The notes under the pieces were generated by a model, which did no database searches, was not told the DNA's origin, and saw only the letters and a program-made list of their open reading frames with translations. A stretch of 64,000 nt of DNA from Ranitomeya imitator (lineage: Eukaryota), in the NCBI RefSeq assembly GCF_032444005.1, contig NC_091284.1:835140001-835204000 (forward strand), written 5' to 3'. A program made the translations under genes and the position numbers. Of this stretch, positions 1 to 64,000 are shown in pieces. Positions within the stretch are counted from its first letter, which is position 1. Every line of letters starts with the position of its first letter.

Positions 1-1020
1 CGGCCCTGCTCCAGTATACGGGGGTACAGGAGGGTATATACAGCCCAGCTACAGTATACGGGGGTACAGGAGGTTATATACGGCCCTGCTCCAGTATACG
101 AGGGGTACAGGAGAGTATATACAGCCCAGCTCTAGTATACGGGGGGTACAGGAGGGTATATACGGCCTTGCTCCAGTATACGAGGGGTACAGGAGGGTAT
201 ATACAGCCCTGCTCCAGTATACAGGGGGTGCAGGAGGTTATATACGGCCCTGCTCCAGTATACGGGGTACAGGAGGGTATATATGGCCCTGCTCCAGTAT
301 ACGGGGGGTGCAGGAGGGTATATACAGCCCAGCTCCAGTATACGGGGGGTGCAGGAGGTTATATACGGCCCTGCTCCAGTATACGGGGTACAGGAGGGTA
401 TATATGGCCCTGCTCCAGTATACGGGGGGGTGCAGGAGGTTATATACAGCCCAGCTCCAGTATACGGGGGTACAGGAGGGTATATACAGCCCAGCTCCAG
501 TATACGGGGGGTGCAGGAGGTTATATACAGCCCAGCTCCAGTATACGGGGGTACAGGAAGGTATATACGGCCCTGCTCCAGTATACGAGGGGTACAGGAG
601 GGTATATACGGCCCTGCTCCAGTATACGGGGGATACAGGAGGGTATATACGGCCCTGCTCCAGTATACGGGGGGGGGGGTATAGGAGGGTATATACAGCC
701 CAGCTGCAGTATACTGGGGTACAGCTAATATACGGCCCTGCTCCAGTATACGGGGGTACAGGAGGGTATATACGGCCCTGCTTCAGTATACGGGAGTACA
801 GGAGGGTATATACGGCCCTGCTCCAGTATACAGGGGTACAGGAGGGTATATACGGCCCAGCTCCAGTATACGGGGGTACAGGAGGGTATATACGGCCCTG
901 CTCCAGTATACGGGGGTACAGGAGGTTATATACGGCCCTGCTCCAGTATATGGGGGGGGGGTGGGTATAGGAGGGTATATACAGCCCAGCTGCAGTATAC
1001 AGGGGGCACAGGAGGGTATA
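1..1020 (+). repeat. 40-bp minisatellite array (GGAGGGTATATACGGCCCTGCTCCAGTATACGGGGGTACA), left part, interrupted by Tc1
   Basis: Periodic sequence from the window start up to the TA at 1019-1020; the same unit resumes at 2631. Confidence 0.95.
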
Positions 1021-2630
1021 CAGTGGGGCAAAAAAGTATTTAGTCAGTCAGCAATAGTGCAAGTTCCACCACTTAAAAAGATGAGAGGCGTCTGTAATTT
1101 ACATCATAGGTAGACCTCAACTATGGGAGACAAACTGAGAAAAAAAAATCCAGAAAATCACATTGTCTGTTTTTTTATCATTTTTTTTTTGCATATTATG
1201 GTGGAAAATAAGTATTTGGTCAGAAACAAAATTTCATCTCAATACTTTGTAATATATCCTTTGTTGGCAATGACAGAGGTCAAACGTTTTCTGATAGTCT
1301 TCACAAGGTTGCCACACACTGTTGTTGGTATGTTGGCCCATTCCTCCATGCAGATCTCCTCTAGAGCAGTGATGTTTTTGGCTTTTCGCTTGGCAACACG
1401 GACTTTCAACTCCCTCCAAAGGTTTTCTATAGGGTTGAGATCTGGAGACTGGCTAGGCCACTCCAGGACCTTGAAATGCTTCTTACGAAGCCACTCCTTC
1501 GTTGCCCTGGCGGTGTGCTTTGGATCATTGTCATGTTGAAAGACCCAGCCACGTTTCATCTTCAATGCCCTTGCTGATGGAAGGAGGTTTGCACTCAAAA
1601 TCTCACGATACATGGCCCCATTCATTCTTTCATGTACCCGGATCAGTCGTCCTGGCCCCTTTGCAGAGAAACAGCCCCAAAGCATGATGTTTCCACCACC
1701 ATGCTTTACAGTAGGTATGGTGTTTGATGGATGCAACTCAGTATTCTTTTTCCTCCAAACATGACAAGTTGTGTTTCTACCAAACAGTTCCAGTTTGGTT
1801 TCATCAGACCATAGGACATTCTCCCAAAACTCCTCTGGATCATCCAAATGCTCTCTAGCAAACTTCAGACGGGCCCGGACATGTACTGGCTTAAGCAGTG
1901 GGACACGTCTGGCACTGCAGGATCTGAGTCCATGGTGGCGTAGTGTGTTACTTATGGTAGGCCCTGTTACATTGGTCCCAGCTCTCTGCAGTTCACTCAC
2001 TAGGTCCCCCCGCGTGGTTCTGGGATTTTTGCTCACCGTTCTTGTGATCATTCTGACCCCACGGGGTGGGATTTTGCGTGGAGCCCCAGATCGAGGGAGA
2101 TTATCAGTGGTCTTGTATGTCTTCCATTTTCTAATTATTGCTCCCACTGTTGATTTCTTCACTCCAACGCTGGTTGGCTATTGCAGATTCAGTCTTCCCA
2201 GCCTGGTGCAGGGCTACAATTTTGTTTCTGGTGTCCTTTGACAGCTCTTTGGTCTTCACCATAGTGGAGTTTGGAGTCAGACTGTTTGAGGGTGTGCACA
2301 GGTGTCTTTTTATACTGATAACAACTTTAAACAGGTGCCATTACTACAGGTAATGAGTGGAGGAAAGAGGAGACTCTTAAAGAAGAAGTTACAGGTCTGT
2401 GAGAGCCAGAAATCTTGATTGTTTGTTTCTGACCAAATACTTATTTTCCACCATAATATGCAAATAAAATGATAAAAAAAACAGACAATGTGATTTTCTG
2501 GATTTTTTTTTCTCAGTTTGTCTCCCATAGTTGAGGTCTACCTATGATGTAAATTACAGACGCCTCTCATCTTTTTAAGTGGTGGAACTTGCACTATTGC
2601 TGACTGACTAAATACTTTTTTGCCCCACCG
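1021..2630 (-). mobile_element. Tc1/mariner DD34E DNA transposon, full length (about 1.61 kb), about 210-bp TIRs, TA target duplication
   Basis: Starts CAGTGGGGCAAAAAAGTATTTAG after TA (1019-1020), ends ...TTTTTTGCCCCACCG (one mismatch) before TA (2631-2632). TIRs about 1021-1230 and 2422-2630. Encodes a transposase on the minus strand. Confidence 0.97.
1239..2262 (-). pseudogene. Tc1 transposase with a +1 frameshift near codon 32
   Basis: ATG at 2262 ([10 protein letters not shown]), stop at 1239; span 1024 nt = 1023+1. Extra C in CCAACGCTGG (about 2167) versus CCAAGCTGG in the second copy. WSDET, HDND and PIEN motifs present. Confidence 0.9.
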
Positions 2631-4530
2631 TATATGGCCCAGCTACAGTATACAAGGAGTACAAGAAGGTATATACAGCCCTGCCACAGTATACGGGGGT
2701 ACATGAGGGTATATACGGCCCTGCTCCAGTATACGGGGGTACAGGAGGGTATATACGGCCCTGCTCCAGTATACGGGGGTACAGGAGGGTATATACGGCC
2801 CTGCTCCAGTATACGGGGGGGGGGGGGGTATAGGAGGTTATATACAGCCCAGCTGCAGTATACAGGGGCTACAGGAGGGTATATAAAAGCACTGCTCCAG
2901 TATACATGGGGCACAGGAGGTTATATACAGCCCAGCTACAGTATACAAGGAGTACAAGAAGGTATATACGGCCCTGCTCCAGTATACGGGGGTACAAGAG
3001 GGTATATATGGCCCTGCTCCAGTATACGGGGGGGGGGGGGGGTATAGGAGGTTATATACAGCCCAGCTGCAGTATACAGGGGCTACAGGAGGGTATATAC
3101 GGCCCTGCTCCAGTATACATGGGGCACAGGAGGTTATATACAGCCCAGCTACAGTATACAAGGAGTACAAGAAGGTATATACAGCCCTGCTCAAGTATAC
3201 GGGGGGTAAAGGAGGTTATATACGGCCCAGCACCTGTATACGGGGGGTAAAGGAGGGTATATAAAGCACTGCACCAGTATACGGGGGGCACAGGAGGATA
3301 TATACTGCCCTGCTCCGGTATACAGGGGGCACAAGAGGTTATATAAGGACCAGCTCTACTATACGAGGGGTACAGGAGGGTATATACGGCCCAGCTCCAG
3401 TATATGGGAGGTACAGGAGGGTATATATGGTCCTGCCACAGTATACGGGGGTACAGGAGGTTATATACAGCCCAGCTCCAGTAAACAGGGGGTACAGGAG
3501 GGTATATACAGCCCTGCCACAGCATACGAGGATACAGGAGGGTATATACGGCCCAGCTCTAGTATACGGGGGCTACAGAGAGTATATACGGCCCAGCTCT
3601 AGTATACGGGCGTACAGGAGGGTATATACGGCCCAGCTCTAGTATACGGGGGCTACAGAGAGTATATACGGCCCAGCTCTAGTATACGGGCGTACAGGAG
3701 GTTATATACGGCCGAGCTCTAGTATATTGGGGGCACAGGAGGTTACATACAGCCCAGCTCCAGTATACGGGAGGTACAGAAGGTTATATACAGCCCAGCT
3801 CCAGTATACGGGAGGTACAGAAGGTTATATACAGCCCAGCTCTAGTATACAGGGGGTTACAGGTTATATATGGCCCAGCTCCAGTATACGGGGGTACAGG
3901 AGGTTATATACAGCCCAGCTCCAGTATACGGGGGTACAGGAGGTTATATACAGCCCAGCTCCAGTATATGGGAGGTACAGAAGGTTATATACAGTTCAGC
4001 TCTAGTATACAGGGGGTTACAGGTTATATATAGCCCAGCTCCAGTGTACGGGGGTACAGGAGGTTATATACGGCCCAGCTTCAGTATACGGGGGTACAGA
4101 AGGTTATATACAGCCCAGCTCCAGTATACGGGGGTACAGAAGGTTATATACAGCCCAGCTCCAGTACACGGGAGGTACAGAAGGTTATATACAGTTCAGC
4201 TCTAGTATACAGGGGGTTACAGGTTATATATGGCCCAGCTCCAGTGTACGGGGGTACAGGAGGTTATATACGGCCCAGCTTCAGTATACGGGGGTAGAGA
4301 AGGTTATATACAGCCCAGCTCCAGTATACGGGGGTACAGAAGGTTATATACAGTTCAGCTCTAGTATACAGGGGGTTACAGGTTATATATGGCCCAGCTC
4401 CAGTGTACGGGGGTACAGGAGGTTATATACGGCCCAGCTTCAGTATACAGGGGGGTTACAGGTTATATACGGCCCAGCTCCGGTATACGGGGGGGGGGGT
4501 TACAGGTTATATACAGCCCAGCTCCAGTAA
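2631..4530 (+). repeat. 40-bp minisatellite array, right part (drifts to GGAGGTTATATACAGCCCAGCTCCAGTATACGGGGGTACA)
   Basis: Period 40 visible at 2701-2760; continues the array left of the Tc1. Confidence 0.95.
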
Positions 4531-5227
4531 ACGGATGTTTATACAGCAGAGCTGATTATTGATGTGTAATAATCTCCGCTGACGTCGTCCCCATTGTTCT
4601 GCGAGCACCGTCACCTCCAACAACTAGAAATCTGACTGTTTCCTTTATATCAGGACGAGAGAACCTGAGGGGAAGCAGCAATGTCCTCACATGAATGAGG
4701 AGCCATCCGGGAGGAAGCGGACGCCCGCAGGGGGCGAGGTTACAGGGCTGCGATCCTGTGATCACATGGGACCCCCACATGGGAGAGCACCATGGCGTAG
4801 GGGCAGAGACCCTGACTCCAGCGATGTGTCATTACTGGACCGCTTGCTGCAGTTTTATCAGTAGATCATCCAGTACGAGCCCCCCTCAGGAATAAGGACC
4901 CTTCCTAGTAGGATAGGAGTAACGTCAGGACATCCAAAAAACGACAGACCCCCCTAATGTCAAGACGCATGAAAAAGGCTGCGATGTCCCCCCTCCCTCC
5001 AAACGTCAGGACCCCGTCACCAGTGCCCCCTACTTTAGCAACAGCCCCAAATACCCCAATTACAATCGATTAGGCGTGAGGCCCCCAACACCAAGAAGGG
5101 AGAACGTCCCCTGACCACAAGCCACGACCCCCACAGTCCCGAGGCTAAGAACGAGCTCTGCCTGTCTCCAGCCTGCACTGGCTGATAACAGAGAGCCACA
5201 GAGCTGCAAAACAGATGCAGAGAGCGA

Positions 5228-6670
5228 AGAGCAGGGCGGATCTGCAGGCCGTATATATACCCTCCTGTACCCCCCATATACTGGAGCAGGGTGGATCTGC
5301 AGGCCGTATATACCCTCCTGTACCCCCCATATAATGGGGCTGGGCAGATCTGCAGGCCGTATATATACCCTCCTGTACCCCCCGTATACTGGAGCAGGGT
5401 GGATCTGCAGGCCGTATATATACCCTCCTGTACCCCCCGGTATACTGGAGCAGGGTGGATCTGCAGGCCGTATATACCCTCCTGTACCCCCCGGTATACT
5501 GGAGCAGGGCGGATCTGCAGGCCGTATATACCCTCCTGTACCCCCCATATAATGGGGCTGGGCAGATCTGAAGGCCGTAAATACCCTCCTGTACCCCCCA
5601 TATAATGGGGCTGGGCAGATCTGAAGGCCGTAAATACCCTCCTGTACCCCCGTATACTGGAGCAGGGTGGATCTGCAGGCCGTATATACCCTCCTGTACC
5701 CCCCGTATACTGGAGCAGGGTGGATCTGCAGGCCGTATATACCCTCCTGTACCCCCCGTATACTGGAGCAGGGTGGATCTGCAGGCCGTATATACCCTCC
5801 TGTACCCCCCGTATACTGGAGCAGGGTGGATCTGCAGGCCGTATATACCCTCCTGTACCCCCCGGTATACTGGAGCAGGGTGGATCTGCAGGCCGTATAT
5901 ACCCTCCTGTACCCCCCGTATACTGGAGCAGGGTGGATCTGCAGGCCGTATATACCCTCCTGTACCCCCCGTATACTGGAGCAGGGTGGATCTGAAGGCC
6001 GTATATACCCTCCTGTACCCCCCCCCCCCATATATTGGGGCTGGGCAGATCTGCAGGTAGTATATACCCTCCTGTACCCCCCATATACTGGAGCAGGGTG
6101 GATCTGAAGGCCGTATATACCCTCCTGTGTACCCCCCCCCCCATATATTGGGGCTGGGCAGATCTGCAGGTAGTATATACCCTCCTGTACCCCCCGTATA
6201 CTGGAGCAGGGTGGATCTGCAGGCCGTATATACCCTCCTGTACCCCCCGTATACTGGAGCAGGGTGGATCTGAAAGCCGTATATACCCTCCTGTACCCCC
6301 CCCCCCATATATTGGGGCTGGGCAGATCTGCAGGTAGTATATACCCTCCTGTACCCCCCATATACTGGAGCAGTGTGGATCTGAAGGCCGTATATACCCT
6401 CCTGTACCCCCCCCCCCATATATTGGGGCTGGGCAGATCTGCAGGTAGTATATACCCTCCTGTACCCCCCATATACTGGAGCAGTGTGGATCTGAAGGCC
6501 GTATATATCCTCCTGTACCCCCCGTATACTGGAGCAGGGTGGATCTGCAGGCCGTATATCTACCCTCCTGTACCCCCCATATAACGGAGCTGGGCAGATC
6601 TGAAGGCCGTATATACCCTCCTGTACCCCCCATCCCAAACCCGCCCCCTCCCCCCCCCCCATATACTGGA
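5228..6670 (-). repeat. About 52-53-bp minisatellite array related to the reverse complement of the 40-mer
   Basis: Unit TGTACCCCCCGTATACTGGAGCAGGGTGGATCTGCAGGCCGTATATACCCTCC; equals the reverse-complement 40-mer plus a TGGATCTGCAG-like insert. Confidence 0.93.
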
Positions 6671-7009
6671 GCAGCGCGGAGCTGTTATCAAAGCCTGGTC
6701 CTGCACAGGATGACTCCGGGGTCACAGAGTCACATGACTGCAGCTGTCAACAGGACCAAAATGTCACAATCTCACGATGTACACAGCTTGTGCTCTCTGG
6801 TATCAGCCATCAGACAGGAGATCCCGGGAACTATCCAAATCATTCATCACTAACAGCACTGAATAACTCAACTCCCCCCCGTACATCGGCGGCTGCTCCT
6901 GACAACAGGATTTCATGAGACAAAAGTTGTCAGACTACATCACAGATAACATAGGGCAGGGGTCCGCCTTATCCATGAGCCTCACTAGGACTACTGCATA
7001 AAAGTGAGC

Positions 7010-9602
7010 CAGAGGCCAGACGACGCAGAGGGGTCCGACTACTCCCAGAGGCCAGACGACGCAGAGGGGTCCGACTACTCCCAGAGGCCAGACGACGCAG
7101 AGGGGTCCGACTACTCCCAGAGGCCAGACGACGCAGAGGGGTCCGACTACTCCCAGAGGCCAGACGATGCAGAGGGGTCCGACTACTCCCAGAGGCCAGA
7201 CGAGGCAGAGTGGTCCGACTACTCCCAGAGGACAGACGACGCAGAGGGGTCCGACTACTCCCAGAGGCCAGACGATGCAGAGGGGTCCGACTACTCCCAG
7301 AGGCCAGACGACGCAGAGGGGTCCGACTACTCCCAGAGGACAGACGACGCAGAGGGGTCCGACTACTCCCAGAGGCCAGACGATGCAGACGGGTCCGACT
7401 ACCACCAGACAACACAGAGGGGTCCGACTACTCCCAGAGGCCAGACGAGGCAGAGTGGTCCGACTACTCCCAGAGGCCAGACGAGGCAGAGGGGTCCGAC
7501 TACTCCCAGAGGCCAGACGACGCAGAGGGGTCCGACTACTCCCCGAGGCCAGACGACGCAGAGGGGTCCGACTACTCCCCGAGGCCAGACGACGCAGAGG
7601 GGTCCGACTACTCCCAGAGGCCAGATGACGCAGAGGGGTCCGACTACTCCCAGAGGCCAGACGACGCAGAGGGGTCCGACTACTTCCAGAGGCCAGACGA
7701 GGCAGAGGGGTCCGACTACTCCCAGAGGCCAGACGAGGCAGAGGGGTCCGACTACTCCCAGAGGCCAGACGACGCAGAGGGGTCCGACTACTCCCACAGG
7801 ATAGACAGCGGCAAGGGGTCCGACTGCCACCAGAGGCCAGACAACAGCGAGGGGTCCGACTACTCCCACAGGATAGACAGCGGCAAGGGGTCCGACTGCC
7901 ACCAGAGGCCAGACAACAGCGAGGGGTCCGACTACTGCCAGAGGCCAGACGACGCAGAGGGGTCCGACTACCACCAGAGGCCAGACAGCAGCGAAGGGTC
8001 CAACTACCACCAGAGGCCAGACAACGACAAGGGGTCTGACTACTCCCAGAGAACAGACGAGGCAGAGGGGTGCGACTACTCCCAGAGGCCAGACGAGGCA
8101 GAGGGGTGCGACTACTCCCAGAGGCCAGACAACGCAGAGGGGTCCGACTACCACCAGACAACACAGAGGGGTCCGACTACTCCCAGAGGCCAGACGACGC
8201 AGAGGGGTCCGACTACTCCCAGAGGCCAGACGAGGCAGAGGGGTCCGACTACTCCCAGAGGCCAGACGACGCAAGGGGTCCGACTACTCCCAGAGGCCAG
8301 ATGACGCAGAGGGGTCCGACTACTCCCAGAGGCCAGATGACGCAGAGGGGTCCGACTACTCCCAGAGGCCAGACGACGCAGAGGGGTCCGACTACTTCCA
8401 GAGGCCAGACGAGGCAGAGGGGTCCGACTACTCCCAGAGGCCAGACGAGGCAGAGGGGTCCGACTACTCCCAGAGGCCAGACGACGCAGAGGGGTCCGAC
8501 TACTCCCAGAGGCCAGATGACGCAGAGGGGTCCGACTACTCCCAGAGGCCAGACGACGCAGAGGGGTCCGACTACTCCCACAGGATAGACAGCGGCAAGG
8601 GGTCCGACTACCACCAGAGGCCAGACAACAGCGAGGGGTCCGACTACTGCCAGAGGCCAGACGACGCAGAGGGGTCCGACTACCACCAGAGGCCAGACTA
8701 CTCCCAGAGGCCAGACGACGCAGAGGGGTCCGACTACTCCCAGAGGCCAGACGACGCAGAGGGGTCCAACTACTCCGAGAGAACAGACGACGCAGAGGGG
8801 TCCGACTACTCCCAGAGAACAGACGACGCAGAGGGGTCCGACTACTCCCAGAGGCCAGACGACGCAGAGGGGTCCGACTACCACCAGAGGCCAGACAACG
8901 ACGAGGGGTCCGACTACCACCAGAGGCCAGACAGCAGCGAAGGGTCCGACTACTCCCAGAGAACAGACGAGGCAGAGGGGTCCGACTACTCCCAGAGAAC
9001 AGACGAGGCAGAGGGGTCCGACTACTCCCAGAGGCCAGACAACGGCGAGGGGTCCGACTACTCCCAGAGGCCAGACAACGGCGAGGGGTCCGACTACCAC
9101 CAGAGGCCAGACAGCAGCGAAGGGTCCGACTACTCCCAGAGAACAGACGAGGCAGAGGGGTCCGACTACTCCCAGAGAACAGACGAGGCAGAGGGGTCAG
9201 ACTACTCCCAGAGGCCAGACGACGCAGAGGGGTCAGACTACTCCCAGAGGCCAGACGACGCAGAGGGGTCCAACTACTCTGAGAGAACAGACGACGCAGA
9301 GGGGTCCGACTACTCCCAGAGAACAGACGACGCAGAGGGGTCCGACTATCCCCAGAGGCCAGACAACGGCGAGGGGTCCGACTACCACCAGAGGCCAGAC
9401 AGCGGCGTGGGGTCCGACTACTCCCAGAGGCCAGACAACAGCGAGGGGTCCGACTACACCCAGAGGCCAGACAACAGCAAGGGGTCCAACTACTCCCAGA
9501 GGCCAGACAACAGCGAGGGGTCCGACTACCCCCAGAGGCCAGACAGCAGCAAGGGGTCCGACTACTCCCAGATGCCAGACAGCGGCGTGGGGTCCGACTA
9601 CC
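7010..9602 (+). repeat. 36-bp minisatellite array (CAGAGGCCAGACGACGCAGAGGGGTCCGACTACTCC)
   Basis: Clear 36-bp period; generates the QRPDDAEGSDYS and RRLASGSSRTPL ORFs. Confidence 0.95.
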
Positions 9603-10035
9603 TGAAGGATGCAAATAAAGAAATAAAGGCCCAGCACATCTAAGCTAGTGTAAACAGGAGACCACTGACAGGGCATTACTGCCTGGAGGATGCGGTGGTT
9701 GGAGTTTTCCGCAAAGTTCTAAACTTTGTTCTATAAAAAAATTGTAAACAATGTTCCTTTAAGAAACCTGTTATAGTAAGAGACCTAGCACTGAACTTTA
9801 GGCAAGATGCAGCAGGAAAAATGTATTGTAGTAAATACAGGAAAACGTTTCGGTCAATTGTGACCTTAATCAGTTACAGGAGGTTATTAAATAAAAGCCG
9901 GGAACGGTAATAATAATCGCTGCACGATCATATATCAAAATTAGTTCAGCGTTGTTGTTGTTGTAGGCAAACCTGCTATGAGCAAATAGGAAGATTCCTG
10001 GAGCTGCAGTGCTCTCCGACGCGGCATCCACTGCT

Positions 10036-11480
10036 CACTGCTGACCGGAGGCCTCGCCGCTGATCGCAGGCCTCACCGCTGATCGCAGGCCTCACCGCTG
10101 ATCGCAGGCCTCACCGCTGATCGCAGGCCTCGCCGCTGACCGCAGGCCTCACCGATGATCGCAGGCCTCGCCGCTGACCGCAGGCCTCGCCGCTGACCGC
10201 AGGCCTCACCGCTGACCGGAGCCCTCGCCACTGACCGAATCCTTCACCGCTGACCGCAGACCTCGCCGCTGACCGGAGGCCTCGCCGCTGATCGCAGGCC
10301 TCACCGCTGATCGCAGGCCTCGCCGCTGACCGCAGGCCTCACCGCTGACCGCAGGCCTCACCGCTGACCGGAGCCCTCGCCACTGACCGAATCCTTCACC
10401 GCTGACCGCAGACCTCACCGCTGACCGGAGCCCTCGTCACTGACCGAATCCTTCACCGCTGATCGCAGGCCTCGCCGCTGACCGCAGGCCTCACCGCTGA
10501 CCGGAGCCCTCGCCACTGACCGAATCCTTCACCGCTGACCGCAGACCTCGCCGCTGACCGCAGGCCTCGCCGCTGACCGCAGGCCTCACCGCTGACCGGA
10601 GCCCTCGCCACTGACCGAATCCTTCACCGCTGACCGCAGACCTCGCCGCTGATCGCAGGCCTCGCCGCTAACCGAATCCTTCACCGCTGATCGCAGGCCT
10701 CACCGCTGACCGGAGCCCTCGTCACTGACCGAATCCTTCACCGCTGATCGCAGGCCTCGCCGCTGACCGCAGGCCTCACCGCTGACCGGAGCCCTCGCCA
10801 CTGACCGAATCCTTCACCGCTGACCGCAGACCTCGCCGCTAACCGAATCCTTCACCGCTGATCGCAGGCCTCACCGCTGACCGGAGCCCTCGTCACTGAC
10901 CGAATCCTTCACCGCTGATCGCAGGCCTCGCCGCTGACCGCAGGCCTCCCGCTGACCGGAGCCCTCGCCGCTGACCGCAGGCCTCACCGCTGACCGGAGC
11001 CCTCGCCACTGACCGAATCCTTCACCGCTGACCGCAGACCTCGCCGCTGATCGCAGGCCTCGCCGCTAACCGAATCCTTCACCGCTGATCGCAGGCCTCA
11101 CCGCTGACCGGAGCCCTCGTCACTGACCGAATCCTTCACCGCTGATCGCAGGCCTCGCCGCTGACCGGAGCCCTCGCCGCTGATCGCAGGCCTCGCCGCT
11201 GACCAGAGCCCTCACCGCTGATCGCAGGCCTCACCGCTGACCGGAGCCCTCGCCGCTGACCGGAGCCCTCGCCGCTGATCGCAGGCCTCACCGCTGACCG
11301 GAGCCCTCGCCGCTGACCGGAGCCCTCGCCGCTGATCGCAGGCCTCGCCGCTGACCAGAGCCCTCACCGCTGATCGCAGGCCTCACCGCTGACCGGAGCC
11401 CTCGCCGCTGACCGGAGCCCTCGTCGCTGATCGCAGGCCTCGCCGCTGACCAGAGCCCTCACCGCTGATCGCAGGCCTCG
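10036..11480 (+). repeat. 19-bp CpG-rich minisatellite (CGCTGACCGCAGGCCTCAC and variants) in INPPL1 intron 1
   Basis: 19-bp period with GGAGCCC and GAATCCTT variants. Confidence 0.93.
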
Positions 11481-12520
11481 CCCCCGCGGTGTGATACAGG
11501 CAGGAGACGTCGCTCTCGCCACCATTTCTGCATCCACAACTGATTTGCGCCATTTCCTCTGACTCTCGTGCTACTTGCGCCACCCGCAGCCTTGGCAGAT
11601 TGTCAGCTCCGGGGTACGAAGCGCCAAGTGACGGAGTGAGGAGAAAGGGGGCAAGCTCCACCCTGAACGGCGGCCACATAGAAGGTTGCGGTCCGTCGTA
11701 TCCACCACAGATATCCGCCACGACGCAGGGATCGCAATGTTATAGCAGTATGGCGGGTGATGACAAGCACCGCCTTCTCCGCCATTCTAATATGTGTACG
11801 TGTGTCGCCCCATGGGAGGCGGGCGGTGACGGGTACTCACAGGACGCAGAGGGCGTACGCCCCGGTGACGCTCTCGCTGTCTCGCACCAGGAAGCTGCCG
11901 TCTCTTCCAGCCTTGGCCAATAATTCCTCGGCAGCTGCGCGGCTCAGATCGCGGTGGTACCAGGGCAGCGCCATGTTCCCCGCGGCTCCAGCCGCCAGCA
12001 CTGCGCCGCAGCTCGATGCCATGTCCAAGAAATTAATCACAAAATAAAAGAGGAAGAAAAAAAAAATCACAAAAGTACAAAAAAAAAAAAAAAGAAATTA
12101 AAGTGTCAACAAGTAAAAAGTCGCAACAAGTTTACACAAAAAGTTACAAGGGGTCACGTAAAAGTCGCGAGCGGCCGCAGCCGGGGGGCCCCGCACAGAG
12201 AGGGGGCGACACCCCAGAAAATGCCCCCGAGCCAGCATCACCGTGCGCCCGGAGGAGAGGAGGAGCCGCTGGAGGCCGCGGTCACTGAGCACCAGGACAT
12301 CGGGCGGGGAGCGGCCAAACCCCGAGCACCGACACAAACCGCGGCCACAAACCGACACTGGCGGCGGCCAGAAAGAGGAACCGCCGGAGACAGAGCAGCC
12401 GCCTCCTCCCCGGACACCGGAGAACACAGCGACACCGAGCGGCCTCCCGGAGCAACTGCACCGGGGGAAGACAGCGACACCTGGAGCCAGCAGAGAGTAA
12501 GACTAGAGCCGGTGTATGCA
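11480..12520. promoter_or_regulatory. CpG-rich region spanning INPPL1 first exon, 5' UTR and proximal promoter
   Basis: GC- and CpG-dense unique sequence around the first coding exon; TSS not determined. Confidence 0.5.
11841..12022 (-). CDS. INPPL1: Inositol polyphosphate 5-phosphatase SHIP2, first coding exon (N-terminal SH2 domain)
   Basis: [60 protein letters not shown](L) matches the SHIP2 N-terminus; 182 nt ending CT|GTGAGT (phase 2). Exon 2 not found in the window. Confidence 0.95.
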
Positions 12521-15500
12521 CGGTGACTGCACACGGCTCACCCGTATACACCGACATCACCCGTATACACCGACATCACCCGTATACACCGACATCACCC
12601 CTATACACCGACATCACCCCTATACACCGACATCACCCGTATACACCGACATCACCCGTATACACCGACATCACCCCTATACACCGACATCACCCGTATA
12701 CACCGACATCACCCCAATACACCGACATCACCCCAATACACCGACATCACCCCTATACACCGACATCACCCCTATACACCGACATCACCCGTATACACCG
12801 ACATCACAACAATACACCGACATCACCCCTATACACCGCCATCACCCGTATACACCGCCATCACCCATATACACCGACATCACCCGGGCCGTATACACCG
12901 ACATCACCCGTATACACCGCCATCACCCCAATACACCGACATCACCCGTATACACCGCCATCACCCCAATACACCGCCATCACCCCAATACACCGACATC
13001 ACCCGTATACACCGACATCACCCGTATACACCGACATCACCCGTATACACCGACATCACCCGTATACACCGCCATCACCCCTATACACCGACATCACCCC
13101 AATACACCGACATCACCCGTATACACCGACATCACCCGTATACACCGACATCACCCCAATACACCGACATCACCCCTATACACCGACATCACCCGTATAC
13201 ACCGACATCACCCGTATACACCGACATCACCCGTATACACCGCCATCACCCGTATACACCGCCATCACCCCTATACACCGACATCACCCCAATACACCGA
13301 CATCACCCGTATACACCGACATCACCCGTATACACCGACATCACCCCAATACACCGACATCACCCCTATACACCGACATCACCCCTATACACCGACATCA
13401 CCCGTATACACCGACATCACCCCAATACACCGACATCACCCGTATACACCGACATCACCCCTATACACCGACATCACCCGTATACACCGACATCACCCGT
13501 ATACACCGACATCACCCCTATACACCGACATCACCCCAATACACCGACATCACCCGTATACACCGACATCACCCCAATACACCGACATCACCCGTATACA
13601 CCGACATCACCCCTATACACCGACATCACCCCTATACACCGACATCACCCCTATACACCGACATCACCCGTATACACCGACATCACCCCAATACACCGAC
13701 ATCACCCGTATACACCGACATCACCCCTATACACCGACATCACCCGTATACACCGACATCACCCGTATACACCGACATCACCCCTATACACCGACATCAC
13801 CCCAATACACCGACATCACCCGTATACACCGACATCACCCCTATACACCGACATCACCCCTATACACCAACATCACCCGTATACACCGACATCACCCGTA
13901 TACACCGACATCACCCGTATACACCGACATCACCCCTATACACCGACATCACCCCTATACACCGACATCACAACAATACACCGACATCACCCGTATACAC
14001 CGACATCACAACAATACACCGACATCACCCGTATACACCGCCATCACCCGTATACACCGCCATCACCCGTATACACCGCCATCACCCGTATACACCGACA
14101 TCACCCGTATACACCGACATCACCCGGGCCGTATACACCGACATCACCCGTATACACCGCCATCACCCCAATACACCGACATCACCCGTATACACCGCCA
14201 TCACCCCAATACACCGACATCACCCCAATACACCGACATCACCCGTATACACCGACATCACCCGTATACACCGACATCACCCCTATACACCGACATCACC
14301 CCTATACACCGACATCACCCCTATACACCGACATCACCCCTATACACCGACATCACCCCTATACACCGACATCACCCCTATACACCGACATCACCCCTAT
14401 ACACCGACATCACCCCTATACACCGACATCACCCCTATACACCGACATCACCCCTATACACCGACATCACCCGTATACACCGCCATCACCCCAATACACC
14501 GCCATCACCCCAATACACCGACATCACCCCAATACACCGACATCATCCGTATACACCGACATCACCCGTATACACCGACATCACCCCAATACACCGACAT
14601 CACCCCAATACACCGACATCACCCGTATACACCGACATCACCCCAATACACCGACATCACCCCAATACACCGACATCACCCGTATACACCGACATCACCC
14701 GTATACACCGACATCACCCGTATACACCGACATCACCCCTATACACCGACATCACCCCTATACACCGACATCACAACAATACACCGACATCACCCGTATA
14801 CACCGACATCACCCGTATACACCGACATCACCCCTATACACCGACATCACCCCTATACACCGACATCACCCGTATACACCGACATCACCCGTATACACCG
14901 ACATCACCCGTATACACCGACATCACCCCAATACACCGACATCAACCGTATACACCGACATCACCCCAATACACCGACATCACCCCAATACACCGACATC
15001 ACCCCAATACACCGACATCACCCCTATACACCGACATCACCCCTATACACCGACATCACCCCTATACACCGACATCACCCCTATACACCGACATCACCCC
15101 AATACACCGACATCATCCGTATACACCGACATCACCCCTATACACCGACATCACCCCTATACACCGACATCACCCCAATACACCGACATCACCCGTATAC
15201 ACCGACATCACCCGTATACACCGACATCACCCGTATACACCGACATCACCCGTATACACCGACATCACCCGTATACACCGACATCACCCGTATACACCGA
15301 CATCACCCGTATACACCGACATCACCCCAATACACCGACATCACCCCAATACACCGACATCACCCGTATACACCGACATCACCCCTATACACCGACATCA
15401 TCCCTATACACCGACATCATCCCTATACACCGACATCACCCCTATACACCGACATCACCCCTATACACCGACATCACCCCTATACACCGACATCACCCCA

Positions 15501-16363
15501 ATACACCGACATCACCCCAATACACCGACATCACCCGTATACACCGACATCACCCCTATACACCGACATCACCCCAATACACCGACATCACCCCAATACA
15601 CCGACATCACCCCAATACACCGACATCACCCGTATACACCGACATCACCCGTATACACCGACATCACCCCAATACACCGACATCATCCGTATACACCGAC
15701 ATCACCCCTATACACCGACATCACCCCTATACACCGACATCACCCCTATACACCGACATCACCCGTATACACCGACATCACCCCTATACACCGACATCAC
15801 CCCTATACACCGACATCACCCGTATACACCGACATCACCCGTATACACCGACATCACCCCTATACACCGACATCACCCCTATACACAGACATCACCCCTA
15901 TACACCGACATCACCCGTATACACCGACATCACCCGTATACACCGACATCACCCCTATACACCGACATCACCCCAATACACCGACATCATCCCAATACAC
16001 CGACATCACCCGTATACACCGACATCACCCGTATACACCGACATCACCCGTATACACCGACATCACCCCTATACACCGACATCACCCGTATACACCGACA
16101 TCACCCGTATACACCGACATCACCCCAATACACCGACATCATCCCAATACACCGACATCACCCGTATACACCGACATCACCCGTATACACCGACATCACC
16201 CGTATACACCGACATCACCCCAATACACCGACATCACCCGTATACACCGACATCACCCCAATACACCGACATCACCCGTATACACCGACATCACCCCAAT
16301 ACACCGACATCACCCGGGCCGTATACACCGACATCACCCCTATACACCGACATCACCCGTATA
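12520..16363 (+). repeat. 19-bp minisatellite array, about 200 copies (ATCACCCGTATACACCGAC)
   Basis: Highly homogeneous 19-bp period; source of the 1308-aa and 1346-aa artefact ORFs. Confidence 0.97.
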
Positions 16364-16389
16364 CAGGCTCGGACTGGCCCTCAGTATCA

Positions 16390-16571
16390 GGCTGCCGTCA
16401 CACTATCAGTATTTGGTCAGTATTTTACATCAGTATTTGTAGCCAAAACCAGGAGTGGAACAAACAGAGGAAAAGTATAATAGAAACATCTGCTCCACTT
16501 CTGCATTTATCACCCACTCCTGGTTTTGGCTACAAACACGGATACCAAATACTGATCGTGTGACGGCGGCC
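16390..16571. mobile_element. Harbinger/PIF-like MITE
   Basis: TIR GGCTGCCGTCACAC / GTGTGACGGCGGCC; internal palindrome TGTAGCCAAAACCAGGAGTGG / CCACTCCTGGTTTTGGCTACA; right flank TAA. Confidence 0.75.
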
Positions 16572-17269
16572 TAAGGCCGGGGTCACACTGGCGTTTTAAA
16601 CGGTCGAGTGCAATGCGATTAACCCCTTTACCCCCAAGGGTGGTTTGCACGTTAATGACCAGGCCAATTTTTACAATTCTGACCACTGTCCCTTTATGAG
16701 GTTATAACTCCGAAACGCTTCAACGGATCCTGGTGATTCTGACATTGTTTTCTCGTGACATATTGTACTTCATGATAGTGGTAAAATTTCTTTGATAGTA
16801 CCTGCGTTTATTTGTGAAAAAAACGGAAATTTGGCGAAAATTTTGAAAATTTCGCAATTTTCAAACTTTGAATATTTATGCAATTAAATCACAGAGATAT
16901 GTCACACAAAATACTTAATAAGTAACATTTCCCACATGTCTCCTTTACATCAGCATAATTTTGGAACCAATTTTTTTTTTTGTTAGGGAGTTATAAGGGT
17001 TAAAAGTTGACCAGCAATTTCTCATTTCTACAACACCATTTTTTTTTAGGGACCACGTCTCATTTGAAGTCATTTTGAGGGGTCTATATGATAGAAAATG
17101 CCCAAGTGTGACACCATTCTAAAAACTGCACCCCTCAAGGTGCTCAAAACCACATTCAAGAAGTTTATTAACCCTTCAGGTGTTTAATAGGAATTTTTGG
17201 AATGTTTAAATAAAAATGAACATTTAACTTTTTTACACAAAAAATTTACTTCAGCTCCAATTTGTTTTA

Positions 17270-19060
17270 TTTTACCAAGGGTAACAGGAGAAATTGGACC
17301 CAAAAAGTTGTTGTCCAATTTGTCCTGAGTACGCTGATACCCCATATGTGGCAGTAAACCACTGTTTGGGCGCATGGGAGAGCTCGGAAGGGAAGGAGCG
17401 CTATTTGACTTTTCAATGCAAAATTGACTGGAATTGAGATGGGACGCCATGTTGCGTTTGGAGAGCCACTGATGTGCCTAAACATTGAAACCCCCCACAA
17501 GTGACACCATTTTGGAAAGTAGACCCCCTAAGGAACTTATCTGGATGTGTGGTGAGCACTTTGACCCACCAAGTGCTTCACAGAAGTTTATAATGCAGAA
17601 CCGTAAAAATAAAAAATCATATTTTTTCACAAAAATTATATTTTTGCCCCCAATTTTTTATTTTTCCAAGGGTAAGAGAAGAAATTGGACCTCAAAAGTT
17701 GTTGTCCAATTTGTCCTGAGTACGCTGATACCCCATATGTGGCAGTAAACCACTGTTTGGGCGCATGGGAGAGCTCGGAAGGGAAGGAGCGCAGTTTGAA
17801 TTTTCAATGCAAAATTGACAGAAATTGAGATGGGACGCCATGTTGCGTTTGGAGAGCCACTGATGTGCCTAAACATTGAAACCCCCCACAAGTGACACCA
17901 TTTTGGAAAGTAGACCCCCTAAGGAACTTATCTAGAGGTGTGGTGAGCACTTTGACCCACCAAGTGCTTCACAGAAGTTTATAATGCAGAGCCATAAAAA
18001 TAAAACAAAATTTTTTTCCCACAAAAATTATTTTTTAGCCCCCAGTTTTGTATTTTCCCTAGGGTAACAGGAGAAATTGGACCCCAAAAGTTGTTGTCCA
18101 ATTTGTCCTGAGTACGCTGATACCCCATATGTGGGGGGGAACCACCGTTTGGGCGCATGGGAGGGTTCGGAAGGGAAGGAGCGCCATTTGGAATGCAGAC
18201 TTAGATGGAATGGTCTGCAGGCGTCACATTGCGTTTGCAGAGCCCCTAATGTACCTAAACAGTAGAAACCCCCCACAAGTGACACCATTTTGGAAAGTAG
18301 ACCCCCTAAGGAACTCATCTTGATGTGTTGTGAGAGCTTTGAACCCCCAAGTATTTCACTACAGTTTATAACGCAGAGCCATGCAAATAAAAAATATTTT
18401 TTTTTCCACAAAAATTATATTTTAGCCCCCAGTTTTGTATTTTTCCAAGGTTAGCAGGAGAAATTGGACCCTAAATGTTGTTGTCCAATTTGTCCTGAGT
18501 ACGCTGATACCCGATATGTGGGGGGGAACCACCGTTTGGGCGCATGGGAGGGCTCGGAAGGGAAGGAGCATCATTTGGAATGCAGACTTAGATGGATTGG
18601 TCTGCAGGCGTCACATTGCGTTTGCAGAGCCCCTAATGTACCTAAACAGTAGAAACCCCCCACAAGTGACCCCATATTGGAAACTAGACCCCTCAATGAA
18701 CTTATCTAGATGTGTTGTGAGAACTTTGAACCCCCAAGTGTTTCACTACAGTTTATAACGCAGAGCCGTGAAAATAAAAAATCTTTTTGTTTTCCCACAA
18801 AAATTATTTTTTAGCCCCCAGTTTTGTATTTTCCCAAGGGTAACAGGAGAAATTGGTCCACAAAAGTTGTTGTCCAATTTGTCCTGAGTACGCTGATACC
18901 CCATATGTTGGGGTAAACCCCTGTTTGGGCACACGGGAGAGCTCGGAAGGGAAGGAGCACTGTTTTACTTTTTCAACGCAGAATTGGCTGGAATTGAGAT
19001 CAGACGCCATGTCGTGTTTGGAGAGCCCCTGATGTGCCGAAACAGTGGAAACCCCCCAAT
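17270..19060 (+). repeat. About 390-bp internal tandem repeat, about 5 copies
   Basis: GAAATTGGA...GTTGTTGTCCAATTTGTCCTGAGTACGCTGATACCC recurs near 17290, 17681, 18073, 18461 and 18850. Confidence 0.9.
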
Positions 19061-19067
19061 TATAACT

Positions 19068-19215
19068 GAAACCCTAATCTAAACACACCCCTAACCCTAA
19101 TTCCAACGGTAACCCTAACCACACCTCTAACCCTGACACACCCCTAACCCTAATCCCAACCCTATTCCCAACTGTAAATGTAATCTAAACCCTAACCCTA
19201 ACTTTAGCCCCAACC
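19068..19215 (+). repeat. Degenerate telomere-like (CCCTAA)n tract
   Basis: ACCCTAA/CCTAACCCTAA motifs running into the N gap. Confidence 0.75.
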
Positions 19216-19421
19216 NNNNNNNNNNNNNNNNNNNNNNNNNNNNNNNNNNNNNNNNNNNNNNNNNNNNNNNNNNNNNNNNNNNNNNNNNNNNNNNNNNNNN
19301 NNNNNNNNNNNNNNNNNNNNNNNNNNNNNNNNNNNNNNNNNNNNNNNNNNNNNNNNNNNNNNNNNNNNNNNNNNNNNNNNNNNNNNNNNNNNNNNNNNNN
19401 NNNNNNNNNNNNNNNNNNNNN
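19216..19421. other. Assembly gap (N run)
   Basis: About 206 Ns. Confidence 0.99.
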
Positions 19422-20882
19422 AAAATGGAAATAAATACATTTTTTTTTATTTTTCCCTAACTAAGGGGGTGATGAAGGGGGGTTTGATTTACTTTTATAG
19501 CGAGTTTTTTAGCGGATTTTTATGATTGGCAGCCGTCACACACTGAAAGACCCTTTTTATTGCAAAAAATATTTTTTGCAATACCACATTTTGAGAGCTA
19601 TAATTTTTCCATATTTTGGTCCACAGAGTCATGTGAGGTCTTGTTTTTTGCGGGACGAGTTGACGTTTTTATTGAAAACATTTTTGGGCACGTGACATTT
19701 TTTTTATCGCTTTTTATTCTGATTTTTGTGAGGAAGAATGACCAAAAGCCAGCTATTCATGAATTTCTATTGGGGGAGGCGTTTATACCGTTCCGCGTTT
19801 GGTAAAATTGATAAAGCAGTTTTATTCTTCGGGTCAGTACGATTACAGCGATACCTCATTTATATCATTTTTTTATGGTTTGGTGCTTTTATACGATAAA
19901 AACTATTTTACAGAAAAAATAATTATTTTTGCATCGCTTTATTCTCAGGACTATAACTTTTTTATTTTTTTGCTGATGATGCTGTATGGCGGCTCTTTTT
20001 TTGCGGGACAATATGGCGCTTTCAGCGGTACCATGGTTATTTATATCTGTCCTTTTGATCGCGTGTTATTCCACTTTTTGTTCGGCGGTATGATAATAAA
20101 GCGTTGTTTTTTGCCTCTTTTTTTTTTTTTTCTTACGGTGTTTACTGAAGGGGTTAACTAGTGGGACAGTTTTATAGGTCGGGTCGTTACGGACGCGGCG
20201 ATACTAAATATGTGTACTTTTATTGGTTTTTTTTTTTTATTTAGATGAAGAAATGTATTTATTGAAATAATATTTTTTTTTTTTTTTCATTATTTTGGAA
20301 TATTTTTTTTTATTTTTTTTACACATTTGGAAATTTTTTTTTTACTTTTTTACTTTGTCCCAGGGGGGGACATCACAGATCAGTGATCTGACAGTTTGCA
20401 CAGCACTCTGTCAGATCACTGATCTGATAGGAGTGCAGGCTGCTTCACAGTGCCTGCTCTGAGCAGGCTCTGTGAAGCCACCTCCCTCCCTGCAGGACCC
20501 GGATCCGCGGCCATCTTGGATCCGGGGCTCGAGCAGGGAGGGAGGTGAGGAGACCCTCGCAGCAACGCGATCACATCGCGTTGCTGCGGGGGGCTCAGGG
20601 AAGCCCGCAGGGAGCCCCCTCCCTGCGCGGTGCTTCCCTGCACCGCCGGCACATCGCGATCATCTTTGATCGCGGTGTGCCAGGGGTTAATGTGCCGGGG
20701 GCGGTCCGTGACCGCTCCTGGCACATAGTGCCGGATGTCAGCTGCGATAAGCAGCTGACACCCGGCCGCGATCGGCCGCGCTCCCCCCGTGAGCGCGGCC
20801 GATCGGCTATGACGTACTATCCCGTCCAGGGTCAGATAAGCCCAGGGCACCTCGACGGGATAGTACGTCTAAGGTCACAGAG

Positions 20883-20919
<37 letters not shown>

Positions 20920-20942
20920 GCATTGCACTCGGACCAATGTAA

Positions 20943-21567
20943 GGCTAGGTTCACATTGCGTTAGTGGCAGTCCGCTAACGGGATCCGTTACACAGCGCCA
21001 CTAACGTAATGTAACAGGTCCGTTAGCGCTGCCATTGACGGCAATGTAACTAACGCATTGCTAACGTGTGCCATTTTTGGCATGCGCTAGCGATGTCCCG
21101 TTAGTTTAGGACGGACCTCGAACGCTGCTTGCAGCGTTTTTGGGTCCGTTCTCGCTAGCGCAGATCAGGCATCTGCACTAGCGGGATCGCTAAACGCAAT
21201 CCCTTTTGGAACATTGCGTTAGGCTACATTCACATTTGCATTGTGCGATGTTGCGTCGGTGACGCAACGCACAACGCAAACAAAAACGCACGCTAAAACG
21301 CATAGTTTTGCGACGCATGCATCCTTTTTTGCCGAATTTTGGACGCAAAAAAAAATGCGCCCTAACGCTTGTGGCAAAAAAAACATGCATGCATCGCAAA
21401 ACGCATGCAAACGCATGTCCATGCGCCCCCATGTTAAATATAGGGGTGCATGGCGCATGCGTCGCCGCGGCTGCGCCCGACGCAGAACGCAAATGTGAAC
21501 GTAGCCTTAGCGCAGTCCGTTAGCGTATGCGCTAAACGGATTGCACTAACGCAATGTGAACCTAGCC
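20943..21567. mobile_element. Harbinger/PIF-like MITE nested in the 16575-21911 MITE
   Basis: TIR GGCTAGGTTCACATTGCGTTAGTG / CACTAACGCAATGTGAACCTAGCC; flanks TAA and TTA. Confidence 0.85.
21222..21506. mobile_element. Harbinger/PIF-like MITE nested in the 20943-21567 MITE
   Basis: TIR GGCTACATTCACATTTGC / GCAAATGTGAACGTAGCC; TTA on both sides (21219-21221, 21507-21509). Confidence 0.85.
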
Positions 21568-22153
21568 TTACGCTATGGGGCAGCTCTCAGCAGCCGACTT
21601 TTTGTCGGCCGTTTTCCTCGGTCCGAGACAATTGCAGCATGCATATCCATATAAGCCTATGGGTGCGAGTGAGACAGCGCACACCACTGGGATATCATCC
21701 GAGTGATGTGCGCTGTAAGCGGACCCCAGCAATGGAGGAGATGGAGAAATTCATTTCTCTGCCTCCTCCGCAGCTGTGCTCCGATCCTCCCTGTGCGAGA
21801 GAATGGGAGCACAGACGCATGACACTCGGCTCCTGCTCTGCTGCGAGTGTCATTAGCATATCGCATCCGATGTTCTCGCATCGGATACAATACGCCAGTG
21901 TGACACCGGCCTAACAGGGGAATCCCCCGGTGCGCCCCTGTGCAGATCTGGGCATTATTTGGCATAATTAAAATTGATTCACTCTGTAGATAAAGCAGCA
22001 TCTCATCCTTTATTAACCAAACTACCCAGTTTATTAATATATAGAGATATAGGTAAATTTGTGAACGAGGGTAGTATAATATTTGTATGCAGGTGAAAAG
22101 TGGGCCCCCACAATCAGTTACTGGTGGGTCCTTAGCACCCCAGTCCGACACTG

Positions 22154-23140
22154 CCCGTTTACACCGATGTAACCCCTATACACCATCACCCTTATACATC
22201 GACATCACCCCATACACACCGACATAACCCATACACACCGTCACCCCTAGACACTGACATCACCCATACACACCGTCACCCCTAGACACCGACATCACAA
22301 CTAGACACAGACGTCATCGCTACACACCATCACCCCTATACACCAACGTCACCGCTGCACACCATCACCCCTATACACCGACATCACCCATATACACCAT
22401 CACCCCTAGACACGGACATCACCCCTACACACCGGTCACCCCTAAACAGCATCACCGCTACACAACATCACCTCTAGACATGGACATCACCGCTACACAC
22501 AGACGTCACCCCCATACACTGACATAACCCATATACACCGACGTCAACGCTACACAACATCACCCCTAGACACGGACATCACCCCTACACACACCGACAT
22601 AACCCATATACACCGGTCACCCCTAAACACTGACATAACCCATATACACCGACATAACCCATATACACCGACGTCAACGCTACACACCGGTCACCCCTAA
22701 ACAGCATCACCGCTACACACACCGACATAACCCATATACACCGGTCACCCCTAAACACTGACATAACCCATATACACCGACATAACCCATATACACCGAC
22801 GTCAACGCTACACAACATCACCCCTAGACACGGACATCACCCCTACACACACCGACATAACCCATATACACCGGTCACCCCTAAACACCGACATAACCCA
22901 TATACACCGACATAACCCATATACACCACCATCCCTAGACATAGATGTCACCCCTAGACTTCGACTTCACCCCTAAACACAGATGTCACCCCTACACACC
23001 ATCACCCCTAGACACCAACATCATCCCTAGACATAGATGTCACCCCTAGACACCGACATAACTCATATACACCGACCTCACCCCTAAACACAGATGTCAC
23101 CCCTACACACCATCACCCCTACACACCGACATAATACATT
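22154..23140 (+). repeat. Degenerate continuation of the 19-bp ATCACCC(C/G)TA(T/G)ACACCGAC minisatellite
   Basis: Same core as 12520-16363 with many substitutions and indels. Confidence 0.85.
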
Positions 23141-24039
23141 ACACAATATTTCTACATAATACTGCAAAGTAAGATTTCACAAGTGGAAATATTAATAGGT
23201 TTATTTATAATAATAGTGAATTATCAAAAGAGACTACTCATCACCTCCATCATCAGTATCCAGTGACCGCCCATCGCCTCCATTATCAGTATCTGGTGAT
23301 CGCCCGTTGCCGCTATCCTTTCTTCTCGACACTCGTTCACAAGTTATGGAGGATTTCGGCAGGAGGTTGCTCTAAACATGTCCTCCTGATGTCCCCGTCA
23401 GCCCCAGAGAGTCCTGGCAGGGTGCAATGTGTCCATTGTACACTGTAAGAGACATGTCTCCTGGGACACTTTGGAGAAATGGCCACCACTGGTTCTACAC
23501 CGAGCTGTTAGTGACGTCTTCAGAATCTGTGGCTTCTCTCTCCCACGACTGCCCAGGTTCCCTCCACCCACACAGTGACTATGGAGGTCTTAACACAGGC
23601 CTCCATGGCTTTAAGGCATCACTGTAGTCTATTACTGGCACCTAGTGAAGCTGACAACCCCATCATAGAAGCTGACAACTGCATCCTCCAAGTGTCGGTC
23701 CACCATCGCCCACCACAGAGCTGACAACCCCGGCCACTGATACACCTCAGCCATCATATGACCCGACAGCCCACAGAGCACACTCACCGGACAATGGCCT
23801 CCACAGCCAGCAGCCTGAAGCATGGACCCTCAGTACCAGCGTCCACATCACTCACAGCAGTGATCACCAGAGGAGATGGCTGCTTTGTAGTGTCGCTGCA
23901 GAGCTGGGTTTGAGTCAGAACCAAATACAAGAAACCTGAGAAAATGTGGTGTTGGCACGAGACCGTGCAAGGTAACGTGGCACCGATGTGAAACGGTGAG
24001 GCGAAGCGGTGCTGCATAGAGAATGTGTGAGCTAAAGTG

Positions 24040-24490
24040 GCACTGATGTGACAACGTGTGAGGTAACGTGGCTCCAATGTTAGACCGTGTGAGGCAACGT
24101 GGCTCTGATTGTGAGACCATGTGAGGTAATGTGGAGCCGATGTGAGACCGTGTGAGGTAATGTGGAGCCGATGTGAGACCGTGTGAGGCAACGTGGCTCC
24201 GATGTGAGACAGTGTGAGGTAATGTGGAGCCAATGTGACACCGCGTGAGGTAACGTGGAGCCTATGTGACACCGCGTGAGGTAACGTGGAGCCTATGTGA
24301 CACCGTGTGAGGTAACGTGGAGCCTATGTGACACCGTGTGAGGTAACGTGGAGCCTATGTGACAGTGTGAGGCAACGCAGATCCGATCTGAGACAGTGTG
24401 AGGTAATGTGGAGCCGATGTGACACCGCGTGAGGTAACGTGGAGCCTATGTGACACCGCGTGAGGTAACGTGGAGCCTATGTGACACCGT
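24040..24490 (+). repeat. About 31-bp minisatellite (GTGTGAGGTAACGTGGAGCCTATGTGACACC)
   Basis: Visible period at 24241-24490; degenerate toward 23990. Confidence 0.85.
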
Positions 24491-26153
24491 CTTCAACTCA
24501 GCTGTCAGCGTGAGCAAGGCTGGTTATCAAAAATAGAGGGGTCTACATGCTGTATTAATTATTTAAATTTTTTATTTTTTTTTTTAAATAGCGTGGGGTC
24601 CCCCCCTCCAATTTTTGACAACCAGCCTTGCTAAAGCTCACAGCTGGGGGCTGGTAAGGGGCCATTGATTGATATAGGCCCCCCAGCCTAAAAATAGCAG
24701 CCCGCATCTGCCCAGAAAAGGTACATATATTAGATGCGCCAATTCTGGGGTTTTGCCCGGCTCTTCCCACTTGCCCTGTAGGGGTGTCAAGTGGGGTTCA
24801 GCTCACCTTTGTATTGTCTGGTAACATCAAGTCCACGGATTACTAATGGAGAGGCGTCTATAAAGACAATTAACAGCTGCGGGTTGCATCACGCAGCTTT
24901 CAGTTATTAGCAGCAGCAGCAGGTGTAGGCCGATGGGAGTAGTAGTCCCATCAGTCGGCGCCTGCTCTTGCTGTTATCAGTTGAATATAACTGTCAACAT
25001 TCTCCCCTGTTTGTGCGGATCTCAGCGCGAGCAGGGGAGAATAATGAGAGCAGTCTTCAGCACCCGGCCCCAGGAAACAGCGCTAACTGTACCACTGCTT
25101 CCCAGGCGCCAGTACGTGTCACACTGATGTCACCCGTGTGCGGGATTTTATGTGGCCCATCCTGCTGTTAAAAAAAAAAACAGACATGTCAGTGTATTTT
25201 GCCCATGGACACATGGTCTGTGGAGAAACAGTCCGCGAAAACATACTGACGTGCACATACCCATTCGCTTGAATGGGTCTACGTGTGTAAGTTTCTGCAG
25301 GATGTGTGAAAATTGTCACCACACATACCGGAGACACGGACGTCTGAAAGAGCCCTTATGAGGGGCCATCGGACAGCACAGGGACCCCCCACCCCACAGG
25401 AGGCCTAACACACCCCCGAGAGAGGGCACCAACCACACACACCTTCTCCCCACAGCACAGGACCCCACCCCTTCCATGCACCGTACCGAGTCCCCCCGAC
25501 ACAGGGTCACACACATCTTATTTTATAGAGGAGTAGATTGCGAATCATTTCCTTGATGACCCACCACTCCCATGACTCCACTGGACAGCAGTGACCACAC
25601 GGACCAGGGCAGCCGATCCTGTGCAAGTCTGCCCCCGGCCACCAGAGGGCAGCACAAGCCATAGTATTCATAGACAAAGGCCGTTCTCCGTAATCCATCA
25701 GTGCAGAGGATTTCAGCAACACTTTTCCCAGAATATCTGAGGCAGGGGTCTCGAACTCGCCTGGGTATATGGGCCACATATAGAAAAAAAATTGAATGGG
25801 GGGGGGGGGTGGGGCATTCTTTGAAGGACAAAGTGACATTTTAAGTGATACCATTATTTTTCTATACACCTTTTAAACATTTTGGCCGTGTTTATTTTTT
25901 TTTACAGCTTGGGTCGTTACGGATGTGGGGATAACAATTATGCATCGTGTTGTAGTTATGTCCCCATAGCCAGGTCCTACATGTATAACCGCTCATTATC
26001 CAGATTTCCATAGGTTTCCTCCACCCCCATACACAATTTAGTGGAGCGTACTTATGGTATGAACAGGTCGAGGGGAGTAAGTTACAACCAAAGACCCCCC
26101 ACCATCCTCGCTGCAGAGAACGTACGGCACACGTCTCCTCCTATGGACACGGT

Positions 26154-26159
26154 TTTATT
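26154..26159 (-). promoter_or_regulatory. Candidate poly(A) signal of the folate receptor gene
   Basis: AATAAA on the minus strand about 200 nt after the stop codon. Confidence 0.5.
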
Positions 26160-26362
26160 GGTGTGTATGGCCCTTTAACACCTTGATACATTGTGACGGG
26201 CGATATATGAACAGTAGAGGAGTGACAGAATATCACAGCAGCGGCACATGGGGGGCAGAACAGCCCATGGGGGGGCAGAACGGCACATGGTCATGGTGGC
26301 AGCGGTCAGTGCCCAAGTCCTGGATGATTGAGCGCAGCTCTGAGGGCTAGAATCCCATAACT

Positions 26363-26634
26363 TTACACCACCAGCAGTGATAAGAAGAGCAGCAGGAATA
26401 TCAGCGGCCCCGGGCGAGGGCCGGAGCCCTTGAGACCGGCGTAGTATTCAGCCACTTTGACGTTGGGGTTGACGCTGCTGTTGAGGAAGAAGAGCTGCAT
26501 ACAGCGGCCGCTGCCCCGCCGGTGCTCCGTGAACTTGTAAGAATTACTCCAGAGCTTCTCGCAGAAAGCCTTGTCGGACGGGAAGACGACTCCGATCTTC
26601 CGGCACGATGTCCCCCCCGGACATTTATTTACTC
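26363..26634 (-). CDS. FOLR1: Folate receptor, coding exon 4 (C-terminus, GPI-anchor signal)
   Basis: cag|GA GTA AAT AAA TGT...; (G)VNKCPGGTSCRKIGVVFPSDKAFCEKLWSNSYKFTEHRRGSGRCMQLFFLNSSVNPNVKVAEYYAGLKGSGPRPGPLIFLLLFLSLLVV*. Symbol is the nearest mammalian family name; it is probably co-orthologous to FOLR1/2/3. Confidence 0.92.
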
Positions 26635-26722
26635 CTGTTCGGAATAATGGGACAGACGCAGCTGTTAGGCGGCCATATTAGAGCGTCAGCTCTGGCGACA
26701 AATACCCGGCAGGATTCAGTCA

Positions 26723-26917
<195 letters not shown>

Positions 26918-27186
26918 TCACAGCCAGAGCTGAACTCACCATTACACTCCACTGCATTCTGAACAACGCTTGGCTATAGGATATTATATACAGACACGTC
27001 ACATTGTGGATATTTACTGGACATAAAGCCATAAAAATTAACTACACCTCCTCAATGCAGCGAGGCAGCAAAGTACTGTCTGAACAGCTGCCAGAAACAT
27101 TCCATAAAGCTGAATGCAGCTCTGGAAGTGACTGGAGGATAATCAATGACTTGTGTGCAGAACTGTGATTGCAGCGTTCGAAATTA

Positions 27187-29838
<2,652 letters not shown>

Positions 29839-29844
29839 CATTAG

Positions 29845-30364
29845 GTACATTCGCTGATGACCTCAGGTTAGCATCCTCAATAATCAGAACCTCCCACTCC
29901 CGTCTCCAAGACTTTACACGTGCTGCGCCGATTCTTTGGAATGCACTACCTAGGATAATACGATTAATCCCCAATCCCCACAGTTTTAAGCGTGCCCTAA
30001 AAACTCATTTGTTCAGACTGGCCTACCGCCTCAATGCATTAACCTAACGATCCCTGTGTGGCCTATATTAAAAAAAAAAAAAAATTAATTAACTGGTTCA
30101 TGCAGCTTTACATGAACACCTGAGCCTTACACTATGGCCGGTCCGAATAACTATAGCAATTGTTACCATCCACCTCTCGTGTCTCCCCTTTTCCTCATAG
30201 TTTGTAAGCTTACGAGCAGCAGGGCCCTCACTCCTCCTGGTATCTGTTTTGAACTGTATTTCTGTTATGCTGTAATGTCTATTGTATGTACAAGTCCCCT
30301 CTATAATTTGTAAAGCGCTGCGGAATATGTTGGCGCTATATAAATAAAAATTATTATTATTATT
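29845..30364 (+). mobile_element. L2/CR1-clade LINE 3' fragment (ORF2 end, 3' UTR, tail)
   Basis: ORF2 C-terminal residues (SRLQDFTRAAPILWNALP...FKRALKTHLFRLAY) followed by TGTAAAGCGCTGCGGAATATGTTGGCGCTATATAAATAAAAA(TTA)n. Confidence 0.85.
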
Positions 30365-30380
30365 CTTGCTCTTTTCTCAC

Positions 30381-30512
30381 CTGACCATGTAACTTGTCCT
30401 CCGGTCCTGGCTCTGTCTTGTGGTGTTTCCCGTCGATGCACTGGTCCATGTAGTCCTCTTTGGCAGCAGACAGTAAGGACGCTGCGGTCAGGAGCAGGAG
30501 GCAGCGCAGCAT
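30381..30512 (-). CDS. FOLR1: Folate receptor, coding exon 1 (signal peptide)
   Basis: GCCATG context; MLRCLLLLTAASLLSAAKEDYMDQCIDGKHHKTEPGPEDKLHGQ|gtgaga. Join 30512-30381, 27450-27262, 26884-26749, 26634-26363 = 729 nt, 242 aa. Confidence 0.92.
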
Positions 30513-31784
30513 GGCTCTAGAATGATGAACGTTTGGCACTATAATTGGTGCAGGTCTCGGTGTCTTTACATTGTTCTATGATCCGGTGTCCAGTTCTTTG
30601 CCAAGTTGCCCTAACATATTAGTATTAGGCCTGAATCGGCCTGTGAGAGACGCTGCGTATTTACAGCATATTAGATGGGATTTCTAGAAATCCTGTGTCC
30701 ACTATGTGGGCGCCTGTGGATCACCCGCGGACTCCGAGGGTCTGTGCACACGATCATTAACGTCCACTGCACTGCCGGCTATTGAACGCAGGCGACTCCT
30801 GTGATCCGCTCGGAATCACCGCATCTAATACATTGTATGGGTGACATTTATCTTGGCGCCTCCACATGATACATAGACGTGCTGCAGTCTGGAAAGATGC
30901 GCCTCATGTCCGTCTCCCATCACTATGCCGTCACTGGTGGCTGCTGCACAAGCACACAGCGTCTGACCCGCAGCGTCCAGTGATCGTGTGCACAACTACC
31001 CTCAAATGTGACGCGTCTCTCTAGACTGCAGCATGTCAATCTCGCTAATCAGAAGTTAAAAATAATTGACTGTATTGAATGCAGTAAATCCGCACGGTTC
31101 AGGTAATCCGAGGAGTGACCACAGCGAAGATACGCTGCATCCAAAGCGCTGCCGACTCCTGACCGCCAGCACACACCCTCAGGTGAACGTCGCCATTCAT
31201 TGACAGCAAACAAACAGTTACAACAAAATTATTGTGATGCTGGTCACTTACATAAGGGTTTTCTGAATGTGATGTGCATATACATGTACCCAGCTTTCCC
31301 AGAGCCCTGAATGGTCAGTTTGCCGTTAATAATCAGTCCATTCCAGACTCCTAGGTCACTGAGTGGGAAAGCTGAGTCCTCACAGCTGTAACAACAGCCA
31401 TCAGTGATTACCCAGCTTTCCTACCAACTGATAGAACCAAGGAGGAAAATTCAGACTTCTGGGTCCTAATGCAAAACCAGTACTACCTACAATACAGGGG
31501 TCTTATGTGGCAGAGGAGCCCCCCAACCACCACCAATGCTGTACGATCCAATGACATTCGTTACCTGTACACTATATCAAAAGCCATGGGCCTGACACTA
31601 CAAGTCTCAGCATGCACTGCAGAAGAAATACCTGGATTTTCTGGGTCTTGTAGTTCCACAATTACAGATGCAGTATATGACGCATTGTCTGAATGTCGGA
31701 AATGTCTTGTACTTACCGCAACAGGGGACTCGTCAATTCTGGGACCTTGTGGGCATGAAGCGGAGGGTTCAGGGGATCTAGGGG

Positions 31785-32745
31785 CCGGTGCTGACGTCCC
31801 ACAGGTGGCAGGGATCAGAAGCGCACAGGTGGACGGGATCAGGTGCAGAGGTCCCACAGGTGGACGGGATCAGAGGCGGGCAGGTGCTGACGTCCCACAG
31901 GTGGCAGGGGCGGGGGTTCCACAGGTGGTAGGGATCAGGTGCGGGGGTCCCACAGGTGGCAGGGATCAGGTGTGAGGGTCCCACAGGTGGTAGGGATCAG
32001 GTGGGCAGGTGCTGATGTCCCACAGGTGGCAGGGATCAGGTGCGGGGGTTCCACAGGTAGCAGTGATCAGGTGCAGAGGTCCCACAGGTGGCAGGGATCA
32101 GGTGCTGATGTCCCACAGGTGGCAGGGATCAGGTGTGAGGGTCTCACAGGTGGTAGGGATCAGGTGGGCAGGTGCTGATGTCCCACAGGTAGCAGTGATC
32201 AGGTGCGGGGGTCCCACAGGTGGCAGGGATCAGGTGCGAGGGTCCCACAGGTGGCAGGGATCAGGTGCGGGGGTCCCACAGGTGGCAGGGATCAGGTGTG
32301 AGGGTCTCACAGGTGGTAGGGATCAGGTGGGCAGGTGCTGATGTCCCACAGGTAGCAGTGATCAGGTGCGGGGGTCCCACAGGTGGCAGGGATCAGGTGC
32401 GAGGGTCCCACAGGTGGCAGGGATCAGGTGCGGAGGTCCCACAGGTGGCAGGGATCAGGTGCTGATGTCCCACAGGTGGCAGGGATCAGGTGTGAGGGTC
32501 TCACAGGTGGTAGGGATCAGGTGGGCAGGTGCTGATGTCCCACAGGTAGCAGTGATCAGGTGCGGGGGTCCCACAGGTGGCAGGGATCAGGTGCTGATGT
32601 CCCACAGGTGGCAGGGATCAGGTGCGGGGGTCCCACAGGTGGCAGGGATCAGATGCGAGGGTCCCACAGGTGGCAGGGATCAGGTGCGGAGGTCCCACAG
32701 GTGGCAGGGATCAGCTGCGGGGGTCCCACAGGTGGCAGATCCCAG
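31785..32745 (+). repeat. About 31-bp GC-rich minisatellite (CAGGTGCGGGGGTCCCACAGGTGGCAGGGAT)
   Basis: Visible periodicity with variant units. Confidence 0.9.
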
Positions 32746-34224
32746 GTACCAGGATTCCGAGTCCGGCAGAGCACTTGCCCGGTCTCCTGCCCCCGCTAGA
32801 ATGTGCAGAGTAATGACTGTCGCTCAGAGAATATCCAGGGATTCTCCACTGCTGGGAGCAAAGTGCGAGGCGCCATCTGCATTAATCTTTACCAAAGTGC
32901 TGATGTTGGGAGGATCCGTGTGCTGCTCGGCAGGTGCGGACTGGGGCTGGAATTCAGTCCTGGAATGTGAAATCACACAGGTCCATGGTGTCCCCGTCCC
33001 CAAGCACCAGGTGGGATATATTACTTATATTACCCTGCATGGAGGAAAGGAACATTTACTACAAGACCAATGTACTAATGATCCCGGAGGGGTGAGTGAC
33101 GGAGGCAGCGACTTTGTGCTCCATCACAGCTCTCACCAGTGTGGGGGTCTTGAGAACAGAGATTCTGTTAACAACATAGCAGACAAGGCGGCCCCCGACC
33201 AGCCCGACCCTGCGCTCAGGTCACTCGCTCCTGCCCCCTGGAGGCGGATGGCACAGTTCACACCTGCAGGTTCTAGCGTTGCTCACATTCTGCATGGTGA
33301 CGCTATATATATATATTTTCCTCTTATGTTCTCTGGCGTGGTGGAACGAGCTATAAATATGAGGCCTCTTTGTGTGTAAGGTGTGTGGAGAACCCCCCCA
33401 ATGTGGGTGGTCCGCCATCCTGTCTGACTCCGCCGCCCGCGGATCGTACTTCATAACCAGCCAAGGTGAAGCTGCCAGCTGATCGCCCTGGTGCGGTGAC
33501 ACTCGGGGTCATGGTAGTTGGTGACAGCTGTGATGTCAAATCATATCTGCCATAAGACACCCCATTAATAACTTAATAAAAGCACACACAAAAAATACTT
33601 TATCAGAAAAAGCGCCCCCTCCTGACCAAAGGTCGTGACTGGTATTACAAACCTCACCCGTTGCCGACATCACTGGGTACAACTGTAACGAACCCTCAGC
33701 AGTTCACCTCTCGCAGTCCAGTTATGGTCCAGATCTCTGTTTGCTGTCAGTGAATTGGAGCTTTCATGTGGCACAATATGGCGACACTTGGCCTCAGGGT
33801 TGTCAGTGGCCGGGGACCCTGGTGTCAGGTGTCACGTCTGTCAGTGCCCAGGATCTACCATCTGTCAAACATGGCACCAAATTAACCACTTCATTAATAC
33901 CGCCATTACTGCATCATGATGTGTGAAATGAGCTGGGGCCGGGTCCTCCAGGGCGGTCCGGCTACGGGTGAGGTTTAGTTGTGTTTTTTTTTTTTTTTTT
34001 TGGGGGGGGGGGGGCATTTACAGTAAGTGATTGTCAGAGACAGGCACTGGCATTTAAATGGTTAAACAGCGGCGATGGGCGCTCACAAGGGTCGCTGCTG
34101 TAACGGCACCAGGTGGCTGCGGTGCGGTAATATTTATTACGTCCTATGTTAGAAAGGGGTTAAAGAGCAAATTGATAGTTAAGTGATTGTACAGAGAAAC
34201 TGCACATGTGCAAGATATGGCCGA

Positions 34225-35037
34225 ACGGGCGTGGCTCAGTGCCTATGAGGGGATGTGGCTCAGTGCCTATGTGCGGGCGTGGCTCAGTGCCTATGAGGGG
34301 ATGTGGCTCAGTGCCTATGTGCGGGCGTGGCTCAGTGCCTATGAGGGGATGTGGCTCAGTGCCTATGTGCGGATGTGGCTCAGTGCCTATGTGCAGATGT
34401 GGCTCAGTGCCTATGTGCGGATGTGGCTCAGTGCCTATGTGCAGATGTGGCTCAGTGCCTATGTGCGGGCGTGGCTCAGTGCCTATGAGTGGGCGTGGCT
34501 CAGTGCCTATGAGTGGGCGTGGCTCAGTGCCTATGAGCGGACGTGGCTCAGTGCCTATGAGCGGACGTGGCTCAGTGCCTATGAGCGGATGTGGCTCAGT
34601 GCCTATGAGCGGGCGTGGCTCAGTGCCTATGATCGGGCGTGGCTAAGTGCCTATGATCGGGTATGGCTCAGTGCCTATGAGGGGACGTGGCTCAGTGCCT
34701 ATGAGCGGACGTGGCTCAGTGCCTATGAGCGGACGTGGCTCAGTGCCTATGAGCGGACGTGGCTCAGTGCCTATGAGCGGACGTGGCTCAGTGCCTATGA
34801 GCGGACGTGGCTCAGTGCCTATGAGCGGACGTGGCTCAGTGCCTATGAGCGGACGTGGCTCAGTGCCTATGAGCGGACGTGGCTCAGTGCCTATGATCGG
34901 GTATGGCTCAGTGCCTATGAGCGGACGTGGCTCAGTGCCTATGAGCGGACGTGGCTCAGTGCCTATGAGCGGACGTGGCTCAGTGCCTATGATTGGGTAT
35001 GGCTCAGTGCCTATGAGGGGACGTGGCTCAGTGCCTA
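34225..35037 (+). repeat. 24-bp minisatellite (GTGGCTCAGTGCCTATGAGCGGAC)
   Basis: Period 24; generates the WLSAYERT ORF. Confidence 0.95.
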
Positions 35038-35524
35038 AGAGAATGGGCGCAGCTACAGGGCAGGGTGTAACCAGAGCCACATATATGGCATTTACTTTGT
35101 CGGTCTGCTGGGAATCGGACCCCCTGGAATGATTGCAAATCAATAGTCCTGTCATCTCATGTATTTTATTCCTTAATTCTCAATCTCTCCTTGCTGTCAG
35201 TGAACAGAAACCTCCTTGTTCACATTTAGCGGATGGAAACGTGTTCAGATCTAATACTTGTCACAGCTGAGGATTTGTTACAATTGCATCGGCTTTTCCA
35301 CAGTCCTCTCCGACAGACTAATGCGGCTGTGGATGAACGTCCGTGTCGCTATAACATCGCACCCCCATAATATAAGCGTCTACGTTGGTGGACGACGTGG
35401 TCGGATTTTACCTGCAGACTTTGTCATTAGGTTTTGGATTTTAGCGTAAGAGCGGTACACCCCCCCCCCTTAAAAAAAAACAAACAAAACAATGAATGAA
35501 GCCTAGATATTAGGAAAAACCGTC

Positions 35525-35530
35525 TTTATT
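35525..35530 (-). promoter_or_regulatory. Candidate TOMT poly(A) signal 4 nt after the stop codon
   Basis: Minus strand reads TGA AGGC AATAAA. Confidence 0.5.
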
Positions 35531-35534
35531 GCCT

Positions 35535-35858
35535 TCAGTCCTGCAGTTTGGAGAAGGTGAGCTCCGCCATCCCATCCCGGATGTATCGGAAATACTCCAG
35601 GTGGCCGCGGTGCATCTTCAGCTGATATTTCCCGGACGTCTTGACGTACTGCAAGAAATGGGGGGCCCCGGGGAAGAGCACATTGTCTGCCAGGACCACG
35701 GACCCCTCCTGCAGCAGTCCCACCTCCTCCAGCAGCTGCAGGTCTCGCAGGTAGCAGCGCTTCCCGTGGTCCATGAAGATGAAGTCCAGCTTCTGCACCC
35801 CGTGCTTGTCCTTCAGCTGCGCGATGACGTCATTGGACGGCCCAACCAGGAGCTCCAC
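35535..35858 (-). CDS. TOMT: Transmembrane O-methyltransferase, coding exon 3
   Basis: cag|VELLVGPSNDVIAQLKDKHGVQKLDFIFMDHGKRCYLRDLQLLEEVGLLQEGSVVLADNVLFPGAPHFLQYVKTSGKYQLKMHRGHLEYFRYIRDGMAELTFSKLQD*. Confidence 0.95.
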   Translation of the reverse strand: MELLVGPSNDVIAQLKDKHGVQKLDFIFMDHGKRCYLRDLQLLEEVGLLQEGSVVLADNVLFPGAPHFLQYVKTSGKYQLKMHRGHLEYFRYIRDGMAELTFSKLQD

Positions 35859-36079
35859 CTGCAGGCGGGGCGCGGAACAGAACGCGGAGCCGTCAGTGGC
35901 GGCATCAACCATACCTCTGCCCCAATGTGCCATCACAGATGTCCCCACTGCCCCGATCGGAACCCTCCTTACTAGATAATTTGTGAGAATAAGAATCGGA
36001 ACAGAGTTTGGTCCCAACTTAGCAATAATCACGACAACTAGTGTGATTCGGCCGCACAGAATAAATCAATACATCTCAC

Positions 36080-36276
36080 CGTGTCGTCGTCAAACCCGGC
36101 CAGTCGGATCACCTTCTCGGCCACCGCAGCTTTCCCGGGGTTGGCATCCACAGTGTAGAGTCTAGCGCCCAGGGGCAGCGCCTGCGCCATTATTATGGTG
36201 GCGTATCCGCACTGAGTGCCCAGCTCCAGAACATTGAGCGGCGCGTTCTCATAAATCAGCCGGTCCAGGACCTTCC
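36080..36276 (-). CDS. TOMT: Transmembrane O-methyltransferase, coding exon 2 (SAM-binding motif)
   Basis: cag|(G)[65 protein letters not shown]|gtgaga; 197 nt, not in the supplied ORF track. Confidence 0.95.
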
Positions 36277-36381
36277 CTGAAAAGAAACATCCAGACCCAA
36301 AAGTGACAACTCACGAGGAAGGACCCCATAAGGTTGAAGAATGGACATTTCTCAGTCCAGGGGGCTCGTTGTAAGTTTTAC

Positions 36382-36643
36382 CTTTCTGGGGCCCGATGTT
36401 ACTTAGATATTCGCAGTGATAGCAATATTGGTCAAATGTGTTGAGCACGTGCTGGGGGTCTCCAGGGATGGCATGGGTGATAACATACTGAAAGGCCCTC
36501 TCCTCCCGGGGGATACCGGTGAGATAGTCCTGAATACGGCGCACTATGACGGCACGATAGAAGAGCAGAAAGTAATGACGGTAGCGGATGATCACGGTGA
36601 TAACGAAGGGGATGAAGGCCAGAGCAATGGCGGGAGACACCAT
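36382..36643 (-). CDS. TOMT: Transmembrane O-methyltransferase, coding exon 1 (N-terminal membrane anchor)
   Basis: [88 protein letters not shown]|gtaaaa; [14 protein letters not shown] is TOMT-specific. Join = 783 nt, 260 aa. Confidence 0.95.
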
Positions 36644-36709
36644 GGTCCAACCTGCACAACAGAAGACAGGATGGTGTGAAAACTAATCATAATCCTCCTT
36701 CACCAGAGA

Positions 36710-37650
36710 AATATCACAACTACTTTAATACTGACCCTCTATGTACAAGAATATAACTACTATAATACTGCCCCCTATATACAAGAATATAACTACTATA
36801 ATACTGCTCCTATGTACAAGAATATAACTACTATAATACGGACCCTCTATGTACAAGAATATAACTACTATAATACTGCCCCCTATATACAAGAATATAA
36901 CTACCATAATACTGCCCCTCTATGTACAAGAATATAACTACTATAATACTGCTCCTATATACAAGAATATAACTACTATAATACTGCCCCTATGTACAAG
37001 AATATAACTACTATAATACTGCTCCCTATGTGCAAGAATATAGCTACTATAATACTGCTCCCTATGTACAAGAATATAACTACTATAATACTGCCCCTAT
37101 GTACAAGAATATAACTACTATAATACTGCTCCCTATGTGCAAGAATATAGCTACTATAATACTGCTCCCTATGTACAAGAATATAACTACTATAATACTG
37201 ACCCTCTATGTACAAGAATATAACTACTATAATACTGCCCCCTATATACAAGAATATAACTACCATAATACTGCTCCTATGTACAAGAATATAACTACTA
37301 TAATACTGCTCCTATGTACAAGAATATATCTACTATAATACTGCTCCTATGTACAAGAATATAACTACTATAATACTGCTCCTATGTACAAGAATATAAC
37401 TACTATAATACTGCTCCTATGTACAAGAATATAACTACTATAATACTGCTCCTATGTACAAGAATATAACTACTATAATACTGCCCCCATGTACAAGAAT
37501 ATAACTACTATAATACTGCCCCCTATGTACAAGAATATAACTACTATAATACTGCTCCTATGTACAAGAATATAACTACTATAATACTGCTCCTATGTAC
37601 AAGAATATAACTACTATAATACTGCTCCTATGTACAAGAATATAACTACA
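36710..37650 (-). repeat. 35-bp AT-rich minisatellite, same family as 27506-29838, opposite orientation
   Basis: TATGTACAAGAATATAACTACTATAATACTGCTCC units. Confidence 0.95.
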
Positions 37651-37679
37651 ATATTCTACTTCGTGATAATGTGTGCAAC

Positions 37680-37735
37680 CTGTATAGCGCTGCGGAATAT
37701 GTTAGCGCTATATAAAAATAAAGGTTATTATTATG
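37680..37735 (+). mobile_element. Ultra-short L2 LINE 3' tail
   Basis: TGTATAGCGCTGCGGAATATGTTAGCGCTATATAAAAATAAAGGTTATTATTAT. Confidence 0.7.
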
Positions 37736-38092
37736 TTGAGAATCAGTTGTACTTCTGTCACTTTATGACCTTTTTCTGTGTATTTCTTATATTTGCCCAT
37801 TTTCCTGCGTGAAACATGTCGGAATAGATGTGTATTATTGCATCGTTATCGTTACCTTGTTCGGTGTCTGGCAGTTTCTTCTCTCTTGTGTTCCTCTGAT
37901 CTGCGTTGTTTGTCTTCTATTCTCCATTATTAATGAGTGGGTGCAGCCAGTTAGGGGACAACACACGAGAGGCATTACTCAGGTTGCAAAGGTGCCAGGT
38001 GTTATGGGGTGAAGATACAGACCGCTCACTATCTGCTCTACCCAGTTATAATATTCAGTCTTATATATTAATGTTTACTGATAATAGCGAGA

Positions 38093-41000
38093 ACCAATGT
38101 GTACATACATTACATTACTGATCCTGAGTTACATCCTGTATTATACTCCAGAGCTGCACTCACTATTCTGCTGGTGCAGTCACTGTGTACATACATTACA
38201 TTACTGATCCTGAGTTACCTCCTGTATTATACCCCAGAGCTGCACTCACTATTCTGCTGGTGCAGTCACTGTGTACATACATTACATTACTGATCCTGAG
38301 TTACCTCCTGTATTATACCCCAGAGCTGCACTCACTGTTCTGCTGGTGCAGTCACTGTGTACATACATTACATTACTGATCCTGAGTTACATCCTGTATT
38401 ATACTCCAGAGCTGCACTCACTATTCTGCTGGTGCAGTCACTGTGTACATACATTACTGATCCTGAGTTACCTCCTGTATTATACCCCAGAGCTGCACTC
38501 ACTATTCTGCTGGTGCAGTCACTGTGTACATACATTACATTACTGAGCCTGAGTTACCTCCTGTATTATACCCCAGAGCTGCACTCACTATTCTGCTGGT
38601 GCAGTCACTGTGTACATACATTACATTACTGATCCTGAGTTACATCCTGTATTATACTCCAGAGCTGCACTCACTATTCTGCGGGTGCAGTCACTGTGTA
38701 CATACATTACATTACTGATCCTGAGTTACATCCTGTATTATACCCCAGAGCTGCACTCACTATTCTGCTGGTGCAGTCACTGTGTACATACATTACATTA
38801 CTGATCCTGAGTTACCTCCTGTATTATACTCCAGAACTGCACTCAGTATTCTGCTGGTGCAGTCACTGTGTACATACATTACATTACTGATCCTGAGTTA
38901 CCTCCTGTATTATACCCCAGAGCTGCACTCGCTATTCTGCTGGTGCAGTCACTGTGTACATACATTACATTACTGATCCTGAGTTACCTCCTGTATTATA
39001 CCCCAGAGCTGCACTCACTGTTCTGCTGGTGCAGTCACTGTGTACATACATTACATTACTGATCCTGAGTTACCTCCTGTATTATACCCCAGAGCTGCAC
39101 TCACTGTTCTGCTGGTGCAGTCACTGTGTACATACATTACATTACTGATCCTGAGTTACCTCCTATATTATACTCCAGAGCTGCACTCACTATTCTGCTG
39201 GTGCAGTCACTGTGTACATACATTACATTACTGATCCTGAGTTACATCCTGTATTATACCCCAGAGATGAACTCACTGTTCTGCTGGTGCAGTCACTGTG
39301 TACATACATTACATTACTGATCCTGAGTTACCTCCTATATTATACTCCAGAGCTGCACTCACTATTCTGCTGGTGCAGTCACTGTGTACATACATTACAT
39401 TACTGATCCTGAGTTACATCCTGTATTATACCCCAGAGATGAACTCACTATTCTGCTGGTGCAGACACTGTGTACATACATTACTGATCCTGAGTTACAT
39501 CCTGTATTATACCCCAGAGCTGCACTCACTATTCTGCTGGTGCAGTCACTGTGTACATACATTACATTACTGATCCTGAGTTACCTCCTATATCATACTC
39601 CAGAGCTGCACTCACTATTCTGCTGGTGCAGTCACTGTGTACATACATTACATTACTGATCCTGAGTTACATCCTGTATTATACCCCAGAGCTGCACTCA
39701 CTTTTCTGCTGGTGCAGTCACTGTGTACATACATTACATTACTGATCCTGAGTTACATCCTGTATTATACCCCAGAGCTGCACTCACTATTCTGCTGGTG
39801 CAGTCACTGTGTACATACATTACATTACTGATCCTGAGTTACCTCCTATATTATACTCCAGAGCTGCACTCACTATTCTGCTGGTGCAGTCAATGTGTAC
39901 ATACATTACATTACTGATCCTGAGTTACATCCTGTATTATACTCCAGAGCTGCACTCACTATTCTGCTGGAGCAGTCACTGTGTACATACATACATTACT
40001 GATCCTGAGTTACATCCTGTATTATACTCCAGAGCTGCACTCACTATTCTGCTGGTGCAGTCACTGTGTACATACATTACATTACTGATCCTGAGTTACC
40101 TCCTGTATTATACCCCAGAGCTGCACTCGCTATTCTGCTGGTGCAGTCACTGTGTACATACATTACATTACTGATCCTGAGTTACCTCCTGTATTATACC
40201 CCAGAGCTGCACTCACTGTTCTGCTGGTGCAGTCACTGTGTACATACATTACATTACTGATCCTGAGTTACCTCCTATATTATACTCCAGAGCTGCACTC
40301 ACTATTCTGCTGGTGCAGTCACTGTGTACATACATTACATTACTGATCCTGAGTTACATCCTGTATTATACCCCAGAGATGAACTCGCTATTCTGCTAGT
40401 GCAGTCACTGTGTACATACATTACTGATCCTGAGTTACATCCTGTATTGTACCCCAGAGCTGCACTCACTATTCTGCTGGTGCAGTCACTGTGTACATAC
40501 ATTACATTACTGATCCTGAGTTACCTCCTATATTATACTCCAGAGCTGCACTCACTATTCTGCTGGTGCAGTCACTGTGTACATACATTACATTACTGAT
40601 CCTGAGTTACATCCTGTATTATACTCCAGAGCTGCACTCACTATTCTGCTGGTGCAGTCACTGTGTACATACATTACATTACTGATCCTGAGTTACCTCC
40701 TGTATTATACCCCAGAGCTGCACTCGCTATTCTGCTGGTGCAGTCACTGTGTACATACATTACTGATCCTGAGTTACCTCCTGTATTATACCCCAGAGCT
40801 GCACTCACTGTTCTGCTGGTGCAGTCACTGTGTACATACATTACATTACTGATCCTGAGTTACCTCCTATATTATACTCCAGAGCTGCACTCACTATTCT
40901 GCTGGTGCAGTCACTGTGTACATACATTACATTACTGATCCTGAGTTACATCCTGTATTGTACCCCAGAGATGAACTCACTATTCTGCTGGTGCAGTCGC

Positions 41001-41949
41001 TGTGTACATACATTACTGATCCTGAGTTACATCCTGTATTATACCCCAGAGCTGCACTCACTGTTGTGCTGGTTGTGCGGTCCCTGTTTACATACATTAC
41101 ATTACTGATCCTGAGTTACATCCTGTATTATACCCCAGAGATGAACTCACTATTCTGCTGGAGCAGTCACTGTGTACATACATTACATTACTGATCCTGA
41201 GTTACATCCTGTATTATACCCCAGAGCTGCACTCACTATTCTGCTGGTGCAGTCACTGTGTACATACATTACTGATCCTGAGTTACCTCCTGTGTTATAC
41301 CCCAGAGCTGCACTCACTGTTCTGCTGGTGCAGTCACTGTGTACATACATTACATTACTGATCCTGAGTTACATCCTGTATTATACCCCAGAGCTGCACT
41401 CACTATTCTGCTGGTGCAGTCACTGTGTACATACATTACATTACTGATCCTGAGTTACATCCTGTATTATACTCCAGAGCTGCACTCACTATTCTGCTGG
41501 TGCAGTCACTGTGTACATACATTACATTACGGATCCTGAGTTACATCCTGTATTATACTCCAGAGCTGCACTCACTATTCTGCTGGTGCAGTCACTGTGT
41601 ACATACATTACATTACTGATCCTGAGTTACATCCTGTATTATACTCCAGAGCTGCACTCACTATTCTGCTGGTGCAGTCACTGTGTACATACATTACATT
41701 ACTGATCCTGAGTTACATCCTGTATTATACCCCAGAGCTGCACTCACTATTCTGCTGGTGCAGTCACTGTGTACATACATTACATTACTGATCCTGAGTT
41801 ACATCCTGTATTATACTCCAGAGCTGCACTCACTATTCTGCTGGTGCAGTCACTGTGTACATACATTACATTACGGATCCTGAGTTACATCCTGTATTAT
41901 ACTCCAGAGCTGCACTCACTATTCTGCTGGTGCAGTCACTGTGTACATA
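38093..41949 (+). repeat. 86-bp (81-bp variant) satellite, about 45 copies; last unit split by Tc1, remnant at 43555-43608
   Basis: ACTGATCCTGAGTTACATCCTGTATTATACTCCAGAGCTGCACTCACTATTCTGCTGGTGCAGTCACTGTGTACATACATTACATT; ORF track repeats every 86 nt. Confidence 0.97.
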
Positions 41950-43554
41950 CAGTGGGGCAAAAAAGTATTTAGTCAGTCAGCAATAGTGCAAGTTCCACCA
42001 CTTAAAAAGATGAGAGGCGTCTGTAATTTACATCATAGGTAGACCTCAACTATGGGAGACAAACTGAGAAAAAAAACCCCAGAAAATCACATTGTCTGTT
42101 TTTTTAACAATTTATTTGCATATTATGGTGGAAAATAAGTATTTGGTCAGAAACAAACAATCAAGATTTCTGGCTCTCACAGACCTGTAACTTCTTCTTT
42201 AAGAGTCTCCTCTTTCCTCCACTCATTACCTGTAGTAATGGCTCCTGTTTAAACTTGTTATCAGTATAAAAAGACACCTGTGCACACCCTCAAACAGTCT
42301 GACTCCAAACTCCACTATGGTGAAGACCAAAGAGCTGTCAAAGGACACCAGAAACAAAATTGTAGCCCTGCACCAGGCTGGGAAGACTGAATCTGCAATA
42401 CCCAACCAGCTTGGAGTGAAGAAATCAACAGTGGGAGCAATAATTAGAAAATGGAAGACATACAAGACCACTGATAATCTCCCTCAATCTGGGGCTCCAC
42501 GCAAAATCCCACCCCGTGGGGTCAGAATGATCACAAGAACGGTGAGCAAAAATCCCAGAACCACGCGGGGGGACCTAGTGAATGAACTGCAGAGAGCTGG
42601 GACCAATGTAACAAGGCCTACCATAAGTAACACACTATGCCACCATGGACTTAGATCCTGCAGTGCCAGACGTGTCCCACTGCTTAAGCCAGTACATGTC
42701 CGGGCCAGTCTGAAGTTTGCTAGAGAGCATTTGGATGATCCAGAGGAGTTTTGGGAGAATGTCCTATGGTCTGATGAAACCAAACTGGAACTGTTTGGTA
42801 GAAACACAACTTGTCGTGTTTGGAGGAAAAAGAATACTGAGTTGCATCCATCAAACACCATACCTACTGTAAAGCATGGTGGTGGAAACATCATGCTTTG
42901 GGGCTGTTTCTCTGCAAAGGGGCCAGGACGACTGATCCGGGTACATGAAAGAATGAATTGGGCCATGCAACGTGAGATTTTGAGTGCAAACCTCCTTCCA
43001 TCAGCAAGGGCATTGAAGATGAAACGTGGCTGGGTCTTTCAACATGACAATGATCCAAAGCACACCGCCAGGGCAACGAAGGAGTGGCTTCGTAAGAAGC
43101 ATTTCAAGGTCCTGGAGTGGCCTAGCCAGTCTCCAGATCTCAACCCTATAGAAAACATTTGGAGGGAGTTGAAAGTCCGTGTTGCCAAGCGAAAAGCCAA
43201 AAACATCACTGCTCTAGAGGAGATCTGCATGGAGGAATGGGCCAACATACCAACAACAGTGTGTGGCAACCTTGTGAAGACTTACAGAAAACGTTTGACC
43301 TCTGTCATTGCCAACAAAGGATATATTACAAAGTATTGAGATGAAATTTTGCTTCTGACCAAATACTTATTTTCCACCATAATATGCAAATAAAATGTTA
43401 AAAAAACAGACAATGTGATTTTCTGGATTTTTTTTCTCAGTTTGTCTCCCATAGTTGAGGTCTACCTGTGATGTAAATTACAGACGCCTCTCATCTTTTT
43501 AAGTGGTGGAACTTGCACTATTGCTGACTGACTAAATACTTTTTTGCCCCACTG
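41950..43554 (+). mobile_element. Tc1/mariner DD34E DNA transposon, full length (1605 bp), same family as 1021-2630
   Basis: TA|CAGTGGGGCAAAAAAG ... CTTTTTTGCCCCACTG|TA; TIRs about 205-210 bp. Confidence 0.97.
42317..43339 (+). CDS. Tc1 transposase, uninterrupted 340-aa ORF
   Basis: Paired-like HTH N-terminus; [13 protein letters not shown] and NPIEN with exactly 34 residues between the second D and E. Confidence 0.93.
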
Positions 43555-43610
43555 TACATTACTGATCCTGAGTTACATCCTGTATTATACTCCAGAGCTG
43601 TACTCAGTAT

Positions 43611-43897
43611 TTGTTACTTTCTTATAAAGGTGCTAATATTTCCACAGCGCTGTACATACATTATGATCACTGTCCCCATTGGGGCTCAGAATGTAAATTA
43701 CCTATCAGTATGTCTTTGGAGTATGGGAGAAAACAACAGCACCTGGTGTTAACGCACTCAAAACACTGGGAGAACATACAAACTGTTTGCAAATGTTGTT
43801 CTTGGCGGGATGTGAACACAGGATTCCATTGCTGCAAAGCAACAGTGCTAACCACTGAGCCACCTTGCAGTGCTGACCACTGAGCCACCGTGCTGCC
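43611..43897 (-). mobile_element. tRNA-derived SINE with L2-like 3' tail
   Basis: Minus strand GGCAGCACGGTGGCTCAGTGG (A-box-like, duplicated), body ...GTTTGTATGTTCTCCC..., tail TGTACAGCGCTGTGGAAATATTAGCACC. Confidence 0.7.
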
Positions 43898-44050
43898 ATT
43901 CTGTTGATCGTCCCTTCAGCACAGCACTTGTGAAGTGTCGGCTCAGGGTCCATCATAAACCGACCTGTTGTACCTTTTATTGTCAGGGAATATTGACCGA
44001 ACAGACAAAGTTCAGGACGACGTCAGATTAATGATCGGTTTGATCAAATA

Positions 44051-45576
44051 CACTGCTCAAAAAAACTAAAAGGAACTCTAAAGCAACAGAATATAACTCC
44101 AAGTAAATCAAACTTCTGTGAAACCAAACTGTCCACTTAGGAAGCAACACTGATTGACAATCAATTTCACATGCTGTTGTGCAAATGGAATAGATGGAAA
44201 TTATTGTCAATTATCAAGACCCCCTCAATAAAGGAGCGGTTCTGCAGGTGGGGACCACAGTCCACATCTCAGTACCAATGCTTTCTGGCTGATGTTTTGG
44301 TCACTTTTGAATGTTGGTTGTGCTTTCACACTCGTGGTAGTATGAGACGGACTCTACAACCCGCACAAGTGGCTCAGGTAGTGCAGCTCATCTAGGATGG
44401 CATATCAATGCGAGCTGTGGCAAGGATTGCTGTGTCTGTCAGTATAGTGTCCAGAGGCTCTACCAGGAGACAGACCAGTACACCAGGAGACGTAGAGGGG
44501 GCCATAGGAGGGCAACAACCCAGCAGCAGGACCGCTACCTCAGCCTTTGTGCAAGGAAGAACAGGAGGAGCACTGCCAGAGCCCTGCAAAATGACCTCCA
44601 GCAGGACACAAATGTGCATGTGTCTGCACAAACGGTTAAAAACGACTCCATGAGGATGGTCTGAGTGCCCGACGTTCACAGATGGGGGTTGTGCTCACTG
44701 CCCAACACCGTGCAGGACACTTGGCATTTGCCACAGAACACCAGGATTGGCAAATTCACCACTGGTGCCCTGTGCTCTTCACAGATGAAAGCAGGTTCAC
44801 ACTTGAGCACATGTGACAGAGTCTGGAGACGCCGTGGAGAGCGATCTGCTGCCTGCAACATCCTTCAGCATGACCGGTTAGGCAGTGGGTCAGTAATGGT
44901 GTGGGGTGGCATTTCTTTGGAGGGCCGCACAGCCCTCCATGTGCTCGCCAGAGGTAGCCTGACTGCCATTAGGTACCGAGATGAGATCCTCAGACCCCTT
45001 GTGAGACCATATGCTGGTGCGGTTGGCCCTGGGTTCCTCCTAATGCAGGACAATGCCAGACCTCATGTGGCTGGAGTGTGTCAGCAGTTCCTGCAAGATG
45101 AAGGCATTGAAGCTATGGACTGGCCGCCCGTTCCACAGACCTGAATCCGATTGAGCACATCTGGGACATCATGTCTCGCTCCATCCACCAATGTCACGTT
45201 GCACTACAGACTGTCCAGGAGTTGGCGGATGCTTTAGTCCAGGTCTGGGAGGAGATCCCTCAGGAGACCATCTGCCGCCTCATCAGGAGCATGCCCAGGC
45301 GTTGTAGGGAGGTCATACAGGCACGTGGAGGCCACACACACTACTGAGCATCATTTCTTGTCATGAGGCATTTCCTCTGAAGTTGGATCAACCTGTAACT
45401 TCATTTTCCACTTTGATTTTGAGCATCATTCCAACTTCAGACATCCGTGGGATATTAGTTGTGATTTACATTGATCATTTTTAGGTTTTATTGTGCTCAA
45501 CACATTTCACTATGTAATGAATAAAGATTTACAACTGGAATATTTCATTCAGTGATATCTAGGATGTGGGATTGTG
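44051..45576 (+). mobile_element. Decayed Tc1-like transposon of a second family; right TIR largely deleted
   Basis: TA|CACTGCTCAAAAAAA left end; ends ...AGGATGTGGGATTGTG|TA with most of the right TIR missing. Confidence 0.85.
44342..45347 (+). pseudogene. Tc1-like transposase pseudogene (stops and frameshifts)
   Basis: [17 protein letters not shown], ...VMVWGGIS..., MQDNARPH, shifted DLNPIEHIW, ending ARGGHTHY*. Confidence 0.88.
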
Positions 45577-46405
45577 TATAGTAAGTCTGGAAATTAGGAA
45601 AGGGTTAAGAAAATGTCAGTAAAGAAAACTGATACATTGTTTAATACCAGACACAGAACTTGAGGGGGGCTGAGCATGAGATAATGACCCCCAAAAATGA
45701 TATTTCCATGTTATGCCCCGCCCTTTTGGCACTTAGAGGTGAAGAATTTGTTAATTAAACTGTTCATGCAGTGTTAGAAAACGTATCCCAAGTTACACAA
45801 GTACATCAGAGATTTTGGATGGGAGGGGTCTGGGAGCTGAGACCCCCCAGCAATCGAAAAAGCAAATGATCAGAAGCTTTCAGCGGAGGTCTGCTCTCCC
45901 CCGAAACCTGAGGAGTAAGTGGAAATAAAAGGAGTTTTCAGCCCCTGACGATCATTTCTGCTCATTTATTTCATTGATCGCTAGGGGTCTCGCCTCCCAG
46001 ACCCCCAACAACTGAAACCTGGAAAATATAGCACCTCAGAAGTGCAGACGGCAGCAGGGACCCGTGGAGCGAAAGGGGCTGACCAATGTTACAGGAACAT
46101 GGCTGATTTCTTCTATAAACAGCGCCACCCAAGTCCACAGGTTGTGTGTGGTATAGCAGCTCAGCTGCACTGAGGTGAGTGGTCAGCGGTGACAACCTGT
46201 GGCCAGGAGGAGCGGCGTACTGGAGGAAGCAGCCATGGGTTTTGGTTTTCCACCATATTCTGGACTATGTTGTCGGATCCTTGGGAAACGAACAAAAGCA
46301 GCTTCCTTCTGGGCATCGAAGAGTCGCACGGTGGAGCCCCGGGCAGCCATAAGGGCCACGTCTAGTGCTCCGGTGGCCGCCGTCACTCCGAGGACTCCTG
46401 ATCCT

Positions 46406-49400
46406 TAATAACAGGATCCGCGGAGATTACTGTACTTGTCTTTATTATGTACACCCCTCCTCACATGTACAGCGCCATGGAATAAATGGCGCTATAATAA
46501 TAATAACAGATGGAGAACACAAGGCGGCGGCTTTATCCGCGGAGATTACTGTACCTGTTTATTATGTATACCCCTCCTCACATGTACAGCGCCATGGAAT
46601 AAATGGCGCTATAATAACAGATGGAGAACACAAGGCGGCGGCTTTATCCGCGGAGATTACTGTACTTGTCTTTATTATGTACACCCCTCCTCACATGTAC
46701 CGCGCCATGGAATAAATGGCGCTATAATAATAATAACAGATGGAGAACACAAGGCGGCGGCTTTATCCGCGGAGATTACTGTACCTGTTTATTATGTATA
46801 CCCCTCCTCACATGTACAGCGCCATGGAATAAATGGCGCTATAATAACAGATGGAGAACACAAGGCGGCGGCTTTATCCGCGGAGATTACTGTACCTGTT
46901 TATTATGTACACCCCTCCTCACATGTACAGCGCCATGGAATAAATGGCGCTATAATAATAATAACAGATGGAGAACACAAGGCGGCGGCTTCATCCGCGG
47001 AGATTACTGTACTTGTCTTTATTATGTACACCCCTCCTCACATGTACCGCGCCATGGAATAAATGGCGCTATAATAATAATAACAGATGGAGAACACAAG
47101 GCGGCGGCTTCATCCGCGGAGATTACTGTACCTGTTTATTATGTATACCCCTCCTCATATGTACAGCGCCATGGAATAAATGGCGCTATAATAATAACAG
47201 ATGGAGAACACAAGGCGGCGGCTTTATCCGCGGAGATTACTGTACCTGTTTATTATGTATACCCCTCCTCACATGTACAGCGCCATGGAATAAATGGCGC
47301 TATAATAATAACAGATGGAGAACACAAGGTGGCGGCTTCATCCGCGGCGATTACTGTACCTGTTTATTATGTACACCCCTCCTCACATGTACAGCGCCAT
47401 GGAATAAATGGCGCTATAATAATAATAACAGATGGAGAACACAAGGCGGCGGCTTCATCCGCGGAGATTACTGTACCTGTCTATTATGTACACCCCTCCT
47501 CACATGTACAGCGCCATGGAATAAATGGCGCTATAATAATAATAACAGATGGAGAACACAAGGCGGCGGCTTCATCCGCGGAGATTACTGTACCTGTTTA
47601 TTATGTACACCCCTCCTCACATGTACAGCGCCATGGAATAAATGGCGCTATAATAATAATAACAGATGGAGAACACAAGGCGGCGGCTTCATCCGCGGAG
47701 ATTACTGCACTTGTCTTTATTATGTATACCCCTCCTCACATGTACAGCGCCATGGAATAAATGGCGCTATAATAATAACAGATGGAGAACACAAGGCGGC
47801 GGCTTCATCCGCGGAGATTACTGTACCTGTCTATTATGTATACCCCTCCTCACATGTACAGCGCCATGGAATAAATGGCGCTATAATAATAATAACAGAT
47901 GGAGAACACAAGGCGGCGGCTTTATCCGCGGAGATTACTGTACTTGTCTTTATTATGTATACCCCTCCTCACATGTACAGCGCCATGGAATAAATGGCGC
48001 TATAATAATAACAGATGGAGAACACAAGGCGGCGGCTTTATCCGCGGAGATTACTGTACTTGTCTTTATTATGTACACCCCTCCTCACATGTACAGCGCC
48101 ATGGAATAAATGGCGCTATAATAATAACAGATGGAGAACACAAGGTGGCGGCTTCATCCGCGGAGATTACTGTACCTGTCTATTATGTATACCCCTCCTC
48201 ACATGTACAGCGCCATGGAATAAATGGCGCTATAATAATAACAGATGGAGAACACAAGGTGGCGGCTTCATCCGCGGCGATTACTGTACCTGTCTATTAT
48301 GTACACCCCTCCTCACATGTACAGCGCCATGGAATAAATGGCGCTATAATAATAACAGATGGAGAACACAAGGTGGCGGCTTTATCCGCGGAGATTACTG
48401 TACTTGTCTTTATTATGTACACCCCTCCTCACATGTACCGCGCCATGGAATAAATGGCGCTATAATAATAACAGATGGAGAACACAAGGCGGCGGCTTCA
48501 TCCGCGGAGATTACTGTACCTGTCTATCATGTACACCCCTCCTCACATGTACAGCGCCATGGAATAAATGGCGCTATAATAATAATAACAGATGGAGAAC
48601 ACAAGGCGGCGGCTTCATCCGCGGAGATTACTGTACCTGTCTATTATGTACACCCCTCCTCACATGTACAGCGCCATGGAATAAATGGCGCTATAATAAT
48701 AACAGATGGAGAACACAAGGCGGCGGCTTCATCCGCGGAGATTACTGTACCTGTCTATCATGTACACCCCTCCTCACATGTACAGCGCCATGGAATAAAT
48801 GGCGCTATAATAATAATAACAGATGGAGAACACAAGGCGGCGGCTTCATCCGCGGAGATTACTGTACTTGTCTTTATTATGTATACCCCTCCTCACATGT
48901 ACAGCGCCATGGAATAAATGGCGCTATAATAACAGATGGAGAACACAAGGCGGCGGCTTCATCCGTGGAGATTACTGTACCTGTCTTTATTATGTATACC
49001 CCTCCTCACATGTACAGCGCCATGGAATAAATGGCGCTATAATAACAGATGGAGAACACAAGGCGGCGGCTTCATCCGCGGAGATTACTGTGCTTGTCTA
49101 TCATGTACACCCCTCCTCACATGTACAGCGCCATGGAATAAATGGCGCTATAATAATAACAGATGGAGAACACAAGGCGGCGGCTTCATCCGCGGAGATT
49201 ACTGTACCTATCATGTACACCCCTCCTCACATGTACAGCGCCATGGAATAAATGGCGCTATAATAACAGATGGAGAACACAAGGTGGCGGCTTCATCCGC
49301 GGAGATTACTGTGCTTGTCTTTATTATGTACACCCCTCCTCACATGTACAGCGCCATGGAATAAATGGCGCTATAATAATAATAACAGATGGAGAACACA

Positions 49401-49545
49401 AGGTGGCGGCTTCATCCGCGGAGATTACTGTACCTGTCTATTATGTACACCCCTCCTCACATGTACAGCGCCATGGAATAAATGGCGCTATAATAATAAT
49501 AACAGATGGAGAACACAAGGTGGCGGCTTTATCCGCGGAGATTAC
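46406..49545 (+). repeat. About 110-119-bp satellite, about 27 copies, each carrying an L2 3' stem-loop and (TAA)n tail
   Basis: Unit CCGCGGAGATTACTGTACTTGTCTTTATTATGTACACCCCTCCTCACATGTACAGCGCCATGGAATAAATGGCGCTA(TAA)nCAGATGGAGAACACAAGGCGGCGGCTT(C/T)AT. Confidence 0.95.
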
Positions 49546-50309
49546 ACCCACAGGACGCTAGGGGCGCTAAGGTTAGCGTTCTGTGACCAGAGTAGGGTGG
49601 GGCTGGAATCATCCATAAAGTCACATGTTGCGACCCGTTTTGCACTTCTATTTGGGGACGGGGGTTAATTTCGGGAAGCTGAAGGGGCCAATGCGTCCCA
49701 AAGGGCGCGATCCTGTTTTGGAAATATATGTAAGACCCCCTCCTCCGCCGATCACTGGCCCAGTGTTGTTGTCTGGGGCGAGCAGCGGTGACATCACAAG
49801 TGGCGTCTGTTCAGCCAAACATCTGCTCCAAATTAATATCCCAAATATAAGAGGGGTGAGGTGTGGGGGAGGGGCGGCAGCCGAAGGAACCAATGTAATA
49901 TGGAAAGGAGGGGAAGTTTAATAAGCCCCAGGAGCCACTCCGCCCGGGCCGGGACCTCCAGCCGAGCGCCCCCCAACCCAAAAAATATGGAATATTAACC
50001 TCAAACTGGAGACAAGGCGTTACCTTGTATCACACAGCAAGAAAGGGGGCACTACCAGGACTGGACTTAACCCATGTAGTGCCAGGGTGTCAGCACACCA
50101 CTGGCCGGTGACATTCACATTGTTTCTATGGTCCCTGGATGACCCTGAAAAAACACAGCAAGATGGATTCAATCCAGGGAACGTTCTAGAAATCTCCTGC
50201 CATTGAAAATAATAAGAAATGGTTACTAATCTTCTAGTATAACAAAGAAATGAGGTTTAAAGGTGAGAAAAGAGCAGAGTCCAAACTGCCCAACACTTGT
50301 GTCAGCGGA

Positions 50310-51800
50310 GTCCTAACCACCCGGGTCAGAGGAGCTCAGACCACCCGGCACCAAGGAAATAGGAGCCCTGTCCACCCAGAACCTGGGACAGAGGAAGCCC
50401 AGACCACCCGGGACCAAGAACAGAGGAGCCCTGACCACCTGTCACCCAGGAAGGAAGAGTCCTGACCACGTGGGTTGGAGGAGCCCTGACCACCTCATAC
50501 CAGGGACGGAGGAGCCCAGACCACCAGGCACTCGGGACGGAGGAAGCCCAGACCACCAGGCACCCGGGACAGAGGAGCCCAGACCACCAGGCATCCGGGA
50601 CGATGGAAGCCCCGACCACCAGGCACCCGGGACAGAGGAAGCCCAGACCACCAGGCACCCGGGACAGAGGAGCCCAGACCACCAGGCATCCGGGACGATG
50701 GAAGCCCCGACCACCAGGCACCCGGGACAGAGGAAGCCCAGACCACCAGGCACCCGGGACAGAGGAAGCCCAGACCACCCGGGACCAAGGACAGAGGAGC
50801 CCTGACCACCTGTCACCCAGGAAGGAAAAGTTCTGACCACGTGGGTTGGAGGAGCCCTGACCTCTTCGCACCAGGGATGGAGGAGCCCAGACCACCAGGC
50901 ACCCGGGACAGAGGAAGCCCAGACCACCCGGCACCAATGACAGAGGAGCCCCGTCCACCCAGAACCTGGGACAGAGGAAGCCCAGACCACCCGGGACCAA
51001 GGACAGAGGAGCCCTGACCACCTGTTACCCAGGAAGGAAGAGTCCTGACCACGTGGGTTGGAGGAGCCCTGACCTCTTCGCACCAGGGATGGAGGAGCCA
51101 AGACCACCAGGCACCCGGGACGGAGGAAGCCCGGACCACCAGGCACCCGGGACGAAGGAAGCCTAGACCACCAGGCACCCGGGACGGAGGAAGCCCAGGC
51201 CACCAGACACCCGGGACAGAGGAAGCCCAGGCCACCAGACACCCGGGACAGAGGAAGCCCAGACCACCAGGAACTTGGGACAGGGGAAGTCCAGACCACC
51301 AGGAACCCGGGACAGGGGAAGTCCAGACCACCAGGCACCCGGGACGGAGGAAGCCCAGACCACCAGGCACCCGGGACGGAGGAAACCCAAACAACCAGGC
51401 ACCCGGGAAGGAGGAAGCCCAGACCACCAGACACCCGGGACAGAGGAAGCCCAGGCCACCAGACACCCGGGACAGAGGAAGCCCAGGCCACCAGACACCC
51501 GGGACAGAGGAAGCCCAGACCACCAGGCACCCGGGACGGAGGAGCCCAGACCACCATGAACCCGGGACGGAGGAGCCCTGAACCACCAGGCACCCGACCA
51601 TCCTGCACCCTGAGTGGAGTAGTCCTGACCTGGGACAGAGGTTGTCCTGACTATCTGGCACCCAGGACAGAATATCCCTGACCACACAGCACCCAACAGC
51701 TATGAGCAGTGACGACAGAGAATTCCTGACTACCAAACACCCAGGAGTCCTGACCACCCTGAACCAGGGACAGAACTGCCATGACCACCCTGGATGGAGG
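50310..51800 (+). repeat. About 29-32-bp GC-rich minisatellite with higher-order blocks (CCAGACCACCAGGCACCCGGGACAGAGGAAGC)
   Basis: Periodic core; the CAGGAAGGAA..CTGACCACGTGGGTTGGAGGAGCCCTGACC block recurs near 50446, 50817 and 51029. Confidence 0.9.
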
Positions 51801-52289
51801 AGCTCTGACCACTGGGCCCCCGGGATGGAGGAGCAGTGCGAATCTCTCTTCTGTTCTGGACTAACAGCTCTCCGCTACACTGATCCATTGTAACAAACCC
51901 TCGCTGTGGTATCTCTTAGGACCAGGGGTGTTCAGGCTGTGGATGTAAATAATGTTACCATTCCCTGACAGTGAGCAGGTGAGGTGTATAACCAGGATGT
52001 CGTATGTAAACCTGGAGACGCTCTATTCCAGGGGCCACGGACCCCACGCAGGAAGGTCCCTGAAGACCAAGAAAGTGCAGGAGACGTCTGGGCGCTGACG
52101 TGAGGTTTATGTGTATACAGAGCACAGCCCCATCATCCCCGATCAGCTGATAATTGTTCCATGTTCATTCCCATATAAATGAATTCCTGGGAGCAGCACT
52201 ACAGCCTGGTTACCATGGATACACTGGATACAATGTAACAAGCGAGGTTGTCAGGCAGAGAGTCTCAAACACTGACATGGGGCAGAGGA

Positions 52290-52615
52290 AGACCGGATGC
52301 GTCTCCTCCGGTACGTGCGGGCCGGACGCGTCTCCTCCGGTACGTAGGGGCCGGACGCGTCTCCTCCGGTACGTAGGGGCCGGACGCGTCTCCTCCGGTA
52401 CGTACGGGCCGGACGCGTCTCCTCCGGTACGTACGGGCCGGACGCGTCTCCTCCGGTACGTAGGGGCCGGTCGCGTCTCCTCCGGTTCGTAGGGGCCGGA
52501 CGCGTCTCCTCCGGTACGTACGGACCGGACGCGTCTTCTCCGGTACGGACGGGCCAGACACGTTTCCTCCGGTACGTACGGACCAGACGCGTCTTCTCCG
52601 GTACGTATGGGCCGG
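52290..52615 (+). repeat. 29-bp CpG-dense minisatellite (GGCCGGACGCGTCTCCTCCGGTACGTA(C/G)G), about 11 copies
   Basis: Period 29 (52321 to 52350). Confidence 0.93.
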
Positions 52616-53416
52616 ACACCACAGAGGCCACTGTCCTCGGAAGCATCTCTCCATGTCAGAATCCCTTTTTCATTTGCAGAGTGCCCCAATACTGCGCCGC
52701 TCACAGGACCTTCTGTACCGTGACTCCAGTAATAGGCTGTAATTTTTGGAAGAACCCGGCAGGAAGTTTTCAGTTCCACTGCAGCGCCCCTGCAGGGAAA
52801 ATGGAGTATGACACAACTGGAGGTCTATGTACAAACAGGGCGGAGTCCTCCAGCGAGTGCCAGTCCCTTATTGGGTATTTATATATTGGTTCTCTAACCT
52901 TTAAGAGTCAGGTCATGAGGCCCCTCCTATAAAGGGAGAAATGTCTCTTAAAGGGACAGACACACATAAATATTGTAAATCTTCATATCCCCCTCCTGCT
53001 TATTTCCATTATTACAAAAAATATAAAATAATTAGCCGTTTAAATAGGCGACTTTTTCCCTAAATAATTCAAACCCTGAACCGATACATTTCCGCAGACC
53101 GCGTGGTGCACAGGCTCCTCCCACAGCAATCGTCTCATCGGTGCCGGAAACATGGGCAGCAAGGAGTGCAAATACTCATCGTGGCCACCGGAGGCAGCGG
53201 CGCTCAGAGACTGAAAAAATATCATTTTTGTTCCGTTTTTCTGCCTCCAGAACTATAAACAGGCTCCTCCCACAATGGCGACACCCACGGCGCCATCCTA
53301 TGGGGAGGAGCTATGATGCCGTGTAGGCGGGGACATTATAATGATCCGGGGTCATGGTCCACCCCCTGCGGACCCTCGTGAGGATGATGATGATGGTGCC
53401 CCCTCCTCCGCTCCGT

Positions 53417-53721
53417 CTAGCACTGCAGCTTCCGCACCGTCCGGGAGAATTTCTTCATTTCCTTTTCGCTCTTCTGCCATTTCCGGACCCAGGAGATGAC
53501 GAGCCGCTCGTCTGCCCGATGCCCCATGACCAGCACTGTGGCCCCCGGCTCCTGCAGCTCCGGGCACACGCAGCTGTCCCCGTCCGTCAGCCACAGGACC
53601 GTCCTCTTCAGCTCCTCCTCCGTCCAGCCCTTGGCCTTATACACCGTGCGGCTCCTCGCCTCCGGGACCACCATAGCGCCCCCCTCCACGGACGACACCG
53701 AGCGCAGCGTCACCTTCATGG
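53417..53721 (-). CDS. sfrp2l: Secreted frizzled-related protein 2-like, coding exon 3 (NTR domain)
   Basis: cag|(A)MKVTLRSVSSVEGGAMVVPEARSRTVYKAKGWTEEELKRTVLWLTDGDSCVCPELQEPGATVLVMGHRADERLVISWVRKWQKSEKEMKKFSRTVRKLQC*; RKLQC* is the SFRP2-type C-terminus. Symbol tentative. Confidence 0.9.
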
Positions 53722-53764
53722 CTGAGGAGGAGAGCAACAAGCAATCACGGGGCGGTAGTGCTGA

Positions 53765-56435
53765 GGATGAGATGCACGGCTCGGCAGTATCACACAGGGT
53801 GGGATGAGATACACGGCTCAGCAGTATCACACAGGGTGGGATTAGATACACGGCTCAGCAGTATCACACAGGAGAGGATTAGATACACGGCTCAGCAGTA
53901 TCACACAGGGTGGGATGAGATACACGGCTCAGAAGTATCACACAGGGTGGGATTAGATACACGGCTCAGCAGTATCACACAGGGTGGGATTAGATACACG
54001 GCTCAGCAGTCAGCATCACACAGGATAGGATGAGATACACGGCTCAGCAGTATCACACAGGGTGGGATTAGATACACGGCTCAGAAGTATCACACAGGGT
54101 GGGATGAGATACACGGCTCAGCAGTATCACACAGGGTGGGATTAGATACACGGCTCAGCAGTATCACACAGGGTGGGATTAGATACACGGCTCAGAAGTA
54201 TCACACAGGGTGGGATGAGATACACGGCTCAGCAGTATCACACAGGATAGGATGAGATACACGGCTCAGCAGTATCACACAGGGTGGGATTAGATACACG
54301 GCTCAGAAGTATCACACAGGGTGGGATGAGATACACGGCTCAGCAGTATCACACAGGGTGGGATTAGATACACGGCTCAGCAGTATCACACAGGGTGGGA
54401 TTAGATACACGGCTCAGAAGTATCACACAGGGTGGGATGAGATACACGGCTCAGCAGTATCACACAGGGTGGGATTAGATACACGTCTCAGCAGTATCAC
54501 ACAGGCTGGGATGAGATACCCGGCTCAGCAGTATCACACAGGGTAGGATTAGATACACGGCTCAGCAGTATCACACAGGATAGGATTAGATACACGGCTC
54601 AGCAGTCAGTATCACACAGTATAGGATTAGATACACGGCTCAGCAGACAGTATCACACAGGAGAGGATTAGATACACGGCTCAGCAGTCAGTATCACACA
54701 GTATAGGATTAGATACACGGCTCAGCAGACAGTATCACACAGGAGAGGATTAGATACACGGCTCAGCAGACAGTATCACACAGGAGAGGATTAGATACAC
54801 GGCTCAGCAGTCAGTATCACACAGTATAGGATTAGATACATGGCTCAGCAGACAGTATCACACAGGAAAGGATTAGATACACGGCTCAGCAGTCAGTATC
54901 ACACAATATAGGATTAGATACACGGCTCAGCAGTCAGTATCACACAGGAGAGGATTAGATACACAGCTCAGCAGTCAGTATCACACAGGAGAGGATTAGA
55001 TACACGGCTCAGCAGTCAGTATCACACAGTATAGGATTAGATACACGGCTCAGCAGTCAGTATCACACAGGAGAGGATTAGATACACAGCTCAGCAGTCA
55101 GTATCACACAGTATAGGATTAGATACATGGCTCAGCAGACAGTATCACACAGTATAGGATTAGATACACGGCTCAGCAGACAGTATCACACAGGAGAGGA
55201 TTAGATGCACGGCTCAGCAGTCAGTATCACACAGGAGAGGATTAGATACACGGCTCAGCAGACAGTATCACACAGTATAGGATTAGATACACGGCTCAGC
55301 AGACAGTATCACACAGGAGAGGATTAGATGCACGGCTCAGCAGTCAGTATCACACAGGAGAGGATTAGATACACGGCTCAGCAGACAGTATCACACAGGA
55401 TACAATTAGATACACGGCTCAGAAGACAGTATCACACAGGAGAGGATTAGATGCACGGCTCAGCAGTCAGTATCACACAGGAGAGGATTAGATACACGGC
55501 TCAGCAGTCAGTATCACACAGGAGAGGATTAGATACACGGCTCAGCAGTCAGTATCACACAGGATAGGATTAGATACACGGCTCAGCAGTCAGTATCACA
55601 CAGGATAGGATTAGATACACGGCTCAGCAGTCAGTATCACACAGGATAGGATTAGATACAGGGCTCAGCAGTCAGTATCACACAGGAGAGGATTAGATAC
55701 ACAGCGCAGCAGTATCACACAGGGTGGGATGAGATACACGGCTCAGCAGTATCACACAGGGTGGGATTAGATACATGGCACAGCAGTATCACACAGGGTG
55801 GGATTAGATACACGGCTCAGCAGTATCACACAGGGTGGGATGAGATACATGGCACAGCAGTATCACACAGGGTGGGATTAGATACACGGCTCAGCAGTCA
55901 GTATCACACAGGAGAGGATTAGATACACGGCTCAGCAGTCAGTATCACACAGGGTGGGATTAGATACACGGCTCAGCAGTATCACACAGGGTGGGATGAG
56001 ATACACGGCTCAGCAGTATCACACAGGGTGGGATGAGATACACGGCTCAGCAGTATCACACAGGGTGGGATGAGATACACGGCTCAGCAGTATCACACAG
56101 GGTGGGATGAGATACACGGTTCAGAAGTATCACACAGGAGAGGATTAGATACACGGCTCAGCAGTATCACACAGGAGAGAATTAGATACACGGCTCAGCA
56201 GTATCACAGGAGAGGATTAGATACATGGCTCAGAAGTATCACACAGGAGAGGATTAGATACACGGCTCAGCAGACAGTATCACACAGGAGAGGACTAGAT
56301 ACACAGCTCAGCAGACAGTATCACACAGGAGAGGATTAGATACACGGCTCAGCTGTATCACACAGGGTGGGATTAGATACATGGATCAGCAGTATCACAC
56401 GGGAGAGGATGAGATACACGGTTCAACAGTATCAT
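53765..56435 (+). repeat. 37/41-bp minisatellite (GATTAGATACACGGCTCAGCAGT[CAGT]ATCACACAGG..) filling sfrp2l intron 2
   Basis: Period 37 (53821 to 53858); 41-bp variant in the centre. Confidence 0.96.
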
Positions 56436-56780
56436 CAGTATTGGGATTAGATACTGTTCATGCATCACACCATTAAACTGTCAGGTGATTGGCCGCTGCC
56501 CCCTCTCGCTCCTCCCTACCACCTCTCAGCCATTCAGCAGAGCGGACTGAAGTCACATGACTCCGCTCTGTACAGCGGGGAGGCGGAGCCTGAGGAGGCG
56601 GTCTCACTCCTCTTGGGCTCCTGTCTGACGCCCTCTGGGTCGGTCTATGTTTATTCCATAGACAAGAACATTTTCAGGATTTGTAAGGAGACTGGAGCGG
56701 TCGGGTCAGAGGATCCCTCTAATATTATTGTCGGGATTCACAGATCCGCAGTTCAATAAACTTTATTTATAACAACTCAC

Positions 56781-56858
56781 CAAAGTCTCGGGAGCAGAAA
56801 TCCTGCAGGAACTCCTTCTCAGTGTCCGCGGGACTGTGACAGGCGGAGCACGGGAACT
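56781..56858 (-). CDS. sfrp2l: Secreted frizzled-related protein 2-like, coding exon 2
   Basis: ttcag|(E)FPCSACHSPADTEKEFLQDFCSRDF G|gtgagt; 78 nt, phase 1-1; CxxC...C matches SFRP exon 2. Not in the ORF track. Confidence 0.9.
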
Positions 56859-56897
56859 CTGAAAGCGGACGGGGGATCATGAAAATGATGGACAGGT

Positions 56898-58962
56898 GCC
56901 AGCCGTGCCACATACCGGCCGTGCCATCCTCACATCCAACCATCTACCGGCCGTGCCATCCTCACATCCAACCATCTACCGGCCGTGCCATCCTCACATC
57001 CAACCATCTACCGGCCGTGCCATCCTCACATCCAACCACCTACCGGCCGTGCCACCCTCACATCCAACCACCTACTGGCCGTGCCACCCTCACATCCTCC
57101 CAGCCACCAACCAGCCGTGCCACATACCGGCCGTGCCACCCTCACATCCAACCACCTACCGGCCGTGCCACCCTCACATCCAACCACCTACCGGCCGTGC
57201 CACCCTCACATCCAACCACCTACTGGCCGTGCCACCCTCACATCCAACCACCTACCGGCCGTGCCACCCTCACATCCTCCCAGCCACCAACCAGCCGTGC
57301 AACATACCGGCCGTGCCACCCTCACATCCAACCACCTACCGGCCGTGCCACCCTCACATCCAACCACCTACCGGCCGTGCCACCCTCACATCCAACCACC
57401 TACCGGCCGTGCCACCCTCACATCCAACCATCTACCGGCCGTGCCACCCTCACATCCAACCACCTACCGGCCGTGCCACCCTCACATCCAACCATCTACC
57501 GGCCGTGCCACCCTCACATCCAACCATCTACCGGCCGTGCCACCCTCACATCCAACCATCTACCGGCCGTGCCACCCTCACATCCAACCATCTACCGGCC
57601 GTGCCACCCTCACATCCAACCACCTACCGGCCGTGCCACCCTCACATCCAACCATCTACCGGCCGTGCCACCCTCACATCCAACCACCTACCGGCCGTGC
57701 CACCCTCACATCCAACCACCTACCAGCCGTGCCACCCTCACATCCAACCACCTACCGGCCGTGCCACCCTCACATCCAACCACCTACCGGCCGTGCCACC
57801 CTCACATCCAACCACCTACCGGCCGTGCCACCCTCACATCCAACCACCTACCGGCCGTGCCACACTCACATTCCCACAGCCACCTACCGGCCATGCCACC
57901 CTCACATCCTCCCAGCTACCTACCGGCCGTGCCACCCTCACATCCTTCCAGCCACCTACCAGCCGTGCCACCCTCACATCCTTCCAGCCACCTACCGGCC
58001 GTGCCACACTCACATTCCCACAGCCACCTACCGGCCGTGCCACACTCACATTCCCACAGCCACCTACCGGCCGTGCCACACTCACATTCCCACAGCCACC
58101 TACCGGCCGTGCCACACTCACATTCCCACAGCCACCTACCGGCCGTGCCACACTCACATCCCCACAGCCACCTACTGGTCGTGCCACCCTCACATCCTCC
58201 CAGCCACCTACCGGCCGTGCCACACTCACATTCCCACAGCCACCTACCGGCCGTGCCACCCTCACATCCTCCCAGCCATCTACCGGTCGTGCCACCCTCA
58301 CATCCTCCCAGCCATCTACCGGTCGTGCCACCCTCACATCCTCCCAGCTACCTACCGGCCGTGCCATGCTCACATCCTCCCATCTACCTACCGGCCGTGC
58401 CACCCTCACATCCTCCCAGCTACCTACCGGCCGTGCCACCCTCACATCCTCCCATCTACCTACCGGTCGTGCCACCCTCACATCCTCCCAGCTATCTACC
58501 GGCCGTGCCACCCTCACATCCTCCCATCTACCTACCGGCCGTGCCACCCTCACATCCTCCCAGCTACCTACCGGCCGTGCCACCCTCACATCCTCCCAGC
58601 CATCTACCGGTCGTGCCACCCTCACATCCTCCCAGCTACCTACCGGCCGTGCCATGCTCACATCCTCCCATCTACCTACCGGCCGTGCCACAGTCACATC
58701 CTCCCAGCTATCTACCGGCCGTGCCACCCTCACATCCTCCCAGCCACCTACCGGCCGTGCCACCCTCACATCCTCCCAGCCACCTACCGGCCGTGCCACG
58801 CTCACAATTCTCCCAGCCACCTACCGGCCATGCCACCCTCACAATTCTCCCAGCCACCTACCGGCCGTGCCACCCTCACATCCTCCCAGCCACCTACCGG
58901 CCGTGCCACGCTCACATCCTCCCAGCCACCTACCGGCCGTGCCACGCTCACATCCCCACGGC
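56898..58962 (+). repeat. 32/35-bp minisatellite (TACCGGCCGTGCCACCCTCACATCCAACCACC / ...CCTCCCAGCCACC) filling sfrp2l intron 1
   Basis: Occupies nearly all of the 2111-bp intron 56859-58969. Confidence 0.96.
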
Positions 58963-58969
58963 CACTTAC

Positions 58970-59468
58970 CTTCCTTTGACACTGGCATCTTGTCCTCCAT
59001 GCCAGCAGGGGGTACACACAGCTCGTTCCCCTCTGGAAACTGGGAGCAGTTAAACATCTCTGGCCATGGAAACCCAAAAGCAGCCATCACGGGTGTGCAG
59101 CCGTCTCGGACCTCCTCACAAAGGGATCGGCAGGGATGAATGGCTTCCTCCAGGTCACTGAGGCACACCGGGGCAAACAGGGAGCACAGGAACTTCTTGG
59201 TGTCTGAATGGCACTGCTTGGTGAGAAGGGGCACCCAGGAGCCCGCCTGCTGCAGAACCTCTTTCATGGTGTCATGTCCTAGCAGGTTGGGCAGGCGCAT
59301 CTCGCTGTAGCCCACCCCATGGCACAGCGTCATACTGCTTGGGACCGGCTTGCAGCTGCTTTTGCGGGTGCTCAACTGGGTGAGAATAAAAGGAAATCCT
59401 GAGGCGGGATGCAGGAGGATGACCACCCCCATCAGGAGCTCGGCGGACAAAAGGGCCCTCATCATCAA
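58970..59468 (-). CDS. sfrp2l: Secreted frizzled-related protein 2-like, coding exon 1 (signal peptide and frizzled CRD)
   Basis: MMRALLSAELLMGVVILLHPASG...MRLPNLLGHDTMKEVLQQAGSWVPLLTKQCHSDTKKFLCSLFAPVCL...FGFPWPEMFNC...VSKE G|gtaagt; 10 CRD cysteines; in-frame TAG upstream of the ATG. Join = 882 nt, 293 aa. Confidence 0.93.
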
Positions 59469-60179
59469 GGCAATGATATTCTATGGTTCACAGGGAGACC
59501 TAGGAAACAAAAAATAAAATCCCACAAGCATTAGAGCACCTGTGTTCATCCTGAGCTTCCAGATTCATGAGCAGAAGGTCAGTACAGCAGTGCACCATGA
59601 CACAGCAATGGTATATGGAAACATGGCCGCCATTTGTTGGAGAACACCCTCATCTCCTACCATGGCAGATCCTCACTAACCCACCACTGTACAAGGACCT
59701 CGGTCATCTCGCAGCTGAGCAGCGGCATAGACCGGGGTGACCCCGAGAGCACAGAAGACCACAATGCTGCAGCTCCAGAGCTGAGATCTGACAGCAGCAC
59801 CCTGCATTATAGGAGTTCAGCTAAGGGGAACATCTGGCCACCAGATTGCTGACTGTTTCCAATATTTCTGCATAAATATCTCCTCAACGATTGCAGAAAA
59901 TGGGGAAACACTCATAATATATGTCACCGATGTACACACCAGACGCAGACTCCTGGCCCCTGACGTAGGGTGGTCTCCACATCCATTCACTCTAGAAGAA
60001 GCACTGGGGGTACTGGTGATGTCCCCATCCCACAGACACCGCAGGTTCGCTTACTGGGCTATTCGGGAGAATCAGTGGATGAGGGACAAACAGCCCGATC
60101 TTCCCCACTGGTTTAACTTGTGAAAGCAGGGTGCTCCAGAATAGGGGCTGCCCCTTCTCACCAGACTACTCTACCAACA

Positions 60180-61942
60180 TCCTCAGATCCTGTCTAACCT
60201 CATGTCCAAAACCAGCTTCTCCACCATGACAGAAGATCAGCTCTCCACCTTCCTGTCAAGATCACATCTCATCACTTGCACGCTTGACCCGCTCCCGTCC
60301 CACCTCATCCCTTACCTTGCCACGGTCTTCATTCCATCCCTAACGCACCTCTTCAACCTCTCACTCACAACTGGTGTCTTCCCCCTCATCCTTCAAACAT
60401 GTCTCGATCACACCTACCCTCAAAAAGCCCTCCCTCGACCCATCCTCAGTGTCCAGCTATCGCCAGATATCCCTTCTCCTTTATACCTCAAAACTACTGG
60501 AACAGCAGGTCCATCTTGAACTGTCCTCCCACCTCTCCTCCTGATCCCTCTTTGGTTACAATCTGGCTTCCGACCCCATCACTCAACTGAAACTGCCCTA
60601 ACTAAAGTCACCAACGACCTACTAACTGCCAGGAGCAAGCGACACTACTCTGTCCTCCTCCTCCTGGACCTGTCTTCTGCCTTCGACACTGTGGACCACT
60701 CTCTCCTGTTACAGACCCTCTCATCTCTTGGCATCACAGACTTGGCCCTATCCTGGATCTCGTCTTACCTAACAGACCGAACATTCAGTGTCCCCCTCCC
60801 CCACACCACCTCCTCACTTCGCCTCTTGTCTATCGGTGTTCCTCAAGGCTCAGTTCTAAGGCCCCTACTCTTCTCCATCTACACCTTCGGCCTGGGACAG
60901 CTCATAGAAGCCCACGGTATGCAGTACCATCTCTACGCTGATGACACGCAGATCTACCTATCCGGACCTGACCTCTCCTCCTTACTCACCAAAATCCCGC
61001 ACTGTCTGTCTGCTATCTCGGCTTTCTTTTCTGCTCGCTTTCTACAACTGAACATGGACAAAACAGAATTCATCATCTTTCCCCCATCTCACTCTACCCC
61101 TCCACCAGACCTATCCATCAATGTCAATGGCTGCTCACTATCCCCAGTCCCACACGCCCGGTGCCTCGGGGTGATCCTCGACTCTGCCCTCTCTTTCAAG
61201 CCATATATCCAAGCCCTTGCCTCCTGCCGTCTCAAACTCAAAAACATTTCCCGGATCCGCGCATTCCTTGAACAAGAAACTGCAAAAATGCTTAGCTCGC
61301 CCTTATTATCTCCCACCTTGACTACTGTAACCTCCTGCTCTGTGGCCTCCCCTCTAACACTCTCGCACCCCTACAATCTATTCTAAACTCTGCTGCCCGA
61401 CTAATCCACCTGTCCCCCTGCTATTCCCCGGCCTCTCCTCTGCCAAGCCCTTCATTGGCTTTCTATTGCCCAGAGACTCCAGTTCAAAACCCTAACCAAG
61501 ACGTACAAAGCCATCCACAACCTGTCTCCTCCATACATCTGTGACCTCGTCTCCCGGTACTTTCCTGCACGCAACCTCTGATCCTCACAAGACCTCCTTC
61601 TCTACTCCCCTCTTATCTCCTCTTCTCACAATCGTATACAAGATTTCTCTCGCGCATCCCCCCTACTCTGGAACCCTCTACCACAACACATCAGACTCTC
61701 GCCCACCATAGAAACCTTCAAAAAGAACCTGAAGACTCACCTCTTCCGACAAGCCTACAACCTGCAGTGATCCTCAACCTACTGAACTGCCGCACAACTT
61801 GCCCTACCCTCTCCTACTGTATCCTCACCCATCCCCTGTGGACTGTGAGCCCTCGCGGGCAGGGTCCTCCCTCCTTATGTACCTGTGTGCCTTGTTTTAC
61901 TCATGTTTATTGTATTTGTCTATATTTGCCCCCTTTCACATC
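60180..61942 (+). mobile_element. 5'-truncated L2/CR1-clade LINE with frameshifted reverse transcriptase
   Basis: [36 protein letters not shown] and KNISRIR motifs; 3' UTR ends before the terminal stem-loop. Confidence 0.93.
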
Positions 61943-62289
61943 GGTCCTCCTCCTACTCCAAACCCTAGGATATTCTGTCATCTTTCTACAGGTTCCTCTG
62001 TTCTCCTCCATCCTCCTCCAGCCCCCCATGTCCTCCCCCACCAGGTTCCTGCCCACCTCCAGACCCCTCTGTTCTCTCTCGTCCATAACGCTTTCCTCCT
62101 ATTCCATCCCTCTGCCTGTTCCCATCCACATTATGATTTGTGCTATAATGACAGCGGATCTCCACTCTCAACAGAAAAATTATTATAGTGCAGCAGTCAG
62201 GACCGTACGGTGTATTCAGTTTTATATCTCCGGGGGGTGAGACTCGTAGGATCTTACAGCGCTCACCCCCACACTGATGCTGAAAGTGC

Positions 62290-64000
62290 GCAGCGGGCGG
62301 AGAGCGCGGGGCGGGACGAAAGGGATGAGACAGTGGGGGTGGACAGAGTGCGGGAAGAGAGTGCAGGGAGGGACGAGACAGTGGGGGCGGTAAGAGTGTG
62401 GGAAGAGAGCACGGGGAGGGACGAGACAGCAGGGGCGGGAAGAAAGCGCGGGGTGATAGGGAGGGGAGGGACGAGAGTGCGCGGGAGGGATGAGACAGTG
62501 GTGGCGGGAAGAGAGTGCGGGAAGAGAGTGCGGGGAGGGACGAGACAGTGATGGTGGGAAGAGAGTGCGGGAAGGGATGAGAGCGCGGGGAGGGACGAGA
62601 CAGTGGGGGTGGCAAGAGAGCGCGGGGAGGGACGAGACAACAGAGGCGGGAAGAGCGCGGCGTGATAGGGAGGGGAGGGACTAGAGTGCAGGGGAGGGAT
62701 GAGACAGTGGGGGCGGGAAGAGAGTGCGGGAAGAGAGTGCAGGGAGGGACGAGACAGTGGGGGCGGTAAGAGTGTGGGAAGAGAGCACGGGGAGGGACGA
62801 GACAGCAGGGGCGGGAAGAAAGCGCGGGGTGATAGGGAGGGGAGGGACAAGAGTGTGGGGGAGGGATGAGACAGTGGTGGCGGGAAGAGAGTGCGGGAAG
62901 AGAGTGCGGGGAGGGACGAGACAGTGATGGCGGGAAGAGAGTGCGGGGAGGGACGAGACAGTGATGGTAGGAAGAGAGTGCGGGGAGGGATGAGAGCGCG
63001 GGGAGGGACGAGACAACAGAGGCGGGAAGAGAGCGCGGGGTGATAGGGAGGGGAGGGACTAGAGTGCGGGGGAGGGACGAGACAGTGGGGGCGGTAAGAG
63101 TGCGGGAAGAGAGTGCAGGGAGGGATGAGAGCGCGGGGAGAGATGAGACAACAGAGGCGGGAAGAGAGCGCGGCGTGATAGGGAGGGGAGGGACGAGAGC
63201 GCGGGGAGGGATGAGACAGTGGGGGCAGAAAGGGAGTGCGGGAAGAGAGCGCGGGGAGGGACGAGACAGCAGGGGCGGGAAGAGAGCGCGGGGTGATAGG
63301 GGGGGGAGGGACTAGAGTGCGGGGGAGGGATGAGACAGTGGGGGCGGGAAGAGAGTGCGGGAAGAGAGTGCAGGGAGGGATGAGAGCGCGGGGAGAGATG
63401 AGATAGTGGGGGCGGGAAGAGAGCGCGGGGTGATAGGGAGCGGAGGGACGAGAGCGCGGGGAGGGACGAGACAGCAGGGGCGGGAAGAGAGCGCGGGGTG
63501 ATAGGGAGCGGAGAGACGAGAGCGCGGGGAGGGACGAGACAGCAGGGGCGGGAAGAGAGCGCGGGGTGATAGGGGGGGAGGGACTAGAGTGCGGGGGAGG
63601 GATGAGACAGTGGGGGCGGGAAGAGAGTGCGGGAAGAGAGTGCAGGGAGGGATAAGAGCGCGGGGAGAGATGAGATAGTGGGGGCGGGAAGAGAGCGCGG
63701 GGTGATAGGGAGCGGAGGGACGAGAGCGCGGGGAGGGATGAGACAGTGGGGGCAGAAAGGGAGTGCGGGAAGATAGTGCGGGGAGGGATGAGAGTGCGGG
63801 GAAGGGATGAGACAGTGGGGGCGGGAAGAGAGTGCGGAAAGAGTGCGGGGAGGGATGAGAGCGCGGGGAGAGACGAGATAGTGGGGGCGGGCAAAGAGCG
63901 CGGGGTGATAGGGAGGGGAGGGACGAGAGCGCGGGGAGGGATGAGACAGTGGGGGCAGAAAGGGAGTGCGGGAAGAGAGCGCGGGGAGGGACGAGATAGT
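62290..64000 (+). repeat. Purine/G-rich complex minisatellite (GGGAAGAGAGCGCGGGGAGGGACGAGACAGTGGGGGC), runs off the window
   Basis: Recurrent modules with G-tracts and GGGGCGGG. Confidence 0.92.

What the first reader, a model, noticed from the sequence alone, without database searches (positions are those of the whole stretch)
46406..49545. Satellite built from about 27 tandem copies of an L2 LINE 3' recognition stem-loop and tail
Seen: each unit has a perfect 8-bp hairpin AGCGCCAT-GGAATAA-ATGGCGCT followed by a variable (TAA)n tract. The segment before it (TGTACTTGTCTTTATTATGTACACCCCTCCTCACAT) resembles the end of the L2 at about 61910-61942, and the hairpin-plus-(TTA/TAA)n layout matches the other L2 tails in this window. 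Established: L2-clade reverse transcriptases recognise a 3' stem-loop plus short-repeat tail (eel UnaL2 model). Inference: one L2 end plus about 45 bp of flank was tandemly amplified. Any plus-strand transcript would carry about 27 RT-recognition signals and about 27 AATAAA hexamers, so it could be an L2-mobilisable satellite, an RT decoy or piRNA source, or a barrier to antisense transcription between sfrp2l and TOMT.
Basis: partly seen in the sequence, partly recalled or inferred. Interest (0 to 1): 0.7.

Follow-up and report, generated by a model that had tools for sequence, protein, structure and literature searches.

The report
Minisatellite grown from an L2 tail
A frog's L2 jumping-gene tail (hairpin plus TAA repeats) and about 40 bases of neighbouring DNA have been copied head-to-tail 27 times between two genes; it is real, but most likely an ordinary by-product of a genome stretch that is more than half tandem repeats.

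Summary
Window 46416-49545 holds 27 head-to-tail units of 107-119 bp, plus a degenerate partial unit from 46406. Each unit has the 23-nt hairpin and 2-4 TAA repeats; the stem is a perfect 8 bp in 24 units and 7 bp in 3.

Unit positions about 9-91 match an abundant dispersed retroposon tail of this frog genome, other tails in the window, and the 3' end of an RT-bearing LINE copy. The other 36-43 bp match nothing else.

The array starts and ends with the non-L2 spacer (28 spacers, 27 L2 parts). This fits unequal exchange between direct repeats flanking one 5'-truncated L2 insertion.

The functional ideas are not supported:
- The hairpin is no better conserved than the spacer.
- No dispersed spacer-bearing copies were seen.
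- 55% of the window is tandem arrays (20 of them).
- Earlier scan notes report other L2-tail minisatellites elsewhere in this genome (unchecked).

sfrp2l and TOMT both lie on the minus strand, so the "antisense barrier" framing does not fit.

Contigs from probable RNA runs cover the array and its right flank, but the strand is unknown. A role as part of an sfrp2l 3' UTR or read-through is an open lead.

Verdict: TE-derived minisatellite, a new member of a known kind, of low interest.

The parts
46406..46430 (+). Degenerate left-edge spacer copy: a 9-nt TAA-CAG match, one G in place of 25 nt, then the 15-nt unit start
   Evidence: read directly from the sequence
46416..49545 (+). Tandem array: 27 units of 107-119 bp plus a terminal 15-nt partial unit
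47932..48011 (+). L2-derived part of an example unit (u14, 47924-48039): pre-hairpin tail segment, hairpin and TAA tract. Homology to dispersed copies starts at unit position 9-16 and ends at the last TAA.
   Evidence: loose ends before 47932/47936/48856/48969 and behind 46506/49502
47979..48001 (+). Hairpin of the example unit: 8-bp stem and 7-nt loop, with AATAAA starting in the loop
48012..48039 (+). Non-L2 spacer of the example unit. It continues into the first 8-15 nt of the next unit and matches nothing else in the window.
49503..49545 (+). Terminal spacer copy. The array ends exactly where the L2 part would begin.
49500..50100 (.). Single-copy right flank. It is covered by contigs of the probable RNA runs X3 (a 900-nt contig that runs on past 50100) and X12. 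Strand unknown.
   Evidence: tables 2 and 8
60520..61383 (+). Reverse-transcriptase fragment of a LINE copy whose 3' end follows
   Evidence: RVT_1, E 1.4e-26
61780..61942 (+). 3' end of that LINE copy. It has the tail core motif and the pre-hairpin segment like the array unit. The copy stops just before the hairpin.
30200..30367 (+). Canonical dispersed L2-type tail: related hairpin, then a TTA run
53417..53851 (-). Last coding exon (NTR domain) of sfrp2l. Its 3' UTR runs towards the array.
36041..36310 (-). TOMT-like O-methyltransferase exon. The N-terminal exon lies at about 36314-36682 on the minus strand.

Best explanation
This is a young, single-locus minisatellite with no demonstrated function.

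A 5'-truncated copy (about 80 bp) of an abundant L2-type retroposon tail (pre-hairpin segment, 8-bp hairpin, TAA repeats) inserted into the spacer between sfrp2l and TOMT. The insertion was flanked by direct repeats of the target, 25-49 bp long. That target is the 'spacer', which begins with TAATAA and ends with ATTAC.

Unequal exchange or replication slippage between those direct repeats, and later between whole units, then multiplied [L2 tail + spacer] to 27 copies. Further exchange shuffled the variants.

Shown: the array, its unit anatomy, the L2-tail homology, the start and end in spacer, the mosaic of variants, and the very repeat-prone surroundings.

Inferred: that the spacer is a target-site duplication, how the array grew, and that it is neutral.
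For: - Array and units.
- L2-tail homology of unit positions about 9-91, and none for the spacer.
- There are 28 spacer copies against 27 L2 parts. The left edge is a spacer copy with a 25-nt deletion. The right edge is a spacer copy that ends exactly at the L2 5' junction.
- TAA microhomology at the 3' junction and ATTAC overlap at the 5' junction fit target-primed reverse transcription starting from 3' repeats (PMC1636434).
- Variant sites show all four combinations (columns 21/37 and 110/119), and identical units recur (u02 = u04, u19 = u21). Identity does not depend on distance between units (0.94-0.95 at lags 1-10). These are signs of repeated unequal exchange.
- The hairpin is not better conserved: 1 of 23 variable columns against 3 of 36 in the spacer (p = 1) and 10 of 77 in all other columns (p = 0.45).
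- 20 tandem arrays cover 55.5% of the 64-kb window.
- In the genomic run X1 the flanks are single-copy (depth 5-8). The spacer-bearing contig that was listed has depth 16, while summed L2-tail contigs reach about 1e5.
- TE-derived tandem arrays, including ones from LINE 3' UTRs, are a known kind (PMC9659126; PMC5932611).
Against: - Single-locus status rests on contig depths, which the tool warns are poor measures, and on a list of loose ends with 147 rows hidden. No whole-genome search was possible.
- A target-site duplication of 25-49 bp is long, and the left copy needs one extra indel.
- Probable RNA runs hold array-specific sequence, so the array is not silent and a role at the RNA level is not excluded.
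- CpG observed/expected is 0.99 in the array against 0.52-0.53 in the flanks. This fits youth, but it could also reflect something else.
Confidence: 0.75

Rival explanations
1. The array serves as, or has been co-opted as, the end of the sfrp2l transcription unit. Minus-strand transcripts run about 4 kb past the stop codon and are cleaved at the AAUAAA hexamers that the antisense L2 tails supply. This would also limit read-through towards the TOMT promoter about 10 kb further on.
For: - sfrp2l and TOMT are both on the minus strand, with the array between the sfrp2l 3' end and the TOMT 5' end.
- On the minus strand there is no AATAAA between the stop codon (53417) and the array, only one ATTAAA at 49917. 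The array then offers 17 AATAAA, the first at 49325.
- Contigs of the probable RNA runs X3 and X12 cover 49500 to about 50400 and array-specific sequence. The left flank is at 2.7 in X3 and 0 in X12, against 67.6 and 7-11 on the right.
Against: - The strand of those contigs is unknown, and the run types are guesses.
- Contig depth is a poor measure.
- Use of a hexamer that happens to be there would not show selection for the array.
- Non-canonical signals upstream could end the mRNA earlier.
Confidence: 0.1
2. The array is an L2-mobilisable satellite, or a decoy for L2 reverse transcriptase. Plus-strand transcripts would be cleaved after each loop AAUAAA. That would release roughly 117-nt RNAs ending in a cognate stem-loop and UAA repeats, which L2 ORF2p binds and may retrotranspose.
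For: - Each unit carries the full module that L2-clade LINEs need: a stem-loop and 3' repeats.
- AATAAA sits in every loop, 10-30 nt before the TAA tract or spacer.
- The source family is very abundant, and earlier scan notes report intact L2 copies in this genome (unchecked).
- Another minisatellite in the window (35-bp units) abuts canonical L2-type tails at two loci. So tail-bearing repeat carriers may exist in this genome.
Against: - No loose end was seen at the start of the spacer, and no dispersed spacer-bearing contig was found. All supported loose ends lie at the borders of the L2 part.
- No plus-strand transcript has been shown.
- The hairpin is not preferentially conserved.
- Reverse transcription starts at a 3'-terminal repeat (PMC1636434), which internal copies do not offer unless the RNA is cleaved.
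Confidence: 0.04
3. The array is a small-RNA (piRNA) source against the L2 family. It would be transcribed antisense to the L2 tails and processed into piRNAs.
For: Probable transcription of the array. If that transcription comes from the sfrp2l side, the RNA would be antisense to 27 L2 tails.
Against: No small-RNA data were available. The array is only 3.1 kb, and it targets only the last 80 nt of the element. The region is full of unrelated arrays.
Confidence: 0.04
4. The array is an assembly artefact, i.e. a mis-assembled or inflated repeat.
For: Long tandem arrays are prone to copy-number errors. One base in the right flank (49696) differs from all three runs laid on it.
Against: Junction-spanning contigs exist on both sides in X1, and on the right side also in X3 and X12, which come from other studies. 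The units carry a structured mosaic of variants.
Confidence: 0.02

Closest known systems
TE-derived minisatellites and satellites, especially those from LINE 3' UTRs (common cetacean satellite from the L1 3' end, chicken HinfI/CR1, Drosophila 18HT from HeT-A; review PMC9659126)
   Same: A fragment of a retrotransposon's 3' non-coding end has become the repeat unit of a head-to-tail array.
   Different: Here there is one 3.1-kb euchromatic locus, and the unit also contains about 40 bp of non-TE target sequence. It is not a high-copy or centromeric satellite.
3' tail of stringent L2-clade LINEs (eel UnaL2, zebrafish ZfL2-1 and ZfL2-2; PMC1636434, PMC4176376)
   Same: A stem-loop directly followed by a short tandem repeat. 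The 5' part of the loop (GGAATA) is shared with the window's canonical tails, while three upper stem positions differ yet pair.
   Different: In the LINE the module sits once, at the RNA 3' end. Here there are 27 internal copies with no ORF. Binding or mobilisation was not tested, and the clade of the partner RT was not determined with these tools.
Satellite seeding by tandem TE dimers (McGurk and Barbash 2018, PMC5932611)
   Same: A TE insertion provides the direct repeats that unequal exchange then expands.
   Different: That model starts from a double insertion of the TE. Here the direct repeats appear to be duplicated target sequence around a single truncated insertion.
SINEs that borrow L2 tails (UnaSINE1, V-SINEs; cited in PMC1636434)
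   Same: A non-coding sequence joined to an L2 recognition tail.
   Different: No dispersed copies of spacer plus tail were found. There is no Pol III promoter-like head, and the copies lie in tandem at one site.

Membership tests
Minisatellite / VNTR | Head-to-tail repeats with a unit of roughly 10-100+ bp, in an array of 0.5-30 kb at one locus | tested here: met
   27 units of 107-119 bp spanning 3.1 kb. The flanks are single-copy in run X1.
Minisatellite / VNTR | Copy number varies between individuals | not testable with these tools
   Only contigs were available, with no long reads from several individuals.
Satellite DNA (high-copy, multi-locus) | Many loci or very long arrays, with a high genomic copy number of the whole unit | tested here: inconclusive
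   The listed spacer-bearing contig has depth 16 against 5-8 for unique flanks. Only the L2 part reaches huge summed depth. No genome-wide search was possible.
TE-derived tandem repeat | The unit contains a recognisable fragment of a dispersed transposable element | tested here: met
   Unit positions about 9-91 match dispersed tails and tails in the window (z 9.5 and 5.1).
L2-clade stringent LINE 3' tail | A stem-loop immediately upstream of the 3' end | tested here: met
   8-bp stem and 7-nt loop in 24 of 27 units, and a 7-bp stem in 3. It is the predicted minimum-energy fold.
L2-clade stringent LINE 3' tail | A short tandem repeat at the very 3' end | tested here: met
   TAA x 2-4 in the units. 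Dispersed copies continue with more TAA or A-rich sequence after the same point.
L2-clade stringent LINE 3' tail | The same tail is carried by an autonomous LINE whose RT belongs to the L2 clade | tested here: inconclusive
   An RVT_1 fragment at 60520-61383 is followed by a tail that matches the unit's pre-hairpin 40 nt. But that copy lacks the hairpin, and the RT clade could not be assigned because no Dfam or Repbase library was available. The likeness to the mammalian L2 3' end is from memory only.
L2-clade stringent LINE 3' tail | Bound by the cognate ORF2p and needed for retrotransposition | not testable with these tools
   This needs a binding or retrotransposition assay like those in PMC4176376.
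Non-autonomous retroposon mobilised by L2 (SINE-like) | Dispersed copies of the whole unit, each ending at the 3' repeat | tested here: not met
   The supported loose ends lie only at the borders of the L2 part and none at the start of the spacer. There is no second copy of the spacer in the window. The test is weak, since 147 loose-end rows were hidden.
piRNA cluster | Dense 24-31-nt small RNAs from gonads | not tested
   No small-RNA run was offered.

The most novel reading that the evidence does not exclude
Plus-strand transcripts of the array are cleaved at the AAUAAA in each hairpin loop. This releases short RNAs that each end in a cognate L2 stem-loop and UAA repeats. The locus would then act as a multi-copy sponge for L2 reverse transcriptase, or as a source of trans-mobilised L2 copies: a host- or parasite-made 'tail factory'.
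Probability: 0.03. Interest if true: 0.7.

Novelty: new member of a known kind. Interest (0 to 1): 0.2.

Why it matters
If neutral, as is most likely, the array matters mainly as a clean worked example of how one truncated LINE insertion with flanking direct repeats can seed a minisatellite. It also adds a data point on how repeat-prone this poison-frog genome is: more than half of this gene-bearing window is tandem arrays.

It would matter more in two cases. First, if sfrp2l transcripts really end in the array, a transposon-derived repeat would be supplying a gene's poly(A) signals. Second, if plus-strand RNA with 27 L2 recognition modules exists, it could interact with active L2 elements.

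Tried and rejected
- Rfam at gathering thresholds over the whole window: no match.
- Exact scan of metagenome contigs for the 23-nt hairpin, hoping for frog contamination that would give dispersed copies: 0 hits.
- Earlier findings searched by sequence: nothing.
- Higher-order repeat. TRF also reports period 230, but identity between units is flat across lags 1-10 (0.94-0.95). Only local dimer duplications are seen, e.g. u01-u02 / u03-u04. The higher-order repeat was rejected.
- Extra conservation of the hairpin: rejected for lack of any signal. Counted per cell, the hairpin looks cleaner (3 of 621, against 17 of 972 in the spacer). But cells are not independent, because variants spread by duplication.
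- A coding reading of the long plus-strand ORFs (up to 379 aa): rejected. They arise because 117 is a multiple of three, and they break wherever unit length changes.
- Repeated self-insertion of a 117-nt retroposon into its own tail: not supported, because no dispersed copies of the spacer were seen.
So the plan to recover RNA contigs and their sample records for the right flank could not be carried out.
- Five literature calls failed on term syntax.

Full report
**What is there.** Tandem Repeats Finder reports one array at 46416-49545 with period 117, 27.1 copies and 94% matches. Splitting on the 15-nt unit start gives 27 units of 107-119 bp and a final 15-nt partial unit. The 23-nt hairpin motif occurs 27 times, all in the array; shuffled sequence gives none. 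Twenty-four hairpins have the perfect 8-bp stem. Three have C at the first stem base. These three units share the long pre-hairpin variant with C at column 37, so the change probably arose once and spread by duplication. The TAA tract has 4, 3 or 2 copies in 12, 10 and 5 units. The hairpin is the predicted fold of the RNA, at -13.6 kcal/mol and z -2.8. Contigs from public runs cross the right junction in three studies and the left junction in one, so the array is real.

**Anatomy of the unit.** The unit has five parts:
- positions 1-8 or 1-15: the end of the spacer;
- about 40 nt of pre-hairpin tail;
- the 23-nt hairpin;
- A(TAA)2-4;
- a 28-nt spacer.

**Evidence that the middle part is a retroposon tail.** Three lines of evidence agree.
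1. Three canonical tails in the window (30302-30367 plus strand, 37674-37739 plus strand, 28201-28136 minus strand) have a related hairpin followed by A-rich sequence and a TTA run. The unit's L2 part aligns to the 30-kb tail over about 75 nt with z 9.5.
2. A reverse-transcriptase fragment at 60520-61383 (RVT_1, E 1.4e-26) is followed at 61780-61942 by a tail with the core motif. Its last 40 nt align to the unit's pre-hairpin segment with z 5.1. That copy stops just before the hairpin.
3. In the genomic run X1, and in a related species (X19), contigs from elsewhere match the unit from position 9-16 to the last TAA at 90% identity or more. Upstream they continue into tail core sequence. Downstream they continue into more TAA or A-rich sequence (tables 7 and 8). 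Summed depth over some L2 parts reaches about 1e5, against 5-8 for unique flanks. So the source family is very abundant.

The spacer matches none of these tails and nothing else in the window.

The 5' part of the loop (GGAATA) is shared between the array type and the canonical type. The three upper stem positions differ on one or both sides and still pair in the array type. This fits a functional stem-loop in the source families.

Calling the family 'L2' rests on three things: the RT linkage, the stem-loop-plus-repeat architecture of L2-clade LINEs (PMC4176376, PMC1636434), and my recollection of the mammalian L2 3' end. It was not tested against a repeat library.

**How the array arose (inference).** The array begins with a degenerate spacer copy at 46406-46430: a 9-nt TAA-CAG match, one G in place of 25 nt, then the 15-nt unit start. 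It ends with a full spacer copy at 49503-49545, which stops exactly where the L2 part would start. So there are 28 spacers and 27 L2 parts.

A plain duplication of [L2 + flank] would give equal numbers of each. The simplest account is one 5'-truncated L2 insertion flanked by direct repeats of the target, 25-49 bp long.
- The target begins with TAATAA, which is microhomology for priming on the UAA repeats.
- It ends with ATTAC, which overlaps the start of the L2 homology.

Unequal exchange between these repeats, and later between units, would then have built the array.

The units carry a mosaic of variants with all four combinations at pairs of sites, and identical units recur. Identity does not fall with distance between units. 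This is as expected from repeated exchange. Mean substitution divergence between units is 2.8%.

**Is the hairpin protected?** No signal was found. Variable columns number 1 of 23 in the hairpin, 3 of 36 in the spacer and 7 of 41 in the pre-hairpin segment. Fisher's test gives p = 1 for hairpin against spacer and p = 0.45 for hairpin against the rest. The test has little power because the array is young.

**Surroundings.** Twenty tandem arrays cover 55.5% of the window. Earlier notes of this scan (unchecked) describe the genome as a poison frog's. They list other minisatellites born from L2 tails or small RNA hairpins elsewhere in the genome. So amplification of whatever lies there seems to be routine in this genome.

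The genes all lie on the minus strand:
- an INPPL1-like SH2 exon at about 12 kb;
- folate-receptor exons at about 27 kb;
- TOMT-like methyltransferase exons at 35.5-36.7 kb;
- sfrp2l, with the Fz exon at 58839-59468 and the NTR exon at 53417-53851.

The array therefore lies downstream of sfrp2l and upstream of TOMT, both in the same orientation. It does not lie between converging or diverging genes.

**Transcription.** All runs offered were Logan contigs, and none is on record as RNA. Runs X3 and X12 come from two different studies. In both, contigs cover the single-copy right flank (49500 to about 50400) at 67.6 and 7-11, while the left flank is at 2.7 and 0. Both runs also hold array-specific sequence that includes the spacer. 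Such uneven coverage of single-copy DNA argues for RNA, but the tool warns that contig depth is a poor measure, and the strand cannot be read.

On the minus strand there is no AATAAA between the sfrp2l stop codon and the array, and only one ATTAAA at 49917. The array then offers 17 AATAAA. A long sfrp2l 3' UTR or read-through that ends in the array is therefore a reasonable lead, and I give it about 10%. If that is right, the RNA carries the tails in antisense, which would not serve L2 recognition.

**Verdict.** The functional readings are unsupported. This is a TE-derived minisatellite: a new member of a well-known kind (PMC9659126, PMC5932611).

**Limits.** There was no repeat library and no whole-genome search. 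Only contigs were available, not reads.

Noticed in passing
window 1-64000: Twenty separate tandem arrays (periods 19-387 bp, up to 200 copies) cover 55.5% of this gene-bearing window.
   Followed up: partly
window 36718-37739 (+) and 27506-29852 (-): The same 35-bp minisatellite occurs at two loci, and each abuts a canonical L2-type tail (hairpin plus TTA run). At 28120-28201 the tail sits in the middle of the array, with 35-bp repeats on both sides. This may be a non-autonomous retroposon that carries an internal minisatellite. That would make it a better candidate for an 'L2-mobilised repeat' than the array under study.
   Followed up: partly
window 49546-53417, minus strand: There is no AATAAA between the sfrp2l stop codon and the array, and only one ATTAAA at 49917. 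Contigs of probable RNA runs cover 49500 to about 50400.
   Followed up: partly
window 49696: The assembly has T, while all three frog runs that cover the place (X1, X3, X12) have C. This is either an allele or an assembly error.
   Followed up: no
window 42317-43339 (+) and 1242-2177 (-): Two near-identical Tc1/mariner-like transposase reading frames. The first is an uninterrupted 340-aa ORF. A third, more diverged Tc1-like fragment lies at 44665-45344.
   Followed up: no
window 11840-12097, 26723-27522, 35538-36682, 53417-59468 (all minus strand): The gene order is INPPL1-like SH2 exon, folate-receptor exons, TOMT-like methyltransferase, then sfrp2l. This agrees with the neighbouring finding that an SFRP2-like gene sits next to TOMT.
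   Followed up: partly
window 45800-46200: The left flank holds a short, highly repeated element (about 46117-46165). Contigs of all four runs break there with loose ends. It looks like a frog MITE fragment.
   Followed up: no
window 46406-49545 against its flanks: CpG observed/expected is 0.99 in the array, against 0.52-0.53 in both flanks.
   Followed up: no
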